In this document: positions 1 to 64,000 of the stretch, one piece after another
Layout: each line of letters opens with the position of its first letter
How positions within the stretch are numbered: position 1 is the stretch's first letter
Origin: an uncultured bacterium
GTDB lineage: Bacteria; SAR324; NAC60-12
Assembly: GCA_965662845.1 (NCBI GenBank)
Contig: CBFIJD010000004.1
Location: forward strand, 20,986 to 84,985
Direction of reading: 5' to 3'
Length of the DNA: 64,000 nucleotides
Translations under genes and position numbers: made by a program
Notes under the pieces: generated by a model
What the model was told of the DNA's origin: nothing
Databases searched by the model: none
The model's input: only the letters and a program-made list of their open reading frames with translations

Positions 1-22
1 CAACTCAACGGATGGAGACTTT

Positions 23-547
23 ATGGATCGTAAGAAAAAGCTCAAATTTGCCGCCGGTGTTGTCGGCACGCTCTCGGTCGGTACGCTGGTGTTGGCGAAT
101 GTGATGGTTCCTGAACTAAATCCACCGCAGCGCCACACAGGGCACATCGTCTCGGCAAAGGCTGACGCCGTCTTACGGCAGGCGTGCTTTGACTGTCACA
201 GCAACGAGAGCACGTGGCCGTGGTACGCCAATGTGCCCTTCGTCTCTATGCTGGTCGCGCACGACATCAAAGATGGCCGGGAGGAGTTGAACTTTTCGGA
301 GTGGGACAGCTACTCCGAAGGGCGCAAGCACCACAAACTCGCGGAGTCGATCGAAGAGATGGAAGAAGGCGAGATGCCGATGTGGGTGTATACCCTCACG
401 CATCCGGAAGCGGAGCTAAGTCCCGAGCAGATCGCTATGCTGCGTAGCGAAATCAGAGCTCGCTACGGCAACGTTGAGGAGTCTTCTCGGCGTGGACATT
501 CCGACGACCACGACGACCATGACTACGACGACCATGACTACGACTAA
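23..547 (+). CDS. Heme-binding domain protein (c-type cytochrome, Haem_bd-like) with His/Asp-rich tail
   Basis: N-terminal TM segment, CxxCH motif (CFDCHSN), WPWY..V..V motif, C-terminal GHSDDHDDHDYDDHDYD. Confidence 0.85.
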   Translation: MDRKKKLKFAAGVVGTLSVGTLVLANVMVPELNPPQRHTGHIVSAKADAVLRQACFDCHSNESTWPWYANVPFVSMLVAHDIKDGREELNFSEWDSYSEGRKHHKLAESIEEMEEGEMPMWVYTLTHPEAELSPEQIAMLRSEIRARYGNVEESSRRGHSDDHDDHDYDDHDYD

Positions 548-568
548 CCCTTCATATTAAAGAGAACA

Positions 569-1030
569 ATGCGCACTCAATCTTTCGCGTTCCTCACAGC
601 GCTAGGCTGCTTGCTTGGCGGAACCCCAACCTTCGCTCAGGAAGACCTCGCTCGCGGCCAGCAAGTCTACGAGACCGTCTGCGCCGCGTGTCACAATCCA
701 GAGCTGATTCCTCCGCAGGGACCGCCCATGTTTGGAGTGCAGCGGCGCTATCTCAAGCAGTATGGCGAGGCCAACTTCAGCGCTCGGATGATCGACTTTG
801 TGCAGCACCCTACCATGGAAAAAGTCGTCATGAAGAAGTCCGCCGCCAGTTTAGGATTGATGCCTGCGATGCCGCTCCCTGAGGCCGATCTGAGAGCCGT
901 GGCAGCGTTCATCCGCGAGAACCAGTGGGAGCCTCCTTGCACGCACTGGGAGCACGCAATCGCTCATCAAAGCGGAGGCGGTAACCACTCCCGCAACGAG
1001 CAGCGCAACTACAACCGCCTCTGTCGCTAA
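569..1030 (+). CDS. Monoheme cytochrome c
   Basis: Signal peptide, CAACH, APPM-like GPPMFGV, distal Met in GLMPAM. Confidence 0.85.
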   Translation: MRTQSFAFLTALGCLLGGTPTFAQEDLARGQQVYETVCAACHNPELIPPQGPPMFGVQRRYLKQYGEANFSARMIDFVQHPTMEKVVMKKSAASLGLMPAMPLPEADLRAVAAFIRENQWEPPCTHWEHAIAHQSGGGNHSRNEQRNYNRLCR

Positions 1031-1143
1031 GAGCAGCTCACGCCCCCCTCCCCAATGACAGAGATCCTGATGTCTCCTTTGCAAAGCCACCTCAGTGGCT
1101 TTATGCTGGCAAACAAGAGTAAATTTTCACCGAAGGAGGCCCC

Positions 1144-1539
1144 GTGATTGACTTCCCTGCTCCCGAAAGCATCAACGAAGATAACCTCGTCCCAAAGATG
1201 CGACAAATCGCCCAAGCCATGCTGGAATCACATCAACAGACAAAGGACGAGCTGTCTGCCCTGCGCGAGCGTGACCTGCTGCTCTATGAAGAGGTCAAGC
1301 AGACCAACGTAGAGCTCAAGCAAACCAACGTACGTATTGACCAAACCAACGATGAGCTCAAGCAAACCAACCAACGGCTAGATCACCTGACCGAAGAGGT
1401 CCAAGGCTTGCGCACAGAGGTTCAAGGCTTGCGCACAGAAGTTCAAGGCTTGCGCACAGAGATGACAGTCGGATTCAATCAATTGGCCACTCAACTCAGC
1501 AACATCGCGTCCATTCTCAAAAAGGAAGATGCGCGCTGA
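1144..1539 (+). CDS. Hypothetical coiled-coil protein with heptad repeats
   Basis: GTG start after GGAGG RBS; (E)LKQTN and LRTEVQG heptads. Confidence 0.65.
   Translation: MIDFPAPESINEDNLVPKMRQIAQAMLESHQQTKDELSALRERDLLLYEEVKQTNVELKQTNVRIDQTNDELKQTNQRLDHLTEEVQGLRTEVQGLRTEVQGLRTEMTVGFNQLATQLSNIASILKKEDAR
1291..1374 (+). repeat. Four imperfect 21-bp tandem repeats in coiled-coil CDS
   Basis: gaggtcaagcagaccaacgta / gagctcaagcaaaccaacgta / cgtattgaccaaaccaacgat / gagctcaagcaaaccaaccaa. Confidence 0.75.
1396..1458 (+). repeat. Three near-perfect 21-bp tandem repeats in coiled-coil CDS
   Basis: ga(g/a)gt(c/t)caaggcttgcgcaca x3. Confidence 0.9.
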
Positions 1540-1646
1540 AACAAAGCCTCTCCCCAGCAGACTCCCTGCTAACTTTCCTCGCTTTTTGTCCAAGGTTCTG
1601 TAATCATCTCGCCGCATTATTTTGACTCCTCACACTTCTCTTCAGC

Positions 1647-2036
1647 ATGTACACAGCGGAACAACCCACATTGCTAAAGCGGTTCGGCAGCCTCTGCCTT
1701 GGGCTGTTTTTGTTGGGGTGGCTCTGTTTGGTTCCTCTCCATGTACAACATGAAGCCGGCTTCCGCGCTCCAGACGGGACATTTGTTTCTGCAACGCTCG
1801 CCGCGCAGCTCGATTGCCTACCGTTTCCGCTCTCGCCGGAAGACACGTCGCCTCCCACAGAATGTCCAGTGCTGCAACTTTGGAACGCTGGGCACGCGCC
1901 TCTGTCAACGTCTCTCCCTCCGACGCTTCCTCCAGAGCTATTGCAACAACCTGCGGCTCTCTCCCTAGAGACACAAAACGCGCTCGCCGCTCACCCGCAA
2001 CACAGCCCTTCGCTCCGCGCTCCTCCTGTCATCTGA
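1647..2036 (+). CDS. DUF2946/CruR-like leader protein ending in RAPP motif
   Basis: N-terminal hydrophobic segment followed by HVQH, two Cys (LDCL, ECPV), Pro-rich linker, C-terminal SLRAPPVI; lies upstream of a transporter operon. Confidence 0.65.
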   Translation: MYTAEQPTLLKRFGSLCLGLFLLGWLCLVPLHVQHEAGFRAPDGTFVSATLAAQLDCLPFPLSPEDTSPPTECPVLQLWNAGHAPLSTSLPPTLPPELLQQPAALSLETQNALAAHPQHSPSLRAPPVI

Positions 2037-2176
2037 ATTCCTGCGCTTTATTTTTTTCGTCTGTCACGCGCTCCTTCCCGTCTAGCCAGGTGCTCTCCCT
2101 CGTCTTGTACGGAAGATTGCGCCGCGTTGCCGTTGTTGCAGGGCAGACCTCATTTTTACTCTCTTGATGAACAGGC

Positions 2177-3142
2177 TTGATGAAAACAACGTATCGCGGG
2201 GCGCTATGGGCCTTGCTGGTGTGGGGGATTGGCCTGACGAACGTGTCCGCGAAACTCCCCGAACTTCGTATCGCCGGTCCAGTCTCAATGACCTCGCATC
2301 CGCTACTCTACTTAAAAGAATCTGGCGCGTGGGATGACGTCGCTGAGAACATGACCTTTCAATTTTGGAAAACCCCTGAACAGCTGCGTGCGCTCGTTAT
2401 TCGTGGCGAGGTCGACATCGCCGCGATGCCTTCGAATGTTGCCGCTCAGCTGCACAACAAAGGGGTAAATGTGCGACTGGTGATGAGCGCGGTCTCAGGA
2501 ATGCTCTGGGTGGTCTCCTCCGAAGCAAAACACCAGCGTTTTGCCTCCATGCGTCAGACCGACTTCGCGCTACCATTTCGCGGCAATATGCCTGAAGCGC
2601 TCTTTGTGACGCTGCTGGAACGGGAAAAGCTCGTCAAAGCCGATCTGCGGCTGCGCTACACGCCAGGGCTTTTGGATGCCGCGCAGCTGGTGATTGCTCA
2701 ACAAACGACACACGCGCTGCTTGCTGAGCCAACGGCGTCCTTAGCTCTGCGCAAAAATCCTGCTCTGCATCGCAATTTCAGTCTTCATCAGCGCTGGGAG
2801 GTGGAATTTCCCCAAGCCCCGTCGATGCCCCAAGCGGTGGTCGCAGTCGTTGATCCGCGCCCCGAGCTGGCTGCAGTCCTCGCACAACTTCCGCAGCAGT
2901 ACGCTGACGTCGTCCACTTGGGGAGGACCTCTCCTGCAGCGGTGATCCCGCTGGTACGCCGAGCGCTCCCACAGCTCGAAGCGGCGGTGTTACAAGAGGC
3001 GTGGCAACACACGCGCTGGCAACCTCTTCCCGCTTCAGAAGCCCGAGCGCACTTGGAACCCTTCTATCAACGGCTGTTGGAGGTCGAGCCCCGCTTGCTT
3101 GGCGGGAAGCTCCCTGCGGACTCGTTTTATCAGCCCCAGTGA
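2177..3142 (+). CDS. ABC transporter substrate-binding protein, NitT/TauT (SsuA-like) family
   Basis: Signal peptide; LRALVIRGEVDIAAMPSNVAAQL and ALLAEPTAS motifs; followed by permease and ATPase. Confidence 0.85.
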   Translation: MMKTTYRGALWALLVWGIGLTNVSAKLPELRIAGPVSMTSHPLLYLKESGAWDDVAENMTFQFWKTPEQLRALVIRGEVDIAAMPSNVAAQLHNKGVNVRLVMSAVSGMLWVVSSEAKHQRFASMRQTDFALPFRGNMPEALFVTLLEREKLVKADLRLRYTPGLLDAAQLVIAQQTTHALLAEPTASLALRKNPALHRNFSLHQRWEVEFPQAPSMPQAVVAVVDPRPELAAVLAQLPQQYADVVHLGRTSPAAVIPLVRRALPQLEAAVLQEAWQHTRWQPLPASEARAHLEPFYQRLLEVEPRLLGGKLPADSFYQPQ

Positions 3143-3882
3143 AGTCCTTCTCAGCCCAGCTGCTGTGGGGAGGATGCGGAGCCCTTGCGCTGACCGCAGG
3201 CTGGTTCGCCGCCGCGTGGTGGTCTCCCCTGTTAGTGCCAACGCCGGATGCGACCGCCTTTCGTATGGTGGAGCTGTTTCAAACGACCTACTTTCACGAA
3301 CACTTCTGGATCACGATGTTGCGCATGCTCGGCGGCGCGACACTAGGGCTCCTCTTGGGGATCGTTCTCGGCATTCCAGCCGGCTTGAGCGGAGCCTTCC
3401 GCGCCTTTGTAGAGCCGTTACGTTGGGCGGCAAGCGGGGTTCCTCCCATTGTGTTGGTCTTGCTCATGATGTTGTGGCTGGGAATGGGCACCCCGATGGT
3501 GCTCACGCTCGCCGGTGTGTTGTTGAGCCCGGTGGTTTATGTGAACACCTTGCGCGGCATGGAACGCGTCGATCCGCAACTGCGAGAGATGGCGCGCGTG
3601 TTTCGCTTCACTCCCCGCCAATGGCTCACGCAAATCTATCTGCCCGCCTTAGCTAGTCCCCTCGCGGCCTCCGCGACGTTGGTCTTGAGCACCAGTGCTC
3701 GGGTCGTTGTGATGGCCGAAGTCCTCGGCGCAAACGAGGGCATCGGGTATGCGGTGTCCCTCGCACGCACACACTTGGAGGTCGCAGAGTTGTTTGCGTG
3801 GATCGTCGTCAATCTCTTGCTGATCGGTGCCTTAGAGAACCTGCTGCTCCGCCCTCTACAACAGAGAGTGGAGCGATGGTAG
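3139..3882 (+). CDS. ABC transporter permease, NitT/TauT family
   Basis: GTG overlaps upstream stop (GTGA); multiple TM segments; EAA-like loop LREMARVF; AEVLGANEGIG motif. Confidence 0.88.
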   Translation: MKSFSAQLLWGGCGALALTAGWFAAAWWSPLLVPTPDATAFRMVELFQTTYFHEHFWITMLRMLGGATLGLLLGIVLGIPAGLSGAFRAFVEPLRWAASGVPPIVLVLLMMLWLGMGTPMVLTLAGVLLSPVVYVNTLRGMERVDPQLREMARVFRFTPRQWLTQIYLPALASPLAASATLVLSTSARVVVMAEVLGANEGIGYAVSLARTHLEVAELFAWIVVNLLLIGALENLLLRPLQQRVERW

Positions 3883-4481
3883 CCCTCACCATTCAAGGCT
3901 TGTCACATCGCTACGCCACGCGACCCATTCTGCACAATTTTGAACTAGCGGCGAATGCAGGCTCGGTTGTGTCGATTTTAGGGCCTAGCGGCTGCGGCAA
4001 AACGACGCTGTTACGTCTCATCGCAGGGCTGGAACCCATACAGACAGGGACGATCCTACACGCGGCGCAGCGCAGGGCCTTTGTGTTCCAAGAACCAAGA
4101 TTGCTGCCGTGGAAGAGCACTCTCGACAACCTACGCATCCCGCTTGAAGCCGCAGGCTGGGCTCCTTCCCAAGCTCAGCAAGAAGCTCAAGATTGGCTCC
4201 AGCGTCTGGAATTGCACAAAAGCGCAGGTTTGTTTCCGCGCCAGCTCTCCGGCGGAATGCAACGTCGGGTCGCGTTGGGACGCGCGCTGGCGGTTCAGCC
4301 AGACTTGCTGCTGCTCGACGAACCGCTGACGGGCCTCGATGAGGCCTTACGACACCGGATGTTAGACTTGATCGCGCACACACAGAGCGCTCTGCACACC
4401 ACCATGCTGTATGTGACGCATCAACGCCGCGACATCCAACGCTGGCAGGGATCGGTCGTCGAAATGCGACCTCTTCCTTGA
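3876..4481 (+). CDS. ABC transporter ATP-binding protein, NitT/TauT family
   Basis: Walker A GPSGCGKT, VFQEPRLLPW, signature LSGGMQRR, Walker B LLLLDEP. Confidence 0.92.
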   Translation: MVALTIQGLSHRYATRPILHNFELAANAGSVVSILGPSGCGKTTLLRLIAGLEPIQTGTILHAAQRRAFVFQEPRLLPWKSTLDNLRIPLEAAGWAPSQAQQEAQDWLQRLELHKSAGLFPRQLSGGMQRRVALGRALAVQPDLLLLDEPLTGLDEALRHRMLDLIAHTQSALHTTMLYVTHQRRDIQRWQGSVVEMRPLP

Positions 4482-4551
4482 AACCGAAGAGAGCCTCGCT
4501 CTCTTCTCTCATGGTTGTCTCTCTAGGCAACTTTTCTTACTCAGGAGTCCT

Positions 4552-5100
4552 ATGAAAAAGCTGTTTTTATTGATTTTTTTGCTCGCGCTCGCCCTCAGCG
4601 GGTGTACTCAAGCCACCACAGACCAACCCGCAGCCAAGCCCCAGTCCATTGCGGTCTCCGATCCGTGGATCCGCGCGGTTCCACCGAACGCGAGTAACTC
4701 TGCAGCCTACATGCGTCTGGAGAACCCGAACGCGAGAGACCAACAGCTCGTGGGAGCGTCTACCTCAATCGCGGAGACCGTGGAGATTCACAACATTGCT
4801 GAAGAGAACGGGATGATGCGGATGTTCCCTGTTGATGAGATCAACATCCCAGCGAACGGTGCGCAGGCGCTCACGCCAGGCGGATTTCACCTCATGTTGA
4901 TCGGTCTCAAACAGCCGCTAGAGCGAGGACAAGAAGTGCAACTTGAGCTGGAGTTTGCCGACCAATCCAAGCAGATCGTCACGGCGGAGGTGGGCGATGG
5001 GAGCCCAATGCAAAGCGAGCCTCACGGTCAGCATGGAGGAGCGGCGCACCATGACGGCATGGAGCACCATGGCGCGGCGGGGATGAAGCACGAAAGGTGA
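4552..5100 (+). CDS. Copper chaperone PCu(A)C lipoprotein
   Basis: Lipobox LSGC; PWIRAVPP..SAAYM; EIH-x10-MxM and GGFHLML Cu ligand pattern; His/Met-rich tail. Confidence 0.92.
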   Translation: MKKLFLLIFLLALALSGCTQATTDQPAAKPQSIAVSDPWIRAVPPNASNSAAYMRLENPNARDQQLVGASTSIAETVEIHNIAEENGMMRMFPVDEINIPANGAQALTPGGFHLMLIGLKQPLERGQEVQLELEFADQSKQIVTAEVGDGSPMQSEPHGQHGGAAHHDGMEHHGAAGMKHER

Positions 5101-5138
5101 GGAGGGGAGGGAACTCGTGGAGGAGCCGCAGCTGTGGA

Positions 5139-6602
5139 CTAGCTGCGTTCCACATACTTCACGAGGGTTTGCTCCAGAAGCAGGATCTCTAGGTGATTGA
5201 CTAGATAGTCCAGCATGATGTGACGCCACGTTTTTTTGCGGAATGTGTCGCTGAACTCCAGCATTTGCAGGCGTTCATCTAAAGATTTCAGTTGGTACTC
5301 ACGCTGCTGGAGCGTGTTCTCCAAGCGCAGCTGTTCACGCACCCAAATAGAGAGTTCTTGCAGCTCTCGGGTCGCGTCTCGACGTTGCACTTCAGGATCT
5401 TTTGGGGTGGACACCAGCTCTGTTGCCCAGCGATAAAAACCACTCTCTCTGGGGTAAACTTCATAGAGATTGACCGTCCGCGCAGCGCTATTTTTCTCTT
5501 GTTTGACCGGCCGCAACAGCTCACGGATCTCAACGGTAGAAGCCTTCAAATGCTCAATCAACCGGCGGCGTTGTTGCAACAATTGTTGATAGTGGCGCTC
5601 ATGCTCCTCGTCGGCGTCGTGAGGGTCGGTCTGTTCCATCGCTCGCACCTCGCGCTGCGTTTGCAGCAACAACTCCTTCCACTTTTGTCTTTTTCCTAAC
5701 AAGACCTCTGCCTGCTGCCGAATCTGCGCTTGCTGGGCCACCCGCTCCTCTTCCTTGCGGCTCAGCGTCTTCGTTTTATTGATCGCAACCACGACGGACA
5801 GCTGCTCTGCGCTCGCTTTCCATGGATTGATATATATCAAATCAAAATTTTCAAATTCCGGGACTTGAAACAGAAAGTCGGAAGAGCGCGCGGCTTGCTT
5901 GTGGTCTGACTCGGGTCGGTTGCTGAGGAAGCGATTGCGGATGTGCAACAAATCTTGCAGACGCATCGTCCGGACTCGATTCGGGCTGTAGCCGTGCTTG
6001 CCGATCGCTTGCGCCATGCGGTTGCCTAGGCCATCGACGATCAAAATTCGCAAGAGCGACTTCATCACGCCCTCTAACTGCTGCATACCGCTGATTTCCA
6101 CCACTGTGCGCTCAAAGAGCTTCACGACTCCTGGCAAATAGTAGGGCAACAACGGCTCAAACTTTGGTGTGATTGACTGCAAGATGCGCTGCAAGTTTTG
6201 CTGTCGGTGCTCCAAGTGATGCAGCTTCATGCCCCAGCGGAAAAACTTGGGGAAGGGTTGCTCCTCCTCCATCTGGGACTGAGCCTTCCGCAGCTTTTCG
6301 ATGCGTTCTCTCCAGAACGCCAGCTCAGGAAAGGCCTCCAGCGTCGAAGATGTCAGGGGTTCTGCGCGCAGATGGAAGCCCATTGTGCGCGGAGTGATGT
6401 CCTCTTGCGAGACCAACCTTGACCACTCATGCCAGTCCCATGAGACATCTGACTTGGGCATATTGCGCTCCACCGCGTACATGTGCAGATGCAGCTGCCC
6501 TTGGTTCACCTGAAAACGTCGCTGAATCTCATCTTTTAGCTCTTGATGCCAAGGTTCTGGCAAGGAGAGGCGTACCGTGGGTACGTAGTCAGGTATGTTC
6601 AT
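5139..6602 (-). CDS. Hypothetical protein, receiver-like core plus long coiled coil (paralogue of 6892-8337)
   Basis: 487-aa ORF with blocks shared with the divergent neighbour (ILIVDGLG, PEFENFDLIYINPWK, LSRKEEE). Confidence 0.8.
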   Translation of the reverse strand: MNIPDYVPTVRLSLPEPWHQELKDEIQRRFQVNQGQLHLHMYAVERNMPKSDVSWDWHEWSRLVSQEDITPRTMGFHLRAEPLTSSTLEAFPELAFWRERIEKLRKAQSQMEEEQPFPKFFRWGMKLHHLEHRQQNLQRILQSITPKFEPLLPYYLPGVVKLFERTVVEISGMQQLEGVMKSLLRILIVDGLGNRMAQAIGKHGYSPNRVRTMRLQDLLHIRNRFLSNRPESDHKQAARSSDFLFQVPEFENFDLIYINPWKASAEQLSVVVAINKTKTLSRKEEERVAQQAQIRQQAEVLLGKRQKWKELLLQTQREVRAMEQTDPHDADEEHERHYQQLLQQRRRLIEHLKASTVEIRELLRPVKQEKNSAARTVNLYEVYPRESGFYRWATELVSTPKDPEVQRRDATRELQELSIWVREQLRLENTLQQREYQLKSLDERLQMLEFSDTFRKKTWRHIMLDYLVNHLEILLLEQTLVKYVERS

Positions 6603-6891
6603 GCGTTGCGCTCAAGCGTCCCTTGGTTGTGGTCCAGACGGATGTTCGTGAAGTTCAGAGGTTGACTGCCCAGAATCTTGCAAACTTTCAACATTATGTC
6701 ACACTCCAGCGATTTCCGCTCTGCGTTCGCCTCCTCGCTGGCTTCCTGATCTCTTTCAGCGGGGTGGCTTCCATGTGCTCTTTCAATGCGTGGTTGAACA
6801 TCTGGTCATTCAAGAACACGCCGTCAGGAGTTCCCACAACCGATGGGGAGGGGAACTGAACCACTTCTTCTACGCTTCTCTTCAGCAAAGC

Positions 6892-8337
6892 ATGCCCGAT
6901 TCACTGCTGGTCTCACTGCCGCAAATCTGGTTCGACAACTTACAACAAGAGTTACAACGGCGCCTGCAACGCCAACGACTCCCCGCTCAGATCCAAGCGC
7001 ACCGCCCCGGCAAGCCGCTGTCGCCCCGCGCTCAGGTGTTTTGGCTTTGGTATGACGATGACTTTCAAGGACAAACCAAGCCTTCAGGGTTGAAAATTCA
7101 GCACAAGTCCGCGTTCACGCCGCCCACACAAATCAGCCAGCTTCCGGCACAACAACAAGTGTGGTTGCGACGCCTCAAGCGCTTGCACAAGCAACTTTTG
7201 GAACGCAAACCCGACAGCGACTTTCTCAAGTTCTGCGGCAGCAGCGTGGGATATTTCCGCAAAGCCGAGAAACACTGGCAGCAAAATCAAGTCCTGCAAT
7301 CGTTAGCCCCTAAAGTAGAGCCCTTTGAGGGACTCTATTTTGACGCGTTGGGGCAAGCTTTGGATGAAGCCATTCTCCGCGCCACCGGTATCACGACGAT
7401 GGAAGAGGTCGTGCGCACTCTGGTCAAGGTGCTGGTCATTGACGGCATGGGAGGGCTGGTGCCAGAAAATCTTCAGGCGCGCGGCTACCGCAGCCCCCGC
7501 ATTTCAACAATGAGCCTCTTCCAGCTGCGGCAGCTCTGGCAAAAACAACAACCTGAGATTGCAGAGATTGACGTGCACGCGCTCTCGCCAGCCGTCTTCC
7601 AACAGCCTGAGTTTGAGAAGTTTGATCTCATCTTGGTCAACCCTTGGAAATTCAAAGACGATGGCCTACCCGTCGCGGTCTTCGCGAGAACCTCCGGCAA
7701 CCTGAGCCGCAAGGAAGAGCAACAGGCCTCCCAACACTTTGAAAATCAGCGCAAACTCGAAGAGCTGAAAGGGCGACGTCAGCGCCATGAAACCCAACTC
7801 AACGCCGTCGTGCAGCAACTTCAATTGATTGAGAATACAGGCCGCACGCAAAGTCGGGGAGACGAACAACACTACCGACAGTTGCTTGGGGATCGCAAAA
7901 AGCTCACCTTGCAGCTCCGTCGCGACACGCTGCGCATCAAAGAGCTGAGCAAACAGGTCGACACCCGCCCGCGAGAGAATTTGGATGTGGTCAATTTGTT
8001 AGAGGCTTTCCAAACCACGGGATCTTTTGCCAACCGCGCCGCGACGCTGCTGAAAAGCTCGTTCACGTCGCCCAAAGATGACCCGCACAGCCCCCAAGCC
8101 CAGCTCAAGCGCATGTCGGTGTTTATGCGCCAACGCGAGCGGATTGAAGCGACGATGCATCAGCTTCATGGAGAAATGCAAACCTACGAGGACAAGCTCC
8201 AACAGTGGACCGATCACCGCTTTCGGGGTGCCGATCAGCGACCTTGGCGCCGCCCTTTTTTGGAGAACCTCTTAGACCTGTTGGAAGTCGCCGCCTTGCG
8301 AGAAATGTTGGCGCAGACGCTCCCTCCCGATGCGTAA
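6892..8337 (+). CDS. Hypothetical protein, receiver-like core plus long coiled coil (paralogue of 5139-6602)
   Basis: ATG at 6892 (MPDSLLVSLPQIW) aligns with the paralogue N-terminus (MNIPDYVPTVRLSLPEPW); VLVIDGMG, PEFEKFDLILVNPWK, LSRKEEQ. Confidence 0.8.
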   Translation: MPDSLLVSLPQIWFDNLQQELQRRLQRQRLPAQIQAHRPGKPLSPRAQVFWLWYDDDFQGQTKPSGLKIQHKSAFTPPTQISQLPAQQQVWLRRLKRLHKQLLERKPDSDFLKFCGSSVGYFRKAEKHWQQNQVLQSLAPKVEPFEGLYFDALGQALDEAILRATGITTMEEVVRTLVKVLVIDGMGGLVPENLQARGYRSPRISTMSLFQLRQLWQKQQPEIAEIDVHALSPAVFQQPEFEKFDLILVNPWKFKDDGLPVAVFARTSGNLSRKEEQQASQHFENQRKLEELKGRRQRHETQLNAVVQQLQLIENTGRTQSRGDEQHYRQLLGDRKKLTLQLRRDTLRIKELSKQVDTRPRENLDVVNLLEAFQTTGSFANRAATLLKSSFTSPKDDPHSPQAQLKRMSVFMRQRERIEATMHQLHGEMQTYEDKLQQWTDHRFRGADQRPWRRPFLENLLDLLEVAALREMLAQTLPPDA

Positions 8338-8493
8338 TTTTTCACACACCCGAGCGCGCGCAAAGTCCTTGCAAGGAAACGCTAAACGGCTGATATTGCA
8401 GTTCACTTCTGCCACAAACGCTCTCTCGGAGAGCCCTCATTGCAGGTTGCGCACAATGTCTGAGCCAGCCTCACCTAACACCTGAGAACCGCC

Positions 8494-9531
8494 ATGCTCA
8501 CTCCATTTGCCAAGACCAAACAACAGGTTCACGACTCCCTTCACTCGCTCGCCGAGACCTCTCCAGCTCACCTACGCACGGCGCTAGAGCGGTGCTATCA
8601 CCCCAACGCGCAGTGGCGCGGCGCGCATCCCTTCAACGAGCTGAGCGGAATTGACGCCATCGAGCAGCAGTTCTGGCAACCGCTGTTGCGTGCGTTTCCT
8701 GATTTGGAGCGCTGCGACTCCATCTTTGTCGGCGGTGTTTATGAAGGACGACACTACGTTGCCGCTGTCGGACACTACGTGGGCACCTTCGAGCAAGCGT
8801 GGGCGGGCATCCCCGCGACCCGCAACGCGGTCTCGCTGCGCTATGGAGAAGTCCACGAGCTGCGACAAGGACAAATCGTGCAGAGCAACGTGCTCATCGA
8901 CGTGCTGGATGTGATGCGCCAAGCCGGGCATCGGCTGCAGGCTCCGAGCTTAGGGGTCGAAGGGTTCTGGCACGGGCCCGCGACCGGCGATGGCATCCGC
9001 CTGCACGATAGCGCGCCTGCTCAGTCTCAGCGCAGTTTGGCGCTCGTGCTGGCGATGCAGAAATCACTTGGAGATTACGATGACACGCAAGGAACGGGAC
9101 GCGAAGGCTTGCTCACCATGCCCCAGAAGGAATACTGGCACCCGAAGATGATGTGGTATGGGCCTTGTGGAATCGGCACCACGCGTCGTCTGGAGGGCTT
9201 CGTAGACTTCCATCAGCTGCCGTTTCGCACGGCCTTCCCCAACCGCAGAGGGGGGAATCACTACATCCGTATCGGCGATGGCGACTATGCCGTCACCGGC
9301 GGCTGGCCTAGCGTTTATGGCGAACATCACGGCGACGGCTGGCTCGGAATGGCGCCCACCGGCAAGACCATCCAAATGCGCGTGATGGACTTCTATCGCT
9401 GCGACGGCAACCTGATTCGGGAAAACTGGGTGCCGATCGACATCCTGCACATTCTACTGCAAATGAACGTTGACCTGCTCGGTCGCCTCCAAGCGCGGTC
9501 CGCACTCAAAGCAGAACATGCGACTCATTGA
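8494..9531 (+). CDS. SnoaL-like/ester cyclase (NTF2 fold) protein, two tandem domains
   Basis: GIPATRNAVSLRYGE, WYGPCGIG, PTGKTIQMRVMDFYRCDGNLIRENWV motifs. Confidence 0.85.
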   Translation: MLTPFAKTKQQVHDSLHSLAETSPAHLRTALERCYHPNAQWRGAHPFNELSGIDAIEQQFWQPLLRAFPDLERCDSIFVGGVYEGRHYVAAVGHYVGTFEQAWAGIPATRNAVSLRYGEVHELRQGQIVQSNVLIDVLDVMRQAGHRLQAPSLGVEGFWHGPATGDGIRLHDSAPAQSQRSLALVLAMQKSLGDYDDTQGTGREGLLTMPQKEYWHPKMMWYGPCGIGTTRRLEGFVDFHQLPFRTAFPNRRGGNHYIRIGDGDYAVTGGWPSVYGEHHGDGWLGMAPTGKTIQMRVMDFYRCDGNLIRENWVPIDILHILLQMNVDLLGRLQARSALKAEHATH

Positions 9532-10405
9532 CGCCCACCACCACCTCTGGCAACCCGAGGCCCTACCCTACGGTTGGCTCCGCCAACGCGGGCAGCCCAA
9601 GCCGTTCGGCGACCCAACCCCGATTCAGCGGGACTACCTGTGGGAGCATTTTCGTCAAGATGTAGGCGCCGCAGCGGTCGAGTTGATTGGCTCTGTGCAT
9701 GTGCAAGCCGACGGAGCGCTGCCGGATCCTGTCGCCGAGACGAAGTGGCTCCATACTCCAGACGACACCTTGCCCTCGGCGGTGGTAGGGTTTGTGGATT
9801 TGAGCAGCGACCAAGCCGAAGCGACGATCTTGCGTCACAAGCAATTCTCGCGATTTCGGGGCGTCCGGCAGATCATCGCACAGTTGGAATCTCGACCTGA
9901 CTTGTCGTTTGCCCCACAACCCTTTCTGCGCAACGCAACGTGGCGTGCTCAGCTGGCGCTGTTGCATGAGCATCACCTGAGTTTCGACTTACAGCTCTAC
10001 CCCGAGCAGATGCCCGCCGCCGCTGAGCTACTCTCCCAATTGCCAGAGATTCCGGTGGTGCTCGACCACGCGGGCTCACCATACGACCAAACGGAGGCGG
10101 GTCTTCAAACGTGGGCGACCGGCATCGCGCTGCTCGCACAGTTGCCCAATGTGCACGTTAAGTTGTCTGGCTTCGGCATGTTCGACCGCGCCTGGGACGC
10201 CGCCCGCGCTAAGCCCCTCTTTGAAACGCTATATACTCACTTTAGTCCGGCGCGCATGCTGTGGGGCAGCAACTTCCCTGTCGATCGCCTGATGCGCTCC
10301 TATGCCTTCTGCGTCGCGCAGTTGCAGCAGTGGCTCTCCGAGCTGCCAGCGACCGAGCAGCAACAGATCACCTGCGGCACCGCCCAACGCGTTTATCGAC
10401 TCTAA
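9518..10405 (+). CDS. Amidohydrolase family protein (sugar-lactonase-like)
   Basis: IDAHHHLW, VVLDHAGSP, NVHVKLSG, RMLWGSNFP motifs; ATG overlaps upstream gene end. Confidence 0.88.
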   Translation: MRLIDAHHHLWQPEALPYGWLRQRGQPKPFGDPTPIQRDYLWEHFRQDVGAAAVELIGSVHVQADGALPDPVAETKWLHTPDDTLPSAVVGFVDLSSDQAEATILRHKQFSRFRGVRQIIAQLESRPDLSFAPQPFLRNATWRAQLALLHEHHLSFDLQLYPEQMPAAAELLSQLPEIPVVLDHAGSPYDQTEAGLQTWATGIALLAQLPNVHVKLSGFGMFDRAWDAARAKPLFETLYTHFSPARMLWGSNFPVDRLMRSYAFCVAQLQQWLSELPATEQQQITCGTAQRVYRL

Positions 10406-10428
10406 CTCCGCTCCCTCCCCAAGGATCT

Positions 10429-11397
10429 ATGCAAGGCTTTGACTCTGAGTTTCACGACCTCCCCGACTACATTCTGAAGATCACCGAGCGCATCTGGGAA
10501 GGGCGCCAAGTGAACAAAATTCGCAGCTACTACACCGAGAGCTGCCGCGTGGAGACGCCCGCAAGCCTCACAAACTCTGTGGAAACCGTCGTCCAGTCCA
10601 CGCTTGAGACGCTGGTGATGTTCCCCGATCGCGAGCTGCTTGGCGAAGATGTGATCTGGTCGGAAGACGCCACCGGAGACTTCTACTCCTCGCACCGAAT
10701 TCTGTCGCCGATGACCCATCTGGGAGATGGGTTTTTCGGTCCGGCAACAGGACGGAAAGTCCACGTGCGCACCATCGCGGACTGCGCGGTTCGCAACAAC
10801 CAGATTTACGACGAGTGGCTGGTGCGAGACCAAGCCGCGATTGTGCGTCAGCTGGGTCTGAACCTCTCCGACTTCGCCAACGCGCTCGCTGCCGCTGAAG
10901 CTGCGACGGGGAGACCGCCACTGCACCTCGCGAGCATCACGCACCGACCGGCCTACGACGGTGTGCACGTCAACGATGACGTCCCAGCCCAAGACTACGC
11001 CGACTTGTATCGTGGGCTCTTTCGCCAAGCCAAGCTGGGAGACATCACGCAGAGCTATGACCGCGCTTGCTCCGTCGCCATTCCCGGAGGGGAGAGCTGC
11101 CACGGTTGGAAGGAAGTCACCGCATTCTGGAACGGGCTGCTCGCCAGCCTGCGCGACGTCAAGTTCACCATTGCTCATCTGATTTTGCGCGAAGACGACG
11201 GCCAACCTGCGCGCTTGGCGATGCGCTGGTGCGTCACCGCGACTCATGGCGGGAGCGGACGCTATGGCGCCGCGACGGGGAAGCCGCTGCATCTGTTGGG
11301 CATCAGCCACGCTGAGCTGCGCAGCGGCAAAATCCTACGTGAGTGGGTGCTGTTGGATGAACTCGCCATCTGGAAACAAATCCATTTCCCAATCTGA
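10429..11397 (+). CDS. SnoaL-like/NTF2 family protein, two tandem domains
   Basis: AAGGA RBS before ATG 10429; LPDYILKITERIWEGR, GEDVIWS, THLGDGFFGPATG, DEWLVRD, HGGSGRYGAATGK. Confidence 0.82.
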   Translation: MQGFDSEFHDLPDYILKITERIWEGRQVNKIRSYYTESCRVETPASLTNSVETVVQSTLETLVMFPDRELLGEDVIWSEDATGDFYSSHRILSPMTHLGDGFFGPATGRKVHVRTIADCAVRNNQIYDEWLVRDQAAIVRQLGLNLSDFANALAAAEAATGRPPLHLASITHRPAYDGVHVNDDVPAQDYADLYRGLFRQAKLGDITQSYDRACSVAIPGGESCHGWKEVTAFWNGLLASLRDVKFTIAHLILREDDGQPARLAMRWCVTATHGGSGRYGAATGKPLHLLGISHAELRSGKILREWVLLDELAIWKQIHFPI

Positions 11398-11509
11398 CGG
11401 CCTCCGCGCGTTTTCTGTTTGCAATCCGCTGCGACATTGTCAAACATATTTCCCTTTTCCAAACGTACAGCGCTACCTTGTCACCTAATTTTCAGCACCG
11501 CATCCTCGC

Positions 11510-12559
11510 ATGGCAGACATTTAACTCCGCAAGCTGAGCAAGCGCTGGGGCGCGTTTCAGGCCGTGCGCGACCTGAACTTATCCATCGCAGATCAGGAAT
11601 TCTTGGTGCTGCTGGGGCCCTCTGGTTGCGGGAAGACCACGACTATGCGGATGATCGCGGGTCTCGAAGACGCGACTGCGGGGGACATCTTGATTGGGGG
11701 ACAGCGCGTCAACGACCTAGAGCCGAAAGACCGCGACGTGGCGATGGTCTTCCAAAATTATGGGCTCTACCCCAACCTGAACGTCTACGAAAACATCCGC
11801 TTCCCGCTGAAAGTCCGCAAAGTCCCGGCGAACACCCACGACGAGCGAGTCCAACGCGCCGCTCAGATGGTGGAGCTGGGAGCCCTGCTGCATCGTCGTC
11901 CGGCGGAGCTCTCCGGCGGCCAGAAGCAACGCGTCGCGTTGGCGCGAGCCATTGTGCGTCAACCGAACGTCTTCTTGATGGACGAACCACTCTCGAACCT
12001 TGACGCGAAGCTGCGCCTCTCGACCCGAGCACAAATCAAAAACCTTCAGCATGAGCTGAAGGTCACCACGGTGTATGTCACCCACGACCAGACCGAAGCG
12101 ATGACGCTGGCCGACCGCGTCGTCGTGCTGAATCATGGCGAAGCGCAACAGGTCGGCAGCCCGCTCGACATTTACAACCACCCCGCGAACACGTTTGTCG
12201 CTGGGTTCATCGGCTCCCCCGCGATGAATCTGCTCCCCGGCGTCATCCGCGAGCACGTGTTTTTGGCGGAGAACGCCCAGGTTCCTCAGTTGAAAGCACC
12301 TGCGGGGAAAGTGACGCTCGGCTTCCGCGCCGAGGACGCGACGCTCCGCGAGACCGGCTCGCTGCGTGGACCGATCTACACGATTGAGATGCTCGGCGAC
12401 GCCACGATGGTCACGCTGCGCATCGCGGGGGCGCTGGTCACGGTCAAAATGCCGAAAGACTTCCGCGCCGAAATTGGAGACCCTGCGGCGATTGCCGTCG
12501 CGCCTGAAGACTGTCATTTGTTTGATTTTGAGAGCGGTCAGCGCCTGCCGACCCCATAA
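11510..12559 (+). pseudogene. Sugar (CUT1/MalK-like) ABC ATP-binding protein with in-frame TAA at codon 5
   Basis: ATG GCA GAC ATT TAA CTC CGC AAG reads MADI*LRKLSKRWGAFQAVRDLNL, in frame with the 11564-12559 ORF; Walker A GPSGCGKT, LSGGQKQR, FLMDEP intact. Confidence 0.75.
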
Positions 12560-12585
12560 CTGTCAACCCTGTCGATGAGGTTCAT

Positions 12586-13803
12586 ATGTTGAAGAAATTC
12601 CTATCCATCGCCGCCGTCTTCACGTCGCTTGTCGCGGCTCCGCTGAGCGCTACCGCAGACTGTGACTTCCGCCCGAGCAGCGAGCTTCGCATGCTCTCCA
12701 ACAGCTTTGAGGCGTGGAAAGCTGTCTCTGACGCCATGGCAGCGTGTGGCAACTTTAAGCCCGAGCTGGACACCGAGTTCCGTGAGAAGCAGCCCGAAGC
12801 CTTCGCCGCGAACCCGTCGCTGTATCACCTCGGCGGTGTCACGAACTCAACAATTCAGCCGCTGTTGGACGCCGGCACGATCCGCCCCCTCGACGAGTAT
12901 GTGCAGAAGTACGGGCAACAGCTCACTGCCAACCAGCTCATCAAAATTGACGGCAAGACCATGGCCGTCGCGATGATGGTCAACAACCAGCACCTGATGT
13001 ATCGCCAGGATATCTTCCAGGCGCTCAACATCCCCGTGCCGACAACCTACTTTGAACTCCTCGCGGCTGCAGACAAAATCAAGGCTTCTGGCAAAGTCGA
13101 ATACGCGCTGGGTGGAACCTACAAAGCGGGATGGAACCTCGCAGAAGAGTTCGTGAACATGTACCTCGGGCTAGGCGGAGAGTTCTTTGATGGTAACCAA
13201 GCTGCGATCAACAACGCGCAAGGCGTCCGCGCCTTAGAGATGATGCGCAACCTCACGCACTACATGGACCCTGAATATTTGGTCTCCGACTCAACCTATG
13301 TGCAGCAGCAATTTCAGCAGGGCAAAATCGCGATGGGCGTGTTGTGGGCGACCCGCGCCGCTGCGATGAACGACGCGAAAGAGAGTCAAGTCGTAGGCAA
13401 AGTCAAGATGGCCGCTGCGCCGCTCGCTCTCGCTGGCAACCTGCCCGCTTCGTCCCTCTGGTGGGACGGCATCGTGATCGCGAAGAACATCTCAGACCAA
13501 GAGGCCGAGGAAGCCTTTCAGTTGGCCATGGAAGGCCTCGACACCGAGATGGTCCAAGCGCACAACGACGCTGCGGTCTGGCTGATTCAAGGGTATCGCC
13601 CAGGTGAGCTGGCCGCCGGCGCTGCTGCGACTGCCGAAAACGGCGCGCGGCCCTATCCCACCGGCTCGGCGATGGGGCTGATGCACACCGCACTCGGCAA
13701 TAACATCGCTGATTTTCTCACAGGCAAAGAGACCGCCGAGCAGACGCTACGTGACATCGAAGCCGCTTACACCGCCGCTGCCCGTGAGAAGGGCTTGCTC
13801 TAA
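12586..13803 (+). CDS. Sugar-type (CUT1) ABC transporter substrate-binding protein
   Basis: Signal peptide; HLMYRQDIF, PTTYFELLAAA, FQQGKIAM motifs; flanked by ATPase and two permeases. Confidence 0.9.
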   Translation: MLKKFLSIAAVFTSLVAAPLSATADCDFRPSSELRMLSNSFEAWKAVSDAMAACGNFKPELDTEFREKQPEAFAANPSLYHLGGVTNSTIQPLLDAGTIRPLDEYVQKYGQQLTANQLIKIDGKTMAVAMMVNNQHLMYRQDIFQALNIPVPTTYFELLAAADKIKASGKVEYALGGTYKAGWNLAEEFVNMYLGLGGEFFDGNQAAINNAQGVRALEMMRNLTHYMDPEYLVSDSTYVQQQFQQGKIAMGVLWATRAAAMNDAKESQVVGKVKMAAAPLALAGNLPASSLWWDGIVIAKNISDQEAEEAFQLAMEGLDTEMVQAHNDAAVWLIQGYRPGELAAGAAATAENGARPYPTGSAMGLMHTALGNNIADFLTGKETAEQTLRDIEAAYTAAAREKGLL

Positions 13804-13821
13804 TCTTCGTCGTCAAGCCTC

Positions 13822-14847
13822 GTGAAACTACGCACTTTCCTCTTCTTCGTCGCGCCGTCTCTGCTGCTGATGAGCGCCTTCATCGCGGGGCCACTCTTCA
13901 GCGTGGCGTGGCAGAGCTTTCATGTCACGCAGCCCGTCTTTGAGACGGTCGAAGTTGAGGTCTGTACGCCTGGGTTTTTGCAGCCCATCTGCAAGACAGA
14001 AGCCCGCACGCAGCCGGTGTTGGACGACGCTGGGAAGATCATTACCGAGACCAAGTTTGTGGGCTGGGAGAGCTATCGGAACCTGCTCCACCCAGAGGTC
14101 GCGCTGACCGCGCTCCAGCAGGGGCAGTGGGACGCGCTGCTCAACCTAGACTTTTACAAAGCGCTGCGGTTCACCCTGACCTTCACTTTGGTGACGCTGC
14201 CCTTCGTGTTGGTGGTCGGGTTGCTGGTCGCGCTAGCGGTGAACCAGGCGACGCGGGCGCTCCGTGGACCGATCATCTTTGTGTCGCTGCTGCCTTTCAT
14301 CATCACGCCGGTGATCGGAGCGCTCTCGATCCGCTGGCTGTTCGTGGGGGACGGCATCCTCACGGCTTTCCTTGAGTGGTGGCTAGCGCGAGACATCGCC
14401 CTGTTCGCTCAAGGCTGGACGATCGAGCTGCTGATGCTCTTCTACCGCGTGTGGCACGTCGCGCCGTTCGCGTTTGTTGTGTTCTATGCGGGACTCCAGA
14501 CTGTTAACCAAGACACGCTGGAGAGCGCGATTGTGGACGGAGCCTCCCGTTGGCAGCGCATGCGCTATGTGATTTTGCCGCATCTCGCGCCGCTGGTTGT
14601 GTTCATCAGCGTCATTCACTTGATGGATTGCTACCGCGTGTTCGAGGAGGTGATTGGGTTCCGCAGCGAAGCGCATGTCATCTCGTTGCAGTGGCTCACC
14701 TTTGACTTGCTTCGCCCCGACGACAGCGGGAACCGACTCATCAGCAGCGCCTCGGCGTCCTCGATGCTGACGATGGTTGGGATTGTGCTGCTGTTGATTC
14801 CACTGCTACGGCGCACTTGGCGCGATCATCACCAGAGTCGAGGTTAA
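13822..14847 (+). CDS. Sugar ABC transporter permease
   Basis: EAA loop ESAIVDGASRWQRMRYVILP; multiple TM segments. Confidence 0.9.
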   Translation: MKLRTFLFFVAPSLLLMSAFIAGPLFSVAWQSFHVTQPVFETVEVEVCTPGFLQPICKTEARTQPVLDDAGKIITETKFVGWESYRNLLHPEVALTALQQGQWDALLNLDFYKALRFTLTFTLVTLPFVLVVGLLVALAVNQATRALRGPIIFVSLLPFIITPVIGALSIRWLFVGDGILTAFLEWWLARDIALFAQGWTIELLMLFYRVWHVAPFAFVVFYAGLQTVNQDTLESAIVDGASRWQRMRYVILPHLAPLVVFISVIHLMDCYRVFEEVIGFRSEAHVISLQWLTFDLLRPDDSGNRLISSASASSMLTMVGIVLLLIPLLRRTWRDHHQSRG

Positions 14848-15987
14848 ATGAGCGAAGCGCCCTTGCCTCGTGCCTTGCGTCCACCGGCGACCTTGCGTTG
14901 GTTCTCTGGAAGTTGCTTAGCCTTTTGGTGTGTGATCGCCGCGTTTCCGCTGTTTTGGATCACCATGATGAGCCTGAAGTTGCCGGTAGACGCCTTCTCA
15001 GAGAACCCGCTTGTCGTGCTTTTGGGACCGAGCACGCGTGAAGCTGGGCCCTCCGTCAGCGCAGCAGACCTCTTGCTCGGCGGCGCGTTTATTTGGGCGC
15101 TGCGCCGCTCGTTTCAGCGGCTTCCGCAGGTCGTAGTGTCTACAGGTTTGCATCCGCTCCTTTGTGGGGCGGCTTGGTTGTGCGGTGGACTGTTGCTAGC
15201 GACCTTGCTCCCAAGCATCGCGCGCGGGTTGGACTTCATCCCGCTGCTGAACACTCCTCTGCTCGGCATTACGCTGGAAAATTTTCGGGCGGTTTGGGTG
15301 GAGCAGGAGTTCACCCGTCAGTTTCTGAACTCTCTGCTCGTCACAGGCGGGGTTGTGAGCATCTCGCTGACGGTTGGGACCTTGGCGGGGTATGGGATCG
15401 CGCGGGCGGGGTCGTCGCTGGCGTTTTGGTTGCTGATGGTCGCGCTGGTGTTTCGCGCGCTGCCTCACTCTGTGCTGGTCTCGGGCTACTTACCGGTGTT
15501 TATCAACTCTGCAGAGCTGCTCCGTCCGCTCTTGGGAGACGCCGCGCCGGTGCTGTACGGCAAACCGTGGGCGATCATCATCGTGTTGGCGTCGATCAAT
15601 CAGCCGTTCACCATCTGGATGTTGCGCTCCTTTTTTCAGAACATCCCACGTGAGCTTGACGAAGCCGCTCGTGTGGATGGTTGCTCCCACATCGGCGCGT
15701 TTGTGCGAGTGATCATGCCGGTGATGTGGCCTGGTGTGATTACCGCAGGGCTGTTCAGTTTTTTGCTGGCCTACAACGACTACTTGGTCGCGGCGTTGCT
15801 GCTCGACATTCAGAATCAAACGATGGTCCCCGCCATTTCGGGGTTCTTTAACCGTGAAACCACCGCCACTGACCAAGTCGAAGCCGTGGCTGCGGCGGTC
15901 TCAATCACCGCGCCCTTGTTTTTGCTCGTGATGATGTTTCAGAAGCAACTTGTCTCCGGTCTCACGCAAGGAGCTGTCAAAGGATGA
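14848..15987 (+). CDS. Sugar ABC transporter permease
   Basis: EAA loop IPRELDEAARVDGC; ends FQKQLVSGLTQGAVKG. Confidence 0.92.
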   Translation: MSEAPLPRALRPPATLRWFSGSCLAFWCVIAAFPLFWITMMSLKLPVDAFSENPLVVLLGPSTREAGPSVSAADLLLGGAFIWALRRSFQRLPQVVVSTGLHPLLCGAAWLCGGLLLATLLPSIARGLDFIPLLNTPLLGITLENFRAVWVEQEFTRQFLNSLLVTGGVVSISLTVGTLAGYGIARAGSSLAFWLLMVALVFRALPHSVLVSGYLPVFINSAELLRPLLGDAAPVLYGKPWAIIIVLASINQPFTIWMLRSFFQNIPRELDEAARVDGCSHIGAFVRVIMPVMWPGVITAGLFSFLLAYNDYLVAALLLDIQNQTMVPAISGFFNRETTATDQVEAVAAAVSITAPLFLLVMMFQKQLVSGLTQGAVKG

Positions 15988-16913
15988 GTTTAGAAATTGT
16001 CCGCTTCGCTGAGCTGATCCCCTGTCGTTCGGCGTTCATCGACGCGCACACGCCGGGTTCTGACCGCAAGGAGAACTACACGATCATTGGCGCAGGGGTC
16101 TCTGAGTCTCCCGACCAGCACGTCCACATCGCCCAAACTCCGGGGTTTAATATCGGAGCGGCCGCGCAACCGGCTGGGTGCACCAACTCCTTGCACAGCC
16201 ACCGCACCGCCGAGGTGTTTCTCATCCACAGCGGCACGTGGCGTTTTTTCTGGGGGCTGTACGGTGACAAAGGCTCCGTCACCGTGAGACCCGGCGACAC
16301 CATCAGCTTGCCGACGCACATGTTTCGGGGTTTTGAGAACATCACCCCCCCAACCCCTGAAACGCCAGATGGTTACGGGTTCATGTTCGCGGTCTTGGGG
16401 GGCAACGACGCCGGCGGTGGCGTGGTCTGGGCTCCACAGGTGCTCGAGGCCGCACAGAACCATGGGCTGGTGTTGCTGGAGAATGGCCGCCTGCTCAACA
16501 CGAAGCTGGGAGAGACGGCCCCTACGGGCCTGCGCCCCCGCAAAGCGCTGGAGGGCGAAGCGCTCGCGGCGTTCGACCGCAACACCATCCGCGAGGAGGC
16601 CAAGGCGATCGCGCGCCGCGCCCACACCACTGAGTGGATTTTGGGAACCAACGCCGCAGCCAAGCTCCGCGAACGCACAGGCTTTAGCATTCAGCGCTTG
16701 ACCTCCGAACACACGCTCTCCCCCGAAGCAGGGCGCCCTTGCGTCGTGATCTGCAACGCGGGCTCGGCCAAGGTCGAGAGCGCCCTGTTAGGAGCCGGCG
16801 ATGTGCTGTATGCGGAAGCCGACGCAGCGAATGCGATCTCAGCGGCAGCCAACAGCGAAGTTTTTGTGATCACCCCGACCGATGATCCTGCTGGAGAAAC
16901 CACCTACTTGTGA
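15984..16913 (+). CDS. Cupin domain protein
   Basis: NSLHSHRTAEVFLIHSGTWRFFWG and GDTISLPTHMFRGFEN cupin motifs; ATGA overlap with upstream gene. Confidence 0.8.
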   Translation: MSLEIVRFAELIPCRSAFIDAHTPGSDRKENYTIIGAGVSESPDQHVHIAQTPGFNIGAAAQPAGCTNSLHSHRTAEVFLIHSGTWRFFWGLYGDKGSVTVRPGDTISLPTHMFRGFENITPPTPETPDGYGFMFAVLGGNDAGGGVVWAPQVLEAAQNHGLVLLENGRLLNTKLGETAPTGLRPRKALEGEALAAFDRNTIREEAKAIARRAHTTEWILGTNAAAKLRERTGFSIQRLTSEHTLSPEAGRPCVVICNAGSAKVESALLGAGDVLYAEADAANAISAAANSEVFVITPTDDPAGETTYL

Positions 16914-18040
16914 GAAGCCCCATGCCCCTAGCCGTCACGCACGTGGGATCGTTGCCCCGTCGCCAACGCACCGTCGATCAGATCTTTGCCCGAGAACGCA
17001 ACGCGCCGTGGGATCGCGCCACGTTTGATCACATCATGGCGGAGGAAGTCACCGAGACCGTGCGACGCCAAACCGAGGCGGGCGTGAGCATCGTCAGCGA
17101 CGGCGAGACCTCCAAGATCTCTTACGCGACCTACGTCAAGGATCGCTACACTGGATTTGATGGTGACAGCCCCCGCCAAGCGCCTGCAGACCTCAAACAG
17201 TTCCCCAGCTTCTTGCAGCGCCTCGCCGACAGCGGCGGCACCCCCACCTACTCCCGCCCTTGCTGCGTGGGCCCTGTGGCGCCCAAGGACGACCACGATC
17301 TACAAGCCGACATCGCGCATCTCCAAGCGGCGATGCAGCGCTCTGGGGTCGTGGAAGGCTTCCTCAACGCCGCGAGTCCGGGCGTGATCGCTCTGTTCCT
17401 GCCCAATCAGCACTACCCAGACCACGAAAGCTACCTGAACGCGCTGGGGGAAGCCCTCCAGCACGAATACCGCGCCATCATCGACGCCGGGTTGCAGCTG
17501 CAAATTGACTGTCCCGACTTGGCGTTGTCGCGCCACATGCTCTTCATGGACAAGTCAGACGCAGACTTCGTGCGCCTCGCAGATCTGCATGTCAGCGTAC
17601 TCAACAACGCGCTCGCAGGGCTGCCCAAAGAGCGCATCCGCCTGCACATCTGCTGGGGCAACTACGAAGGTCCCCACACGTGTGACATCGACATGGAGCG
17701 CGTCTTCTCTACGCTGATGCGTACCCACGCGCAGTACCTCCTGTTTGAGAACGCCAACCCGCGTCATGGCCACGAATGGACCGTCTTCGCCGAACGCAGA
17801 GCGGAGATCCCTGAAGACAAAGTCCTCGTTCCAGGGGTCGTGGACACAACCACCAACTTTGTGGAGCACCCTCGGTTGGTCACACAGCGGCTGCAGCGCT
17901 TCGTGGAGATTGTCGGACGCGAGCGGGTCGTCGCTGGCACCGACTGTGGCTTCGGGACCTTCGCTGGCTTCGGCGCGGTTGATCCTGAAATCGCGTATGC
18001 CAAATTACAAACCCTCGCACAAGGAGCCGCCGATGTCTGA
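16910..18040 (+). CDS. Single-barrel cobalamin-independent methionine synthase II family Zn enzyme (MetE C-terminal/epoxyalkane:CoM transferase-like)
   Basis: THVGSLPR, SDGE, Zn ligands HICWGNY, GTDCGF; alternative ATG at 16922. Confidence 0.88.
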   Translation: MRSPMPLAVTHVGSLPRRQRTVDQIFARERNAPWDRATFDHIMAEEVTETVRRQTEAGVSIVSDGETSKISYATYVKDRYTGFDGDSPRQAPADLKQFPSFLQRLADSGGTPTYSRPCCVGPVAPKDDHDLQADIAHLQAAMQRSGVVEGFLNAASPGVIALFLPNQHYPDHESYLNALGEALQHEYRAIIDAGLQLQIDCPDLALSRHMLFMDKSDADFVRLADLHVSVLNNALAGLPKERIRLHICWGNYEGPHTCDIDMERVFSTLMRTHAQYLLFENANPRHGHEWTVFAERRAEIPEDKVLVPGVVDTTTNFVEHPRLVTQRLQRFVEIVGRERVVAGTDCGFGTFAGFGAVDPEIAYAKLQTLAQGAADV

Positions 18041-18725
18041 GCTCATTTTCGCCGCGATGCGGAAGGTCGACACGCCGACCATCTCCAACGCGTTGGATGT
18101 CATTCTGGGAACGCGCGCTGCCGTCGGCTTCACTCGCTTCCCCACGGTCTGCGCTGATCCACAGCTGCCGCCCGTCGTCGGATATGCTCGCACCGCCAAG
18201 ATTCGCGCCGCTTCGGCGCCGTTGTGCTCCCCCGCCGAGGTTCGTGAGCTGCGCCTGCAATACTATGAATTTATGGAAGCCGGAAAACCGCCGGTCGTGA
18301 CGGTCATTGAAGACACCGACTGGCCGCACTGCGTGGGGGCGTTTTGGGGGGAAGTCAACACCGCGATTCATAAGGGGCTGGGCGTCGCTGGGGTTGTCAC
18401 CAACGGGCTGCTGCGCGACCTGGATGAGCTGGAGCCGGAGTTTCAAGTCATCGCTAGCAATGTCGGCCCGAGCCACGCTTTCGTCCACGTCACTGAGCTG
18501 GACAGTACGGTCAACATCCTCGGCATGACCGTGCGCCCCGGCGACATCATCCACGCCGACCGACACGGTGCGGTCGTGATCGCCCCCGAGCACCTCGCCG
18601 CGATGCCCGCTGCGATCCAAGCCATTCACGACAAAGAAGCCCCGATCCTCGCCGCAGCGCGCGCCGAAGGCTTCTCTGCCGCCAAGTTGCGCGAGCTTTG
18701 GCCCGGCGGCTCTCCCAAACCTTAA
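18033..18725 (+). CDS. RraA-like/HMG aldolase family protein
   Basis: DTPTISNAL, VVGYART, AFWGEVN, GVVTNGLLRD, VRPGDIIHADRHGAV motifs. Confidence 0.85.
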   Translation: MSELIFAAMRKVDTPTISNALDVILGTRAAVGFTRFPTVCADPQLPPVVGYARTAKIRAASAPLCSPAEVRELRLQYYEFMEAGKPPVVTVIEDTDWPHCVGAFWGEVNTAIHKGLGVAGVVTNGLLRDLDELEPEFQVIASNVGPSHAFVHVTELDSTVNILGMTVRPGDIIHADRHGAVVIAPEHLAAMPAAIQAIHDKEAPILAAARAEGFSAAKLRELWPGGSPKP

Positions 18726-18736
18726 CCTGAGCAGCA

Positions 18737-19228
18737 ATGTCCACCACAGAAGCGAACAAACAGCTCGTTGACGATATGTACGACGGCCTCAACCAGAACG
18801 TCTTGGGGCTGATGGAAAAATATTGGAAGGCAGACATGGTCTGGGAAGGACCTGCGGGCATCGGCACCAAGCGTGGCATCGACGCATTTGAGAACGACTA
18901 CCGCAGAGCCTTCATTCACGCCTTTCCTGACAAGCACGCCACCGACCTCGTGCGCATCGCCGAAGGAGACTGGGTCGCAGGCACCGGCTTTCAAGAAGCC
19001 ACCTTCGCCAATGCGTGGCTGGGGATCCCTCCGACCAATGAGAAAATTCGCGTCCGCTACATGGACTTCTGGCGCGTTGAGAGAGACGCGACCGGTGACC
19101 CCAAGCTCGCCGAGAATTTAGTCCTGATCGACATCTTGGGCGTGCTGGAGCAAGCCGGATATGACGTCCACAAAGTGCTGAAGTTTGTAGGCTCCAAGCC
19201 GCCCGCGTTTTTTGATGAGGTCACATGA
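18737..19228 (+). CDS. SnoaL-like ester cyclase, single domain
   Basis: MVWEGPAGIG, AFPD, IAEGDWVA, WLGIPPTNEKIRVRYMDFWR. Confidence 0.85.
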   Translation: MSTTEANKQLVDDMYDGLNQNVLGLMEKYWKADMVWEGPAGIGTKRGIDAFENDYRRAFIHAFPDKHATDLVRIAEGDWVAGTGFQEATFANAWLGIPPTNEKIRVRYMDFWRVERDATGDPKLAENLVLIDILGVLEQAGYDVHKVLKFVGSKPPAFFDEVT

Positions 19229-20265
19229 GCGCGGTCTCCGCACAAAACCAACAAAACAAACACGCCATTTGGGACTACTGGAACCAGCTGGAACAAGCCG
19301 CGCCTGCCGAGGTCGCTGCGCTGACGCGCGCCTATCAGCGAGGCGACGCTGTGTGGCAGGGCTTCGACCCGCTGAACCGCCTCCCCAACGCAGAAGCCTT
19401 CGCCGACACGTTCTGGAATCCGCTCAACGCCTCGCTTCCCGACCTCAAGCGTGAGACGCACATCTTCATGGGCGGAGCGTCCAGCGGAAACGTCGATGGC
19501 AGACCAGACGGACAACTTTGGGTCGGAGGGACGGGGTTATTCCACGGCACCTTCGAGCGGGACTGGCTCCTCGGCGGCGTCACGATTCCCGCCAACGGAC
19601 AGCGCGTCGCGATACGCTGGGGCGAGTTTCACCGCATGGAAGAGGGCCGCATCGCGGCGACGTACTGCCTGCTCGACCTTGTGGACTTTCTCAGTCAAAT
19701 CGGCGTTGAAGTCCTCCCACCAGCGCGAGGCGCCAACGGAGTCTGGCCAGCACCTGCCAGCCAAGACGGGGTCATGCTCGCAGCGCAAGACTCCGCGAGC
19801 ACAGACGCCAGCCGCGACTTGATTCGGCGCTTTCTGTTTGAAGGGCTCAACGCCTATGATCAGTCAGACCTCAGCAGCATGGGCGTCGCCGCGTTCTTTG
19901 CTCCCCACGTGCAGTGGTATGGTCCGGGAGGGATTGGGGCGTGTCGCAGTTTACGAGAGTTTGAAGACTTCCATCAGCGACCTTGGCTCACAGCCTACCC
20001 CGATCGGCAAGTGCAAGACCTCGACTCGCTCTTCGCGGAGGGGAATTACAGCGCTTCTTCGGGTTGGAAGGCGGTCGTCGCGACCCACTCCGGCCCCTAT
20101 TTGGACTGCCCTGCGACTCACCGGCAAGTCACATTCAACGGCATCGACTTCTGGCGCAGTGAGGGCAGCCATTATGTCGAGAACTGGGTCTTTGTGGACA
20201 TGCTCCACCTCTTCCGTCAATTTGGGGTAGATCTGTTGGCGCGCGTCATGCCCTCCCCGTCTTGA
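19225..20265 (+). CDS. SnoaL-like/ester cyclase protein, two tandem domains (paralogue of 8494-9531)
   Basis: IPANGQRVAIRWGE, QWYGPGGIG, HSGPYLDCPAT, DFWRSEGSHYVENWV. Confidence 0.85.
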   Translation: MSAVSAQNQQNKHAIWDYWNQLEQAAPAEVAALTRAYQRGDAVWQGFDPLNRLPNAEAFADTFWNPLNASLPDLKRETHIFMGGASSGNVDGRPDGQLWVGGTGLFHGTFERDWLLGGVTIPANGQRVAIRWGEFHRMEEGRIAATYCLLDLVDFLSQIGVEVLPPARGANGVWPAPASQDGVMLAAQDSASTDASRDLIRRFLFEGLNAYDQSDLSSMGVAAFFAPHVQWYGPGGIGACRSLREFEDFHQRPWLTAYPDRQVQDLDSLFAEGNYSASSGWKAVVATHSGPYLDCPATHRQVTFNGIDFWRSEGSHYVENWVFVDMLHLFRQFGVDLLARVMPSPS

Positions 20266-20307
20266 CGCCACGACTCCCGCAACTCTCTCGCTTCCCACAG
20301 GAGACAC

Positions 20308-21585
20308 ATGATTCGTTATCTGAAAGAAGGCATCAGCGCCGAGACGGCGAAAACCAACCACTCCCAAGTCCGCCAGACGGTGGAGCAGATCTTGGAAGAC
20401 ATTGAGAAGCGTGGCGACGCCGCTGTGCGCGAGCTCGCGCAAAAGTTCGACAAGTGGGAAAAGCCCACCTTCCGCTTGACCGCAGACGAGATCCAGGCCG
20501 CGGTGCAGGCAGTTCCCGAGTCCACCCAAGCAGACATTCGCTTCGCGCAGACGCAGATCCGCAACTTCGCGCAAGTGCAGCGCTCTGCGATCCAAGACGT
20601 GGAGCAAGAGACGCTGCCGGGCGTGATCCTCGGACACAAAAACGTCCCCGTGAACAGCGTGGGTTGCTATGTGCCCGGTGGGAAATATCCCATGGTCGCC
20701 TCAGCGCACATGAGCGTCGTGACCGCCAAAGTGGCTGGCGTCCCGCGGGTGATTGCCTGCGCTCCGCCGTTTCAGGGAGAGCCGCACCCGGCGATCATCA
20801 CCGCGATGCACTTCGGAGGTGCGGATGAAATTTACTGTCTTGGCGGCGTGCAAGCCGTAGGCGCGATGGCGCTTGGAACGGAGTCCATGCAGCCGGTGGA
20901 CATGCTCGTGGGGCCTGGGAACGCCTTTGTCGCAGAAGCCAAGCGTCAGCTCTACGGGCGCGTCGGGATCGACCTCTTCGCCGGCCCAACCGAGACCTTG
21001 ATCATCGCCGATGAGAGCTGCGACGCCGAGCTTTGCGCTGCGGATTTGTTAGGGCAAGCCGAACACGGCGTGAACTCGCCGGCGGTGTTGCTGGTCAACT
21101 CCGAGAAGCTGGCTCATGAGACGATGGCAGAAGTCGAACGTCAGCTGAAGGTGCTCCCCACCGGAGAGACAGCAGGAGCCGCGTGGCGCGATTATGGACA
21201 AGTGATCGTCTGCGACACCGCCGAAGAGATGGTCGCTCAAGCCGACGAGATTGCCTCCGAACACGTCCAAGTCATGACGCGCGACCCGCAATACTTCCTT
21301 GACCACATGACCAACTACGGCGCCTTGTTCCTCGGGCAAGAGACCAACGTGGCCTATGGCGACAAAGTCATCGGCACCAACCACACGCTCCCCACGAGCA
21401 AAGCCGCGCGCTACACGGGCGGTCTCTGGGTGGGCAAGTTCCTCAAAACTTGCACCTATCAGTGGGTCAAGACGCCAGAAGCCAGCACGCTCATCGGTGA
21501 ATACTGCTCTCGGCTTTGCGCGCTAGAGAACTTCGCCGGACACAAAGAACAGGCGGACATCCGCGTCCGTCGCTACAAAAAGTGA
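20308..21585 (+). CDS. Histidinol dehydrogenase-like paralogue (HisD/HpsN superfamily), substrate unknown
   Basis: [50 protein letters not shown]; catabolic context rather than a his operon. Confidence 0.88.
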
Positions 21586-21592
21586 GGTTGTT

Positions 21593-22345
21593 TTGCAGAC
21601 AGACCATTTGGCGGGGCGCGTTGCGCTCGTGACGGGGGGCGCAGGCGGGATTGGTTCGGCGATTTGTCAGGCGATCGCCGAGGCTGGCGGAAGAGTCATC
21701 GTCACCTATCACCGCAGTGCCGAGCGAGCAGAAGCGCTGCTGCAGGGGCTCGCGGGCGAGGGACACTCTGGCATGCAGGTGCGCGTGGACGACAGCCCAA
21801 TGCTGACGCAGGTAGCCAGCGAAGTCTGGGGCACCTACGGCAAACTCGATCTGCTGGTAAACTGTGCCGGTACCACGCGCTTCGTTCCACATGACGACCT
21901 CAACGCCTTAGACAACGACTTGATCGACGAGATCTTTCGCGTGAACTGGCGCGGCGCCTTCGCGACCATACGCGCGTTTCAGCCTCTGTTAGCGGAGAGT
22001 GACGACGCGCTGATCGTCAACATCTCGTCCATTGCCGCCGTCTCCGGCATGGGGAGCAACGTCGCTTATTGCGCGTCGAAGGCGGCGCTCGACTCCATGA
22101 CACGCTCCCTCGCAAGGGCGCTGGCTCCCAACATTCGCGTGGTTTCGTTGTCTCCCGGCGTTGTCGAGACGGAGTTTATTCAGGGGCTCGACCCGGCTTG
22201 GCTCGAGACGCAACGTGCGCGCACGCCGCTCCAGCGCTTTGTCTCACCCGACGAGATCGGCGCGGCGGTCGTGCAGCTCTACACCACGCTCCGGTCGCTC
22301 ACCGGCTGCATCCTCCCCATGGACAGCGGACGCCCGCTGGGGTGA
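21593..22345 (+). CDS. Short-chain dehydrogenase/reductase (SDR)
   Basis: TGGAGGIG, NCAG, NISS, YCASK catalytic motif; TTG start after GAGG. Confidence 0.92.
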   Translation: MQTDHLAGRVALVTGGAGGIGSAICQAIAEAGGRVIVTYHRSAERAEALLQGLAGEGHSGMQVRVDDSPMLTQVASEVWGTYGKLDLLVNCAGTTRFVPHDDLNALDNDLIDEIFRVNWRGAFATIRAFQPLLAESDDALIVNISSIAAVSGMGSNVAYCASKAALDSMTRSLARALAPNIRVVSLSPGVVETEFIQGLDPAWLETQRARTPLQRFVSPDEIGAAVVQLYTTLRSLTGCILPMDSGRPLG

Positions 22346-22413
22346 ACCTTCCTCAAGCCCGATAGGTGCGACAATGGCGCGGCAGCAGCCGCACCGTCTC
22401 GCCCACGCTCCAG
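22196..22413 (+). repeat. 218-bp direct repeat, left copy
   Basis: Identical to 24044-24261 except 22276 G vs 24124 A; covers the SDR 3' end and the region downstream of its stop. Confidence 0.95.
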
Positions 22414-22539
22414 CTTTTCCTGAGCAGACATCTGCGTATTGGTTTTTCAATCCTTCAACGAGCTTGCGCGTTGTTATCGTCGATGGCTTCTCTCGGTTCG
22501 ACTGTGCGGGTGTCCTGAAGGTCATTTTTAAACCAACTA

Positions 22540-22680
22540 TCAATTTTGCCCTGGCTTTGAAATCTGCGTCGCCCGAACCCCTATTTTCTTATGACCGAGG
22601 TAAGGTGCTACGATTTTTTCTATAAAAATCTGCTCTGTCTTACCCTCAACGATGGCGACAACCTCAATGTAATTCCTCAT
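22540..22680 (-). pseudogene. Truncated DUF4276-like (TOPRIM-like) gene, 46 aa
   Basis: MRNYIEVVAIVEGKTEQIFIEKIVAPYL...TQISKPGQN*; VEGxTE motif; overlaps the AAA ATPase stop by 17 nt. Confidence 0.7.
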
Positions 22681-23800
22681 AGACCGGGCCTCCATCAATC
22701 ACATTTTTAGTCCAGAGCTCACCAACAGAATAGTCTTCCAACCAAGTTGTGAAATCCTCTTCCTTCAGTCGCCGGAAGGTGGATGCGCCACTTTCACGAT
22801 TCACAACGATAACATCCTCAATGGCAAATTGATCAATAAGCGCAGGAGACTGGGTAGCCACAATAACCTGAGTTCGTTTGGCTGCAGCCTGAATCAGCTC
22901 CGCCAGCACCACAATCGCGGCTGGATGCAGTCCCAATTCCGGCTCATCAATCACGATCGTAGAAGGCGGACGCGGTTGCAGTAGCGCAGTGGCAAGGCAG
23001 ATAAAGCGAATGGAACCGTCTGAAAGGTGATAGGACTGCATCGGAAAATCCGATCCTTTCTGGTTCCAGCTCAGACGGACTTTTTCGGCCTCACCCAGTT
23101 TTTGTACATCCAGCCGGAAATCATCAAAGAAGGGTATGACCAGACGGACAGCATCAACAATACGTTGATAGTAATCAGGTTCAGAATCTTTAAGCTCCAA
23201 TAAAAAAGGAGCAATATTCGCAGCATCTCCTCTCAACTTGTGGAAATCTTCCACGATCTCTGAACGCCGCATGGGCGCATTGGCACTGGTGTCATGAAAG
23301 TGGTAAACCATCCAGTTGGAGATGGATTCATAGACAAAATGTCCAACGCCATGCCATTGGCCATCCATCGATTTTTCGTTGCGCTCATCATACAAACGGC
23401 TTTCATCTGATGCGCTCCCATAAGAGCGCCAATTTGTAGATACACATTTACGCTGCTCACTGATCAAAAATTTCTCATCCGCTGTTGGTGTCAGCTCAAA
23501 CTTATACGAATTGGTCCCTGTTGCATGATCACTGAGCGAAGCAAATTCAAATTCCATATTGATGCTCGGCGTCACTTTTGGACCATTAAAAAGGAAGTTG
23601 TCAGCACCGCCACGTTCGAGAATAAACTTGCTGAAATTTTTCTCTGTCATCGCCATCAGCATGCGGAAAATCTGTACAAAGTTACTCTTTCCCGCACCGT
23701 TCGCACCGATAATCACATTCAGATCGCCCAGCTTGAATTCGTTGAGGTCTTTGATAGATTTAAACCCCCTTATGGTCAATTTATCTAAAGACCCTTTCAT
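22664..23800 (-). CDS. AAA_21/ABC-type ATPase (AbiEii/PARIS/OLD-like)
   Basis: GGAGG RBS; Walker A GANGAGKSN, LSDGSIR, Walker B IVIDEPELGLHP, ATQSP. Confidence 0.9.
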   Translation of the reverse strand: MKGSLDKLTIRGFKSIKDLNEFKLGDLNVIIGANGAGKSNFVQIFRMLMAMTEKNFSKFILERGGADNFLFNGPKVTPSINMEFEFASLSDHATGTNSYKFELTPTADEKFLISEQRKCVSTNWRSYGSASDESRLYDERNEKSMDGQWHGVGHFVYESISNWMVYHFHDTSANAPMRRSEIVEDFHKLRGDAANIAPFLLELKDSEPDYYQRIVDAVRLVIPFFDDFRLDVQKLGEAEKVRLSWNQKGSDFPMQSYHLSDGSIRFICLATALLQPRPPSTIVIDEPELGLHPAAIVVLAELIQAAAKRTQVIVATQSPALIDQFAIEDVIVVNRESGASTFRRLKEEDFTTWLEDYSVGELWTKNVIDGGPVYEELH

Positions 23801-23820
23801 GGAATAACCTCCGAATTATT

Positions 23821-23847
23821 TCTGTGTATTCCGTGTATTCTGTGGTT
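23821..23847. repeat. Three 9-bp imperfect tandem repeats upstream of the AAA ATPase
   Basis: tctgtgtat tccgtgtat tctgtggtt. Confidence 0.6.
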
Positions 23848-24043
23848 CATAAAATTCGAGTGTCTTCCAGGTTTGTGCTGACTCGAGCCGTCCTTGGGGC
23901 ACGTCCAAATCCGCTGTCCTGCGATTTTGTCTCGTTGTCCACGCAAAGTCGATGGAGGCGTCATCCGAGGCGTAGAGCACCACCCGGTGCTGGCGGTAGA
24001 TGCGCAAGCAGAGTCGCTGGTTGCCCGTGAGTACGTTGATGGT

Positions 24044-24261
24044 GCTTGGCTCGAGACGCAACGTGCGCGCACGCCGCTCCAGCGCTTTGTCTCACCCGAC
24101 GAGATCGGCGCGGCGGTCGTGCAACTCTACACCACGCTCCGGTCGCTCACCGGCTGCATCCTCCCCATGGACAGCGGACGCCCGCTGGGGTGAACCTTCC
24201 TCAAGCCCGATAGGTGCGACAATGGCGCGGCAGCAGCCGCACCGTCTCGCCCACGCTCCAG
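24044..24261 (+). repeat. 218-bp direct repeat, right copy
   Basis: 217/218 identical to 22196-22413; carries a duplicate SDR 3' end (to 24193) and the real 3' end of the convergent ABC ATPase. Confidence 0.95.
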
Positions 24262-25259
24262 TCGCTGCGAGAAGAGACGCTGACCCGCAAGCGCAGAGCG
24301 TTGTCAAAGCGCACAGAGAGGACCTTGCGCTCACCGTGAAAAGAGACGTCCTCCAGCACCGCTACGCGTCTCGCGACCTCGGGAGCGCGGACGACTGCGA
24401 TGTCCTCTAGCCGGCACATCCACAGCTGGTCGCGCATTTGAGGCTCGTGCGCGAAAGCCTCGACGCCTAACGCTTCCCAGACTTGCAGCAGCGGCAGCAG
24501 GTTCGCCTCTCCCACAAACGAGGCGACCCACGCGGTCGCAGGCTCATGATAAACCGCCTCCGGTGTGCCCGCCTGCACCACTTTTCCCGCCGACAAGAGC
24601 ACCATCCGATCCGCGAAAGTGTAGGCTTCGGCTTGGTCGTGTGTCACCAAAATCGCGCTGACCTGGGCTTCGCGTAGAATGTCGCGGATGTCCTGCCGAA
24701 TCTGCACCCGCAGCCGATAGTCTAAGCTGTTGAAGGGCTCATCTAAGAGCAGCAAACGTGGCGCAGGGGCCAGAGCGCGGGCAATCGCGATGCGCTGCTG
24801 CTCTCCGCCAGAGAGTTGATGCGGCATTTTCTCTTCGGTGCCAGAGAGCTCGACCAGCTCCAGCATCTCCGCCACACGGCGTCTCTGCTCCGCGCGAGGC
24901 CCTCGCAGACCGAAGCTCACATTTTCATACACGTTCAGGTGCGGAAACAGCGCGATGTCTTGGAACACCATGCCCACGCGGCGTTTCTCTGGAGGAACCA
25001 TGCGCTGCGGTGTGCTCATCACCTCTCCGCCAAGCGTGATAGTCCCTTGCTGCGGCTGATCCAGCCCAGCGATCAGGTTCAACAGCGTGGACTTCCCACA
25101 ACCTGACGGCCCCAAAATCGAGAGCAACTCCTGCGGCTGAAGCTCTAAGCTGACGCCATCCACAGGCCGCACATTGGGGTAATGGCGCACCAAGTTGTGG
25201 CACTGCAGCAAAAACTCAGAGTCGGTCGGTACGTTCGATTTTCGGCGAAAGAAAGGCAT
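24201..25259 (-). CDS. Fe3+/spermidine-type ABC ATP-binding protein (FbpC/PotA-like)
   Basis: GPSGCGKS, VFQDIALFPHLNV, LSGGEQQR, LLLLDEP, TOBE-like tail; start 25259 or 25271. Confidence 0.9.
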   Translation of the reverse strand: MPFFRRKSNVPTDSEFLLQCHNLVRHYPNVRPVDGVSLELQPQELLSILGPSGCGKSTLLNLIAGLDQPQQGTITLGGEVMSTPQRMVPPEKRRVGMVFQDIALFPHLNVYENVSFGLRGPRAEQRRRVAEMLELVELSGTEEKMPHQLSGGEQQRIAIARALAPAPRLLLLDEPFNSLDYRLRVQIRQDIRDILREAQVSAILVTHDQAEAYTFADRMVLLSAGKVVQAGTPEAVYHEPATAWVASFVGEANLLPLLQVWEALGVEAFAHEPQMRDQLWMCRLEDIAVVRAPEVARRVAVLEDVSFHGERKVLSVRFDNALRLRVSVSSRSDWSVGETVRLLPRHCRTYRA

Positions 25260-25299
25260 AGCGAGGGGCATCAGAGCGCGGAGCGCGTTGAAGAAAAAT

Positions 25300-26988
25300 T
25301 CAGTTCGGCTCGGCGGAGAGCTTCTGTTGAGAGCGCTTGCGCATTTCACGCGCGAGCTTGAGCGTTTGAGGCGTGATCTCCGTCCCTCCCATCAGGCGCG
25401 CAAGCTCTTGGATCGCCTCTTGCGCAGAGAGTTGCTGAATCGCGGTGAAGGTTTTGTCGTCCACCACGGACTTGCTCACGGCATAGTGCTGCTGCGAGAA
25501 CGCGGCGATTTGCGGCAAATGCGTGATGCAGAGCGTTTGCTGGCGCTTGCCGAGAGACGCAAGCTTGAGTCCCACGATCTCGGCGACTCGCCCGCTGATG
25601 CCTGTGTCCACTTCGTCAAAAATCAGCGTCTCGACCGTGTCAGACGTCAGGATTGTCTGAATCGCGAGCATCACCCGTGAGAGTTCCCCCCCTGAGGCAA
25701 CTCGGGCGAGCGGGCGCGGTTCTTGGCCGGGATTGACCGAGAGCAGAAACTCCACGCGGTCTGAGCCCAGCGCCGTGATCTCTGCGGCGTTGACCTGAAT
25801 TTCGGTGGCAAAGATGGCTTTCTCCATCCCCAGCTCGCGCAGCTCTCTCTGAATCGCGGCATCAAGCTTGAGGGCCGCTTGCTGGCGGTTTTGTGAGAGC
25901 TCTTGGGCGTGGGCTTGCAGCGTTTGGTACAGCGCGGCGATGCGTTGATCGAGCGCTTCCGCGTCTTCTTCTAAGTGCTCTAAGGCGTCGAGTTCTTGAC
26001 GCAGAGTTCGCAGCAAATTTGCCAAGTCTGCAGCCGACTCGACACGGTATTTGCGCTGGAGACTCTGCAAATCGCTGAGCCGATCATTGACCCAAGCCAG
26101 CCGCGAGGGATTGTCTTCGATGCGGTCGGCGCGTCTCGCCAGACCTTGGTGCAGCTCCTCGACTTGGACGAGGCAGGCTTCCAAGGTCTCGAGCATCTCG
26201 CCGCAGGCAGGGTCGAGGCGCGCGGCGTCAAGCATGCTGCGGCGCACGACGCTGAGCACTTCGGTCGCGGAGCCTTCTTCTTCGTAGAGCGCCGCCTGCA
26301 TCTGTGCATAGAGCCCCATCAATTGCTCGGCGTGGCTCAGCAGCTGGGCTTCGGCTTCAAGCTCTCGGTCTTCATCGGCTTGGGGGTTCAGCGTTTCCAG
26401 CTCGGTGCACTGCGCTTCGAGCAGTAGCTGGCGTTCGGTTCTCGCGTTCAGCCGCGACGCCCACTCTTTGCGCTCCCGCGTGGCCTTTTGCCACTGCTGA
26501 TGACTCTCGCGGACCGTGTGACGGAGCGACGAGAGGCCGGCGAAGGCGTCCAGAAATGCCAGATGCCGCGAGGGGTCGAGCAGGGACTGGTTGTCGTGTT
26601 GCCCGTGAATGTGCAGCAGCTGCGGCCCAATCTGGGAGAGCAGGGTCTGCGTCACCGAGGTGTTGTTGATGAGGCGCTTCTGGCGGCTTTTGTGGGTGAG
26701 CACGCGGCGCACGATCAGCTCGTCTTCCACAGGGATCTCAGCCTGCGCGAGCTGGGCTTGGAGCTGCGGCTGGTTCTGGATGTCAAACACCGCCTCGACT
26801 TGAGCCTGCGCGGCGCCGTGTCGGATCAAGCCGAAGTCCGCTTTGCCCCCCAAGATCAACTGAATCGCGTCGATCATGATGGACTTCCCCGCGCCGGTTT
26901 CGCCGGTCACGATGGAGAAGCCGCTGGAGAAGTCGACCTCCAGCGCTTCAATCGTCGCGAGGTTGGTGATGCGCAGTTGCAGGAGCAT
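25300..26988 (-). CDS. recN: DNA repair protein RecN
   Basis: TGETGAGKS, HGQHDNQ, ASGGELSR, FDEVDTGISG, ITHLPQIAA. Confidence 0.97.
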   Translation of the reverse strand: MLLQLRITNLATIEALEVDFSSGFSIVTGETGAGKSIMIDAIQLILGGKADFGLIRHGAAQAQVEAVFDIQNQPQLQAQLAQAEIPVEDELIVRRVLTHKSRQKRLINNTSVTQTLLSQIGPQLLHIHGQHDNQSLLDPSRHLAFLDAFAGLSSLRHTVRESHQQWQKATRERKEWASRLNARTERQLLLEAQCTELETLNPQADEDRELEAEAQLLSHAEQLMGLYAQMQAALYEEEGSATEVLSVVRRSMLDAARLDPACGEMLETLEACLVQVEELHQGLARRADRIEDNPSRLAWVNDRLSDLQSLQRKYRVESAADLANLLRTLRQELDALEHLEEDAEALDQRIAALYQTLQAHAQELSQNRQQAALKLDAAIQRELRELGMEKAIFATEIQVNAAEITALGSDRVEFLLSVNPGQEPRPLARVASGGELSRVMLAIQTILTSDTVETLIFDEVDTGISGRVAEIVGLKLASLGKRQQTLCITHLPQIAAFSQQHYAVSKSVVDDKTFTAIQQLSAQEAIQELARLMGGTEITPQTLKLAREMRKRSQQKLSAEPN

Positions 26989-27006
26989 GGCGAGGCGGGG
27001 GGCGGC

Positions 27007-28104
27007 TCAGTACAAATCGTCGAGCGAGGCGACGACGTTGTCCGCAATCTGACGGAAAGCTTTGATGGCGGGGGTGTCTTTGTCAGGCTGGCTCATGATC
27101 GGCGCGCCTTGGTCGCCGCCTTCGCGCACGTCGAGTTCGATGGGGATCGCGCCTAGGAAGGGGACTTGGTACTTCTTGCTGGCTTCCCGAGCGCCGTGTT
27201 GGCTGAAAATCGGGGTCTCTGTCCCGCAGTGCGGACACGCGAAGAAGCTCATGTTTTCGACGATGCCGACGATGGGGATGTCGACTTTGGAGAACATCGT
27301 GATGGCTTTGTAGGCGTCCACGAGCGCGACGTCCTGTGGCGTCGAGACCACGACCGCGCCGGCGAGTTCACAGAGCTGAGAGATGCTCAGTTGCACGTCT
27401 CCGGTTCCGGGGGGCATGTCAATGATCATCAAGTCGCCACCGGGCCACTCGGTGTCGCGCAGCAGCTGCTCAATCGCTTGGTGGACCATGGGCCCGCGCC
27501 AGACCATCGCCGCGTCGTCGTCGATCAAGTTCCCAATCGACATCGCCGTCAGCCCCTTGAACTCCAGTGGCCTCAGCGACTGCTCTTTAAGCTCCGGCTT
27601 CACGCCCCGCAGCCCGGTCATAATCGGGAAGCTCGGCCCGTAGATGTCGGCGTCAAAGAAGCTGACAGAGAACCCTTTCTGCTGCAGCGCCAAGGCTAGG
27701 TTTAGCGAGACCGTTGACTTGCCCACGCCGCCTTTGCCGCTCGCGACGGCGATCACCGCGTCATAGTTTTGCAGATAAGCGGTTCGTTGCGGTTGGCGCG
27801 CCCGACGCTGCGCTTCGCCGGTTGGGGGTTGTGAAGTCTGCGCTTCGTCTTCATCCTCGTCGGCCGGCGGCTCTTCTACGATCTCGACAGCCACGCGGTT
27901 GATGGACGGGATGGACTGCACTTCTTCTTCAATCTGGACGGGGAGCACTTGGCGGAGCCGCGACTGCAACGGCAGGACGAGCGTCAGCTTTGCGAAGTCG
28001 TCGTTTACGAGGCAGCTGTGGACAATGTCGGTCTCGGTGAGGGGTTTCCCTTCGACTTCAATGCGCCCAAGCGCGGCGGCAAACTGTTGTTCCAAAGATT
28101 CCAT
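27007..28104 (-). CDS. apbC: Mrp/NBP35 Fe-S cluster carrier ATPase
   Basis: N-terminal FeS-assembly-like domain, SGKGGVGKST, DADIYGPS, WRGPM, DMPPGTG, ENMS.F.CPHCG; ATG at 28104 chosen. Confidence 0.93.
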   Translation of the reverse strand: MESLEQQFAAALGRIEVEGKPLTETDIVHSCLVNDDFAKLTLVLPLQSRLRQVLPVQIEEEVQSIPSINRVAVEIVEEPPADEDEDEAQTSQPPTGEAQRRARQPQRTAYLQNYDAVIAVASGKGGVGKSTVSLNLALALQQKGFSVSFFDADIYGPSFPIMTGLRGVKPELKEQSLRPLEFKGLTAMSIGNLIDDDAAMVWRGPMVHQAIEQLLRDTEWPGGDLMIIDMPPGTGDVQLSISQLCELAGAVVVSTPQDVALVDAYKAITMFSKVDIPIVGIVENMSFFACPHCGTETPIFSQHGAREASKKYQVPFLGAIPIELDVREGGDQGAPIMSQPDKDTPAIKAFRQIADNVVASLDDLY

Positions 28105-28114
28105 GCGGCGTTCC

Positions 28115-28825
28115 TTAGCTGGGTTGATAGGCGACGTGTACGGTTGAAGCGCCAAACACGAAGTCGTAGTAATCGGCTTGCTGAAATCCCATTTCGAGCA
28201 AGATGCGTTTGAGGGACTCTTGGTCGGGGTAGCGCACCGACGATTGTGGCAGGTATGTGAACATCTCTTGTCCGGACATCAGCCATTGTCCCATGCGAGG
28301 GACGATCGTGAAGAAGTAAAAGCGGCTCAAGTGGTCGATGACCGGCAAACGAACTTTGCCTACATCCAAGCTAACCAAGACCCCCCCGGGTTGCAAGACG
28401 CGCCGAATTTCGCGCAAGCCTTGGCGCAAATCGCTGAGATTGCGCAACCCATAGCCCACCGTGACCGCAGCGAAGTGCCCCGCAGGGAAGGGCAGCTGCA
28501 GCGCGTCGCCGCGAATGTAGGTGATGTCGCCGGTGTTGCGCTCTGCGGCGATGGCGAGCATGTCCCGCGCAAAGTCTACCCCGACGACTTCCACGTCAGG
28601 GTGCTGTTTGCGGATGGCGCGCGCGATGTCTCCCGTCCCACAACACAGATCAAGGCAGCGCTCGCCAGCGCGGAGCCCGGTTTGACGGGCCACAAAACGC
28701 TTCCAATAGCGATGCATCCCGAAGGTAATCAGGTCGTTGAAGCGGTCATAAGCTCGGGCGATCTCGTTGAACTTGGCGTTTACATAAGCAGCTTTCTGCG
28801 CCGCGTCGGGCATTTGGTAGCTCAC
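28115..28825 (-). CDS. ubiE: UbiE/MenG family methyltransferase
   Basis: FNEIARAYDRFNDLITFGMHRYWK, LDLCCGTGD, GDALQLPF, GYGLRN, RRVLQPGG. Confidence 0.9.
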   Translation of the reverse strand: MSYQMPDAAQKAAYVNAKFNEIARAYDRFNDLITFGMHRYWKRFVARQTGLRAGERCLDLCCGTGDIARAIRKQHPDVEVVGVDFARDMLAIAAERNTGDITYIRGDALQLPFPAGHFAAVTVGYGLRNLSDLRQGLREIRRVLQPGGVLVSLDVGKVRLPVIDHLSRFYFFTIVPRMGQWLMSGQEMFTYLPQSSVRYPDQESLKRILLEMGFQQADYYDFVFGASTVHVAYQPS

Positions 28826-30177
28826 GCGACCTCTGGAGTGTGGCGGTTGACGACTTCGTGCATCCAGCGCAGGGACTGCAACGCGAAGTACAGCTGGTGT
28901 CCTTTTTTGCTGAAGAACGGATTCCCACGGACGATCTGATGCTGCGTAGCCGGCTCCCAGCTCAAGGCGGAAGACGTCGCTAGCGCTAGGTGGCAGAGCC
29001 CGTTCTTGTGGCTGTGGCGTTCTCCGGAGATGGGGCCGGCCATACCGGTCTCTGACAAGACCCAGTCAGCTTGCATTTGTAATTGGGCGATCTCTGCGAG
29101 CGAGCGCGCCATCTCTTCTGAGACGTTCGCTTCATCGTCACGGAGCTTACGCCCGAGCAGTCGTTCTTTTTCGTGCTTCCCATACGCGACGAGCCCCCCC
29201 ACAAAAAACTCTGACGCGCCCGTCAAGCTCACCCAAACCGCAGACAATCGACCTCCTGTGGTTGTCTCAACTACACCGAAGCGCGCCGCCAAGCCTTGCG
29301 CTGCTCGCCTGCGGAGCAAGCGGAGGAAGGCGCGCGCGGTCGCCTCAAGCTCTTGTTCCAGCTGCCAGCAGTGCTGTTCCCACTCGTTCATCGCGACCTG
29401 CAAGTCTCGCGAACAGAACAGCTCTCGCTCGCGCATCAGCTGAATCGCGTTCGCTGAGAGGAACCGGTCTAATCGATGCTGCGCTTGAACCGCGCGACGG
29501 ATCAGCGTGGAGGAGAGAAACAAAAACGGGCGCAGCTCGACGGGGAGCAGCTCTGGATGCAAAATCGAATGTTTGAGCGTTACGCCTCGCTGCTCTGGCA
29601 ACATGGCCAGCGCCTCTGTCGCGTCCGATTCAGGGCGAGGGACGACGAGCAGGTGTGATGGCTCAGCGAGGTCCAGCAGGTCGGTCTCGCCAAAGATGTG
29701 AGGGAGGAGCATCCGCTCGGCGAGGTCGGCGCCAATCAGGACTTTGACAGCGTTCGGGCTGCGGCTCTCCAGCGAAGACTGCTGCCAGATGTAGCGTACG
29801 TGATCCGCGAGGCGATAGGTCAGCTCTTGTTGGAACTCTAGCGTAGAGATCTGTAGCTCGACGGTAGGCAAGCGTAGGGGATCTGTCAGAGACGTGGCGT
29901 GTGCGACGGGGAAGACCGGCGGGGTGGCGCGGACGTCTGCGAGCAGCCGCTGTAGGAGCGCGAGGCGCAGGTGTTTTTCAGGGATCTGCTGGCGCTTGGT
30001 GGGGTCAGGGTGGTTGCCGTTGGAGAGGATGAAGACGACGCGCGCGATCTCAGGGAACTGGCGCAGCGCGATCTCGGTCACAAGCAGATGATGAAAGCCC
30101 GCAGGGTTCCCCGTGAGTGGAAAGAAGAGCGTGTCGCGCAGATCGTACACCGGCGCATCCGACAGAGCGGGGTTCAT
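28822..30177 (-). CDS. Fusion of NadD-like nucleotidyltransferase and CinA/PncC-like NMN deamidase
   Basis: N-terminal FFPLTGNPAGFHHL, LIGADL, LSSTLIR (NadD-like); C-terminal VETTTGG, FVGGLVAYG, VSEEMA, SETGMAGP (CinA C-terminal); ATG at 30177. Confidence 0.82.
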   Translation of the reverse strand: MNPALSDAPVYDLRDTLFFPLTGNPAGFHHLLVTEIALRQFPEIARVVFILSNGNHPDPTKRQQIPEKHLRLALLQRLLADVRATPPVFPVAHATSLTDPLRLPTVELQISTLEFQQELTYRLADHVRYIWQQSSLESRSPNAVKVLIGADLAERMLLPHIFGETDLLDLAEPSHLLVVPRPESDATEALAMLPEQRGVTLKHSILHPELLPVELRPFLFLSSTLIRRAVQAQHRLDRFLSANAIQLMRERELFCSRDLQVAMNEWEQHCWQLEQELEATARAFLRLLRRRAAQGLAARFGVVETTTGGRLSAVWVSLTGASEFFVGGLVAYGKHEKERLLGRKLRDDEANVSEEMARSLAEIAQLQMQADWVLSETGMAGPISGERHSHKNGLCHLALATSSALSWEPATQHQIVRGNPFFSKKGHQLYFALQSLRWMHEVVNRHTPEVA

Positions 30178-30199
30178 GTTGTTGCCAACTGAGAGGAGC

Positions 30200-31753
30200 T
30201 TAAGCCGCCGATTCGGCAGCGGTTTCAGACTGCAGCAACAGCAAGTTGAGCATTTTGAGCGTCGCGTTGACGGCGGCCATGACTTGGTCTCCATCGACGC
30301 CGATCGTTTGCATATTGCGCTCGCCCATTTTCCATGTGATCACCGCTTCGGTCAATGCGTCTGTTTGTCCGCTGCGGGGAATGCGCACTTCGTAGTCGAC
30401 TAGCTCTGGGCACTGCACTTGGCGGCGCTTGAGCACTTTTTTCAAGGCGTTCATGAAGGCGTCGTAGCCGCCGTTGCCGGAGCCCGTCTCGGTGTATTCT
30501 TTGCCTTCCCACTCCACGGCAATGGACGCGGTGGATTTGAGATGCAAGCCGCTGCTGACGCTGCAACCGACCAAGCGCAGGCTCTGCTGCACGTTGTTCT
30601 CCAGCACGTCGGTGACGATGAACGGCAAATCAGCCGGAGTAATGGTCTTCTTGGAGTCGCCAAGCGCGACAATGCGGTCGAGGACTTTGCGCAGGTTCTC
30701 GTCAGAGAGCTGTAAGCCGAGCTGTTCGAGGTTCTTCACGAGGGAGGCCTTCCCACTCATTTTGCCAAGGGCGTAGCTGCGCGTTCGACCGAAGCGTTCG
30801 GGCTTGATGGGGTTGTGGTAGAGCCCGCCTTTCTTGTCGCCGTCGGCGTGGATGCCGCTAGTTTGGGTGAAGACGTCGGTCCCGACGATCGGCGCGTTGG
30901 CGGCGAGGCGTTTGCCCGAGAAGGACTCAATCATCTCGCTGATGGGGACTAGGCTGCTCTCGTCGATGTTCAGCGTCGCTCCTGTTTTGTCGCGCAAGAC
31001 AACGGCGATCTCTGCGAGGGAGGCGTTCCCAGCGCGTTCGCCGAGGCAGTTCATGGTGCAGTGCAGGTGGCGAATCCCGGCTTTCACCGCGTAGAGGCAG
31101 TTGGCGGTGCCCAGTCCGTAGTCATTGTGTGGGTGGAAGTCGAGCGTGGCCCACGAGAATCGCGTCAGCATGTCGGTCATGCTGTCAAAAACGTCGGCAG
31201 GCGAGAGCACCCCCAGCGTATCTGGCAGCATGATGTGCTCAATGCCCAGCGGCTCAAGCCCAGCCATCATCTCATAGACGTAGTCCGGGCTATCGCGGTA
31301 GCCGTTGGACCAGTCTTCCAAGTAAGCGTTGACGCGCAAGCCGCTTGCTTTGGCGTATGCGACGGTCTGTTCGACGTCGGCCAGATGTTCTGGGAGCGTT
31401 TTACCGAGCTGGTTCCAGCAATGATTTTTGCTACCTTTGGTCAACAAATTCAGGACTTTGCCTCCCGCTCTCACAATCCAGTCCACGCTGCGTTTGTGGT
31501 CACAAAACCCGAGCACTTCGACTTGCTCTAGAAATCCGTGCTCGAACGCCCAATCCGTCACATTGCGCACCGCTTCTTGTTCCCCTGCTGAGATCCGCGC
31601 AGAAGCGATCTCGATGCGGTCGACTCGTACGCGCTGCAGGAGCGCCTTCGCGATGTTCACTTTTTCAGACGGAGTAAAGGAGACGCCTTGGGTTTGTTCG
31701 CCGTCACGCAGCGTGGTGTCCATCAGGCAGATGTGTGCGCCAGCTAAGTTCAT
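30200..31753 (-). CDS. cimA: (R)-citramalate synthase (LeuA family, Leptospira-type)
   Basis: DTTLRDGEQTQGVSF, VDRIEIASAR, VLNLLTKGS, LEDWSNG, FHPHNDYGL, GERAGNA, C-terminal regulatory domain. Confidence 0.85.
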   Translation of the reverse strand: MNLAGAHICLMDTTLRDGEQTQGVSFTPSEKVNIAKALLQRVRVDRIEIASARISAGEQEAVRNVTDWAFEHGFLEQVEVLGFCDHKRSVDWIVRAGGKVLNLLTKGSKNHCWNQLGKTLPEHLADVEQTVAYAKASGLRVNAYLEDWSNGYRDSPDYVYEMMAGLEPLGIEHIMLPDTLGVLSPADVFDSMTDMLTRFSWATLDFHPHNDYGLGTANCLYAVKAGIRHLHCTMNCLGERAGNASLAEIAVVLRDKTGATLNIDESSLVPISEMIESFSGKRLAANAPIVGTDVFTQTSGIHADGDKKGGLYHNPIKPERFGRTRSYALGKMSGKASLVKNLEQLGLQLSDENLRKVLDRIVALGDSKKTITPADLPFIVTDVLENNVQQSLRLVGCSVSSGLHLKSTASIAVEWEGKEYTETGSGNGGYDAFMNALKKVLKRRQVQCPELVDYEVRIPRSGQTDALTEAVITWKMGERNMQTIGVDGDQVMAAVNATLKMLNLLLLQSETAAESAA

Positions 31754-31826
31754 GGGGAGGCCATCAGCAACGGGTGAAAAAAGGAAGCGAATGTAGCAAA
31801 GGTCTGACGGCCTTGCAATGCAGGAC

Positions 31827-32816
31827 TTACTCAGCGGGGTATAAGAGCAATTCTTGCCCCATATCGAGGAAGATGAGCTCCTGTTGGTGCGTTTGCGTCG
31901 CTTGCTCTAAAAATGCGACGGACTGACTGAATTGGTCCGCAAATTCGGGGAACGGGCGCAAAGGCTTGTGTATTGAGCGCATGAAGTTGTCCCAGTGGAC
32001 TGGGATGAGGCGACTTGCTCCGACCGCCAGAGCCGTCTCGCGGAAGTAAGCTTGTTGGTTCTCGGGGGTTTGTTTGCCCAGCCCCGCAATGCCGAGGAAG
32101 ATGACATCAGCGGGCTTGTCCGTCAGCAAGTCCTCCACATAGCCTGAGCTACCATGCACAATCACATTTCCCAAGGGATGCTCGACATAGACCACATAGG
32201 TGCCGCCTTCTTTATAGGCGTTCAGTGGGGCCGGAGTGCGCAGCGGCTCGGTAATCTCTTGCCCGATGCCCAGATCTTCCGACATCCGCTCTGGCATCGG
32301 TGTGTGCTTAGAGCGCAAAAACGTGACACGAAATTTCCCAAATTGCAGGGTGTCGCCGTCCTCAATGATCGTGATTTGTTCTTCTGGAAGATTTTGCCCC
32401 CGTCCAATGAAGGCGGTGGAAGTCGAGCCGACCAGCTGTGCCCCTGTTTGACGGGCCACTTCGGGGGCGTCCATCGCGTGGTCGTGATGGGAGTGTTGGG
32501 CAATCACCGCGGCCAGTCGACTGGCATCGACCAGCGACAGTCCATAGGCAATGTCTGCGGGCTTTGGCGCCAGCTCGCCTAGCATCATCTCGTCGAGCCC
32601 AGGGCGACTAAAGAAGCCATCTGTCAAAATGGCGGTTTCGCCGTCATCCAGCAACACGTTGGTGTTGCCTAAAAAGAACGCATGCAGCCCTTGTGTCTCG
32701 TGACGCGCGGCCTCCGCAGGAGCGAAGTATGGACGAACGCCTTGCAGCCCCTCCGGGTTCTCCCAGAAAGAACAAGAAGCTAACAAGGCCAAGAGGCTCA
32801 GCACGAAGAGTTTCAT
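31827..32816 (-). CDS. MBL-fold metallo-hydrolase lipoprotein
   Basis: Lipobox LASC; ILTDGFFSRP; HSHHDH; PVHWD. Confidence 0.85.
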   Translation of the reverse strand: MKLFVLSLLALLASCSFWENPEGLQGVRPYFAPAEAARHETQGLHAFFLGNTNVLLDDGETAILTDGFFSRPGLDEMMLGELAPKPADIAYGLSLVDASRLAAVIAQHSHHDHAMDAPEVARQTGAQLVGSTSTAFIGRGQNLPEEQITIIEDGDTLQFGKFRVTFLRSKHTPMPERMSEDLGIGQEITEPLRTPAPLNAYKEGGTYVVYVEHPLGNVIVHGSSGYVEDLLTDKPADVIFLGIAGLGKQTPENQQAYFRETALAVGASRLIPVHWDNFMRSIHKPLRPFPEFADQFSQSVAFLEQATQTHQQELIFLDMGQELLLYPAE

Positions 32817-32841
32817 TTGTGATCTCCGGTGGAAGTTTGAG

Positions 32842-33816
32842 ATGCAGATCGGGTTTGCTTTTCATGATGACCAACCTCCCTCAAAATTCTATCCGTCAAC
32901 GCACGGAGTGCCGCTCCGTTTTGCCGATTTGCCCACCTCTCAGCATCGCCGCATACGCTCCCGCCCACAAATTGAGTCCATCGCGGAAAAACATTTGCAA
33001 CTGAACCAGAGAAAACGTACTTTCCTGCCGATCTTTGTCTTTTACTCCCTAAGAAGCTGCGAGGAATCTTATGCACGAATTCAATATCTTAGTCACCTTC
33101 GGAGCCGTCTCCGCCGTATATCTCATCATTTTTTTTGCCGCCGAGTTCATGTTCATGAAGGAGCCCGAAGAAAAGTAATTGTCTTCTCGGCAGGTGTGCT
33201 TCTCAGCGCCTGCCAAACCGCCGCCCCCCCGACTTCGCCTACAGATTCCATGCCTCCCACCGCCTACGTCTACACTGGCAGGTTGCTCCTTCAATCCAGC
33301 CAAGTCTCCCAGACAGGAGACACCGAGCTGTATTTGCAAGAGGGTGGCTTGCGGCTTGTCATTCTTGCGCCCTTGCTCGGAACTCGGCTCTTGGAAATCC
33401 GCGCCAATGAACAGCAAGTGCTCATCCTCGACTATCAAAAACAACGCTTTGAACAAAAACCCAACACCGCAGAATTGCGCGAAGAGTGGCTCGGGGTCGA
33501 TTTGTCGCCGCAAGAGCTTCGACTTTTGTTGACAACCCCCAACGCCTTGCTCCAGGAGTCCGAGCGCTGGCAGCTTCCCCAAAGCGCGACCACGGAGATG
33601 GTGCTCCAACGGCAAGACGCCACAGGGGCGGTTCGTTTGACGATACAGGTTCGTAGTTGGCAGGAAGACGCAAACGGGAGGTATCCCTACAGATTGGAGG
33701 TGCAGGATGAGCAGAGCGGGAACCGTCTCGTTCTGGTGGTTCGAGAGCGCGCTCCTCTGCCGACGATCCGGCTGGACTTCACACCGCCAGAGGCGTTTCC
33801 TCCGGCTTCGTCATGA
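32842..33816 (+). CDS. LolB-like/DUF4292-like outer-membrane lipoprotein; start uncertain
   Basis: RRK-hydrophobic-LSAC lipoprotein signal at about 33165-33213, then beta-rich LRLVILAPLLG..LEI..N....LILDY domain; the upstream part of the ORF is probably not translated. Confidence 0.6.
   Translation: MQIGFAFHDDQPPSKFYPSTHGVPLRFADLPTSQHRRIRSRPQIESIAEKHLQLNQRKRTFLPIFVFYSLRSCEESYARIQYLSHLRSRLRRISHHFFCRRVHVHEGARRKVIVFSAGVLLSACQTAAPPTSPTDSMPPTAYVYTGRLLLQSSQVSQTGDTELYLQEGGLRLVILAPLLGTRLLEIRANEQQVLILDYQKQRFEQKPNTAELREEWLGVDLSPQELRLLLTTPNALLQESERWQLPQSATTEMVLQRQDATGAVRLTIQVRSWQEDANGRYPYRLEVQDEQSGNRLVLVVRERAPLPTIRLDFTPPEAFPPASS
33071..33178 (+). CDS. Small single-TM protein (35 aa)
   Basis: GAGGA RBS then MHEFNILVTFGAVSAVYLIIFFAAEFMFMKEPEEK*; below the ORF-track cutoff. 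Confidence 0.55.
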   Translation: MHEFNILVTFGAVSAVYLIIFFAAEFMFMKEPEEK

Positions 33817-34968
33817 TGGAGTTCGCGGAGAGCGCAGCACCTGACGCTGCTCTAGGTAGGCCACATAGTCCGCCGCCGCGCGCGCGTAAGCGCCGGGTTC
33901 CCCAAGCATTTGCCTCACCTGCTCTAGGTCATCTTGGGTTCGTGAGTAAACAGCGGGGTCGGTCAACAGCGTGCTCAAGTGAGCGGCGAGGTTGGACGGC
34001 GTCAGGTCATTTTGGAGCAACTCAGGGATGATCTCTCGCTTGGCAAGGATGTTGACGATGCCCAAGTGCTCGACCTCCGCCATTTGTTGAGCGAGCCAAA
34101 AACTCACCGGAGCCACCTTGTAAATCAACACGAACGGCACTCCCGCCAGCCCCGTTTGCAGAGTCGCAGTCCCTGACGCGACCGCAGCGACGGTCGCCAC
34201 GTGCACACACAGCTCAAAATTGCCTTCGACCACTTGCACCGGAAATCCTTGTGCCTGTTGACGCGCCTCCTCAAGCTTGAGTCCATGGGCAATGGGCAAC
34301 AAAAAGTGCAGGTCTGGGAGCTGCTGATTCAGGAGGGCTGCGGCTTCTAGCAAAACGGGCAGGTGGCGCTCCAGCTCGCTGGGGCGACTCCCTGGGCCCA
34401 AGGCCACAACTCGCTTCTCTCGCGCGATCCCCAACGCATCACGAAACGCCAGCACGTCCGACGGATCGGGGAGCGTCTCTAGCAGAGGATGTCCCCAAAA
34501 CTTCGCATCTACCGGGGTGGAAGCATACAGCTCTTCTTCAAAGGGGAACTGCACAATCAGTTTGTCGACAATCGCAGCGATCTTGTGAATGCGGCCTTTG
34601 CGCCACGCCCAGACCTGCGGGCTATTGAAGAACAAGACTGGAATGCCACGAGATTTCGCATACGCCGCGAGTTTCAGGTTGAAGCCCGGATAGTCGACCA
34701 GTAACACCGCGTCTGGTTTTTCTTCATCTAAAGAATCCCGCAGGTTCCAAAGTATGCGATACAGTCGGGGTAAGTGACGCAGCACTTCGACGAGGCCATG
34801 GACTTGTAGCGCGTCCAGCATGTGATACGGGCGCAGGCCTTGCTGCAGCATAAGGTGACCGCCAATGCCATACGTCTCGAGGTTCGGCACCTGTCGTTGC
34901 AGGTGATGGAGCAACGCAGCCCCATGCCGATCGCCAGACGCTTCTCCAGCCACGACGAGCAGTTTCAT
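33811..34968 (-). CDS. lpxB: Lipid-A-disaccharide synthase
   Basis: VAGEASGD, LVDYPGFN, SPQVWAWR, FPFE, GHPL, PGSR, SGTATL. Confidence 0.97.
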   Translation of the reverse strand: MKLLVVAGEASGDRHGAALLHHLQRQVPNLETYGIGGHLMLQQGLRPYHMLDALQVHGLVEVLRHLPRLYRILWNLRDSLDEEKPDAVLLVDYPGFNLKLAAYAKSRGIPVLFFNSPQVWAWRKGRIHKIAAIVDKLIVQFPFEEELYASTPVDAKFWGHPLLETLPDPSDVLAFRDALGIAREKRVVALGPGSRPSELERHLPVLLEAAALLNQQLPDLHFLLPIAHGLKLEEARQQAQGFPVQVVEGNFELCVHVATVAAVASGTATLQTGLAGVPFVLIYKVAPVSFWLAQQMAEVEHLGIVNILAKREIIPELLQNDLTPSNLAAHLSTLLTDPAVYSRTQDDLEQVRQMLGEPGAYARAAADYVAYLEQRQVLRSPRTPS

Positions 34969-34975
34969 AGTTGGC

Positions 34976-35404
34976 TCATAAGTCTCTCTCGTTGAAGGCT
35001 AACCCTACCTGCGCAAAGCCTTCGTTCTTCAGCAGCAGCATCAAGCGGATGAGGAATCCGTGCGCGACTCGCTTGTCCATTTGCAGATACACCGGTCTGT
35101 TGCGCGACAACCCTTCCTCTTCGCGCAAAAAGGCTTCAAAGTCGGCCATGGAATATGTCTGCTCTGCGAAAAAGATGTTCTCTTCCGCATCAATCGCAAC
35201 GACGAGGTTGCCTTGACGATTTTCTGGGGTTGCCTGTTTCAATTGGCCTTGAGGCAATTCAATGGGCAACGATTGGGTGATGAGCGGCGCAGAGATCATG
35301 AAGGCGATGAGGACCACGAGCAGGATGTCGACGAATGGCGTGACATTGATGTCAGAGAGCGGTTCGCTGCGCTGCGAACGCAGGCGTCTAAGCGTTCTTT
35401 TCAT
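34976..35404 (-). CDS. tolR: TolR/ExbD biopolymer transport protein
   Basis: INVTPFVDILLVVLIAFMISAP; downstream of tolQ and pal-like genes. Confidence 0.88.
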   Translation of the reverse strand: MKRTLRRLRSQRSEPLSDINVTPFVDILLVVLIAFMISAPLITQSLPIELPQGQLKQATPENRQGNLVVAIDAEENIFFAEQTYSMADFEAFLREEEGLSRNRPVYLQMDKRVAHGFLIRLMLLLKNEGFAQVGLAFNERDL

Positions 35405-36080
35405 GTGAGGCTAGCAACTGGAACTGCAACCGTTTGAGAAATTGCAGGGCAAGCCCTTCCATTTCTTCAGAGTTCGCACGACTCAAAGCCCGGAACACGT
35501 TGTATCCCAGCGCAGCAGGAATCGCGGCGAACAAGCCGGCTCCTGTGGCGACAAGGGCTTCCGAGATGCCGGGCCCAACCACGGTCAATTCCACAGACTG
35601 AAGGTTCGCGATGCTTTGGAAGGTGTTGATGATGCCAATCACGGTCCCAAACAAGCCGATGAATGGGGCCGTCACAGAGATCGTGGCCAACGTCGTTTGC
35701 CCCGCTTGCAGCTTGCGCTCTTCTTGGAGGATGCCGGCCTCAAACGCGCGCTCCAGCAGCTCCAGCAGCTCTTGTCGGTGTTCGGAGGGGTTGTCGCGAT
35801 ACAGTTTCAAATATTGTTCAATTTCTTGATCCCCAATTACCATCAGCCGCTGTAGCGGGCCTTCTGGCAGCTCCTCTAGCTTGCTGCGAAAACGCCCCAG
35901 AGTCGGTTCGTTGTGGAAGAACTCGCGCAGGGTCGCGTTCGCCGAACGAAAGTTGCGAAAGCGTACCCATTGGCGCAGCAGGATCGCCCAAACGGCGAGG
36001 GAGCATCCAAGCAAAACCAGCAGCACAAGGACCGCGAACGGCCCCGATTGCAAAACTGATGAAAATAAGGAATTGACCAT
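35388..36080 (-). CDS. tolQ: TolQ/ExbB proton channel protein
   Basis: APFIGLFGTVIGII, VVGPGISEALVATGAGLFAAIPA; ATG at 36080. Confidence 0.9.
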   Translation of the reverse strand: MVNSLFSSVLQSGPFAVLVLLVLLGCSLAVWAILLRQWVRFRNFRSANATLREFFHNEPTLGRFRSKLEELPEGPLQRLMVIGDQEIEQYLKLYRDNPSEHRQELLELLERAFEAGILQEERKLQAGQTTLATISVTAPFIGLFGTVIGIINTFQSIANLQSVELTVVGPGISEALVATGAGLFAAIPAALGYNVFRALSRANSEEMEGLALQFLKRLQFQLLASHEKNA

Positions 36081-36091
36081 TGGGAAGGGAA

Positions 36092-36907
36092 TCAGGGGCG
36101 CAAGAGGAAGGTGAACATTACGCGACGATTTTCGCTCCAAGCGCGCTCAGACGACTGGGGGACCGCGGGATACTCTTCGCCAAAGCTGACCGTCTGTAAG
36201 GTGGTTGGATCGGTGACATACACTTTGAGGAGGTCGCGCACTGCGTTGGCTCGGTGGTGCCCTAGCACCAAATTGTATTCTTCGTTGCCTCGCTCGTCGG
36301 CGTGCCCTTCAATTTGCAAGATCATGTCGCCACGGCGCTCTAGCTCGCGCAACACCGACCGAGCCGACTGAATCAGCTGTTCTTGATACTGTGAGCGAAC
36401 TTCACTCTTATCGAACTCGAAGTACACGCGCGGCAAGAGCAAGTCGGCGCGCTCGTCTCGAATGGGCGGGATCCCCAAGCGCTGATATTCTTGGAGTTGT
36501 TCATAAATCGCGGCGATCAACTCGCGCTGCTCCTCTTCGTTCATTGTTGAGAACGAGTTCAAGTCTGGCCCTGCGCTGCGGTTCAGGAACTGTGGTAGCA
36601 AAGCCGCCGTCTCGGGCTCACGAACCGTCTCTTCCTCCTCAACACGCTCGCGCTGCTTCGCTTCCAGTTGACGCATCAGGTTCTCCCGCTCTAGTTGGCG
36701 GCGACGATATTCTTCGTCCACGTCAGGTTCCGTGTCTTCGCTTGCGCTAGCGGTTTGCAGTTCACGGGGTGTGCTGGGCACCGAGGGTTCTGTCTCCGCG
36801 GCAGTCTCTGTGCTCTCTTCCGGAGGTTGAGGAGGGAAAAAGTAGTCGGTACATCCTCCAAGCAAAACAAGACTGCTACCAAGTAGAAGGGGCCAGATTC
36901 GATGCAT
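36092..36907 (-). CDS. pal: Pal/OmpA-family peptidoglycan-associated lipoprotein with extended N-terminus
   Basis: Lipobox LGGC; VYFEFDKS, IEGHADERG..EYNL.LG..RA..V, SFGEE.P, NRRV. Confidence 0.85.
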   Translation of the reverse strand: MHRIWPLLLGSSLVLLGGCTDYFFPPQPPEESTETAAETEPSVPSTPRELQTASASEDTEPDVDEEYRRRQLERENLMRQLEAKQRERVEEEETVREPETAALLPQFLNRSAGPDLNSFSTMNEEEQRELIAAIYEQLQEYQRLGIPPIRDERADLLLPRVYFEFDKSEVRSQYQEQLIQSARSVLRELERRGDMILQIEGHADERGNEEYNLVLGHHRANAVRDLLKVYVTDPTTLQTVSFGEEYPAVPQSSERAWSENRRVMFTFLLRP

Positions 36908-37269
36908 TTGCAAAACAGTTTTTGAGGTTGGGCGGATGGCCTAAACGATTCCAATCAACTTGGCCGGTTCGACAATATTTATGTTTGAGAAGTTCATGCA
37001 CGTCTTGCACCTAGCGTCCCAAACGAGCTTGAGCGTCCATAGCCATAACGACTTTGTGACAAAGATGCGAGGAAGAATTTCTGACATCCACCTGAAAATT
37101 AGCTATTAAATTTACGAAAAACTACGCATACTCCGCGACTTACTGCGAAGCGCTTCTTGCGTAAGGTGCTTAGGAACCAGAGAATCCGAAGCCGCTGAGA
37201 AGCACTTTCACAGGATTTGCAAACCTTGTCGTTCATCCCCTATTTCCTCAATTCAGGCAGAAGAAAGTT

Positions 37270-38601
37270 ATGCTCACGGACGAAGAACGTAATCAACTTC
37301 GGGAACTACCTGAGGTTAAAGAACCCCTGCGCATCTTTGAGTTGTTACGCTTAGATATTGAGAAGCTGCGCGTGCAGTTACGAGCGCACGAGAAGGCGAC
37401 GCCGACTTCAAAAATGTTGCGACAAGTGGGCCGCCGCTCTTCGGCCAATATTGATCCCAATCGGCACAAAATCTTAGAGATCTCTGGCGCGCGCTTGGCG
37501 GCGAATTGTTCTGTGCAAAATGCCAAGCGGCTCTCCGACTCGCTTGCTGGCGATCCCACCAATTCCAGAGCGCGTGTGGAGCTGGTGGACGAGTTCCTGC
37601 GCAAAGGCACTGATGAGACCCTCCTCTCGCACCGAGATGCGTTTATACTGATCATGCTAGAGGTTGAGGCAAAGCAGGTTAACACCGAGAAGCTGCAAGT
37701 CGCGATGCGGGCGCAGAAAGCCTATTTTGGCAAGCTGGAAGAATTTCTGGACGAGGAATTTCAGATCCAATCTCACAGCGAAGAGTCGGGGGCTGCCGCA
37801 AATCTTGCCCAACTGACGCGCAACCTGCGGTTCATCAAGGAAATGAGCAAAACGCTCCCTTACCAAACGTTCAGCTCCAAAGAGGGCGTAGAGATGAACC
37901 CCGATTCTTTGATGAAGATGGGGCGAGGAGAAATTGAAAAGGTGTTATCTCCGATCTTGGATGGCATGTCCGCGCTGCCTCTTGCCAAAACGAATCGCGA
38001 CCTGCTGCTCGAAGTTTTAGAAAAGACGGCGAAAATTTCTCCCTTAGCCGGCTATCACAAAAGCCGCATTTTTCGACGCAATGCCCAGATCAAACTCATC
38101 GCAGCCATGTCCGGTGACAAAGATATGGCTCGCCCCGCCATGGAAGACCTGTCAAACGCCCTCAAATCGATCTCCCAGGCGCTCCCCATGATGAAAAAGG
38201 CCACCCGCAAAGATCTTGGGTCCTGCATCAAAGAATATGCTTTGATCTGCTTGATGGTCTATCAATACGTCCCTCGGCTTGGGGGAACGATCAATGCCGA
38301 CCATGTCAAACGCATGGAGCACGCATCGAAGTTATTGAACAGAATCATTGAAGAGCGAGGGATTTTAGGGCTGCAACGCCGGCTGGATTCGGGCATCAAC
38401 TACATGCGCACCGAGAAGAAGGCGCCGGTCGACAGAGGCCGGAAAACAAAAGCAGAGCGCGAGGAAGAAAAAGATCAGCCAACGCTATTCCGTGGCGGCG
38501 TCCCCAAAGACAAGATGATCAACTCAGATGAAGAGGTCGATCTCAGCAAAGAGTCGACGATTTTCCGAGGAGAGCTGCCAGAAGATGGGGAGTTGGGTTA
38601 A
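37270..38601 (+). CDS. Hypothetical all-helical protein (443 aa)
   Basis: Long ORF with codon usage like its neighbours; no motif recognised. Confidence 0.75.
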   Translation: MLTDEERNQLRELPEVKEPLRIFELLRLDIEKLRVQLRAHEKATPTSKMLRQVGRRSSANIDPNRHKILEISGARLAANCSVQNAKRLSDSLAGDPTNSRARVELVDEFLRKGTDETLLSHRDAFILIMLEVEAKQVNTEKLQVAMRAQKAYFGKLEEFLDEEFQIQSHSEESGAAANLAQLTRNLRFIKEMSKTLPYQTFSSKEGVEMNPDSLMKMGRGEIEKVLSPILDGMSALPLAKTNRDLLLEVLEKTAKISPLAGYHKSRIFRRNAQIKLIAAMSGDKDMARPAMEDLSNALKSISQALPMMKKATRKDLGSCIKEYALICLMVYQYVPRLGGTINADHVKRMEHASKLLNRIIEERGILGLQRRLDSGINYMRTEKKAPVDRGRKTKAEREEEKDQPTLFRGGVPKDKMINSDEEVDLSKESTIFRGELPEDGELG

Positions 38602-38681
38602 GGGGCTGAGTTGTTCAGAGGCAGGCGGAGGGCGACGGAGCCAAGAGAATGGCTCCTTGTCTCAACTGTGCGACAGCGGGT

Positions 38682-39062
38682 TCATGGGAAAATTTTTGCC
38701 ATCTTCTCGCTGAGGGTCTTCGCGTCGAAGGGCTTCACGACATAATTGTTCACGCCTGCTTTAGCGGCCGCGACAATATTTTCTTGAAGAGCTTCGGCGG
38801 TCACCATCAGCACAGGCAAATGCTTCAGGTCGGGATCCGCGCGGATGGTCTTCAGTAACTCTAGCCCTGTCATCTTCGGCATGTTCCAGTCTGTAATTAC
38901 AAAGTCCACTTGTTCTGACTTCAACTTCTCAAGGGCGGTGGTTCCGTCGTCCGCTTCAATAGTGTTGGTGAATCCCAACTGACGCAGGATGTTCTTTACG
39001 ATGCGGCGCATGGTCGAGAAATCGTCGACGACCAAAATGGACATATTCGGATCTGCGGGCAT
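38682..39062 (-). CDS. cheY: Chemotaxis response regulator CheY
   Basis: [41 protein letters not shown]. Confidence 0.93.
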
Positions 39063-39190
39063 AGCGGGATTCCTCTTTCTAGTGGGGTTATGAGTTGGTC
39101 AGAGTTGCCAAATAATGGGCGATAGGGTTAGCGAAAGGCTTCCTGCTTTGCAAGCCGAATTTCCCGCCGCTGAAAGCGTGAATTGCACTC

Positions 39191-39502
39191 TTAGCGTAGC
39201 ATTGGAGACGATGTTCCTGTTCGTATGCCGCCCTCAAAAATCCGCTGTTTAGGGCGCTCCAGCGATTCCTGATGCATTCTGTATCTTGGCACTTCTGGGT
39301 CTTCTGGGTTTTGCGCTGCTCGATTCAGGGCCGCATAGTCCAGATTGGGCATCGCAGGCGGTGGAAGCTGGCTCGCTTGCAGGGCTAAGCTACGAGCGAT
39401 TCGCCCCACATCCACAGATTGTCTCGCTTCGGGGGCTTGTTGCGCAAAGCTCGTTGCTGGCAATAAAACAACACAAACGCAGAACCATAGATTGCGCCAC
39501 AT
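39191..39502 (-). CDS. Hypothetical secreted protein
   Basis: Signal peptide ending SFA-QQ. Confidence 0.55.
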   Translation of the reverse strand: MWRNLWFCVCVVLLPATSFAQQAPEARQSVDVGRIARSLALQASQLPPPAMPNLDYAALNRAAQNPEDPEVPRYRMHQESLERPKQRIFEGGIRTGTSSPMLR

Positions 39503-39547
39503 ACTTGTACCTCTAATTCAGGTGGTAAATGTCGCATCCGTGCGTTT

Positions 39548-39787
39548 TCAATACTCCATGTCACGTTTCATCCTTACTCGCGGGTTAGGCGGAGTCCGCG
39601 GGGGCAGCTGCCGATCACACAGAGCGTGGTCATTATAGTTGACCACCCTTCGCAGAGGAGGCCCGTCGGCCTCATAAATGCAGCTGTCACCTTGCCCCTG
39701 CCATTGCAGAGAGCTACATGCCCCCACCAGCACACACCCTGCGAGGACGGCTGTCAACCACGTTGACCTTCGCCGTTGTATTTTCAT
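39548..39787 (-). CDS. Hypothetical small lipoprotein
   Basis: MKIQRRRSTWLTAVLAGCVLVGAC lipoprotein signal; two further Cys. Confidence 0.55.
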   Translation of the reverse strand: MKIQRRRSTWLTAVLAGCVLVGACSSLQWQGQGDSCIYEADGPPLRRVVNYNDHALCDRQLPPRTPPNPRVRMKRDMEY

Positions 39788-39812
39788 TTCAGCACCATTT
39801 TGGAAACTAGTC

Positions 39813-40469
39813 TTGTCTGTCAATCTTCACATTACTCTCAAGGCGGCCTGCACACTTGACGGCAAGCTCGCGACCCGAACCGGACACTCCCGTTGGATCA
39901 CAGGGCCCATCGCCCGTTCGATGGTACATCGTTTGCGTGATGAACATGACGCGATTTTGGTCGGGATCAACACCATCTTGAAAGATGACCCAGAACTCAC
40001 TACCCGTGGGATCCCCAATGGCCGATCCCCAACCCGCGTCATTCTTGACAGCCGAGGAAGACTCCCTGCACAAGCAAAATGCTTGCGAGAGGACGCTGTC
40101 CCTGTCTTTTGGTTTGTCGGGAACGAGGCAGCCCTGGAATTTCAGCCCCCTACCACCGTCGAGCGCATCGTAGCTCCCAGCCCCATACCTGAAATCCCTT
40201 GGATCTTGGCACAGCTGGAGCAACGGGGAGTCCAATCTTTGCTGGTCGAGGGAGGTAGCAACGTTCATGCTAGTTTCTTGAGACACGCGCAAATCGATCG
40301 TCTCCTACTGTTCATTGCGCCCAAAATCTTAGGCAGCGAAGGCATCTCTTGGTGCGGTCCCCTCGGTCTAGACAACCTAGAGGAAGCCTCTCGCTGGCGC
40401 ATCCGCGCCTCTCGTAACCTCGGTGAAGATATATTGATCGAAGCCGACTTTCTAGGACATCCCTCATGA
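39813..40469 (+). CDS. ribD: Stand-alone RibD C-terminal reductase
   Basis: LKAACTLDGKLA, SRWITG, DAILVG.NT...DDP.LT, LLVEGG, LFIAPKILG; no deaminase HAE/CxxC; TTG start inferred. Confidence 0.85.
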   Translation: MSVNLHITLKAACTLDGKLATRTGHSRWITGPIARSMVHRLRDEHDAILVGINTILKDDPELTTRGIPNGRSPTRVILDSRGRLPAQAKCLREDAVPVFWFVGNEAALEFQPPTTVERIVAPSPIPEIPWILAQLEQRGVQSLLVEGGSNVHASFLRHAQIDRLLLFIAPKILGSEGISWCGPLGLDNLEEASRWRIRASRNLGEDILIEADFLGHPS

Positions 40470-41704
40470 GTGATTCCGCACTCCGATTTGATCCCATTGA
40501 AGATGCTATCGCGGACATCAAAGCCGGGAAAATGATCATTTTAGTGGACGATGATGATCGGGAAAATGAAGGCGACCTCGTGTGCGCCGCCGAAAAAGTT
40601 ACGCCCGAGATTGTGAACTTCATGGCGACCCACGCGCGCGGCTTGATCTGCCTCGCACTAGACTCCAAACGCACAGAGCAGCTGAACCTCCCGTTGATGG
40701 TCGCTCACAACGAAACTGAGCACGGCACCAACTTCACCGTGAGCATTGAGGCCGCCACAGGGGTGACGACAGGGATCTCGGCGGCAGACCGAGCCCACAC
40801 GATCCTGACGGCAATGCAGCCCAGCGCAAGCTCAAATGATCTCGTTCGACCCGGACATATTTTCCCTTTGAGGGCCAACGAAGGGGGGGTCTTGAAGCGC
40901 GCAGGACACACCGAAGGCGCCGTGGATCTGTCTCGACTTGCAGGTTGCCGACCTGGAGGCGTGATCTGCGAGATCATGAACCCTGACGGGACCATGGCCC
41001 GCTATCCTGAGCTGCGAGAGTTTGCCGACCTGCATGGAATGAGGCTGAGTACCATCGCAGACTTAATCGAATATCGCAAACAGCATGAGTCTTTCGTGTC
41101 CGTTCACGCAGAAGCCACCATGCCGACGGAGTTTGGCTCCTTCAACATTTTCGTGTTTCACAACGAACTCGACGCGAAAGACTACGTGGCCCTCGTGAAG
41201 GGCCAATGGCGCGTTGAGGAGCCGGTGTTAGTCAGAGTGCATTCCCAGTGCTTGACCGGCGATGTTTTTGGATCGCAACGCTGTGATTGTGGCCCTCAAT
41301 TACAAGCCGCAATGCGCCTAGTAGAAGCCGAAGGACGCGGCGTCATCTTATACCTTCCTCAAGAGGGTCGCGGGATTGGTTTGCTGAATAAAATCAAGGC
41401 TTACCGGCTGCAAGAAGAAGGCATGGACACGGTGGAAGCGAACCATCATCTGGGGTTCAAAGATGATTTGCGAGATTATGGAATCGGCGCCCAAATGTTG
41501 CATCAGCTGGGCGTGCGCAAAATGCGGCTGATGACTAACAACCCCCGCAAAATCGTGGGCATCGAAGGGCATGGTCTGGAGGTTGTGGAGCGGGTTTCCC
41601 TCGAGACAGAAAACCATGATCATAACACCGACTACCTCCGCACCAAGCAAGAAAAGCTCGGACATTTGCTGTCGTCCCCACCTTCTAGCACCAAAACACC
41701 ATGA
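40466..41704 (+). CDS. ribBA: Bifunctional DHBP synthase/GTP cyclohydrolase II
   Basis: [54 protein letters not shown]. Confidence 0.97.
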
Positions 41705-42357
41705 AAACTCTGGGGCTCTGGGCGTGTGTTGTCGCCGGGGTTTCTCTCCTGCAGGGATGCTCCACTAGGGGAGAGTGGAAACTTTATCCGATGTACCAAA
41801 CTGTGCCAGAGACGCCGCTCGCGTGGCAACAAACCATCGCGACTAGCTTTCAGCGTGGCCGGCTGTATCTCAACTACGACACCAAGCTGACCGCAGATGC
41901 CCTGTTTCGCAGTGAAAGCTACCGTCAGCAGCTGGTCGATGAAATCGCCAGCGCTCGTCAACTTTCACCTGAAAACACAGCCGACTTCACGCTCCAACAG
42001 AAGCAGGCCTTCGCAAATCGCTTCGAGTTTCTGCTCTTTGTCTATGGCGGCGACAACGACAAAATCAGCATCGGAGAACGCGACTCACTGTGGCAAATTC
42101 GTATGCTTGACGACGATGGAGACCGGATTGCCCCCGTGGAAGTCCGCCGCATCAAACGCACGAACCCCGAGATTGAACTCCTCAAAAAACACCTGAGGGA
42201 CGTCGATCGTTGGGTGGAAGTCTATGAGGTGGTGTTCCCCAAACTCAACAAACCCGCCGTCGGTGTCCCCATAGGAACCACCCTGCCCCAACTCATTATC
42301 AGCGGTGTTCAGGGGCGAGTGGAGCTGAGTTGGCCTGAACCAACCCTCTTTTATTGA
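41701..42357 (+). CDS. Hypothetical lipoprotein
   Basis: Lipobox LQGC; ATGA-type overlap with ribBA. Confidence 0.75.
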   Translation: MKTLGLWACVVAGVSLLQGCSTRGEWKLYPMYQTVPETPLAWQQTIATSFQRGRLYLNYDTKLTADALFRSESYRQQLVDEIASARQLSPENTADFTLQQKQAFANRFEFLLFVYGGDNDKISIGERDSLWQIRMLDDDGDRIAPVEVRRIKRTNPEIELLKKHLRDVDRWVEVYEVVFPKLNKPAVGVPIGTTLPQLIISGVQGRVELSWPEPTLFY

Positions 42358-43070
42358 TCCCCCCCCGGTTTCCCCCTGCCTCTCCCCCCTCGAACACAGT
42401 TTGTACCTTTTTGAAGATGGATTTCTCTTGACAGAAACCCAACTGCTTCTCCGTTTTTTGACAACTGAAATGGTGTCCTCAAACCCCCTCTGCGCCCATG
42501 CACTGAAGATTCAACGAAGGACTTTTTTCGGAATTTGCAAGTCTTAGATGAGATGAAATTTGGCTCAGAAAAAATCCAACTAGTTTCAGCACGTTAGAGC
42601 TAACACACTGATTTCAAAAAACAAAAAACAGGTTGCTTTCAAAAATCCATTCCCGTATTCTCCTTGCCCTATCGCATTTCAGATCTGAGCGTCGGAGAAT
42701 TGAGAGGCTCTGGCGCGCGTTCCTCTCTCTAATTTTTCTGCAGGATGCAGATCCACAAATGAGGCACAATGTCTCGATTCCATCGGACGGAAGCTCGAAT
42801 ACCAGCTTTATTACGAACTTTTTCGAATCTAGCAGGCTGACGTAGCCACTCTTCGCAAGCGAAAGGTGGTCAGGGCGCTCTATTGCCTAAATCCCCTGCG
42901 CTGACTTCCCGATTCTTAACGTTTAACCCAAAGTCCATTGACGGCATTTCCCGATGCGGACCCCTTCGCCCAGGAGGACGGAGACCGCAGTCCGTTTGCC
43001 CCGCACACTTTCATGGGGGAATGGCGGTGCACTCGGAAAATCCGAATTGGACGTGGATGTTGAGTGAAAG

Positions 43071-44621
43071 ATGGATCTTGACCCAAACCGTTGGCAACAA
43101 TGCAAGGCACAGTTGCGGGAACAGCACTTCCCTCAACCGTGTCCGCCATGGCTGGAGCCGCTTCAGCTGACAAAGATCTCTTCAACCAAAGTTATCTTTG
43201 TCGGCGTCCCCCACCAGATTTATGTCTGTGATATTCGAAACCACCACGAAGAGCTCTTGCGCTCCCTCTTGGAAGAACACTTCCCTGAGTTTGGCAGCTT
43301 CCGCATGCAGCAGTTCGAATATCAAGTTGGCCAAGGAGCTAATCCTGTCCGACCTGTGCAAGAAGAGTTCGGCTTCTTGTCGCCCGAGCCCGTGGAGGCC
43401 GCACCGGCTCTCGAGACGCTCCCAAAGCCACCCGCTGGCGCTCAGCCCTCCACCAAGCGACATACGCCGTCTAAAACGAGCAGCAAGACCTTGGACACCG
43501 TCGTAGTGGGCAACCACAACCAACTGGCTTTTCGGGCCGCAGAGATGATTGTGAGGGCCCCCGGAGAAGCGTATTCTCCTTTTCTGCTCTATGGAGCGGA
43601 AGGATCCGGCAAAACCTACCTGCTTGAGGCGATTGCTGAGGAGCTGCGTCTCTCCTACCCAGACCTCAACATCGTCTTTCTCTCTGCCGAAGCCTTCCTG
43701 AATGAATTCGTGCGCCACATCCGCACCAAGCAAATGCAGAAATTTCGCGAGCAATATCGACAAGTCGACGTCTTCATCATTGACGATGTGCAAGCGCTCT
43801 CTAGCTCTCCACAATGCCAAACCGAGCTGAAGCACACGCTCAGCACGCTCCGTCAAGAAAACAAACAAATCTTGCTCTCTTGCAACCGCTTGCCAAGCCA
43901 GATTCCAAGTCTCAACAAAACACTGACCTCCAAAATGGAGTCTGGGCTTTCCCTAGATATTCCAAGTCCAGACGAAGAAACCTGCAAACGACTCTTGGAG
44001 CGCAAAGCACGGCAAACAGGGATTCTGCTCTCTCAGAGCGTGTCCGCATATCTCGCGCGTCACCTGCCGCCCAACATCACCCAACTAGAAGCCGCCTTAA
44101 CTCGCCTAGGAGCCCACTCTTCTCTGATGGGAGAGGCGATCTCGCTGGAGTTGGTGCAACGTTTGTTAGGACAACGCGCCGCTGTCACAAAGCAGCAACC
44201 AGCGCTGCCAGAGGTGGGCTTCTGTGAGGATCAAGGGGAATTGGAGGATCAAATCATTGAGAAGGTCTGCCACGTCTTGCGGGTCTCTCAAGAAGAACTG
44301 CGCTCCGGTCGCCGAGACAGCCGCGTGGTCAAAGCGAGGCAATTTGTCACCTTCCTCCTCAAAGACCTCTGCGGTCTCTCTCTCTCTCAGATTGGATCTA
44401 AGCTGGGGCGGAGCCACTCCACCATCCACCACGCGCTACGCAGCGCTGAGAAAAACCAGCGCCAAGACGAACTCTTTGCTCGCCAACTCTCCTCCCTACA
44501 GCGCGAATTTCAGGCACAACTAGACCTCCCTCCGATCCGCACCCAAGCGCCACCACTCCCGTCCTCCTCTCAAGCAGACGCCGCATGGCAGCTTTCTATG
44601 CCACTAGGTGGTCAATCATAG
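43071..44621 (+). CDS. DnaA-family paralogue with degenerate catalytic residues
   Basis: All four DnaA domains: WLEPL, NQLAFRAA, YSPFLLYG..G.GKT, IIDDVQ, ARQ...L..L..IG..LGRSHST; no dnaN downstream. Confidence 0.88.
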   Translation: MDLDPNRWQQCKAQLREQHFPQPCPPWLEPLQLTKISSTKVIFVGVPHQIYVCDIRNHHEELLRSLLEEHFPEFGSFRMQQFEYQVGQGANPVRPVQEEFGFLSPEPVEAAPALETLPKPPAGAQPSTKRHTPSKTSSKTLDTVVVGNHNQLAFRAAEMIVRAPGEAYSPFLLYGAEGSGKTYLLEAIAEELRLSYPDLNIVFLSAEAFLNEFVRHIRTKQMQKFREQYRQVDVFIIDDVQALSSSPQCQTELKHTLSTLRQENKQILLSCNRLPSQIPSLNKTLTSKMESGLSLDIPSPDEETCKRLLERKARQTGILLSQSVSAYLARHLPPNITQLEAALTRLGAHSSLMGEAISLELVQRLLGQRAAVTKQQPALPEVGFCEDQGELEDQIIEKVCHVLRVSQEELRSGRRDSRVVKARQFVTFLLKDLCGLSLSQIGSKLGRSHSTIHHALRSAEKNQRQDELFARQLSSLQREFQAQLDLPPIRTQAPPLPSSSQADAAWQLSMPLGGQS

Positions 44622-44845
44622 AGACAGCACTGGCTCAACAAGGTTGGATCACCTCAGAGAGAAGACCGATCGACAGATCAAAGCCCAGCTGGGAAGACTC
44701 GCTTCAGACCGTAGGCGCGCTTGGAGCGGCACATCCCGCAGAAGTTTGGTGAGCGTTTGTTGCGCGAGGAGGGTTCGCTGGAGAAGAGAGAAGGGAGAGA
44801 AACCGAAGAGGGGGAGCAGGCAGGAAGGCCCTGCCTGTCAGAAAA

Positions 44846-45124
44846 TTACTTGCCAGCTTTTGGTACTGCGGCTTCCATAGTGGACATCATTTCGTCCAGC
44901 ATCACCTTCATTTGCTGCATGCTGGCGCGCAATACGTCATACACGTTGCTGACGGCCTGCACCTGCATTTCCTTCATGTCTTTTGCGTAGCTGCTCATTG
45001 GACCAATTTTTTCCATGGCATCGTATGGCATTGCGACCATGTTCTTCTGAACTTCTTCCATGGTTCCCATGCTCTTTTCCATCTGATCTTGCATCGTGTT
45101 GTACATATCTTTGAAAGACGTCAT
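44846..45124 (-). CDS. Phasin-like Met-rich helical protein
   Basis: 92 aa amphipathic helical ORF; aligns by eye with 58755-59078. Confidence 0.65.
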   Translation of the reverse strand: MTSFKDMYNTMQDQMEKSMGTMEEVQKNMVAMPYDAMEKIGPMSSYAKDMKEMQVQAVSNVYDVLRASMQQMKVMLDEMMSTMEAAVPKAGK

Positions 45125-45213
45125 TGCTCGACTCCGGATGTGGATTGATTGTGTGCGGTAGATTTTTGGCCTACCAATGAAGAGAGAGCCGCAAGGCTAT
45201 CAACTAAAATAAA

Positions 45214-45233
45214 AATTGCAAATGAAATTACAA
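45214..45233. promoter_or_regulatory. AATTGCAA-N4-AATTACAA direct repeat upstream of phasin-like gene A
   Basis: Same motif and 12-bp period at 59151-59170 upstream of the paralogue. Confidence 0.55.
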
Positions 45234-45271
45234 TTCGCACATATTTCATCTAAACCAACCCAGAGTTGTGA

Positions 45272-46843
45272 ATGAATCCTAGACGTTTTTTTCTTGGTCT
45301 CTGCTGCTTTCTGCTCCTCGCCGCGCTCCCCTGCTCGGTATTCGCTCAAAATACGCTGCGTTGGGTCGTCGCAGACCGGATTCAAACGCTTGATCCACAC
45401 GCTTTCGCCAACGAAAGTGAGCGCGCGGTTTTGAGCCAGCTCTATGAAACCCTTTTTACGCTTGACGCTGAGCACCAGCCCCAGCCAGAGCTCGTCGCAG
45501 CTTGGGAGCAGCTTTCTCCCAATCGCTGGGAGTTCGTCTTGCACCCAACCGTTCGCTTTCACAACGATCAGAAGTTACAGGCCAGCGACGTCGTGTTCAG
45601 CCTCAAACGCGCGATGCAAGAAGGTTCCACACAACAAGCGCACACTTACTCGCTGCGGGGCATTGAAGCGATCGACGAACTCCGGATTCGCGTCACGACC
45701 TCTCGCCCCAATCCCTTGCTTTTGCGACAACTCACGCACATTTTTATGGTCTCTGAGCCTTGGATGCGCTCCCAAAGAAGAGCCGACCTCTCTGCTGGAG
45801 CCAGCGGATCCGAAGCGTCGGCGCTGTTGCAAACCAACGGCACCGGCCCCTTTCGCTTGCTTAGTTTAGAACGAGACACCCTCGAACTTGGCCCCTCGGC
45901 AAACTGGTGGCAACCTGTGGAACACCAAGTCGGATCCGTTCAGATCCGCGTAGAGCCCGACGCGCTTCAACAAGTCGAGCTGCTAGAGGATGACGTCGTC
46001 GATTTGCTCACCAATGCCGCCCCTGAACATGTGCCTCGGTTGCAGGCCGACCCCAGCTTGCGGCTAGCCCAACAACCACAAGCGCGGACGTTGTTCTTGG
46101 GATTCAATGTCTTAAAGCGACGCTCCCCAGACGAAACGGCAGCCAACCCCCTCTCCAGCGCTCAGGTGCGACGAGCCCTCGCTCACGCGATTGACCGCGC
46201 CCAGCTCCAGAGAGAACACTGGCCAGCACAAGGGAACCTCGCGCAAAGCTTTCTGCCCGATGTAGTCCAGAACGCTCCGCCTCCGACCATCGAGCTGCCC
46301 GCTTTTGACCCTGACTTGGCCCGCAAACTGCTGCGTGAGATCGGATACGAGGAAGGCTTTCCTCTCAATCTCGATTGCCCCAACGATCGCTACTTCAAAA
46401 CCGAAGAGATTTGTCGCAGCATCATGGAAATGCTCATTCGGGTCGGCATCGACGTCTCCCTCAATTTGCGACCGTCCGCTCGTCACTTTGATTATCTGCA
46501 GCAAGGCCAATCTGACTTCTTTTTGCTCGGCTGGGGCGTCCCCACTGGCGACGCGCACCACCCGCTGTTCTACTTGTTTCGCTCCGGCGGAACGTGGAAC
46601 TTCACGGGGTACGCGCGGGGCCTTGTCGACTCTTTGCTGGAAGCGGCAAACACCGAGACACGTCTCCCGCTTCGCCACGAAATGATCGCCTTGGCTTGGA
46701 AAGTGACCGCAAGCGATTTGCTTTATCTGCCGCTGCTGCACCCTCTACACACTTGGGTAACGCGCAACAACTGGGAGATTCCAGTCGGCAACGACGGGGT
46801 TCCTCACTTGCGCCAGGCTCGTATTCTTCCCGAAGACTCCTAA
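45272..46843 (+). CDS. ABC transporter substrate-binding protein, family 5 (DppA-like), no adjacent permeases
   Basis: TLDPH, LYETL, W.F.L...V.FH......A.DV.FS, NGTGPF, VRRALAHAIDR. Confidence 0.9.
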   Translation: MNPRRFFLGLCCFLLLAALPCSVFAQNTLRWVVADRIQTLDPHAFANESERAVLSQLYETLFTLDAEHQPQPELVAAWEQLSPNRWEFVLHPTVRFHNDQKLQASDVVFSLKRAMQEGSTQQAHTYSLRGIEAIDELRIRVTTSRPNPLLLRQLTHIFMVSEPWMRSQRRADLSAGASGSEASALLQTNGTGPFRLLSLERDTLELGPSANWWQPVEHQVGSVQIRVEPDALQQVELLEDDVVDLLTNAAPEHVPRLQADPSLRLAQQPQARTLFLGFNVLKRRSPDETAANPLSSAQVRRALAHAIDRAQLQREHWPAQGNLAQSFLPDVVQNAPPPTIELPAFDPDLARKLLREIGYEEGFPLNLDCPNDRYFKTEEICRSIMEMLIRVGIDVSLNLRPSARHFDYLQQGQSDFFLLGWGVPTGDAHHPLFYLFRSGGTWNFTGYARGLVDSLLEAANTETRLPLRHEMIALAWKVTASDLLYLPLLHPLHTWVTRNNWEIPVGNDGVPHLRQARILPEDS

Positions 46844-46855
46844 CTCAAGCACACC

Positions 46856-48664
46856 ATGGAACCGCAAGCCCCCGCCCAATACGACGAAAGTAAGATCATT
46901 ACGCTCTCCTCCCTAGAGCACATTCGCAAACGCCCTGGAATGTATATTGGACGACTAGGGAATGGTTCTCAGGCTGGCGACGGAATTTACATTTTGCTCA
47001 AAGAGATCATCGACAACGCCGTCGATGAGTTCATCATGGGCCACGGCAAACGCATCGACATCACTCTGAGCGACCGCGAGCTTACCGTACGAGACTATGG
47101 ACGCGGGATTCCGCTCGGGAAGCTCGTCGAGTGTGTCTCTAGCATCAACACAGGCGCCAAGTACAACAACGACGTGTTCCAGTTCAGCGTTGGTCTGAAC
47201 GGAGTCGGGACCAAAGCGGTGAATGCGCTTTCGTCTGAATTTGAGATTCGCGCCTATCGGGAGGGCAAATCGGCCGTCGCGTTCTTCAAAGAGGGCGTGC
47301 TGCAAACAGAGCAACAGGAGCTGAGCGCCTCAGAAAAGAATGGCACCTTTGTGCGCTTTCGCCCGGACGAGACGCTCTTCCCACGCTTTCAGTACGACCT
47401 GCGCATCATTGAAAAGCAGCTCTGGAACTATGCTTATCTCAATCGGGGCCTCGCGCTTTATTTCAACGGCACCAAGTTTAAGTCCGAACGAGGCTTGGCT
47501 GACTTGCTGGAGAAAGAAGTGGGCGAGCAGGCGCTCTATGACGTCGTGCACATCCGGCAAGATCTCCTCGAGTTTGCGATCACGCACACCGACCGTTACG
47601 GCGAGACCAATTTCAGTTTTGTGAATGGCCATTTCACCAGCGATGGCGGCTCGCATTTGAGCGCGTTCCGAGAAGGAATCCTCAAAGGGATCAACGAGTT
47701 TTACAAAGGCAGTTATCAAGGCCCCGACGTGCGCGAAGGCGCCGTTTGTGCCGTCGCCGTGAAAGTCCAAGAGCCTATTTTTGAGTCGCAAACTAAAAAT
47801 AAGTTGGGCAACACGGACTTGCGCTGGATTGTTCCAGCAGTGCGCGACAGCTTTGTGGACGCGCTCTTCAAACACCCTGACGCAGCCGAAGCGCTCAAGC
47901 GCAAAGTTCAGATGAACGAGAAAGTGCGCAAAGAGCTCTCCAACGTCAAAAAAGCCGTCCGAGAAAACGCCAAGAAAACCTCCTTGGCGATTCCCAACCT
48001 CAAAGACTGCAAGTTTCACCGAGGGGACGCCAAGGGCCGTGGCAACGAAAGTTTGATTTTTCTCACAGAAGGGCAGTCCGCCGGCGGAAGCATGATCAGC
48101 TCTCGCGATGTGTTGACTCAGGCGATTTTTTGCTTGAAGGGCAAGCCGCTGAACTGCTTCGGTCAGGGGAGAGAAGCGCTCTACAAAAATGTTGAGCTGT
48201 ACAACATTATGAAAACGCTGGGGATCGAAGACTCGGTCGACGATTTGCGCTATGAAAAAGTGGTCCTCGCCACCGATGCCGACGTCGATGGTCTCCACAT
48301 CCGCAACCTACTCATCACATTTTTTCTGCAATATTTTGAAGACTTGGTGCTCCGTGGACATCTCTTCATTTTAGAGACCCCCCTCTTTCGCGTCCGCAAC
48401 CAAAAAGAAGTCCGCTATTGCTACAACGACCACGAAAAAGAGGCCGCTGCTCAAGAATTACGCAAAGGCAAACATCTTGAGATCACGCGGTTTAAGGGCT
48501 TAGGCGAAATTTCTCCCAAAGAGTTTGGTCAATTCATTGGCCCCGACATTCGTCTCCTGTCCGTGCGTGTGGAACACATTCATGAAGTGGAAGGTCTGCT
48601 CAGCTTCTATATGGGCAGCAACACCAGCGAACGCAAACAGTACATTATGGAGCATTTGATTTGA
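46856..48664 (+). CDS. parE: Type IIA topoisomerase B subunit (short ParE-type)
   Basis: EHIRKRPGMYIG, EIIDNAVDE, DYGRGIP, GLNGVG, TEGQSAGG, LKGKPLN, TDADVDG, ITRFKGLGE; no parC adjacent. Confidence 0.85.
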   Translation: MEPQAPAQYDESKIITLSSLEHIRKRPGMYIGRLGNGSQAGDGIYILLKEIIDNAVDEFIMGHGKRIDITLSDRELTVRDYGRGIPLGKLVECVSSINTGAKYNNDVFQFSVGLNGVGTKAVNALSSEFEIRAYREGKSAVAFFKEGVLQTEQQELSASEKNGTFVRFRPDETLFPRFQYDLRIIEKQLWNYAYLNRGLALYFNGTKFKSERGLADLLEKEVGEQALYDVVHIRQDLLEFAITHTDRYGETNFSFVNGHFTSDGGSHLSAFREGILKGINEFYKGSYQGPDVREGAVCAVAVKVQEPIFESQTKNKLGNTDLRWIVPAVRDSFVDALFKHPDAAEALKRKVQMNEKVRKELSNVKKAVRENAKKTSLAIPNLKDCKFHRGDAKGRGNESLIFLTEGQSAGGSMISSRDVLTQAIFCLKGKPLNCFGQGREALYKNVELYNIMKTLGIEDSVDDLRYEKVVLATDADVDGLHIRNLLITFFLQYFEDLVLRGHLFILETPLFRVRNQKEVRYCYNDHEKEAAAQELRKGKHLEITRFKGLGEISPKEFGQFIGPDIRLLSVRVEHIHEVEGLLSFYMGSNTSERKQYIMEHLI

Positions 48665-49281
48665 GCGCCATCACCGCGTTATGGCAACAGACTGGCGTCA
48701 TCCTGGTTCCACTGCTCTTCTGCTCGCTTTTGTCGCTTGGCGTCATTGTGGAGCGCCTGTTCAGCCTGCGCCGTCGCGCTCTCTTCCCTGATGCCAGCAC
48801 ACACAGCCTCTTCAAGACCTTCCGTGAAACGCCGCCTCACCTCCCGATTGCCGGCGAGTTCCTGCATTTTCCACTGGGACGCATCGTGCATTATGCAGGC
48901 GAACGCACCCTGCTTGCGGCGTTTTTGCAGCGTCTTCAAAGCCAGGCTCGCCGCGAGCAGCATCACCTTCAGCGTGGGCTGGTGTTGCTTGAGGTGGTCG
49001 CAGGGGTCGCGCCGCTGTTGGGGCTACTGGGAACGGCGCTCGGAATGGTGGAGGTCTTTCAAACGCTCAACTTAGAAGGAGCCCAACGCAGCGCCGTGCT
49101 CAGTCAAGGGATCTCTCAGGCGCTCTTCACAACTGTGCTTGGGCTTGTTGTGGCGATTCCGTCGTTCGTGGCGTTTCATCTCTTTCAGCGCCACATCGAG
49201 GGGTGCTCCCTGCAACTGGACACGGACTTGCAGCGCATCGCAGAAATTGTCGAGAGCCAAGCCGCCACCGGCTCCTCCTAG
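48661..49281 (+). CDS. MotA/TolQ/ExbB proton channel family protein
   Basis: APLLGLLGTALGM, GISQALFTTVLGLVVAIPS; TTG overlaps parE stop. Confidence 0.85.
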   Translation: MSAITALWQQTGVILVPLLFCSLLSLGVIVERLFSLRRRALFPDASTHSLFKTFRETPPHLPIAGEFLHFPLGRIVHYAGERTLLAAFLQRLQSQARREQHHLQRGLVLLEVVAGVAPLLGLLGTALGMVEVFQTLNLEGAQRSAVLSQGISQALFTTVLGLVVAIPSFVAFHLFQRHIEGCSLQLDTDLQRIAEIVESQAATGSS

Positions 49282-49373
49282 CTCATGCGACAATCGCCAT
49301 TTGACCCCATCGGGGTGCCTCTGCTATATCCATCGGCTTTTTGCCAGACCCTATCATTGTTGGAGTGAAGACT

Positions 49374-51593
49374 ATGAAAGAAGCTTTGCACGCCTTGCTC
49401 ACGCAACATGCGCAAAAGAATCTCAAAGAAGAGATTCTGACTTTTGATGCGTATTTGCAGCTCATTCAGCAGGAACCGTGGGTGACGCGGGACACCTTCC
49501 AGCTTTTGCACGATATGATGCTCTCCTCAGGAGTGGAGCACTCCATCACTCCGGGCAAGCCGATGAAGCACCACTATCAGTTTTTTGAAGATGGCCAGCG
49601 TGTGGGGCCTTTCATTGTCTTTGGACAGCAAAAGGCAAAAGAAAATTTGATTGAGAAGATCAACAACGCGAGCCGTGGACTCGAAGCGTCGAAGCGGCTT
49701 TGGATCTTGCTCGGTCCCCCAGGAGCCGCCAAGTCTCGCTCCATGGAAGGCATCAAGCAGGCGCTGAAGCAATACTCCATGTCAGAAGACGGGAAGACGC
49801 ACACGCTGCTGCTGCCAACCGTAGATGAGCGCCTGCGAGATCAAGCCTTGTTTGAAGAGGACGGTGTGTATTATTTGCAGTCTCCGCTGTTTGAGAAGCC
49901 GCTTCAAGTCCTACCTGAAGACACGCGCAAAGCCTTCACACAGGAGCTGACCAACTCCTTCGACCGCGAGGCCATGAAGGCGTGGCTCGACCAACATCCG
50001 CACTATGACAACGAGTTTTCCATCTCGATCTCTGGACGGCTCTCTCCCTATAGCGAACACGTGCTCCGAGACTTCATGGAGGCCAAAGGTCTCAACCTCG
50101 CAGAGTTGCTGCCTTATCTGCGCGTCAAGCGGATGGTCTACGACGCTCAAACCAAGACCGGCATTGGCGCCTACACTCCCCGCGACGAGAAGAGTCAAGA
50201 AGCTGGGTCTTTGGTCGGCAACATTGACTACAGCCTGCTCCCTCGCTTTGGCAGTGAATCTCACCCCTTGGTGCATGACTACAAAGGAGAGCTTTGCGCT
50301 GGCGCCAATGGCCTGGTTGAAATTCATGAAATTTTGAAGCTCTCCGACAAATTCTTGTACGAGCTTCTCTTTGCGACTCAAGACCGCTTCTTCAAGCCGG
50401 AAGGCCAACCACCGATCCCTTTCAATGGCGTGGTCATTGGCCACACCAACTTTCACGAATTCAACATGTTCATGGAGAACGCGTCCTTTGAGGCCTTGCG
50501 CTCCCGAACCACGTTTATCGAGATGCCGCTCTCTGTAGACTTCAAGCAGGAGCAGCTGATTTATGAGTTCACTTACTCCAACGAACGCCGCAGCTGGAAA
50601 AAAGAGAAGCAGCACCTCGCGCACGTCGCCCCACATAGCATCACCTTGCTGAGCCTGATGGCCGTGATGTCTCGCCTCTACGAATCCAAGCAGAACCCCA
50701 ACTTAACCCTGCTGCAAAAAGCGCTGATCTACGCTGGCCGCGCCGACAGCGGCGTCGACAACAACATGGCGCGGATGATCATTGACGAGTTTGAGTTCAT
50801 CAAGCCGTCCGAAGGGACGTTTGGGCTAGACCCCCGTTTTGTGCAGAACGTGTTTGAAAACACCGAACACTTCCAAATCAACGAGTTTGCCGCCAACCTG
50901 CAGCGCTTGCGCCAAGAGAGCGGTGACCAAGCCATGCTGACGTCCATCGCGCTGGAAAACCCCTGCGTCACCCCGTTGGATTTGTATGTGCGCACCGAGC
51001 ACTCCATCAAAGAGGTCTATGCCCAGCAGAAAACCAAGCTGAACCACTACGTCGAGAAGATCTTGCCCCAAGCCAAAAACTGGATCCTTGGGCAAGTCGC
51101 TAGCGACGTCTACAGCGCGATTTTGCGAGACGACTCCGTCTTAGAGACAACTTGGAAAAAGTATGCAGACCATGTGCGCGCTTACGCCCTCAACACCAAG
51201 GTCAAACACGAGGTGACCCAAACCGACGTGCAGCCCGACGAACGCTTCATGCAGACCATTGAACAATACCTTGGTGTCCCCGACAAAGACGTGTTTCGCA
51301 AAGAGCTCAGCGATGCCATCGCGAGCGTCAGCTATCGCGTGATTCTCGCCGACGAACCCTCCTACCAAAACGCGATTAAAAAGTATGTGTTTGAAAACGA
51401 GTTCAAATCGGGTGAGAACATGAAACTGCTCGGCTGGATCAAAAGCGGCACCAGCACCGCAGTCGTCAATGACAAAGAACAAGCGCGCCTCAATGAGACC
51501 ATTCGCTATCTTGTGGAAGTCAAAGGCTACTGTGGAAAGTGCGCGTTCCAAGCGCTCACGATTACGGCAAACGCTTCTAGCATCGTCATCTAA
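49374..51593 (+). CDS. prkA: PrkA/YeaG family serine kinase/AAA protein
   Basis: LLGPPGAAKS, GELCAGANGLVEIHEILK, IGHTN..E, EALRSR, G.FGLDPRFV, GYCGKCA; GGAG RBS before ATG 49374. Confidence 0.85.
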   Translation: MKEALHALLTQHAQKNLKEEILTFDAYLQLIQQEPWVTRDTFQLLHDMMLSSGVEHSITPGKPMKHHYQFFEDGQRVGPFIVFGQQKAKENLIEKINNASRGLEASKRLWILLGPPGAAKSRSMEGIKQALKQYSMSEDGKTHTLLLPTVDERLRDQALFEEDGVYYLQSPLFEKPLQVLPEDTRKAFTQELTNSFDREAMKAWLDQHPHYDNEFSISISGRLSPYSEHVLRDFMEAKGLNLAELLPYLRVKRMVYDAQTKTGIGAYTPRDEKSQEAGSLVGNIDYSLLPRFGSESHPLVHDYKGELCAGANGLVEIHEILKLSDKFLYELLFATQDRFFKPEGQPPIPFNGVVIGHTNFHEFNMFMENASFEALRSRTTFIEMPLSVDFKQEQLIYEFTYSNERRSWKKEKQHLAHVAPHSITLLSLMAVMSRLYESKQNPNLTLLQKALIYAGRADSGVDNNMARMIIDEFEFIKPSEGTFGLDPRFVQNVFENTEHFQINEFAANLQRLRQESGDQAMLTSIALENPCVTPLDLYVRTEHSIKEVYAQQKTKLNHYVEKILPQAKNWILGQVASDVYSAILRDDSVLETTWKKYADHVRAYALNTKVKHEVTQTDVQPDERFMQTIEQYLGVPDKDVFRKELSDAIASVSYRVILADEPSYQNAIKKYVFENEFKSGENMKLLGWIKSGTSTAVVNDKEQARLNETIRYLVEVKGYCGKCAFQALTITANASSIVI

Positions 51594-51667
51594 ACCACTT
51601 CATCAGGCGTGGAAAACCACGCCGTCCTCTCTCGTTTGTCTCTCCTTGCCTCTGCCAAAAAACGCAC

Positions 51668-53248
51668 ATGTATAAAGTTCTCATTACGGGTGCTCTGCAC
51701 TCTTCTGCCATCGAAAGCCTGCAACAAGAACCCGACCTCGAAATTGACTACTGCCCCGACCTACCCAAAGACGAGATTCTCAACCGCATTCACCAATACG
51801 AGTGCATCGTCACACGCTCTGAGACCTCTATTCAGAAGGAGCTGATTGACCGGGCGACGAACCTCAAAGTCATTGCCCGCGCCGCAGTCGGCATCGCCAA
51901 CATTGACGTCGATTACGCCACAGAGAAGGGCATCCTGGTCATTCACACCCCAGGGAAAAACACCAACTCCGCGGCAGAGCTCACCTTGTCTCTGCTGCTA
52001 GCGGCGATTCGTAATGTGGTCCCTGCCCACCTCAACATGCAAAACGGAGGTTGGGATCGACACCGCTACACAGGCACCGAGCTGCTCCACAAAACCATTG
52101 GGATTATTGGGCTCGGGAATGTGGGACACCGGGTCGCTCAATTCTGCCGTGCGTTTGATATGCAGGTTTTAGCCTATGACCCCTACATCTCTGATGAGGT
52201 TTTTGACCGTCACGGCGCTCAGAAAAGCTCTTTAGAGGAGATCTGTGAAAAGGCCGATATTGTCACTCTGCACACTCCCAAGAATAAAGAGACCATCGGC
52301 ATAATTGGAGCAGAGCAAATCGCGAGCATGAAAGAGGGAGTGGTGATCATCAATGCCGCCCGAGGGGGAATCATTGATGAGGCCGCCTTATTGGAAGGCT
52401 TGCGCAGCAACAAGGTGAAAGCCGCAGGAATTGACACATGGGAAACGGAACCTCCACCCGACAATCCCTTTGCCGGCATGCCAAACGTAGTCATGACCCC
52501 ACATATCGGGGCTTCCACCCTTGAGGCCCAAGTTCGGATCGGCGCCTCTGTGGCCTCTCAAGTGCCCCGTGCCTTGCGAGGAGAAGTCGTAGACTTTCCG
52601 GTCAACATGCCACGAGTTCAAATTCTGGAAGGCGACTTGGTCTCTAGCTACACAACGTTGGCCGAGAAGTTAGGGGTCTTCGCGTCACAATACCTGCTGT
52701 TCTCGCCAAGCCACCTTGAGCTGAAATATCGCGGCACGCTCGCCAAGCAGAACGTCGCGCTGTTGAGGCTATGTTTTTTGAAGGGATTGCTGGGGCGCAA
52801 GCACGAGTCCGTGAGTTTTGTGAACGCGGAGCAAATCGCCGAGAGCACGGGCTTGCGCATTGAGGAGGAGAAAGACTTACACTTCACAGATTACGAAAAT
52901 GCGCTCAAATGCACACTCTCTTCGCGAGATCAGACCTTCACCATTGGGGGAGTCGTCTTTAGCGGCCCTCACCCGCGCCTGACGCTGGTCAACGGCTTTG
53001 TCTTAGAGATGGAGCCTACCGGAACCATTTTGGCGATCAAAAACAATGATCAGCCAGGAATGGTCGGGGCGCTGGGGGCGTGTTTAGGAGAGAACGGTGT
53101 GAACATCGACCAGTTTTCACTGGGTCGTGACAAGCGGGGAGGCGAGGCGATGGCCCTGATCCGAGTCGATAATGATCTCCCCGACACCCTCATCGAGCAG
53201 CTACAGAACCTGTCGGGGATCAACTTCGCTCGTAAAATTGTTTTGTAA
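51668..53248 (+). CDS. serA: D-3-phosphoglycerate dehydrogenase (type I, with ACT domain)
   Basis: IARAAVGIANIDV, GIIGLGNVG, INAARGG, TPHIGAST.EAQ, ACT NNDQPGMVG. Confidence 0.93.
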   Translation: MYKVLITGALHSSAIESLQQEPDLEIDYCPDLPKDEILNRIHQYECIVTRSETSIQKELIDRATNLKVIARAAVGIANIDVDYATEKGILVIHTPGKNTNSAAELTLSLLLAAIRNVVPAHLNMQNGGWDRHRYTGTELLHKTIGIIGLGNVGHRVAQFCRAFDMQVLAYDPYISDEVFDRHGAQKSSLEEICEKADIVTLHTPKNKETIGIIGAEQIASMKEGVVIINAARGGIIDEAALLEGLRSNKVKAAGIDTWETEPPPDNPFAGMPNVVMTPHIGASTLEAQVRIGASVASQVPRALRGEVVDFPVNMPRVQILEGDLVSSYTTLAEKLGVFASQYLLFSPSHLELKYRGTLAKQNVALLRLCFLKGLLGRKHESVSFVNAEQIAESTGLRIEEEKDLHFTDYENALKCTLSSRDQTFTIGGVVFSGPHPRLTLVNGFVLEMEPTGTILAIKNNDQPGMVGALGACLGENGVNIDQFSLGRDKRGGEAMALIRVDNDLPDTLIEQLQNLSGINFARKIVL

Positions 53249-54415
53249 TCAACCGGTAACTTGAGCGCACAGTGCTTCGACTTCTGGCTTGCGCTCAAGC
53301 AAATCCCACCAAGCTTCGGGAATCCCTGCCTCGGGCTTGCTCCCATAAATCGCTCCGGCCAGCGGCCCAAGCAACATCGCGCGGCCACAGGAATCGCCCC
53401 CAATCCAGATGTTTTGGCGGATTGCCTCTGTGAAGGAGTCTGTGTTTGCCAAAATGTGCAAGGCGACCGCAGTCCCACAACGCAAATCACAGTGCCGTCC
53501 CACTTTGCCTGCGAAGGCGTCACAATCGGCTTCTTCAGACTGCAAGGCCTCCTGCCACGTGTCCCGCACTTCTGCGTTGTCTAGCTGCGCAACCTGCGCG
53601 AAGGTCTCCGTTTTGGAGCCGGTTTCCATGGCAGCGCTCAGCAGCTTCGTGGCAGCGAGCCCATAACTTAAGGCCCGTTCGTGCTGGTGCGTGACGCGGA
53701 TCGCCGACTCTGCAATACAGGAGAAGGCCTCGTCTTGCGCGGCTCGCAACAGCAGGGGAGACAATTTGCTGAGAGCGGGCAACTGATCGTCCTCGACACC
53801 ATGGAACGTCTCAAGCTGCTCGCGGACTTGGATGTAGGCGCTCAACCCAAACTCGACGTCGGCGGCTTCTCCCTCCGCCTCTACAATCGCTTCCTCAATG
53901 CGCAGAGGGCGTTCGTCGATCGGCTCCGACTTGTAGATCCGAAAAACCGTTTGCAGCCATCTGCGCTTTCTCTCGGCTGTAATGCCCCGAGGATCCAACA
54001 CCTCAATTTGCATGATGCGCTCTTTGACGTCGGCTTCTTTACAGGCAATGCGATCCAGCAGCCATCGGGTCGGGTGATCAATATATCCGACGAACTCCCC
54101 TCCATATCCAAAGTGCGCTCGGAAAGTGCGCTCATACACTTCTTTGTCGTAATCTCCGCCCCGCTTGCTGAGCGCTCGCAACATCGTGAGGCATTGCTCG
54201 CCGTATTGCGACTGCTGGCCGCGCGCTCGTTTTCCGTGCACAAAAACCCCTACTTTTCCAGTGTAGTCTTCGGGGTTTGGGGCGTGAAACTCTGGGGTTT
54301 GGGGTTCTAGTTCTCGGATGCGCTCCGGCTTGTAGAGCCAGTGAAACCCTAGCGCTGCGGCATCTGCGACGAAGGTTCCTCGCACCGCGTTGATGGCTCG
54401 GTCATTCGTGGACAT
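53249..54415 (-). CDS. ADP-ribosylglycohydrolase (crystallin J1-like) family protein
   Basis: VADAAALGFHWLY, QSQYGEQ, YIDHPT, DDQ, GGDSCGRA. Confidence 0.85.
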   Translation of the reverse strand: MSTNDRAINAVRGTFVADAAALGFHWLYKPERIRELEPQTPEFHAPNPEDYTGKVGVFVHGKRARGQQSQYGEQCLTMLRALSKRGGDYDKEVYERTFRAHFGYGGEFVGYIDHPTRWLLDRIACKEADVKERIMQIEVLDPRGITAERKRRWLQTVFRIYKSEPIDERPLRIEEAIVEAEGEAADVEFGLSAYIQVREQLETFHGVEDDQLPALSKLSPLLLRAAQDEAFSCIAESAIRVTHQHERALSYGLAATKLLSAAMETGSKTETFAQVAQLDNAEVRDTWQEALQSEEADCDAFAGKVGRHCDLRCGTAVALHILANTDSFTEAIRQNIWIGGDSCGRAMLLGPLAGAIYGSKPEAGIPEAWWDLLERKPEVEALCAQVTG

Positions 54416-54432
54416 GAAACTCTCTCAAAGAT

Positions 54433-54816
54433 TTATGTGCAAGCCTCTGTCGGGCCTTCTGCTTCGCGCCACGCGGTGAAGCCACCCACGATGTCACGAA
54501 CGTTTAAGCCCATTCTTTGCGCCGTTTGCGTAGCGAGCGCAGAGCGCCAGCCTTTGCTGCAATAAAACAGATACTTTTTCTGATCTGCGCCTTCAAAAAT
54601 TTTGGAGTGGTAGGGACTTTCAGGGTCAATCCAAAACTCCAACATCCCTCGGGGAACATGCTGGGCTCCTTCAATTTTCCCTTCCCGCTGCAGCTCTCGT
54701 ACGTCTCGCAGGTCGATCACTTCATATTCTTTGAAGTGAGCTAACGCGTCCTCTAGCGAGAGTCGTTCAATCTCTTGTTCTGCTTGCGCCAGCATTGCTT
54801 GGTATCCAATCGCCAT
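54433..54816 (-). CDS. Rhodanese-like domain protein
   Basis: IDLRDVRE, GKIEGA.HVPRGMLEFW, active loop YCSKGWRSAL. Confidence 0.9.
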   Translation of the reverse strand: MAIGYQAMLAQAEQEIERLSLEDALAHFKEYEVIDLRDVRELQREGKIEGAQHVPRGMLEFWIDPESPYHSKIFEGADQKKYLFYCSKGWRSALATQTAQRMGLNVRDIVGGFTAWREAEGPTEACT

Positions 54817-55074
54817 GGTCGTTTCTCAGGTAAAGACTCAAAAAAGATCGCGCCCTCTCTGGGTTAGCGAATTACAAATTTATTGTGTGAAAATGGATTT
54901 ATCTTGTTGCAACCTTTTGTTCTCACAGAACGCCGCTAATATTAGAGAGTGATTTCCCTCAGGAGCCTGAAAATAAATACTTTTTTCTAAATCAGAAAAG
55001 GAAGCAAAGCTGCAGGAGAGGAGATTAGCAACGAGCACCTTGCTGCCTTATCGACTCTTAACGAAGGACGCAAC

Positions 55075-55251
55075 ATGGAAGCTTTGTTTGGACTGCCGCT
55101 AGCGATCAGCGCCGCCGTTGGCGCTGCTCTCATTGGCATTTTTGTTTATCGCAAGTATTTCGCGGAGACGCCGCCAGAACCCGTCTACGATTCTCCGACT
55201 GACCGCATCTCTCCCGAAGTCAGCCACGGCAACAGCGAGCCTCACGCCTGA
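55075..55251 (+). CDS. Small single-TM protein (58 aa)
   Basis: AAGGA RBS then MEALFGLPLAISAAVGAALIGIFVYRKYF...EPHA*; below the ORF-track cutoff. Confidence 0.6.
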   Translation: MEALFGLPLAISAAVGAALIGIFVYRKYFAETPPEPVYDSPTDRISPEVSHGNSEPHA

Positions 55252-55282
55252 GGGGCCGCGCGGCTTCGATTTCTGGCGGAGG

Positions 55283-56248
55283 TCATCCCCCCATTGAGGA
55301 CATAATTGCGCTAGAACCTGTGAAAAAGTCCGTTCGTTTTTGGGCGATGGACTCCCGCACTTTCTCGCGCAATTGCTCCGCGTCTGGTGATTCTAGCAGC
55401 TCTCGGATGGAGACCTCTTGAGGATTGCTCAAACAACCGATCAATTTCCCCGTAGAAGTCAGCCGCAACCGGGAACAGCCCGCACAAAACGGAGCGCTCT
55501 CGTTCGCGATGATGCCAAAGACGCCGCCGGGGACGCGGTAGCGCACCGCAGTAGAATCCGCCGGCGCGTCGCTGTCTGTGAACGTATACTTTTCACGAAT
55601 CGCGCTGAGCATTTCCGCCATGGAGACAAACCGATCAGGAGGCGCAGTCTGTCCGTTGGTGGGATGCTTGTAGAGCGGCCCCATTTTCATCAGCTCCAAG
55701 AAGCGCAGCTCTAGGTGGCGCTCCAGCGCGAAGTCAAGCATGTCCACAAGCTCGTGGTCGTTCTCACCACGCATCACGACCATGTTGACCTTGGTTGGAA
55801 TCTTCAACTCCACGGCTTTTTCAATCCCTCGCAAGACCTTCCGTAAGTTGCCGCCACGCGCAAGTCGCTCAAAATTGTCAGGGTCAACGGAGTCTAGGCT
55901 GATGTTCAGAGCGGTCAGACCGGCTTCACGCAGCGCGTCAACTTTGCGCTCTAACAGGTAAGCGTTGGTCGTGACGCTGATGTCCTCGAACCCCATGTCA
56001 GTGAGCCCACGAATCAATGTGGGCAGCTGCGCAAAGAGTAAGGGTTCCCCGCCCGTAATGCGGATCTTCTCAATGCCAGCGTGCTGTTTGAGCATGCCGA
56101 TGAGGTGCAGGTGCTCTTCACAGCTGAGCTGATTTTTAGAGACGTAGTGTCCACCAACTTTGTCGACACAATAAATGCAGGAAAAGTTGCAGGCGTCTGT
56201 CACAGACACGCGCAACTTGTTGATGTTGCGTCCGAGCGCGTCAATCAT
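55283..56248 (-). CDS. moaA: GTP 3',8-cyclase MoaA
   Basis: CNFSCIYC, RITGGEP, NISLDS, C..C.R.R.......CL, C-terminal GG; ATG at 56248 after GGAG. Confidence 0.95.
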   Translation of the reverse strand: MIDALGRNINKLRVSVTDACNFSCIYCVDKVGGHYVSKNQLSCEEHLHLIGMLKQHAGIEKIRITGGEPLLFAQLPTLIRGLTDMGFEDISVTTNAYLLERKVDALREAGLTALNISLDSVDPDNFERLARGGNLRKVLRGIEKAVELKIPTKVNMVVMRGENDHELVDMLDFALERHLELRFLELMKMGPLYKHPTNGQTAPPDRFVSMAEMLSAIREKYTFTDSDAPADSTAVRYRVPGGVFGIIANESAPFCAGCSRLRLTSTGKLIGCLSNPQEVSIRELLESPDAEQLREKVRESIAQKRTDFFTGSSAIMSSMGG

Positions 56249-56348
56249 AGTCTCCTTTCCAAATGCGGGAGGCTTGTGCGTTTCCCCACAAACCCAACGT
56301 TTTCTGATCCATAGCACTCGGCCTTAGGCTCAAAAAATCGGAGATTGA
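56249..56348 (-). ncRNA. Molybdenum cofactor (Moco) riboswitch
   Basis: Minus strand reads CUCCGA...CCUAAG...UAUGG...GGGAAAC...GCCUCCCGCAUUUGGAAAGGAG directly before the moaA start, matching conserved Moco RNA blocks; 5' CUCC can pair with the RBS GGAG. Confidence 0.85.
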
Positions 56349-56428
56349 TGGTAATGGGTGAAAAAAATAGGCTTATTTTTGTAACAGGCGTGTGACGCGG
56401 GCGCAACGTCTGTCGAACAGAAACGAGG

Positions 56429-57061
56429 CTACACCAGCCACGAGACGAAGGAACGACTGGCCTCAGCAATCCAACGAAAGGGGCTCAAGTTGGGCAGCAC
56501 AATGCCAATCATCACCAAGACCATGAGCAAGCCGGTGCCATACTGCACATTCCAGAACTCGTACTTGCGACGCGGCGCAGGCGGCAAGAAATTGGGCCAG
56601 ACATAGCTCCCATCTAGCGGCCCAATGGGCAGTAGATTGAAGAGACAGAGGTTCATGTTGATCAACGAGAACCAGATCAGCAGCTCGCTCACGGGGAAGT
56701 CCCCAATCGTCGACCAGCCGCTTCGATAGGAGACGCCAATCAAGATTCCCCCCACAATCGCGAGCAACAAATTCATCAAAGGCCCCGCTGCGGCCACGTA
56801 CATATCGGCGTTCCGCACTCGAAAGTTGCGGGGATTGACCGGCACCGGCTTGGCGTATCCGAACCCAATGAAGAGAATCATCAAACTCCCGAACAAGTCC
56901 AAATGCACCAGCGGGTTCACACTCAGGCGCCCCTGCATTTTTGCCGTCGAGTCTCCGCATAAGTAGGCGACGGCCGCGTGGGAGAACTCATGAAACGTCA
57001 GCGCAAACAATAAGGCGAAGGCCAGCAGAACCATGACCTGTGGGTCTAACTGAAACAGCAT
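56429..57061 (-). CDS. Site-2 protease (M50) family protein
   Basis: HEFSH, AAAGPLMN, NLLPIGPLDG. Confidence 0.93.
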   Translation of the reverse strand: MLFQLDPQVMVLLAFALLFALTFHEFSHAAVAYLCGDSTAKMQGRLSVNPLVHLDLFGSLMILFIGFGYAKPVPVNPRNFRVRNADMYVAAAGPLMNLLLAIVGGILIGVSYRSGWSTIGDFPVSELLIWFSLINMNLCLFNLLPIGPLDGSYVWPNFLPPAPRRKYEFWNVQYGTGLLMVLVMIGIVLPNLSPFRWIAEASRSFVSWLV

Positions 57062-57070
57062 GTTCCTCGA

Positions 57071-57823
57071 TTATTTTCTTCGCAAAAGGATGGTAGGCAA
57101 GTGCAGCTGGTCGCTTTTATAGTCTCCTGTGAGCAGATACATGCCTAGATTCACATAAAATCGTAGCGCCAGCTCGGTGTCTGGGCGGTTGTTGTTCACG
57201 CGGACGGCGCTCTGAGCCAGATTTGACCACGCCAACCGTGGCGAACGATTGAAGATCATGATGTAGCGATCATTTTGCTCCAGCAAGCGAATTGGGACAC
57301 CTTCACTCCCTAACAGCATTCGCTTTTCGAGCAGATAGAAGCTGAAGGAGAGCACGTCGCTGCGCCGCAACGGTATCCACTCGGCGTCTCTATAGATCTG
57401 CAGAGCCCACGCTTCCCACGCTCGCTCACGCTCGGAGCTCAATGTCTCGCAATAATCCATAAAGAGCGTCCCTCCTCGCGCGAAAAAGTCTCGCCAGCGC
57501 CAGCGCTCCTGCGGCGTCACCTCGGGCGGGGTCTCGCAGAGAGGCAGGTGCAAGAAGGGGTAGTCCGTGAGTTGGGTCTGCGTCCACGATAGCCACTGTT
57601 GGCTGGACGCCATCCGGATCGTCGTTCGGCCTTCAATCGCGCGTTTCACTCTGGGGATCGGTCTTTCTGGAGGCGGGGCATCCGAGAGCACAAGGGAGCG
57701 CCAAGTCAGCTGGTCGCCAGTTACCCAGTCGGATGCTTCATGAGGGAAGTTGCTTTGAGCCGTTGCGAAGGGCACCCCTTGGAGCCCCGCAAGGAGGAGA
57801 GTGAGCAAGAAGAGGCGCAACAA
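57071..57823 (-). CDS. DUF4159-like exported protein
   Basis: Signal peptide; LTDYPFLHLP, F.RGG.LF.D, ALRFYVNL..Y.LTGDYKSDQLH; TTG start at 57823 or 57820 inferred. Confidence 0.7.
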   Translation of the reverse strand: MLRLFLLTLLLAGLQGVPFATAQSNFPHEASDWVTGDQLTWRSLVLSDAPPPERPIPRVKRAIEGRTTIRMASSQQWLSWTQTQLTDYPFLHLPLCETPPEVTPQERWRWRDFFARGGTLFMDYCETLSSERERAWEAWALQIYRDAEWIPLRRSDVLSFSFYLLEKRMLLGSEGVPIRLLEQNDRYIMIFNRSPRLAWSNLAQSAVRVNNNRPDTELALRFYVNLGMYLLTGDYKSDQLHLPTILLRRK

Positions 57824-57827
57824 GCGT

Positions 57828-58040
57828 TTAAGACCGTCGCAAGAAGTATTCACCGAACCCAGACCACTTGTCAGACTTGTCGGGCATGCGGTTGGCGCTG
57901 GGCGCGGTCTCCGTTTCTTCGGGCCCATTCAGCAGCCAGTCACGGAAAGATTTCTGTTCTTCATCATCGCGAAAGGTTTGGATCACAGACACCAATTTTT
58001 CTACGTCCGCAGGGTCTTTAACGGAGTTTGTTTGGCTCAT
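57828..58040 (-). CDS. Hypothetical protein (70 aa)
   Basis: Fills the gap between co-oriented genes with spacings of 4 and 10 nt. Confidence 0.5.
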   Translation of the reverse strand: MSQTNSVKDPADVEKLVSVIQTFRDDEEQKSFRDWLLNGPEETETAPSANRMPDKSDKWSGFGEYFLRRS

Positions 58041-58050
58041 TGAGAATGTC

Positions 58051-58242
58051 CTATCGAGAAGAGTTACGTAGTTGCCATTTGCGTCTCAGCTCATCCCGCA
58101 AGAAGCGGTAAACAAAAAACCCGCTCAGACCGGCGAGTGAGGCACCCGCCACCACGGCGACGAGTCCTCCGCCGTAAACCGCAATCGCGATTCCTAACAA
58201 CAAAAAAGGGACCAAACAAATGATGATCAGCGCTTCGATCAT
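58051..58242 (-). CDS. Small two-TM membrane protein (63 aa)
   Basis: Two hydrophobic segments followed by a basic tail. Confidence 0.6.
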   Translation of the reverse strand: MIEALIIICLVPFLLLGIAIAVYGGGLVAVVAGASLAGLSGFFVYRFLRDELRRKWQLRNSSR

Positions 58243-58251
58243 GAGGCGACT

Positions 58252-58368
58252 TTAATCTTTGTTGAGGAATTTCTCCTCATACCAATAGACGCCCAGCCCG
58301 AGCGCGATGGGGACAATAAAGACGAAGAAGAAGATGAGGAAGACGAGATAGGCCGATGTGAATGTCAT
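58252..58368 (-). CDS. Small single-TM protein (38 aa)
   Basis: AAGGA RBS then MTFTSAYLVFLIFFFVFIVPIALGLGVYWYEEKFLNKD*. Confidence 0.6.
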   Translation of the reverse strand: MTFTSAYLVFLIFFFVFIVPIALGLGVYWYEEKFLNKD

Positions 58369-58470
58369 AATTCCTTGTCGTGAGTGAGGTCAATTGTGTG
58401 ACACAATGCTGTCATCCTGACAAAGAACGCAGGGAGTTGCTAGTAAAAAACGTCATTGACAGGGGATTTC

Positions 58471-58758
58471 ATGCACCAAACACAGGATTGGTATGGCTTG
58501 GGGTGGGCAGTTTTTCGGGCGGAGGGACGGGGCATTGGGGAGGAGTATTTGCCTCCTTTAAAAAACACGGAGGCGCAGGCGGAGTGGCTCGCAGGGTTCC
58601 TCGCGGCGCGCATCGACCAACCAGAGACGCCTCACTGGGGAATCTCTCCGCCTCGCTCGGCTCTCACGGAGCTAGAGAGCGCGCTGGCAGACTTCCCCCA
58701 GTGTTTGGAAGCGCTCCGGCAGACCTTTCGGCGCGAAGGCTGGCTGGAGGGAGTTTAA
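58471..58758 (+). CDS. Hypothetical protein (95 aa)
   Basis: AGGGGA RBS, ATG 58471; WYGLGW..F..EG, QAEWLAGF. Confidence 0.55.
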   Translation: MHQTQDWYGLGWAVFRAEGRGIGEEYLPPLKNTEAQAEWLAGFLAARIDQPETPHWGISPPRSALTELESALADFPQCLEALRQTFRREGWLEGV

Positions 58759-59078
58759 GACGCTTGGGGCATCAACCGCTTCAGTGACTCTTCTAACTGC
58801 GGAGCCATGCTCTCGGCCATCCCGAAAGACTCGGAAGACGCAACACGGAACTGCTCATTCATGGCCCGCATGACCGCATACGTGTCGGCCAACACTTTGG
58901 TCTGTACTTCGCGGATGATCGGCAGATACATCTGCAAACCTGGAATGTTCTCTAGGCTCTGGTAGCTCAACTCCAAAATCTGCTTGTTTAGCTCCTCATT
59001 TACATCCACGCCTTGATCTGCGTAGTCCTGCATCATTCTGTACACGTTTCGGGTCGTATCAATGATATTTTGCTGCAT
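58755..59078 (-). CDS. Phasin-like helical protein (paralogue of 44846-45124)
   Basis: GGAG RBS; shared E.E..K.....Y...E.I.....Y.....E.Q......Y.V.RA...Q pattern. Confidence 0.65.
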   Translation of the reverse strand: MQQNIIDTTRNVYRMMQDYADQGVDVNEELNKQILELSYQSLENIPGLQMYLPIIREVQTKVLADTYAVMRAMNEQFRVASSESFGMAESMAPQLEESLKRLMPQAS

Positions 59079-59150
59079 TTGAGTTCTCCAAGAAGGGGGA
59101 AGAAGGGTGCACTGATCTTATGGAAAGAGACGATAATATGATTTTTGTCG

Positions 59151-59170
59151 AATTGCAAGTAAAATTGCAA
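59151..59170. promoter_or_regulatory. AATTGCAA-N4-AATTGCAA direct repeat upstream of phasin-like gene B
   Basis: Matches 45214-45233. Confidence 0.55.
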
Positions 59171-59214
59171 AAAACTCCCATTCCACCTAACTAAAAGCGC
59201 CGATCTGTGAACAT

Positions 59215-59751
59215 TTACAGATAAGGAAGCGCCATCGCCCAGGCCGCCAAGGTCATCCCATCCCAAATTTCCCGCGCCTGCACCATCCCACGAAAGGCTT
59301 CCGCAGACACGCTGGCAACTTCAAACTCTTCTGTCACATCTCCTGCGCGTGGGTTGGGTTGCAATTCGGTAGCGAGGTAGACCGAGCACAGTTCATCCAC
59401 GACGCCATTGCAAGGATTGAAGACCCCGATCGCTGTCAAGTTTTTCGCTTCACAGCCGGTTTCTTCGCGCAGTTCTTCCAGCGCAGTTTGTGTGAAAGAG
59501 CTGCCCACTTTCACACCACCGCAGGGAAACTCCCAGCTCTCGCGATCGTTGAGGTAGCGATACTGCTTCACGAGCATCAGCTTGCCCGCTGGATTCAGAG
59601 GCACAACCATGCTGGAGCCGCGCGTGTGTACGTAATGATATTCTCGCGAGACCCCATCTCCGATTTCAAAATGGCGCAAGCGATATTCCCACCACGGGTT
59701 CTCTGCCACGAGCTGTTCATCGAGTGTCTTCCAGTGTTTCAGAGTATTCAT
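59215..59751 (-). CDS. NUDIX hydrolase (ADP-ribose pyrophosphatase-like)
   Basis: LVKQYRY, WEFPCGG, Nudix box variant G-x5-S-x7-EELREETG. Confidence 0.88.
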   Translation of the reverse strand: MNTLKHWKTLDEQLVAENPWWEYRLRHFEIGDGVSREYHYVHTRGSSMVVPLNPAGKLMLVKQYRYLNDRESWEFPCGGVKVGSSFTQTALEELREETGCEAKNLTAIGVFNPCNGVVDELCSVYLATELQPNPRAGDVTEEFEVASVSAEAFRGMVQAREIWDGMTLAAWAMALPYL

Positions 59752-59877
59752 TGGGGTGCTTTTTATCTGTGTTGCCTAAGATACAATCGCATTGCGATTG
59801 CGTGGAAGGGGTGGTTTGTTAGCGGGATTGTTCTCATCCGCCCGTAACTTCCAGAAGCTTATCACCCCCAGATTTGT

Positions 59878-62800
59878 ATGCTCCTGCGACGTATCCAAGC
59901 CAGCTCAATGAGCCTGAAGTGGAAGGTCCTCTGGCTGACCTCAGGCTTCCTCGCTCTTGGCGTTCTCACGCCCAGTCTCATCATCTCGCTCTACCTCTAC
60001 CAGAAAGCGCAAACCGAGCAAGAGACCTTCTGGAAAAATCGCTACCAAGCCGAAGAGGCTCACCTGCGGCAACTCACCGACACGGTGGTCTCTACGCTCC
60101 AGCAAGAGCACGCCCAGCTCCAACACCCCGAGCGCTTCCGCCAAATAGTAGAAGCCGAACTCCGACCGACGCTTGAGATCGCTTTTGCCCTCGTGCAGGA
60201 GCTCCACACCGAGAATCGCTCCACAGCGGCTTCTTTTTCCCCTGATGAAGCAATCGAGCACAGCGGGGCGATGTCTGTTTTGCGCAAAATGCACGGCATT
60301 CTGGGCAATGAGAATTACCTCTGGATTCACCAGTTTAACCCCCAAGACCTCAGCTCTGGCGTCCTGCTGATGCACCCTCAACTGCGTCACTTAGAAGGGA
60401 CTGATCTCAAGACCTTTCGGGCACCGAATGGCTGGTTTTCGCCCGCGCTCGGCAGCAACGTTGGAGAGACCTTTGTAGAGGTGATGAATCACACCGTCGC
60501 GCAACAGGAAGAAGGCTTGGTGCGCTACCTTTGGCCCGTGGAACAACCCAACGGTGAGGTCAAAATGGAAGAGAAATGGAGCCTTGTGCGCATCTTCCGT
60601 CCGTGGAATTGGGTCATCGGTATCGGAATCTTGCGCTCTGACTTGGAGCAAATCATCCAGCGCGCTGCGCTCCAACAAATTCGTGGGCTCCGCTTTGGAG
60701 AAAACCTCCAAGACTACTTTTGGGTGCACTCTTACGACAAAGCTCGTCTCGACAACCCCATCTTGCTCATGCACCCCGCGCTACCAGCCTTAGAAGGCTC
60801 CGACCTCTCAACCTACGCCTATCCAACAGGGCCCCGCAAAGGGCAACTGGTGCTGGCGCGGGATGTCCCCGGAGAGGTGCCCTTCGTCGTGCACATGAAC
60901 CGCCTCGCTAGCGTAGACGGCGAAGGCTTTGTGGAATACGACTGGCCGCACACAGAAGACAACAGCACTTTCGAGCATGTCCCCAAGCTAGGATATGTGC
61001 GCTTGTTTGAGCCGTGGAACTGGGTCATTGGCACTGGGAGCCATCTCCATGCCTTAGAGACAGAAGCCGCGCAGCACGCAGCGTCCGCCCGCCAAGAGCT
61101 GCAAGTCATCTTGGGAGTGGTGGCCGTGACCGTCCTCGTGCTGCTGCTGATGGGCGTTGGCGCCAGCTGGTTCCTCTCACAGTTTCTGGTTGCGCCTGTC
61201 CGCCGTTTGGAGCGATTTGCACGAGAACTGCGCGCCGATGCGCTCTATCAGCGGGTAGAAATCGAACAACACGATGAGATCGGTGAGCTGGCCGAAGCGA
61301 TGAACTCCATGCTCGAACGCATGGACCGCGCGCACATTCAGGAAGAACTCGCCTTGCAGCGGCTGCGAGACACCGACCGACAGCGCGACGAGTTCTTGTC
61401 CATCACCTCCGGCGAGCTGCGGCAACCGCTCGATGGCATCATCGGCTTAGGCGGGATTCTCTTGGCAGGCAGCGCAGGCCCTCTGCCCCCGCTGGCTGAA
61501 CGCAATGTCTCGATGATGGTGCACAGCGCCAGACGCCTCACCAATCTGGTGCACAATCTCATCGACTTTAGCCTGCTGAAAAACAAAGAGCTGCGCCTGC
61601 AACCACGGGCTCTGCCTCTGCGCCCGATGGTGCAGCTGGTGTTCAGCCTGAGCAGCCAACTCGCGCACGAGAAAAACCTCGCGCTCATCAACGACGTCTC
61701 CCCTAGCACCTTCCCCGTGAACGCCGACAAAGAGCGGCTCCAACAAATCTTGCTGAACCTTGTCAGCAACGCGATCAAGTTCACAGCCCAAGGGAACGTG
61801 CGCGTCTCCGCCGAGCTGCACCAAGGCATGATGGAAATCTTGGTGAGTGACACCGGCGTGGGCATTTCTCCAGAAAAGCAAGCCCTCCTCTTGCGCTCTT
61901 CTCTCGATGACACACGCCAGATCACCGCCTCAGAGGCCAACACCAACAAAGTCCGTGGCATCGGGCTGATTATCACGCGACAACTGGTCGAGCTGCACGG
62001 AGGAGTGCTCTCCGTGGAGTCCACGCTCGGCCAAGGCTCCACTTTCCGTTTCACCCTCCCGTTGGCCAGCGAACACACGGCGCTCCAAACCTTCGATAGC
62101 AGCCAACAGCCCACCTTGGCTCATGAACAAGAAGTCGCCCGCGTCGTCTCCGCACGTCAGACCCAAGCTGAGTCCTCTGGCGTGAGACCCGCGGCCATCT
62201 CCGCTGAGATCTTAGAACAAGTTGAAAGCAGTGACCTCGCCGCCGCCAGCGCAGAAGCCCGCATTTTGATCCTGGAAGATGACCCCGTGAACCAGCAGCT
62301 CTTAGAGAACTACATGAAGCTGCAACATTACCAAGTGGACAAAGCCTTCAGCGGTGAAGAAGGCCTCCGACAACTGGAAGAAGCCACCCAAGCTGGCAAG
62401 GACTATGACCTCGTTTTGCTCAGCGCCATCCTGCCGCACATGACCGGCTATGACTTCTGTCGCCAACTCCGTGAAGAATTTGGCCCGCACGAGCTGCCCG
62501 TGATTCTGCTGACCTCCGACAGCAAGGTCTCTGATCTCGTGACCGCCTTTGAGGCCGGCGCGAACGACTACCTCACCAAGCCCTTTGTCAAAGAAGAGCT
62601 GCTGGTTCGCGTGATGAACCTCATCCAACTCACCCGCCTGCATCGCTCCCTCCGAGACAGCGAAGCGGACTTGCGCAACCTCAACAGCGAACTAGAGCAG
62701 CTCAACCGCGAATTAGAAGCGCGGGTTCTGAAGCGCACTCAAGAATTGGAGACGGCCTTCCATCAACAAAAAGAGCTCAATATCCAGTTGCAGAGCACGC

Positions 62801-63786
62801 AGGAACAGCTCGTCCTCTCTGAGAAGATGGCCGCCCTTGGGCAGCTCGTGGCTAATGTCGCGCATGAGGTCAACACTCCGCTCGGCGCAATCCGCTCTTC
62901 CTCCGAGGGGCTGTTAGAGACGCTGCCCGAAGTTTTGCAAAAGCTGCCCGAGTTCTTCCGGTTGCTGCCCGCCGAGTTGGTCCCTGTGCTGCAAAAGCTG
63001 TTAGAAGACGCGCTGCACGCCCAGCGCAATCTAAGCTCTCGCGAAGAGCGCAAACTGCGCAAAGAGCTGCGCAAAGAGCTGGAAGCGCGCTATGGCGAAG
63101 AGGCCACATTTCTCGCTGAACACTTGGTGAGTATGGGCCTGCGCGAGTGGGAGCCGTATCAGCTCTTGTGGGAGCACTCCCTGCGCCGAGAGTTGATGCA
63201 GATGGCGTATCGCCTGTCGCAGTTTCAGCGCAGTGTGCAGCTGATTTTCACCGCAACCGAAAAAGCTGCGAAGGTCGTCTATGCGCTCAAAATCTACTCC
63301 CGCGCCGGATCACAAACCGAATTGACCCAAGTTCAGTTGGTCGACGGCATCGAAACCGTCCTGACGATCTTTCACAACCAACTGAAGAAAGGCGTTGAGG
63401 TCATCCGCGAATTTGAAGACGTGCCCCCGGTGCAGTGCTTTGAGGACGAACTCAACCAAGTCTGGACCAATCTGATCCAAAACGCGCTACAGGCGATGCA
63501 ATACCAAGGAGAGCTGCGCATTGGCCTGCAGCAGCAGGGGCCAGACCTGCTTATACACATCAGCGACAACGGCCCAGGCATCTCACCCGAAGTGCAAGCG
63601 CGGATCTTTGAGCCCTTTTTCACCACCAAAAAAGCGGGGGAAGGGAGCGGTCTTGGCCTCGACATCGTGCGCAAAATTGTGCGCAAGCATTACGGAGAGA
63701 TTTCAGTGCAAAGTGAACCAGGAGCCACGACCTTCACGGTGCGGCTGCCCTTAGATTTGGCCGCCCGCATCGAGAGCGCCAATTGA
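59878..63786 (+). CDS. Cache-HAMP-HK(degenerate)-REC(degenerate)-HK hybrid sensor kinase
   Basis: Repeated Cache units (YLW..EK.S.V..F.PWNWVIG; Y.W....K.G.V..F.PWNWVIG), HAMP, TSGELRQP, HATPase, REC LLSAILP, AHEVNTP, intact second HATPase. Confidence 0.93.
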   Translation: MLLRRIQASSMSLKWKVLWLTSGFLALGVLTPSLIISLYLYQKAQTEQETFWKNRYQAEEAHLRQLTDTVVSTLQQEHAQLQHPERFRQIVEAELRPTLEIAFALVQELHTENRSTAASFSPDEAIEHSGAMSVLRKMHGILGNENYLWIHQFNPQDLSSGVLLMHPQLRHLEGTDLKTFRAPNGWFSPALGSNVGETFVEVMNHTVAQQEEGLVRYLWPVEQPNGEVKMEEKWSLVRIFRPWNWVIGIGILRSDLEQIIQRAALQQIRGLRFGENLQDYFWVHSYDKARLDNPILLMHPALPALEGSDLSTYAYPTGPRKGQLVLARDVPGEVPFVVHMNRLASVDGEGFVEYDWPHTEDNSTFEHVPKLGYVRLFEPWNWVIGTGSHLHALETEAAQHAASARQELQVILGVVAVTVLVLLLMGVGASWFLSQFLVAPVRRLERFARELRADALYQRVEIEQHDEIGELAEAMNSMLERMDRAHIQEELALQRLRDTDRQRDEFLSITSGELRQPLDGIIGLGGILLAGSAGPLPPLAERNVSMMVHSARRLTNLVHNLIDFSLLKNKELRLQPRALPLRPMVQLVFSLSSQLAHEKNLALINDVSPSTFPVNADKERLQQILLNLVSNAIKFTAQGNVRVSAELHQGMMEILVSDTGVGISPEKQALLLRSSLDDTRQITASEANTNKVRGIGLIITRQLVELHGGVLSVESTLGQGSTFRFTLPLASEHTALQTFDSSQQPTLAHEQEVARVVSARQTQAESSGVRPAAISAEILEQVESSDLAAASAEARILILEDDPVNQQLLENYMKLQHYQVDKAFSGEEGLRQLEEATQAGKDYDLVLLSAILPHMTGYDFCRQLREEFGPHELPVILLTSDSKVSDLVTAFEAGANDYLTKPFVKEELLVRVMNLIQLTRLHRSLRDSEADLRNLNSELEQLNRELEARVLKRTQELETAFHQQKELNIQLQSTQEQLVLSEKMAALGQLVANVAHEVNTPLGAIRSSSEGLLETLPEVLQKLPEFFRLLPAELVPVLQKLLEDALHAQRNLSSREERKLRKELRKELEARYGEEATFLAEHLVSMGLREWEPYQLLWEHSLRRELMQMAYRLSQFQRSVQLIFTATEKAAKVVYALKIYSRAGSQTELTQVQLVDGIETVLTIFHNQLKKGVEVIREFEDVPPVQCFEDELNQVWTNLIQNALQAMQYQGELRIGLQQQGPDLLIHISDNGPGISPEVQARIFEPFFTTKKAGEGSGLGLDIVRKIVRKHYGEISVQSEPGATTFTVRLPLDLAARIESAN

Positions 63787-63846
63787 CTTTGCCGCGTTTC
63801 TGCTGCACGTTGATGCGCTTCTTTATCTCCTCCATGCAAGCCACAC

Positions 63847-64000
63847 ATGAACGCTGCCGAACGCCTGCGACAACTCATCTCTGAACTACGCGCGGCCTCA
63901 CCTCACCCTGCCCCCTCTTCTGCACCGCACACCTCCGGATCTCCTTTCGCACAATGCTTACAGCGGCTTGATTTTGAAGCCGAGCAGCCTCGGCCGCGCG
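63847..64000 (+). CDS. Partial ORF running off the window end
   Basis: MNAAERLRQLISELRAASP..., no stop before 64000. Confidence 0.4.
   Translation, partial: MNAAERLRQLISELRAASPHPAPSSAPHTSGSPFAQCLQRLDFEAEQPRPR

Follow-up and report, generated by a model that had tools for sequence, protein, structure and literature searches.

We have found that an open reading frame at positions 1647..2036 of a 64,000-nt stretch of SAR324 DNA (the window, to whose plus strand all coordinates refer) probably encodes a copper-responsive regulatory leader peptide that resembles CruR and belongs to a distinct SAR324 family. The gene begins with ATG and specifies a signal-anchored protein of 129 aa that ends in SPSLRAPPVI. 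We regard it as genuine because an exhaustive HMMER search of 1.84 billion proteins returned homologues, the best of them at E 4.8e-18 (two others had E-values of 5.8e-9 and 3.5e-5), and because RAPP is kept through synonymous codon changes between lineages (CGC/CGG/AGA for Arg, GCT/GCA for Ala and CCT/CCA/CCC for Pro). An earlier sequence-only reading of the window had described this frame by a hydrophobic segment, His and Cys residues and an LRAPPVI end, all of which are present.

A leader family of SAR324 bacteria

The family now comprises 28 cluster representatives, all of them from SAR324-type marine bacteria. These form a distinct and previously undescribed family that has so far been found in SAR324-type bacteria only. 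That the frame is a conserved leader-like gene, as had been proposed, is borne out by its setting: in every family locus the leader is the first gene, and a long intergenic region of 143-234 nt separates it from copper-related genes. In the marine group this cargo is PCuAC alone, in another lineage it is MbnP-MbnH, located downstream of the leader in four contigs, and in the window it consists of an SBP, a permease, an ATPase and PCuAC. PCuAC lies directly downstream of the leader in L084, in L090-L094 and in 14 of 14 complete metagenome loci, its identity being confirmed by Pfam for L084 and the rest being near-identical sequences. The conserved partner of these leaders is PCuAC. Metatranscriptome contigs of the marine group span the leader, the spacer and PCuAC (the data are unstranded and DNA carry-over is possible).

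AlphaFold2 predicts a confident helix at residues 7-32 (1665..1742), a putative N-terminal signal anchor. K11 and R12 precede the most hydrophobic 19-mer of the protein (residues 13-31, FGSLCLGLFLLGWLCLVPL, mean Kyte-Doolittle 2.14), and mean pLDDT values were 91 for residues 11-20 and 86 for residues 21-30. Outside the TM helix the protein is predicted to be disordered, with pLDDT below 50 at residues 83-96 and 100-121. The window leader has Cys at positions 17, 27, 57 and 73, and His at positions 32, 35, 83, 116 and 119. In an alignment of 29 leader sequences (A3), W25 never varies and L26 hardly ever does, and the HVQH at the outer end of the helix (residues 32-35; 1740..1751), which contains candidate metal ligands, is invariant in 29 of 29. 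Two Cys are also invariant, C57 in LDCLPFPL and C73 in ECP (1815..1865). Across the family they are 14-20 residues apart, and the second sits in a CP(A/V/I)(L/F) context. CXXC is absent, in agreement with the earlier remark that it was not intact in the window, and the two separate Cys stand in for the CXXC of CruR.

The RAPP codons, CGC GCT CCT CCT (2016..2027), form the predicted stall site and are at least 90% conserved: the aligned leaders keep RAPP in 27 of 29 sequences and have RGPP in one more. Two residues follow the motif in 26 sequences, and four and seven in the remaining two. By analogy with the CruR toeprint, the codon for Pro126 is predicted to occupy the P site at the stall, and that for Pro127 the A site. 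The gap between the second Cys and the Arg of RAPP is 50, 50, 50 and 49 residues in four lineages that are 31-47% identical, and it is 50 residues in the window leader (C73 to R124). The residues between the second Cys and RAPP differ from one leader to another, yet their number stays constant, a pattern that suggests a ruler and not a fold.

The operon behind the leader

The gene at 2180..3142 encodes a periplasmic SBP that weak Pfam matches and Foldseek place with the SsuA/TauA/NMT1 type (NitT/TauT family). Its AlphaFold2 model (pLDDT 85.9) matches 3hn0, SsuA, PqqT and TauA with query-normalised TM-scores of 0.63-0.74; a 99% twin of the protein was named a NitT/TauT SBP by JGI, and the SBP has no match at all in NCBIfam. 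The permease gene (3139..3882; BPD_transp_1, 3.7e-19) starts with a GTG that overlaps the SBP stop (GTGA), and the ATPase gene (3876..4481; ABC_tran, 4.4e-29) with an ATG that overlaps the permease stop (ATGGTAG), both genes being called on the twin contig. The best NCBIfam matches of the permease are SsuC, TauC and SaoP, all below cut-off, and the best family matches of the ATPase are SsuB/TauB. From the modelled fold, the domains and the overlapping junctions, we assign the three proteins to a NitT/TauT-type (SsuABC/TauABC-like) ABC importer. An SsuABC, TauABC or nitrate equivalog was rejected as a more specific identity, the NCBIfam equivalog scores being far below the cut-offs (for example, 56 versus 347 bits for SsuC).

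The last gene (4552..5100) encodes a PCu(A)C copper-chaperone lipoprotein with a lipobox (PF04314, E 4.8e-38, 129.8 bits versus a cut-off of 29.4). It carries an intact H-x10-M-x21-H-x-M Cu(I) motif (HLM end) and a His/Met-rich tail, and is 39% identical to the marine-group PCuAC, with the motif residues kept in the alignment. The SBP-permease-ATPase-PCu(A)C series given in the sequence-only reading is present. Together with the leader, these genes are predicted to form a tightly packed five-gene operon in this genome. The two c-type cytochromes that had been noted upstream, which serve here as context only, lie at 23..1030, where a Haem_bd protein occupies 23-547 and a cytochrome c 569-1030. 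Between them and the leader there is a coiled-coil gene (1144-1539), and also a gap of 107 nt.

The SBP belongs to a small subfamily with relatives at about 40% identity, mostly in Betaproteobacteria beside TonB-dependent transporters. A TonB-dependent transporter was located upstream of the SBP in 68 of the 80 related loci examined, and a RAPP leader in 0 of the 80, so the co-occurrence of RAPP leaders with this subfamily, proposed as a check, did not hold. Nor does the SBP point to the suggested Cu or Cu-chelate import; in this protein five Arg, two Met and one His are conserved and no Cys. Copper import by it is unproven because its fold resembles organic-anion binders (SsuA, TauA, PqqT). 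An ABC importer behind the leader is seen in a single lineage, represented by the window and its 99% twin.

A wider reading, which we consider doubtful, is that the leader is a metal-sensing arrest peptide which evolved independently, or at least diverged beyond recognition, and which in this lineage has captured an SsuA-type ABC importer. In the same reading, and no less speculatively, the sensor would consist of the membrane-proximal HxxH and the two separated Cys, acting via the 50-residue ruler at the time when the nascent chain extends through both ribosome tunnel and translocon. If true, the ABC importer would be induced by copper starvation and would serve a copper chelate or another scarce cofactor, and a transporter class with no earlier tie to copper would be involved. 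SAR324 bacteria are abundant in the dark ocean, and the system, if true, could be a widespread response to marine copper scarcity.

Proposed response to copper

The leader 3' end, together with ~60 nt at the start of the intergenic region, constitutes a C-rich, G-poor stretch (1900..2100) that is a candidate rut (Rho-loading) site. GC skew here is -0.40 to -0.43, and by C minus G it ranks among the highest 0.3-0.7% when every 100-nt window of the two strands is counted. In every lineage the C/G ratio is 1.5-3.1 over the last 150 nt of the leader ORF, a bias that could stem from Pro/Leu/Ser-rich coding. The 143-nt intergenic region (2037..2179) contains a T7 run at ~2050-2056 and is 64% pyrimidine overall. 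Its first part, 2037-2110, had been described as pyrimidine rich and is 74% pyrimidine, and the C>G region stands out as a genuine outlier. An Rfam search of 2037-2179 identified no family, no terminator-like site was called inside it, and the spacer and C-rich stretch showed no extra structure relative to shuffles (z = +1.24).

We infer that arrest takes place, that its ligand is copper, which sign the response has and that Rho is involved, as follows. The leader nascent chain would be inserted by its N-terminal helix as a signal anchor, N-in/C-out, and the ribosome would arrest on R124-A-P-P127, two codons ahead of the stop. At arrest, C73 would be ~53 residues from the peptidyl-transferase centre, about the length that clears the exit tunnel and translocon, and therefore the ligand set of H32/H35, C57 and C73 would be just complete outside. 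If copper is lacking, the arrested ribosome would cover the C-rich, unstructured leader 3' end and block Rho loading, and the downstream copper-acquisition genes would be transcribed. When copper is present, metal binding may compact or pull the nascent chain, releasing the arrest so that the ribosome terminates; the rut-like region would then be exposed and Rho would stop transcription in the 143-nt spacer. Several features count against this mechanism, namely the lack of CXXC, a spacing of 50 and not 45, atypical codon usage, and a spacer in which no covariation-supported RNA element was found.

Control of the CutF type, in which copper induces stalling, the spacer RNA is remodelled and the downstream RBS opens, would be translational, copper-on and Rho-free, and we judge it unlikely. 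As in CutF, the ligand residues of the leader do fall outside the membrane anchor, and the marine-group spacer is highly conserved, with predicted hairpins of which one adjoins the PCuAC start upstream and one has a compensatory pair. A GGAGGA segment located downstream would be able to pair with the RAPP codons in 6 sequences. However, the long-range helix is reduced to 6 invariant pairs with no covariation in 16 sequences, the window spacer does not exceed its shuffles in structure, and the start codon is 143-246 nt from the stall site, far past the ribosome footprint. Moreover, PCuAC, MbnPH and the importer are for copper acquisition, for which repression by copper is expected.

It is still less probable that the leader product is itself a functional membrane-anchored periplasmic copper binder that partners PCuAC or MbnP, for example in Cu(I) hand-over. 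The RAPP would then be only an insertion-aiding pause or a degradation tag, and there would be no switch, which we hold to be equally improbable. The invariant His and Cys, the well-conserved N-terminal half of the leader, the strict synteny with periplasmic copper proteins and the marine RNA contigs that show the gene to be transcribed are all consistent with such a binder. Against it stand the predicted disorder of the exported part, the variable sequence but fixed length between Cys and RAPP, and the conservation of the 143-234-nt spacers. A SecM-like monitor, whose arrest reports Sec/YidC translocation activity and not metal, matches the combination of signal anchor and C-terminal RAPP seen in Sec/YidC-associated arrest peptides. 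We think this very improbable, as it leaves the invariant HxxH and two Cys without a role, and the members examined have copper-related or ABC importer cargo and no protein-localisation genes downstream. Finally, next to no probability attaches to a chance ORF in stop-poor, pyrimidine-rich non-coding DNA, with no gene at 1647-2036, despite a codon-usage score of 0.02 versus 0.32 +/- 0.12 in real genes (3rd percentile), five overlapping ORFs of at least 84 aa in the region, a JGI gene call in another frame on the 99% twin contig, a word-seeded search with no matches, and a RAPP motif that is insufficient alone, since about one or two per window fall near a stop by chance (11 in its six-frame translation, 2 of the 11 within 5 residues of a stop); the full-length homologues, their shared motifs and the synonymous RAPP codon changes refute it.

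Comparison with arrest peptides, CutF and CruR

Studies of arrest peptides that include ApdA, ApdP, ApcA and SecM-related examples (Morici 2024, PMC10951233; EMBO J 2025, PMC12992588) report RAPP and RGPP as the two strongest intrinsic arrest motifs, demonstrate CruR arrest in vitro, and find surveyed RAPP uORFs enriched upstream of PCu(A)C, YcnI, TBDT and PepSY genes. With RAPP uORFs already published as a class upstream of PCuAC, the idea is less novel than the sequence-only reading had assumed. What was defined in that work is a motif class and not the SAR324 sequence family, and SAR324, MbnP and ABC transporters are absent from the main text of the RAPP-uORF survey. Like the published peptides, the SAR324 leader is a small (<300 aa) secretory/TM protein with a C-terminal motif and a same-strand downstream gene, and the single variant in the family is RGPP, the other strong motif.

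CutF of Rhodobacter capsulatus is the DUF2946-type leader of cutFOG; it senses periplasmic copper across the membrane, and melts a stem-loop over the ribosome-binding site in an EF-P-dependent manner, switching on a detoxifying multicopper oxidase (Ozturk et al. 2023; preprint 10.1101/2025.02.05.636593). By our proposal, the SAR324 leader shares with CutF an exported nascent chain, Cys/His ligands outside the cytoplasm and a C-terminal proline-rich stall motif. Unlike CutF, it heads copper-acquisition cargo, and no supported RBS-masking structure was found in SAR324 leader loci. The sensing side differs between the two precedents, since for CruR the proposal is that copper in the cytoplasm is sensed, with no need of the signal peptide.

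CruR (Bp2923) of Bordetella pertussis is the prototype of Pfam DUF2946 (PF11162; Roy et al., mBio 2022, PMC9426467). Profile comparisons indicate that the SAR324 family is not a detectable member. The window leader gave 0 matches to DUF2946 at E<=1 and at E<=10, and among the 29 family members only P0013 matched (profile positions 50-117, 14.4 bits, E 0.066), below the Pfam gathering score of 23.7 bits. Alignment of A3 by hhalign with four genuine DUF2946 proteins, a thin reference set of 3 Azospirillum and 1 Blastomonas proteins, gave a probability of 0.35% and an E of 0.17, with only 17 C-terminal columns aligned. The DUF2946 relationship anticipated from the window alone was therefore not recovered.

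Further differences from CruR include the lineage, SAR324, an N-terminal signal anchor in which no cleavage site is obvious, and the ABC importer in the window cargo, a transporter that PMC9426467 does not mention. In place of CXXC, SAR324 leaders have HVQH and the two separated Cys; one annotated Blastomonas DUF2946 protein also lacks the second Cys, so CXXC is not universal in DUF2946. The CXXC-RAPP spacing of CruR is fixed at 45 +/- 2, and most of the copper response was lost upon a +5 insertion (PMC9426467). The Cys-to-RAPP distance is also fixed in our family, but at 50 (49 in one lineage) versus 45, or versus an equivalent CruR spacing of 48 if C73 is equated with the first Cys of CXXC. 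A Trp 7-8 residues before the Arg is shared with a genuine Azospirillum DUF2946 protein. As in CruR, the copper operon opens with the gene for a small protein that is exported or anchored, RAPP occurs shortly before the stop (2-3 residues in CruR, 2-7 in the family), and a long spacer follows (143 nt in the window versus 162 nt; PMC9426467). The mature part, reported to be disordered in CruR, is predicted to be so here, and the 3' part of the ORF has a C>G region, as does cruR, where the rut site was mapped to an internal C>G bubble (PMC9426467). The family cargo of PCuAC and MbnPH is also found among the cargo classes of CruR/DUF2946 operons (PMC9426467). Given that the leader family always heads copper-handling genes, it most likely works like CruR.

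The leader gene and its locus

The leader is a 129-aa open reading frame (ORF) on the forward strand (1647-2036) that ends in SLRAPPVI*. A basic pair, K11 and R12, precedes a 19-residue hydrophobic stretch (residues 13-31), and AlphaFold2 predicts a confident helix for residues 7-32; the other residues are modelled with low confidence. Cysteines are found at positions 17, 27, 57 and 73, and histidines at positions 32, 35, 83, 116 and 119. The stop codon is followed by a 143-nt spacer, the first 74 nt of which (about 2037-2110) are 74% pyrimidine, and then by four genes on the same strand: a substrate-binding protein (SBP; 2180-3142, weak Pfam hits), an ABC permease (3139-3882, BPD_transp_1), an ABC ATPase (3876-4481, ABC_tran) and a PCu(A)C lipoprotein (4552-5100, PF04314, E 4.8e-38). 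The genes overlap at the SBP/permease and permease/ATPase junctions, PCuAC has its own AGGAG, and the gene after PCuAC is convergent. Located 5' of the leader are genes for a Haem_bd protein, a cytochrome c and a coiled-coil protein. The sequence-only reading had therefore described the locus accurately, from the ORF with its RAPP end and the pyrimidine-rich spacer to the SBP-permease-ATPase-PCuAC order and the upstream haem proteins. An Rfam search of positions 1-5300 returned no family, a promoter scan at the leader locus detected none, and terminator-like sites, all of them outside the spacer, were no more frequent than expected by chance.

Two neighboring features were also recorded. The coiled-coil gene (1144-1539, forward strand), located after the cytochrome genes and before the leader, encodes a threefold tandem TEVQGLR and contains a DNA repeat at about 1390-1460; its family matches are weak and to coiled-coil only. 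Beyond the operon, two divergent genes (5139-6602, reverse strand; 6775-8337, forward strand) encode products of about 490-520 aa with common stretches such as FE.FDLI..NPWK...LSRKEE. Neither product has a Pfam match, and the two appear to be paralogues.

Whether the leader ORF is a gene was not evident from its composition. Its codon-usage score of 0.02 falls within the off-frame range (real genes of the window, cut into 390-nt pieces, score 0.32 +/- 0.12), and codon usage could not choose between frames in a region where five ORFs of at least 84 aa overlap. Translating the window in all six frames gives 11 RAPP motifs, two of which lie at most five residues from a stop. The second near-stop occurrence, RAPPAYLAA* at 31204 in a forward frame, illustrates the background rate of RAPP near stops, and is taken as a chance occurrence because it is antisense inside a conserved LeuA-like gene (30200-31753). 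Querying the leader against Pfam, NCBIfam and, by word-seeded search, 5.8 billion proteins gave nothing, and exact look-ups of PCuAC and of P0002 found no record. A twin of the locus on a 99% identical JGI contig has no substitutions within the leader ORF and hence carries no reading-frame information. An exhaustive run of phmmer against 1.84 billion representatives settled the question by recovering three leader homologues (E 4.8e-18, 5.8e-9 and 3.5e-5): the leader is a gene. The public gene call on the twin is a 75-aa ORF in another frame (808-1035 of that contig, equivalent to 1741-1968 of the window, forward strand); that annotation uses the wrong frame, and our finding corrects it. The leader is therefore unannotated there and missing from the 5.8-billion-protein collection. 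The first ~135 nt of the twin (1-135) are unlike window 934-1068, the other ~10 kb differing at 26 positions; this mismatch is either a contig-end artefact or another upstream junction in that population.

A leader family with copper cargo

When the search was reseeded with an alignment of the three homologues, it yielded 28 cluster representatives, which stand in for hundreds of sequences; no Pfam annotation is attached to any of them. Across the resulting 29-sequence alignment, W25, H32-V-Q-H35, C57, F60, P61, P64 and C73 are invariant, and R124-A-P-P127 is conserved at 90% or more. The C terminus is RAPP in 27 of the 29 sequences, RGPP in one and a divergent tail in one; conservation of RAPP across orthologous loci, on which the sequence-only reading depended, is thus confirmed. 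The RGPP variant, P0012, is annotated as a 214-aa protein (101-745 of its contig), but its alignment begins at an internal MRVSF..., and the annotated start is probably over-extended. The divergent tail belongs to P0037, a 144-aa marine member on a 170-kb ENA contig that departs from the family about 20 residues before its end and is without RAPP; this looks like a frameshift, due to sequencing error or in a decayed leader.

The family effectively comprises four lineages, which share 31-47% identity with the window protein. From the second cysteine to the arginine of RAPP we count 50, 50, 50 and 49 residues in the four lineages, although this segment is the least conserved in sequence, and the RAPP codons vary synonymously among lineages. 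The fixed length of this ruler and the synonymous codons therefore indicate selection on the peptide and on a length.

Genes following the leader in the marine and P0013 lineages are also linked to copper. In the marine group of 127-aa leaders, the order is leader, 210-246 nt, PCuAC and then unrelated genes (L084 and L090-L094, and all 14 of 14 complete metagenome loci); PCuAC was identified by Pfam at L084, and the other marine loci are near-identical sequences. P0013, found in a SAR324 MAG and three other contigs, is followed after 186 nt by MbnP and MbnH. At P0012 a 234-nt spacer leads to a gene (980-1147, MKKWKLVVEHWMEQWGHIVYRRRWVVLG...) that is cut by the contig end. In the window and its twin, 143 nt separate the leader from the ABC importer and PCuAC. 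In two metatranscriptomes, single contigs cover the marine leader, spacer and PCuAC, which is consistent with all three lying on one transcript, although these data have no strand information and may contain DNA.

The window itself belongs to a SAR324 genome: its HisD protein is 84-89% identical to that of SAR324 genomes, including MAGs that carry the marine leader locus. Between window and marine loci, the leader is about 50% and PCuAC 39% identical, both far more diverged than HisD, and the neighborhoods differ, with umuDC-like genes at the marine locus and cytochromes in the window. Given this excess divergence and the different surroundings, the two loci are better seen as paralogous modules.

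The ABC importer

The SBP is predicted to adopt an SsuA/TauA/NMT1 fold, with the best matches to 3hn0, SsuA, PqqT with PQQ and TauA (query-normalised TM-scores 0.63-0.74). The permease is SsuC/TauC-like and the ATPase SsuB/TauB-like, with scores far under the equivalog cut-offs. A single-protein genome scan for SBP relatives gave nothing; an alignment search found 344 loci, 80 of which were examined. These relatives are about 36-41% identical and mostly betaproteobacterial. In 68 of the 80 loci, the SBP is directly preceded by a 613-939-aa ORF whose C terminus reads GR-x9-F, with GR followed by S (36 ORFs), G (24), N (7) or T (1); L007 is the one exception among 69 upstream ORFs counted by size and position. 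HMMs confirmed three of the upstream ORFs (L058, L059 and L008) as TonB-dependent transporters (TBDTs), of a haem-receptor-like subfamily and below cut-off, and Pfam identified NnrS after the ATPase in both of the loci that it was run on. The recurring module of TBDT, SBP, permease, ATPase and NnrS can be seen, for example, at 3310-9143 of L058 and 7920-13659 of L059; in L058 the module also has ExbB-like and DUF2149 genes on its 5' side and a DUF2325 gene on its 3' side.

RAPP leaders were looked for next to this SBP subfamily, as the sequence-only reading had suggested. None of the 80 loci has one, six-frame hits being scattered and chance-like, and the small ORFs 5' of the relatives' TBDTs show no resemblance to DUF2946. 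In 77 aligned SBPs, M83, M137, H178, R70, R134, R159, R191 and R198 are conserved, whereas no cysteine is. These residues suit an organic anion, a cofactor or a metal chelate better than a bare copper ion, and the SBP by itself does not point to the suggested import of copper or a copper chelate. The composition of the ABC genes is not foreign. Most simply read, the locus is a leader-PCuAC unit that, in this lineage only, has an ABC cassette inside it; this placement implies co-regulation with the copper chaperone and does not thereby identify the substrate. An ABC SBP-permease-ATPase set also lies directly 5' of a genuine DUF2946 gene and PCuAC on the Azospirillum ramasamyi plasmid NZ_CP029832.1 (L114, 1729-5435), where it adjoins a PQQ-dependent alcohol dehydrogenase and PedF. 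As a parallel to the window operon this is superficial, as its SBP is unrelated (E 4.1).

Proposed control and comparison with known copper leaders

The arrest motif, the ruler, the ligand residues and a rut-like region are observed as sequence features; by analogy with CruR, we infer arrest itself, the sensing of copper, the direction of the response and a role for Rho. The C/G ratio is 1.5-3.1 over the last 150 nt of the leader in every lineage, and, by C minus G, 1900-2100 is among the top 0.3-0.7% of 100-nt segments across the window. Stronger C-over-G excess (0.29-0.34) is found elsewhere, at 44461-44590, 63821-63960 and 33201-33310 on the forward strand. Neither the C>G region nor the spacer of the window folds more stably than shuffled sequences. 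The marine spacer (about 245 nt; L084 and L090-L109) is conserved about as well as coding sequence, and its alignment contains a local hairpin (columns 132-136/149-153) in which one pair shows a compensatory change, from CG to UA, in 3 of the 16 sequences.

Since the cargo is acquisitive, expression would be expected to be on under copper limitation. Sensing could take place in the periplasm, as in a CutF-like variant, which the position of the putative ligands outside the membrane anchor would allow (cf. 10.1101/2025.02.05.636593). Unmasking of a ribosome-binding site ranks below Rho-based control, because the spacer in the window lacks structure, at least 143 nt separate the stall site from the start codon, and helix covariation is unsupported. 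Pairing of the marine RAPP codons with a downstream GGAGGA was considered and rejected, most pairs being lost and covariation nil at 16 sequences. A CruR-like arrest leader acting through Rho would thus be the preferred arrangement.

CruR, the DUF2946 prototype, has an export signal, a CXXC and a RAPP three residues from its end, with a CXXC-RAPP spacing of 45 +/- 2, a 162-nt spacer and, inside the ORF, a C>G bubble that holds a rut site; it is the first gene in copper operons, some with PCuAC and MbnPH (PMC9426467). A 2025 survey reported RAPP and RGPP as the strongest arrest motifs, found small RAPP/RGPP-ending secretory or transmembrane proteins enriched 5' of PCu(A)C, YcnI, TBDT and PepSY genes, and placed the third and fourth RAPP codons in the P and A sites during in vitro CruR arrest (PMC12992588). 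Similarity to DUF2946, for which the sequence-only reading had suggested a search, was not recovered: no leader-family member reaches the Pfam cut-off, and the sole sub-threshold match, P0013, scores 14.4 bits against 23.7 in the C-terminal half of the profile. Alignment of the 29-sequence family with four genuine DUF2946 proteins from plasmids by hhalign covers the last 17 residues only, at a probability of 0.35%; the reference set was thin (three Azospirillum, one Blastomonas), and tblastn from one Azospirillum member reached Azospirillum alone. A DUF2946 neighbor was sought at several plasmid PCuAC loci and none was found. By eye, an Azospirillum DUF2946 protein, HCPLCPL...LPPP...GWFLSTLQARGPPSHV*, looks similar to the family in its C-terminal half, CPxL...LPP...AWLSLASLRAPPxF*, and very remote common ancestry may underlie this likeness.

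What is borne out of the original interpretation is a conserved RAPP leader with copper cargo, and not DUF2946 membership or SBP co-occurrence. RAPP upstream ORFs 5' of PCu(A)C are an already described class, so no new principle is involved. Judged by sequence, the leaders are a new family within that known class of copper-linked arrest leaders, new in ligand motif, ruler length and host lineage, the ABC cargo being new in the window genome only; this cargo offers a testable regulatory context for an SsuA-type ABC importer. The copper-responsive stalling leaders studied so far are two proteobacterial DUF2946 proteins, CruR and CutF. Here the same architecture occurs in leaders missed by the DUF2946 model; their ligand set is different, and they come from a marine lineage that is abundant and uncultured. 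CruR and the SAR324 leaders have in common an anchor or export signal, a fixed ruler, RAPP, a long spacer, copper cargo and a C>G 3' end. In contrast, the ruler is 45 residues in CruR and 50 in the SAR324 family, and the CXXC of CruR is absent from the family, in agreement with the earlier observation that it is not intact in the window leader. The two therefore provide a natural comparison for the site of sensing, in the cytoplasm or outside, and for which leader features are essential, a ruler length and RAPP being kept and CXXC not.

Follow-up and report, generated by a model that had tools for sequence, protein, structure and literature searches.

A conserved operon combining SnoaL, HpsN-like and MetE-like proteins in a SAR324 bacterium matches no described pathway

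The DHPS dehydrogenase HpsN is recognized by the motif G-R-Y-A/S-H, and its His126 binds the sulfonate (PMC11382572). Marine bacteria are reported to turn shinorine and porphyra-334 into mycosporine-glycine and 4-deoxygadusol; the first step is credited to Vibrio harveyi, and the enzymes are not named (PMC3083659). Here we describe, in a 64-kb stretch of DNA from an uncultured SAR324 bacterium (the window), an operon that joins a relative of HpsN to a sugar-type importer, SnoaL/NTF2 proteins, a cupin and a MetE-like Zn enzyme. It is a real uptake-and-breakdown operon for a small molecule and matches no described pathway. A full-text literature search found no description of the cluster or of a homologous characterized cluster, in keeping with a sequence-only reading that had not recognized it as a characterized pathway.

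ORF calls and Pfam searches place 14 co-oriented genes, all on the + strand, between 8494 and 22345. Each family named in the sequence-only reading was recovered in its place on this strand; its count of 13 genes was one short of the ORF list. The genes overlap, as had been noticed, through their start and stop codons at 9518/9531, 15984/15987, 16910/16913, 18033/18040 and 19225/19228. In a scan of species-representative genomes the MetE-like gene (16910–18040; Meth_synt_2 1.7e-12) has an orthologue in at least 598 species. Neighbours were counted where the 10-kb flanks were complete (52 loci), and ORF families were compared in 83 loci. The MetE-like gene adjoins HisD-like, cupin or two-domain SnoaL genes in 50 of the 52, on the same strand throughout, and all neighbours tested share its strand (251/251). 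The full-flank loci contain HisD-like (43), cupin (44), Sno2B (47), LacI (41) and Sno1 (42) genes, along with α/β-hydrolase (31), RraA or HpcH (31) and ATPase (29) genes. Gene order is fixed, usually running ABC – SnoaL – HisD-like – SnoaLx2 – SDR – LacI – SnoaLx2 – cupin – MetE-like – α/β-hydrolase – RraA-like. This arrangement is far beyond chance: synteny of these families extends to dozens of species. The gene-neighbourhood check thus finds the gene set kept together across genomes, so lack of conservation does not count against the cluster, and its description as one for uptake and catabolism is borne out, most relatives adding a LacI repressor. The window has a rearranged version of the canonical gene order, and no homologue of LacI, the α/β-hydrolase, HpcH or the amidase of some variants was found anywhere in its 64 kb.

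The importer consists of a MalK/UgpC-type ABC ATPase (11510–12559; ABC_tran 1.2e-34, OB_MalK, TOBE_2), a CUT1-type periplasmic solute-binding protein (12586–13803; SBP_bac_1 4.9e-20, SBP_bac_8) with distant solved relatives only (5iai, 1.3e-16; SmoF, 1.8e-8), and two permeases (13822–14847, BPD_transp_1; 14848–15987, BPD_transp_1 3.7e-19), orthologues of the first of which keep the same position in related loci. In the ATPase gene (MADI*LRKLSKRWG) codon 5 is an in-frame TAA (11522–11524), at a place where orthologues, which read MAEIQLRN.SKRWG, have Q, K or E; the longest intact ORF, from a GTG at 11564 to 12559, is without the first strand and without the aromatic residue of KRWG. This interruption and the absence of a regulator from the window count against the catabolic scheme proposed below. 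The cluster in this genome could be decaying or reliant on other loci, a view that the nonsense codon, the departure from the canonical order and the absence of LacI and α/β-hydrolase genes, as well as of HpcH and amidase homologues, all favour. However, the other 13 genes are intact and translationally coupled, the downstream genes are identical on three other metagenome contigs (none of which extends to the ATPase stop codon), the ATPase gene is present in just 29 of the 52 full-flank loci, and CUT1 systems can share an ATPase. The stop may also be a single-base assembly error. Decay or such reliance seems doubtful to us, if far from negligible.

The seven SnoaL domains that had been counted all align with one another. 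They lie in two-domain proteins encoded at 8494–9531 (345 aa; Pfam SnoaL 9.5e-22 in two stretches), 10429–11397 (322 aa; 3.7e-20; the core type Sno2B) and 19225–20265 (346 aa; 2.4e-17), and in a single-domain protein at 18737–19228 (163 aa; 4e-15). The 8494 and 19225 proteins are indeed paralogues (34% identity over the full length, E 6e-65), and W(Y/E)GPxGIG is common to both and to the 18737 protein. The 8494 protein belongs to an ORF family (Sno2AC) found in 43 of the 83 compared loci, and Sno2B orthologues with 38–46% identity occur in 47 of the 52 full-flank loci. The real start of Sno2B is near 10429 and not at the GTG at 10261, because conservation begins at MQGFD. An AF2 model of the 18737 protein (pLDDT 81.9) finds its best Foldseek matches in SnoaL2, AclR, ChaU, IdmH and SnoaL; these nearest folds are enzymes of enol and polyketone chemistry. 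The number of SnoaL genes differs among genomes, and variants with fewer of them carry an amidase, a pattern that fits C–N cleavage of a related substrate family.

The cupin (15984–16913; Cupin_2 1.9e-5) scores below the Pfam gathering threshold (24.7 vs 27.2), and the assignment is confirmed by an HxHxxxE...H motif invariant in 20 homologues together with an AF2 model that forms a bicupin (pLDDT 75.8). This bicupin has one metal site, composed of H71, H73, E77 and H112 (3His-1Glu), and its best Foldseek matches are quercetin 2,3-dioxygenases and pirin (TM ~0.5). These nearest folds cleave α-hydroxy-enones, and the model is consistent with a role of the cupin as a ring-cleaving dioxygenase.

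The presumed HisD paralogue (20308–21585; Histidinol_dh 1.5e-140) does have the HisD fold, but it is nearer to HpsN (8v35, 4e-121) than to true HisD (5.5e-83). It keeps the catalytic E-H and D-K and has Met in place of HpsN His126. The motif G-K-Y-P-M/L is constant in this protein, all 120 best homologues and the cluster orthologues, His126 being replaced throughout. The enzyme is an NAD/Zn dehydrogenase of the HpsN clade, in a distinct G-K-Y-P-M/L subfamily that is sister to the DHPS dehydrogenase HpsN, and it would catalyze a four-electron oxidation of a CH2OH beside a carbinol to COOH. In Marinobacterium and a betaproteobacterium, proteins 76–77% identical to it are found with neither cupin nor SnoaL genes, so that a simple small diol acid may be what they act on. 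The SDR oxidoreductase (21593–22345; adh_short_C2 3.3e-46), whose gene comes after the HisD-like one in the majority of related loci, reaches no NCBIfam model at its cut-off; the order of steps proposed below includes no SDR step, a point against it. A pathway for DHPS or another organosulfonate, in which the HisD-like enzyme would be an HpsN making sulfolactate and the SDR an HpsO/P, would account for the nearest solved relatives (Cupriavidus HpsN and a '(R)-DHPS dehydrogenase', 4e-121 and 8e-118), for the JGI label of homologues as sulfopropanediol 3-dehydrogenase and for the SDR gene coming after the HisD-like gene, like in hps clusters. Such a pathway is nevertheless highly improbable, since G-K-Y-P-M/L replaces G-R-Y-A/S-H and the sulfonate-binding His126 is gone, no SuyAB, Xsc, CuyA, SlcD or TauE-type exporter is found among the conserved neighbours, and uptake is via a CUT1 ABC system and not HpsKLM.

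The single-barrel MetE-like enzyme has no N-terminal folate barrel. The Zn ligands that had been recognized are kept (H246, C248, E280 and C346 align with E. coli MetE H641, C643, E665 and C726), and S14, E66 and D200 align with S433, E484 and D599 of the E. coli enzyme, which we take to be the residues holding the amino-acid end of homocysteine. Both sets are invariant in 24 orthologues, and homologues number more than 8000, with ~70% identity across orders. Given that the Zn ligands and homocysteine-binding residues are kept, the methyl of the substrate probably ends in methionine; the enzyme may be a homocysteine S-methyltransferase whose methyl donor is not a folate. Paralogues with 46–48% identity are found in other methyl-handling contexts: the ligM/metF/folD/ligAB/ligK clusters of Novosphingobium and Croceicoccus, together with an NTF2 gene every time, and a 2OG/PhyH/HD oxygenase cluster in Dietzia. 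The sphingomonad paralogues stand beside folate genes; if their clade simply uses methyl-THF, as it may, the MetE-like enzyme would not have to be the demethylase.

The sequence-only reading had envisaged a cyclic ether or epoxide opened by a Zn-activated thiol, as by XecA with CoM, the NTF2 proteins being epoxide hydrolases or isomerases. A PF01717 Zn enzyme would suit such a reaction, a homologue with 73% identity bears the name 'epoxyalkane--coenzyme M transferase' in one NCBI record, and the NTF2 fold does include epoxide hydrolases. Yet residues for the amino-acid end of homocysteine are invariant besides the Zn ligands, and CoM has no such group; the families conserved in 83 loci include no CoM-pathway enzyme, epoxide-forming monooxygenase or xec-like gene, and the SnoaL model is nearest to polyketide cyclases and hydroxylases, not epoxide hydrolases. 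We consider opening of this kind very unlikely, whereas the broader suggestion of a sugar-like compound and a ring-opening route is compatible with the evidence.

The RraA-like protein (18033–18725; PF03737 1.9e-20) keeps the catalytic Arg-Asp pair of the HMG/CHA aldolase 3noj, in agreement with the keto-acid aldolase role foreseen for it. In a Vibrio variant, and likewise in one set of variants from alphaproteobacteria, its slot is filled by an HpcH/HpaI (GarL/HpaI-like) aldolase, and this replacement supports a terminal pyruvate aldolase; the protein itself would be a class II pyruvate aldolase of the HMG/CHA type. The Amidohydro_2 (cog3618-type) hydrolase (9518–10405; PF04909 2.1e-34) is a rare accessory, with homologues in 3–4 related loci only. 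Its best PDB matches are L-fucono-1,5-lactonase (4dlf, 2e-16) and a putative PDC hydrolase (2ffi), and its best NCBIfam match is again L-fucono-1,5-lactonase, scoring 104.5 bits where the cut-off is 400; it is a probable lactonase, which makes the role first suggested for it plausible. The α/β-hydrolase of relatives is closest to PcaD enol-lactonase, and BioH methyl esterase is also matched.

Such families raise the question of a methoxylated aromatic, handled as in the 4,5-cleavage of protocatechuate or 3-O-methylgallate, with the cupin as the dioxygenase that cuts the ring and with LigI/LigJ/LigK-like roles for Amidohydro_2, the α/β-hydrolase and RraA. RraA-like, Amidohydro_2 and PcaD-like families are held in common, MetE-like and NTF2 pairs occur in the Novosphingobium and Croceicoccus lig clusters with ligK, ligAB and amidohydrolases, and cleavage of 3-O-methylgallate gives a methyl ester (CHMOD). 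This reading is barely credible in view of repression by LacI and uptake of the CUT1 sugar type (or by TRAP/SSF), which are unusual for aromatic catabolism, the lack of LigAB, LigC, LigU or a GcvT-type O-demethylase, an HpsN-type diol dehydrogenase and an SDR that would have no role in that route, and a LigK NCBIfam equivalog score of 28 against a cut-off of 304.5.

We favour the import and oxidative dismantling of a small polar methyl-bearing compound with a primary alcohol beside a carbinol, a general scheme whose chances we put at even or just short of it. A cyclic (carba)sugar-like enol or ketone is the likeliest compound, and our best guess is that a carbasugar bearing a methyl and a diol has its ring cleaved oxidatively. 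The NTF2/SnoaL proteins would remove or isomerize substituents on an enol or enaminone ring, the HisD-like enzyme would oxidize CH2OH to carboxylate with two NAD+, the cupin would cut the ring with O2, the MetE-like enzyme would move the methyl to homocysteine to give methionine, and the RraA-like aldolase would cut a 4-hydroxy-2-oxo acid into pyruvate and a second keto acid. Cleavage beside a methoxy carbon may initially leave the methyl as a methyl ester, and in relatives the PcaD/BioH-like α/β-hydrolase may hydrolyze this ester instead; Amidohydro_2 in the window would open a lactone. By chemical logic, the best fit to the enzyme set is 4-deoxygadusol or gadusol from mycosporine-like amino acids (MAAs), although as the actual substrate it is unlikely. 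Oxidation of its C5 hydroxymethyl and C2–C3 cleavage would give the 1-methyl ester of 4-carboxy-4-hydroxy-2-oxoadipate, the acid itself being a textbook substrate of RraA-family aldolases, and its cleavage would yield pyruvate and oxaloacetate. In favour of it, most hosts live in the sunlit ocean or in association with algae or corals. Cultured carriers include Marinovum algicola DG898 (MALG_05009–05022), Ruegeria conchae and Vibrio of the splendidus clade. Hosts such as SUP05, SAR324 and Acidiferrobacterales, which are presumably typical of dark water or sediment, count against the MAA reading, as does the fact that, to our knowledge, HisD/HpsN enzymes act on secondary and not tertiary carbinols.

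A MetE-like gene is missing from the Vibrio variant, which relies on TRAP and SSF transporters and carries HpcH in the RraA slot. The closest relatives of its TRAP binding protein (7bbr, 4p9k and 4pdh, E ~1e-51) are, going by the entry codes, binders of small sugar acids such as erythronate, pantoate and xylonate, and a small aldonic acid would be no worse a fit than the MAA candidate. The operon might then oxidize a small sugar acid or reductone, such as threonate or erythronate via tartrate and oxaloacetate to pyruvate, or an ascorbate-like reductone, no substrate methyl being involved and the MetE-like protein being merely a co-located methyl-THF methionine synthase. The HisD-like enzyme would produce the dicarboxylate, the cupin and SnoaL proteins would be isomerases or dehydratases, and RraA/HpcH an oxaloacetate decarboxylase or 2-keto-3-deoxy-acid aldolase. 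The Marinobacterium HisD-like gene accompanied by SDR and TRAP transporters only, the sphingomonad paralogues among folate genes and the carboxylate oxygen of a C4 aldonate, which sits at the position of the DHPS sulfonate oxygen (geometry: PMC11382572), point the same way. Even so, we judge this quite unlikely: translational coupling of the MetE-like gene between cupin and hydrolase/aldolase, which more than 50 species show, would be difficult to understand if the enzyme were a housekeeping one, 3–4 NTF2 proteins, a bicupin and a lactonase far exceed the needs of a C4 acid, and no known dehydratase family occurs among the conserved neighbours in the 83 loci compared.

The operon is widespread, its conservation extending over hundreds of mostly marine bacterial species. 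If the breakdown of gadusols from MAAs is true, it may be a bacterial route for consuming algal sunscreen compounds.

Fourteen genes run head to tail on the + strand from 8494 to 22345 (ORF calls and Pfam matches), with overlaps of 4–14 bases at five of their junctions. A two-domain SnoaL protein (8494–9531), an Amidohydro_2 protein (9518–10405) and a second two-domain SnoaL protein (10429–11397) are followed by the parts of a putative CUT1 importer, a MalK-type ATPase with a TOBE domain (11510–12559), an SBP_bac_1 protein (12586–13803) and two BPD_transp_1 permeases (13822–14847 and 14848–15987). The remainder comprises a cupin (15984–16913), a MetE-like Meth_synt_2 protein (16910–18040), an RraA-like protein (18033–18725), a single-domain SnoaL protein (18737–19228), a third two-domain SnoaL protein (19225–20265), a HisD-like Histidinol_dh protein (20308–21585) and an SDR (21593–22345). 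The sequence-only reading had named every family correctly but counted 13 genes and, in an operon that is real, overlooked that codon 5 of the ATPase gene is an in-frame stop. This gene starts ATG GCA GAC ATT TAA (stop at 11522–11524; MADI*LRKLSKRWG), and orthologous ATPases carry Gln, Lys or Glu at the stop position (MAEIQLRN.SKRWG). Identical downstream genes occur on three other metagenome contigs, with the stop position beyond the reach of all three; the TAA may be a genuine nonsense mutation or may stem from the assembly. A promoter and terminator scan of 8000–23000 gave fewer sites than shuffled sequence and was hence uninformative.

The gene set is found together across the related loci (83 compared). 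In a scan of one genome per species, the MetE-like protein had an orthologue in at least 598 species, of which the best 80 loci were kept. Its homologues in the database number more than 8000, and many share about 70% identity between orders. The best 80 loci belong mostly to the Roseobacter group (Ruegeria, Planktomarina, HTCC2255, Octadecabacter), SAR116, marine Rhizobiales and Geminicoccaceae; gammaproteobacterial carriers among them are SUP05, Granulosicoccaceae and Thiotrichaceae. Local tblastn and all-against-all ORF clustering of 83 loci yielded a canonical operon in the order [SBP, permease, permease, ATPase] – SnoaL – HisD-like – (SnoaLx2) – SDR – LacI – SnoaLx2 – cupin – MetE-like – α/β-hydrolase – RraA-like, where SnoaLx2 denotes a two-domain protein. 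Counted over the 52 loci with full 10-kb flanks, the core two-domain SnoaL type (Sno2B; 10429–11397 in the window) is present in 47, the cupin in 44, the HisD-like gene in 43, the SnoaL family Sno1 in 42, LacI in 41, and the α/β-hydrolase and an RraA or HpcH aldolase in 31 each. Only 2 of the 52 are without HisD-like, cupin and Sno2B genes altogether, and every neighbour tested (251/251) lies on the same strand as the MetE-like gene. Several apparently conserved neighbour families (clusters 14–19 and 21) are antisense ORF artefacts of GC-rich genes, and an FBP aldolase adjoining the cluster at locus L088 is a class II housekeeping enzyme. The window copy is a rearranged variant with an additional two-domain SnoaL gene and the rare Amidohydro_2 gene; LacI and the α/β-hydrolase are encoded nowhere in the 64-kb window. 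Cultured strains have annotated copies, among them Marinovum algicola DG898 (plasmid pMaD9, MALG_05009–05022); Ruegeria conchae, Ruegeria sp. THAF33 and Octadecabacter arcticus 238 are further carriers in culture. On the M. algicola plasmid (L084, 17279–23921) the operon abuts the DMSP genes dmdA, an acyl-CoA ligase gene and a gene for an SBP56-family selenium-binding protein, and at L002 (17973–19337) the operon likewise has an SBP56 gene in its vicinity; such neighbours may be a coincidence on catabolic replicons.

Directly after the window operon, in a stretch of lower GC (0.51 versus about 0.61), lies a gene for an AAA_21/AAA_15 ATPase (22664–23800, −) that matches the PADLOC candidate defence protein HEC-01A (6.6e-141) and is also the neighbour on contig L090. 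The small ORF upstream of it (23797–24072, −) has no PADLOC match. Further on, the start region of a second ABC ATPase ORF overlaps a recN-like gene by 50 bases (24201–25349, −, and 25300–26988, −). Just upstream of the operon, neither Pfam nor PADLOC gave a match for two ORFs of 487 aa (5139–6602, −) and 520 aa (6775–8337, +); the product of the latter has a high content of Q, R, L and E. Positions 23–5100 encode a haem-binding domain protein, a cytochrome c, a PCuAC protein and another ABC system.

The HisD-like protein matches HpsN structures (8v35, 4e-121, 408 bits; 8wwe, 8e-118) better than the best true histidinol dehydrogenase (4g07, 5.5e-83, 282 bits) in a PDB search. Its score against the HisD model TIGR00069 is 454.7 bits, well over the curated cut-off of 243.8, but this model does not discriminate: characterised HpsN is inferred to pass as well, because it belongs to the same Pfam family and outscores true HisD against the window protein. 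The catalytic Glu318/His319 and Asp352/Lys353 of HpsN are kept (ASEHVQV and GDKVIGTNH, aligned to ASEHLEV and GDKTSGPNH of CpHpsN). HpsN carries the signature G-R-Y-A/S-H, in which His126 binds the sulfonate, and HisD carries G-S-A-P-L (PMC11382572). The window protein has G-K-Y-P-M, which is neither; G-K-F/Y-P-M is found in 57 of 63 cluster-linked homologues and K/R-Y-P-M/L in all of the 120 best database homologues. The HisD-like protein therefore belongs to a third, uncharacterised subfamily beside HpsN and HisD. It shares with the HpsNOP module the HisD fold, the catalytic Glu-His and Asp-Lys pairs and an SDR gene after it, whereas the His126 sulfonate ligand is gone, TRAP genes of the HpsKLM type are missing and the neighbours are entirely other. 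The enzyme probably performs the same four-electron oxidation as HpsN, of a CH2OH beside a carbinol, on a substrate that is not a sulfonate. Neither a sulfolyase (SuyAB, Xsc, CuyA) nor a sulfite exporter is found among the conserved neighbour families, and a pathway for sulfopropanediol (DHPS) is excluded by the motif together with the absence of sulfolyase genes from the neighbourhood. In one sub-variant of the operon, at L023 (5371–6771, −) and at L025, L035, L047, L052 and L074, an amidase-signature enzyme is accompanied by a second paralogue with the HisD fold; its identity to the window protein is about 46% and its motif is probably G-R-F/Y-P-L. Outside true HisD, the HpsN-like subfamilies would accordingly number three or more.

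The MetE-like protein (376 aa) is a single barrel about 21% identical to the C-domain of E. coli MetE. By BLASTP and hhalign, H246/C248/E280/C346 align with the Zn ligands H641/C643/E665/C726 of E. coli MetE, and S14/E66/D200 with its S433/E484/D599, which we take to grip the amino-acid end of homocysteine; all these positions are invariant among orthologues. Zn site and homocysteine-binding residues are thus common to MetE, its single-barrel 'core' relatives and the MetE-like protein, whereas MetE has two barrels, the N-terminal one binding folate and polyglutamate. That barrel is absent here, and the gene is embedded in a catabolic operon. The protein scores 21 against TIGR01371 (cut-off 930) and falls below the cut-off of every NCBIfam methionine-synthase model, single-domain ones included. 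An exact-protein look-up of the ORF from its GTG start gave no match, a 372-aa ATG form being on record, and a PDB sequence search gave significant matches only to proteins without assigned function. We infer that the protein is a homocysteine S-methyltransferase whose methyl donor is non-standard. The earlier model of thiol-dependent epoxide opening with CoM, after XecA, loses ground here: the homocysteine site is conserved, and genes of alkene or epoxide metabolism or CoM supply are absent from the conserved neighbours.

Paralogues of the MetE-like protein, 46–48% identical, occupy other methyl-handling settings in Novosphingobium, Croceicoccus and Dietzia. On plasmids of Novosphingobium pentaromativorans and Croceicoccus marinus (L094, 9001–10526; L096, 9007–10523) the genes for the paralogue and for a small NTF2 protein are translationally coupled, and the pair sits inside ligM-metF-purU-folD/ligAB-ligK clusters for lignin aromatics, where its role also appears to be undescribed. 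The NTF2 protein beside the Novosphingobium paralogue has no detectable similarity to the window SnoaL protein. The Dietzia paralogue adjoins 2OG/PhyH/HD oxygenases.

The cupin is modelled as a bicupin (pLDDT 75.8) with one invariant HxHxxxE...H site (H71, H73, E77, H112; 3His-1Glu). Its nearest folds by Foldseek are quercetin 2,3-dioxygenases and pirin, and a PDB sequence search gave no match. A bicupin with a single 3His-1Glu metal site is also the design of quercetinase-, pirin- and acireductone-type cupins, but the kinship with quercetinases is at fold level only (10–14% identity, TM about 0.5) and a dioxygenase activity is putative; cupins with this site can also act as isomerases or decarboxylases. 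Methionine salvage or methylthioribose use, with the cupin as ARD, was rejected, as genes of the MtnK/A/B type are absent and the HisD-like enzyme would be unexplained. SnoaL/SnoaL_2 matches were obtained for 4/4 NTF2 proteins. All seven of their NTF2 domains can be aligned with one another, and the full-length identity between the 8494 and 19225 proteins is 34%. The model of the single-domain protein (pLDDT 81.9) is closest by Foldseek to SnoaL2, AclR, ChaU, IdmH and SnoaL, enzymes of enol and polyketone chemistry. The fold and the Pfam family are the same, but these polyketide cyclases and cofactor-free hydroxylases belong to a PKS context, whereas here the operon is catabolic and tandem two-domain forms make up three of the four proteins. 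Polyketide biosynthesis was discarded: there are no PKS or tailoring genes, and an importer (in the window) and a repressor (in relatives) instead.

For the last steps, the RraA-like protein aligns its LRD with VRD (R123/D124) and its WGE with FGD (D102) of the HMG/CHA aldolase 3noj, so that the catalytic Arg-Asp pair and the acidic metal-shell position are retained; in the PDB sequence search its significant matches were confined to proteins without assigned function. In Vibrio and in 4 of the 52 loci, alphaproteobacterial ones, an HpcH/HpaI aldolase (GarL/HpaI-like) occupies the RraA slot. This exchange is good evidence that the operon encodes a putative terminal pyruvate aldolase, and indirectly supports a putative cleavage of a 4-hydroxy-2-oxo acid to pyruvate by the RraA-like protein. 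The Amidohydro_2 protein has L-fucono-1,5-lactonase 4dlf as its closest solved relative (2e-16) and also matches a putative PDC hydrolase; against the fuconolactonase model NF052480 it scores 104.5 bits (cut-off 400). The α/β-hydrolase of the canonical cluster is closest to the enol-lactonase PcaD, with the methyl esterase BioH matched too. An RraA-family terminal aldolase, an Amidohydro_2 lactonase and, in sphingomonads, a physically linked MetE-like and NTF2 gene pair are likewise found with the 4,5-cleavage of protocatechuate and 3-O-methylgallate, and the 3-O-methylgallate route cleaves beside the methoxy carbon to give a methyl ester. That the operon is a variant of this aromatic pathway is unlikely, however: uptake and regulation are of the sugar type, a bicupin is present instead of LigAB dioxygenase, and LigC/LigU/LigJ and the THF-dependent O-demethylase are missing. 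All 4,5-cleavage equivalog scores of the operon proteins are far below cut-off (28.1 bits versus 304.5 for the RraA-like protein against the LigK/PcmE model TIGR02798).

Variant operons bear on the substrate. Splendidus-clade Vibrio have a HisD-like protein 76% identical to that of the window, with an SDR, a cupin, an α/β-hydrolase, two SnoaLx2 genes and LacI; the HpcH/HpaI aldolase replaces RraA, TRAP and SSF systems replace the ABC importer, and the MetE-like gene is absent from the locus. For the TRAP binding protein of Vibrio, the closest solved proteins are 7bbr, 4p9k and 4pdh, presumably binders of erythronate, pantoate and xylonate, as might be expected of a pathway for a small sugar acid or reductone in which the MetE-like protein would be merely a methyl-THF methionine synthase. 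In Marinobacterium and one betaproteobacterium, HisD-like proteins of 76–77% identity have neither cupin nor SnoaL genes with them, which is also compatible with this reading. We nevertheless regard it as rather improbable, since in more than 50 species the MetE-like gene is tightly coupled to the rest of the operon, and a C4 acid would not need so many enzymes. Sulfo-ED and non-phosphorylative sugar-acid pathways do share an SDR, a lactonase-type hydrolase, a pyruvate aldolase, an ABC importer and LacI with the operon, but a glycosidase and any known dehydratase family are missing here, and nothing in those pathways corresponds to the HisD-like, cupin, MetE-like and NTF2 enzymes. Pantoate or pantothenate, prompted by the TRAP and SSF similarity, was dropped, as the cupin, NTF2 and MetE-like proteins would be left unexplained. 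Alphaproteobacterial loci L023, L035, L047 and L052 also use HpcH and, like L074 and L025, have gained an amidase and the second HisD paralogue and have fewer SnoaL genes; the inverse occurrence of amidase and SnoaL genes hints at a hydrolytic (C-N) function of the SnoaL proteins. In Ruegeria (7 of 52 loci; e.g. L011, 9389–9988) a SAM-dependent methyltransferase gene separates the cupin gene from the MetE-like gene, and the SUP05 locus L062 has inserts encoding a HAD hydrolase, a GMC oxidoreductase and an MttB-family methyltransferase (5804–6493, 12691–14298 and 15427–16944).

Of the mechanism, the set of parts, the conservation of this set and the retention of catalytic residues are observed. 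A general scheme of uptake, oxidative ring cleavage, methyl capture and a pyruvate aldolase is, in our view, about as likely as not. After uptake, the compound would be trimmed or isomerised by the NTF2 proteins, and the HisD-like enzyme would oxidise CH2OH to COOH. The bicupin would then open the ring in an O2-dependent reaction, and the MetE-like protein would capture the methyl group on homocysteine; where this protein is absent, the methyl group would be removed hydrolytically by the α/β-hydrolase. Lactone opening and aldol cleavage would give pyruvate and a second keto acid.

By chemical reasoning, 4-deoxygadusol or gadusol is one concrete substrate requiring every inferred step, though its identification is tentative and of low probability. 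[quoted passage not shown] Its enolate oxygen has, on the same reasoning, a carbinol spacing equal to that of the sulfonate oxygen of DHPS. NTF2 hydrolases would strip the amino acids to release 4-deoxygadusol, which the HisD-like enzyme would convert to its 5-carboxylate. This hydroxymethyl oxidation and a C2-C3 cleavage of the β-diketone/quercetinase type would yield the 1-methyl ester of 4-carboxy-4-hydroxy-2-oxoadipate, and the second keto acid would be oxaloacetate. In this reading the quercetinase-like bicupin would cut beside the methoxy carbon, and the MetE-like protein would take the resulting ester as a folate-independent donor to turn homocysteine into methionine. Demethylated 4-carboxy-4-hydroxy-2-oxoadipate is the textbook substrate of RraA-family aldolases, giving pyruvate and oxaloacetate. 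MAAs and gadusol are the main UV sunscreens of marine phototrophs. According to a review, marine bacteria turn shinorine and porphyra-334 into mycosporine-glycine and 4-deoxygadusol; Vibrio harveyi is named for the first step, and no enzymes are named (PMC3083659). That the operon is the missing bacterial pathway for MAAs and gadusol is a reading of low probability.

Full-text literature on the family names, HpsN, Roseobacter and mycosporine/gadusol catabolism, with subscription journals outside its coverage, does not describe the cluster, and a 2026 cyclitol review does not mention MAA catabolic genes. A homarine operon (flavin enzymes, peptidase, aldehyde dehydrogenase; PMC13236597) is unrelated. 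The superfamily of every enzyme is known and a catabolic operon is an ordinary kind of system; the gene combination, the HpsN-like subfamily, the tandem SnoaL proteins and the catabolic MetE-like methyltransferase are undescribed.

Carriers include abundant ocean lineages, namely the Roseobacter groups Planktomarina and HTCC2255, SAR116, SUP05, SAR324-like MAGs and Vibrio. Because the operon is present in at least about 600 species representatives including such lineages, its substrate is likely a significant, so far unaccounted-for part of labile marine dissolved organic matter. Resolving the pathway would assign a function to whole groups of wrongly annotated proteins. Two of these, 'histidinol dehydrogenases' and 'methionine synthase II' proteins, each number in the thousands; the former belong to neither HisD nor HpsN, and the latter probably take methyl groups off intermediates of catabolism. 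The others are tandem SnoaL 'ester cyclases' beyond the polyketide context and RraA-like proteins beyond aromatic catabolism. Should an intermediate of the pathway be the methyl donor, the MetE-like enzyme would provide a new route from environmental methyl groups to methionine, without folate or cobalamin.
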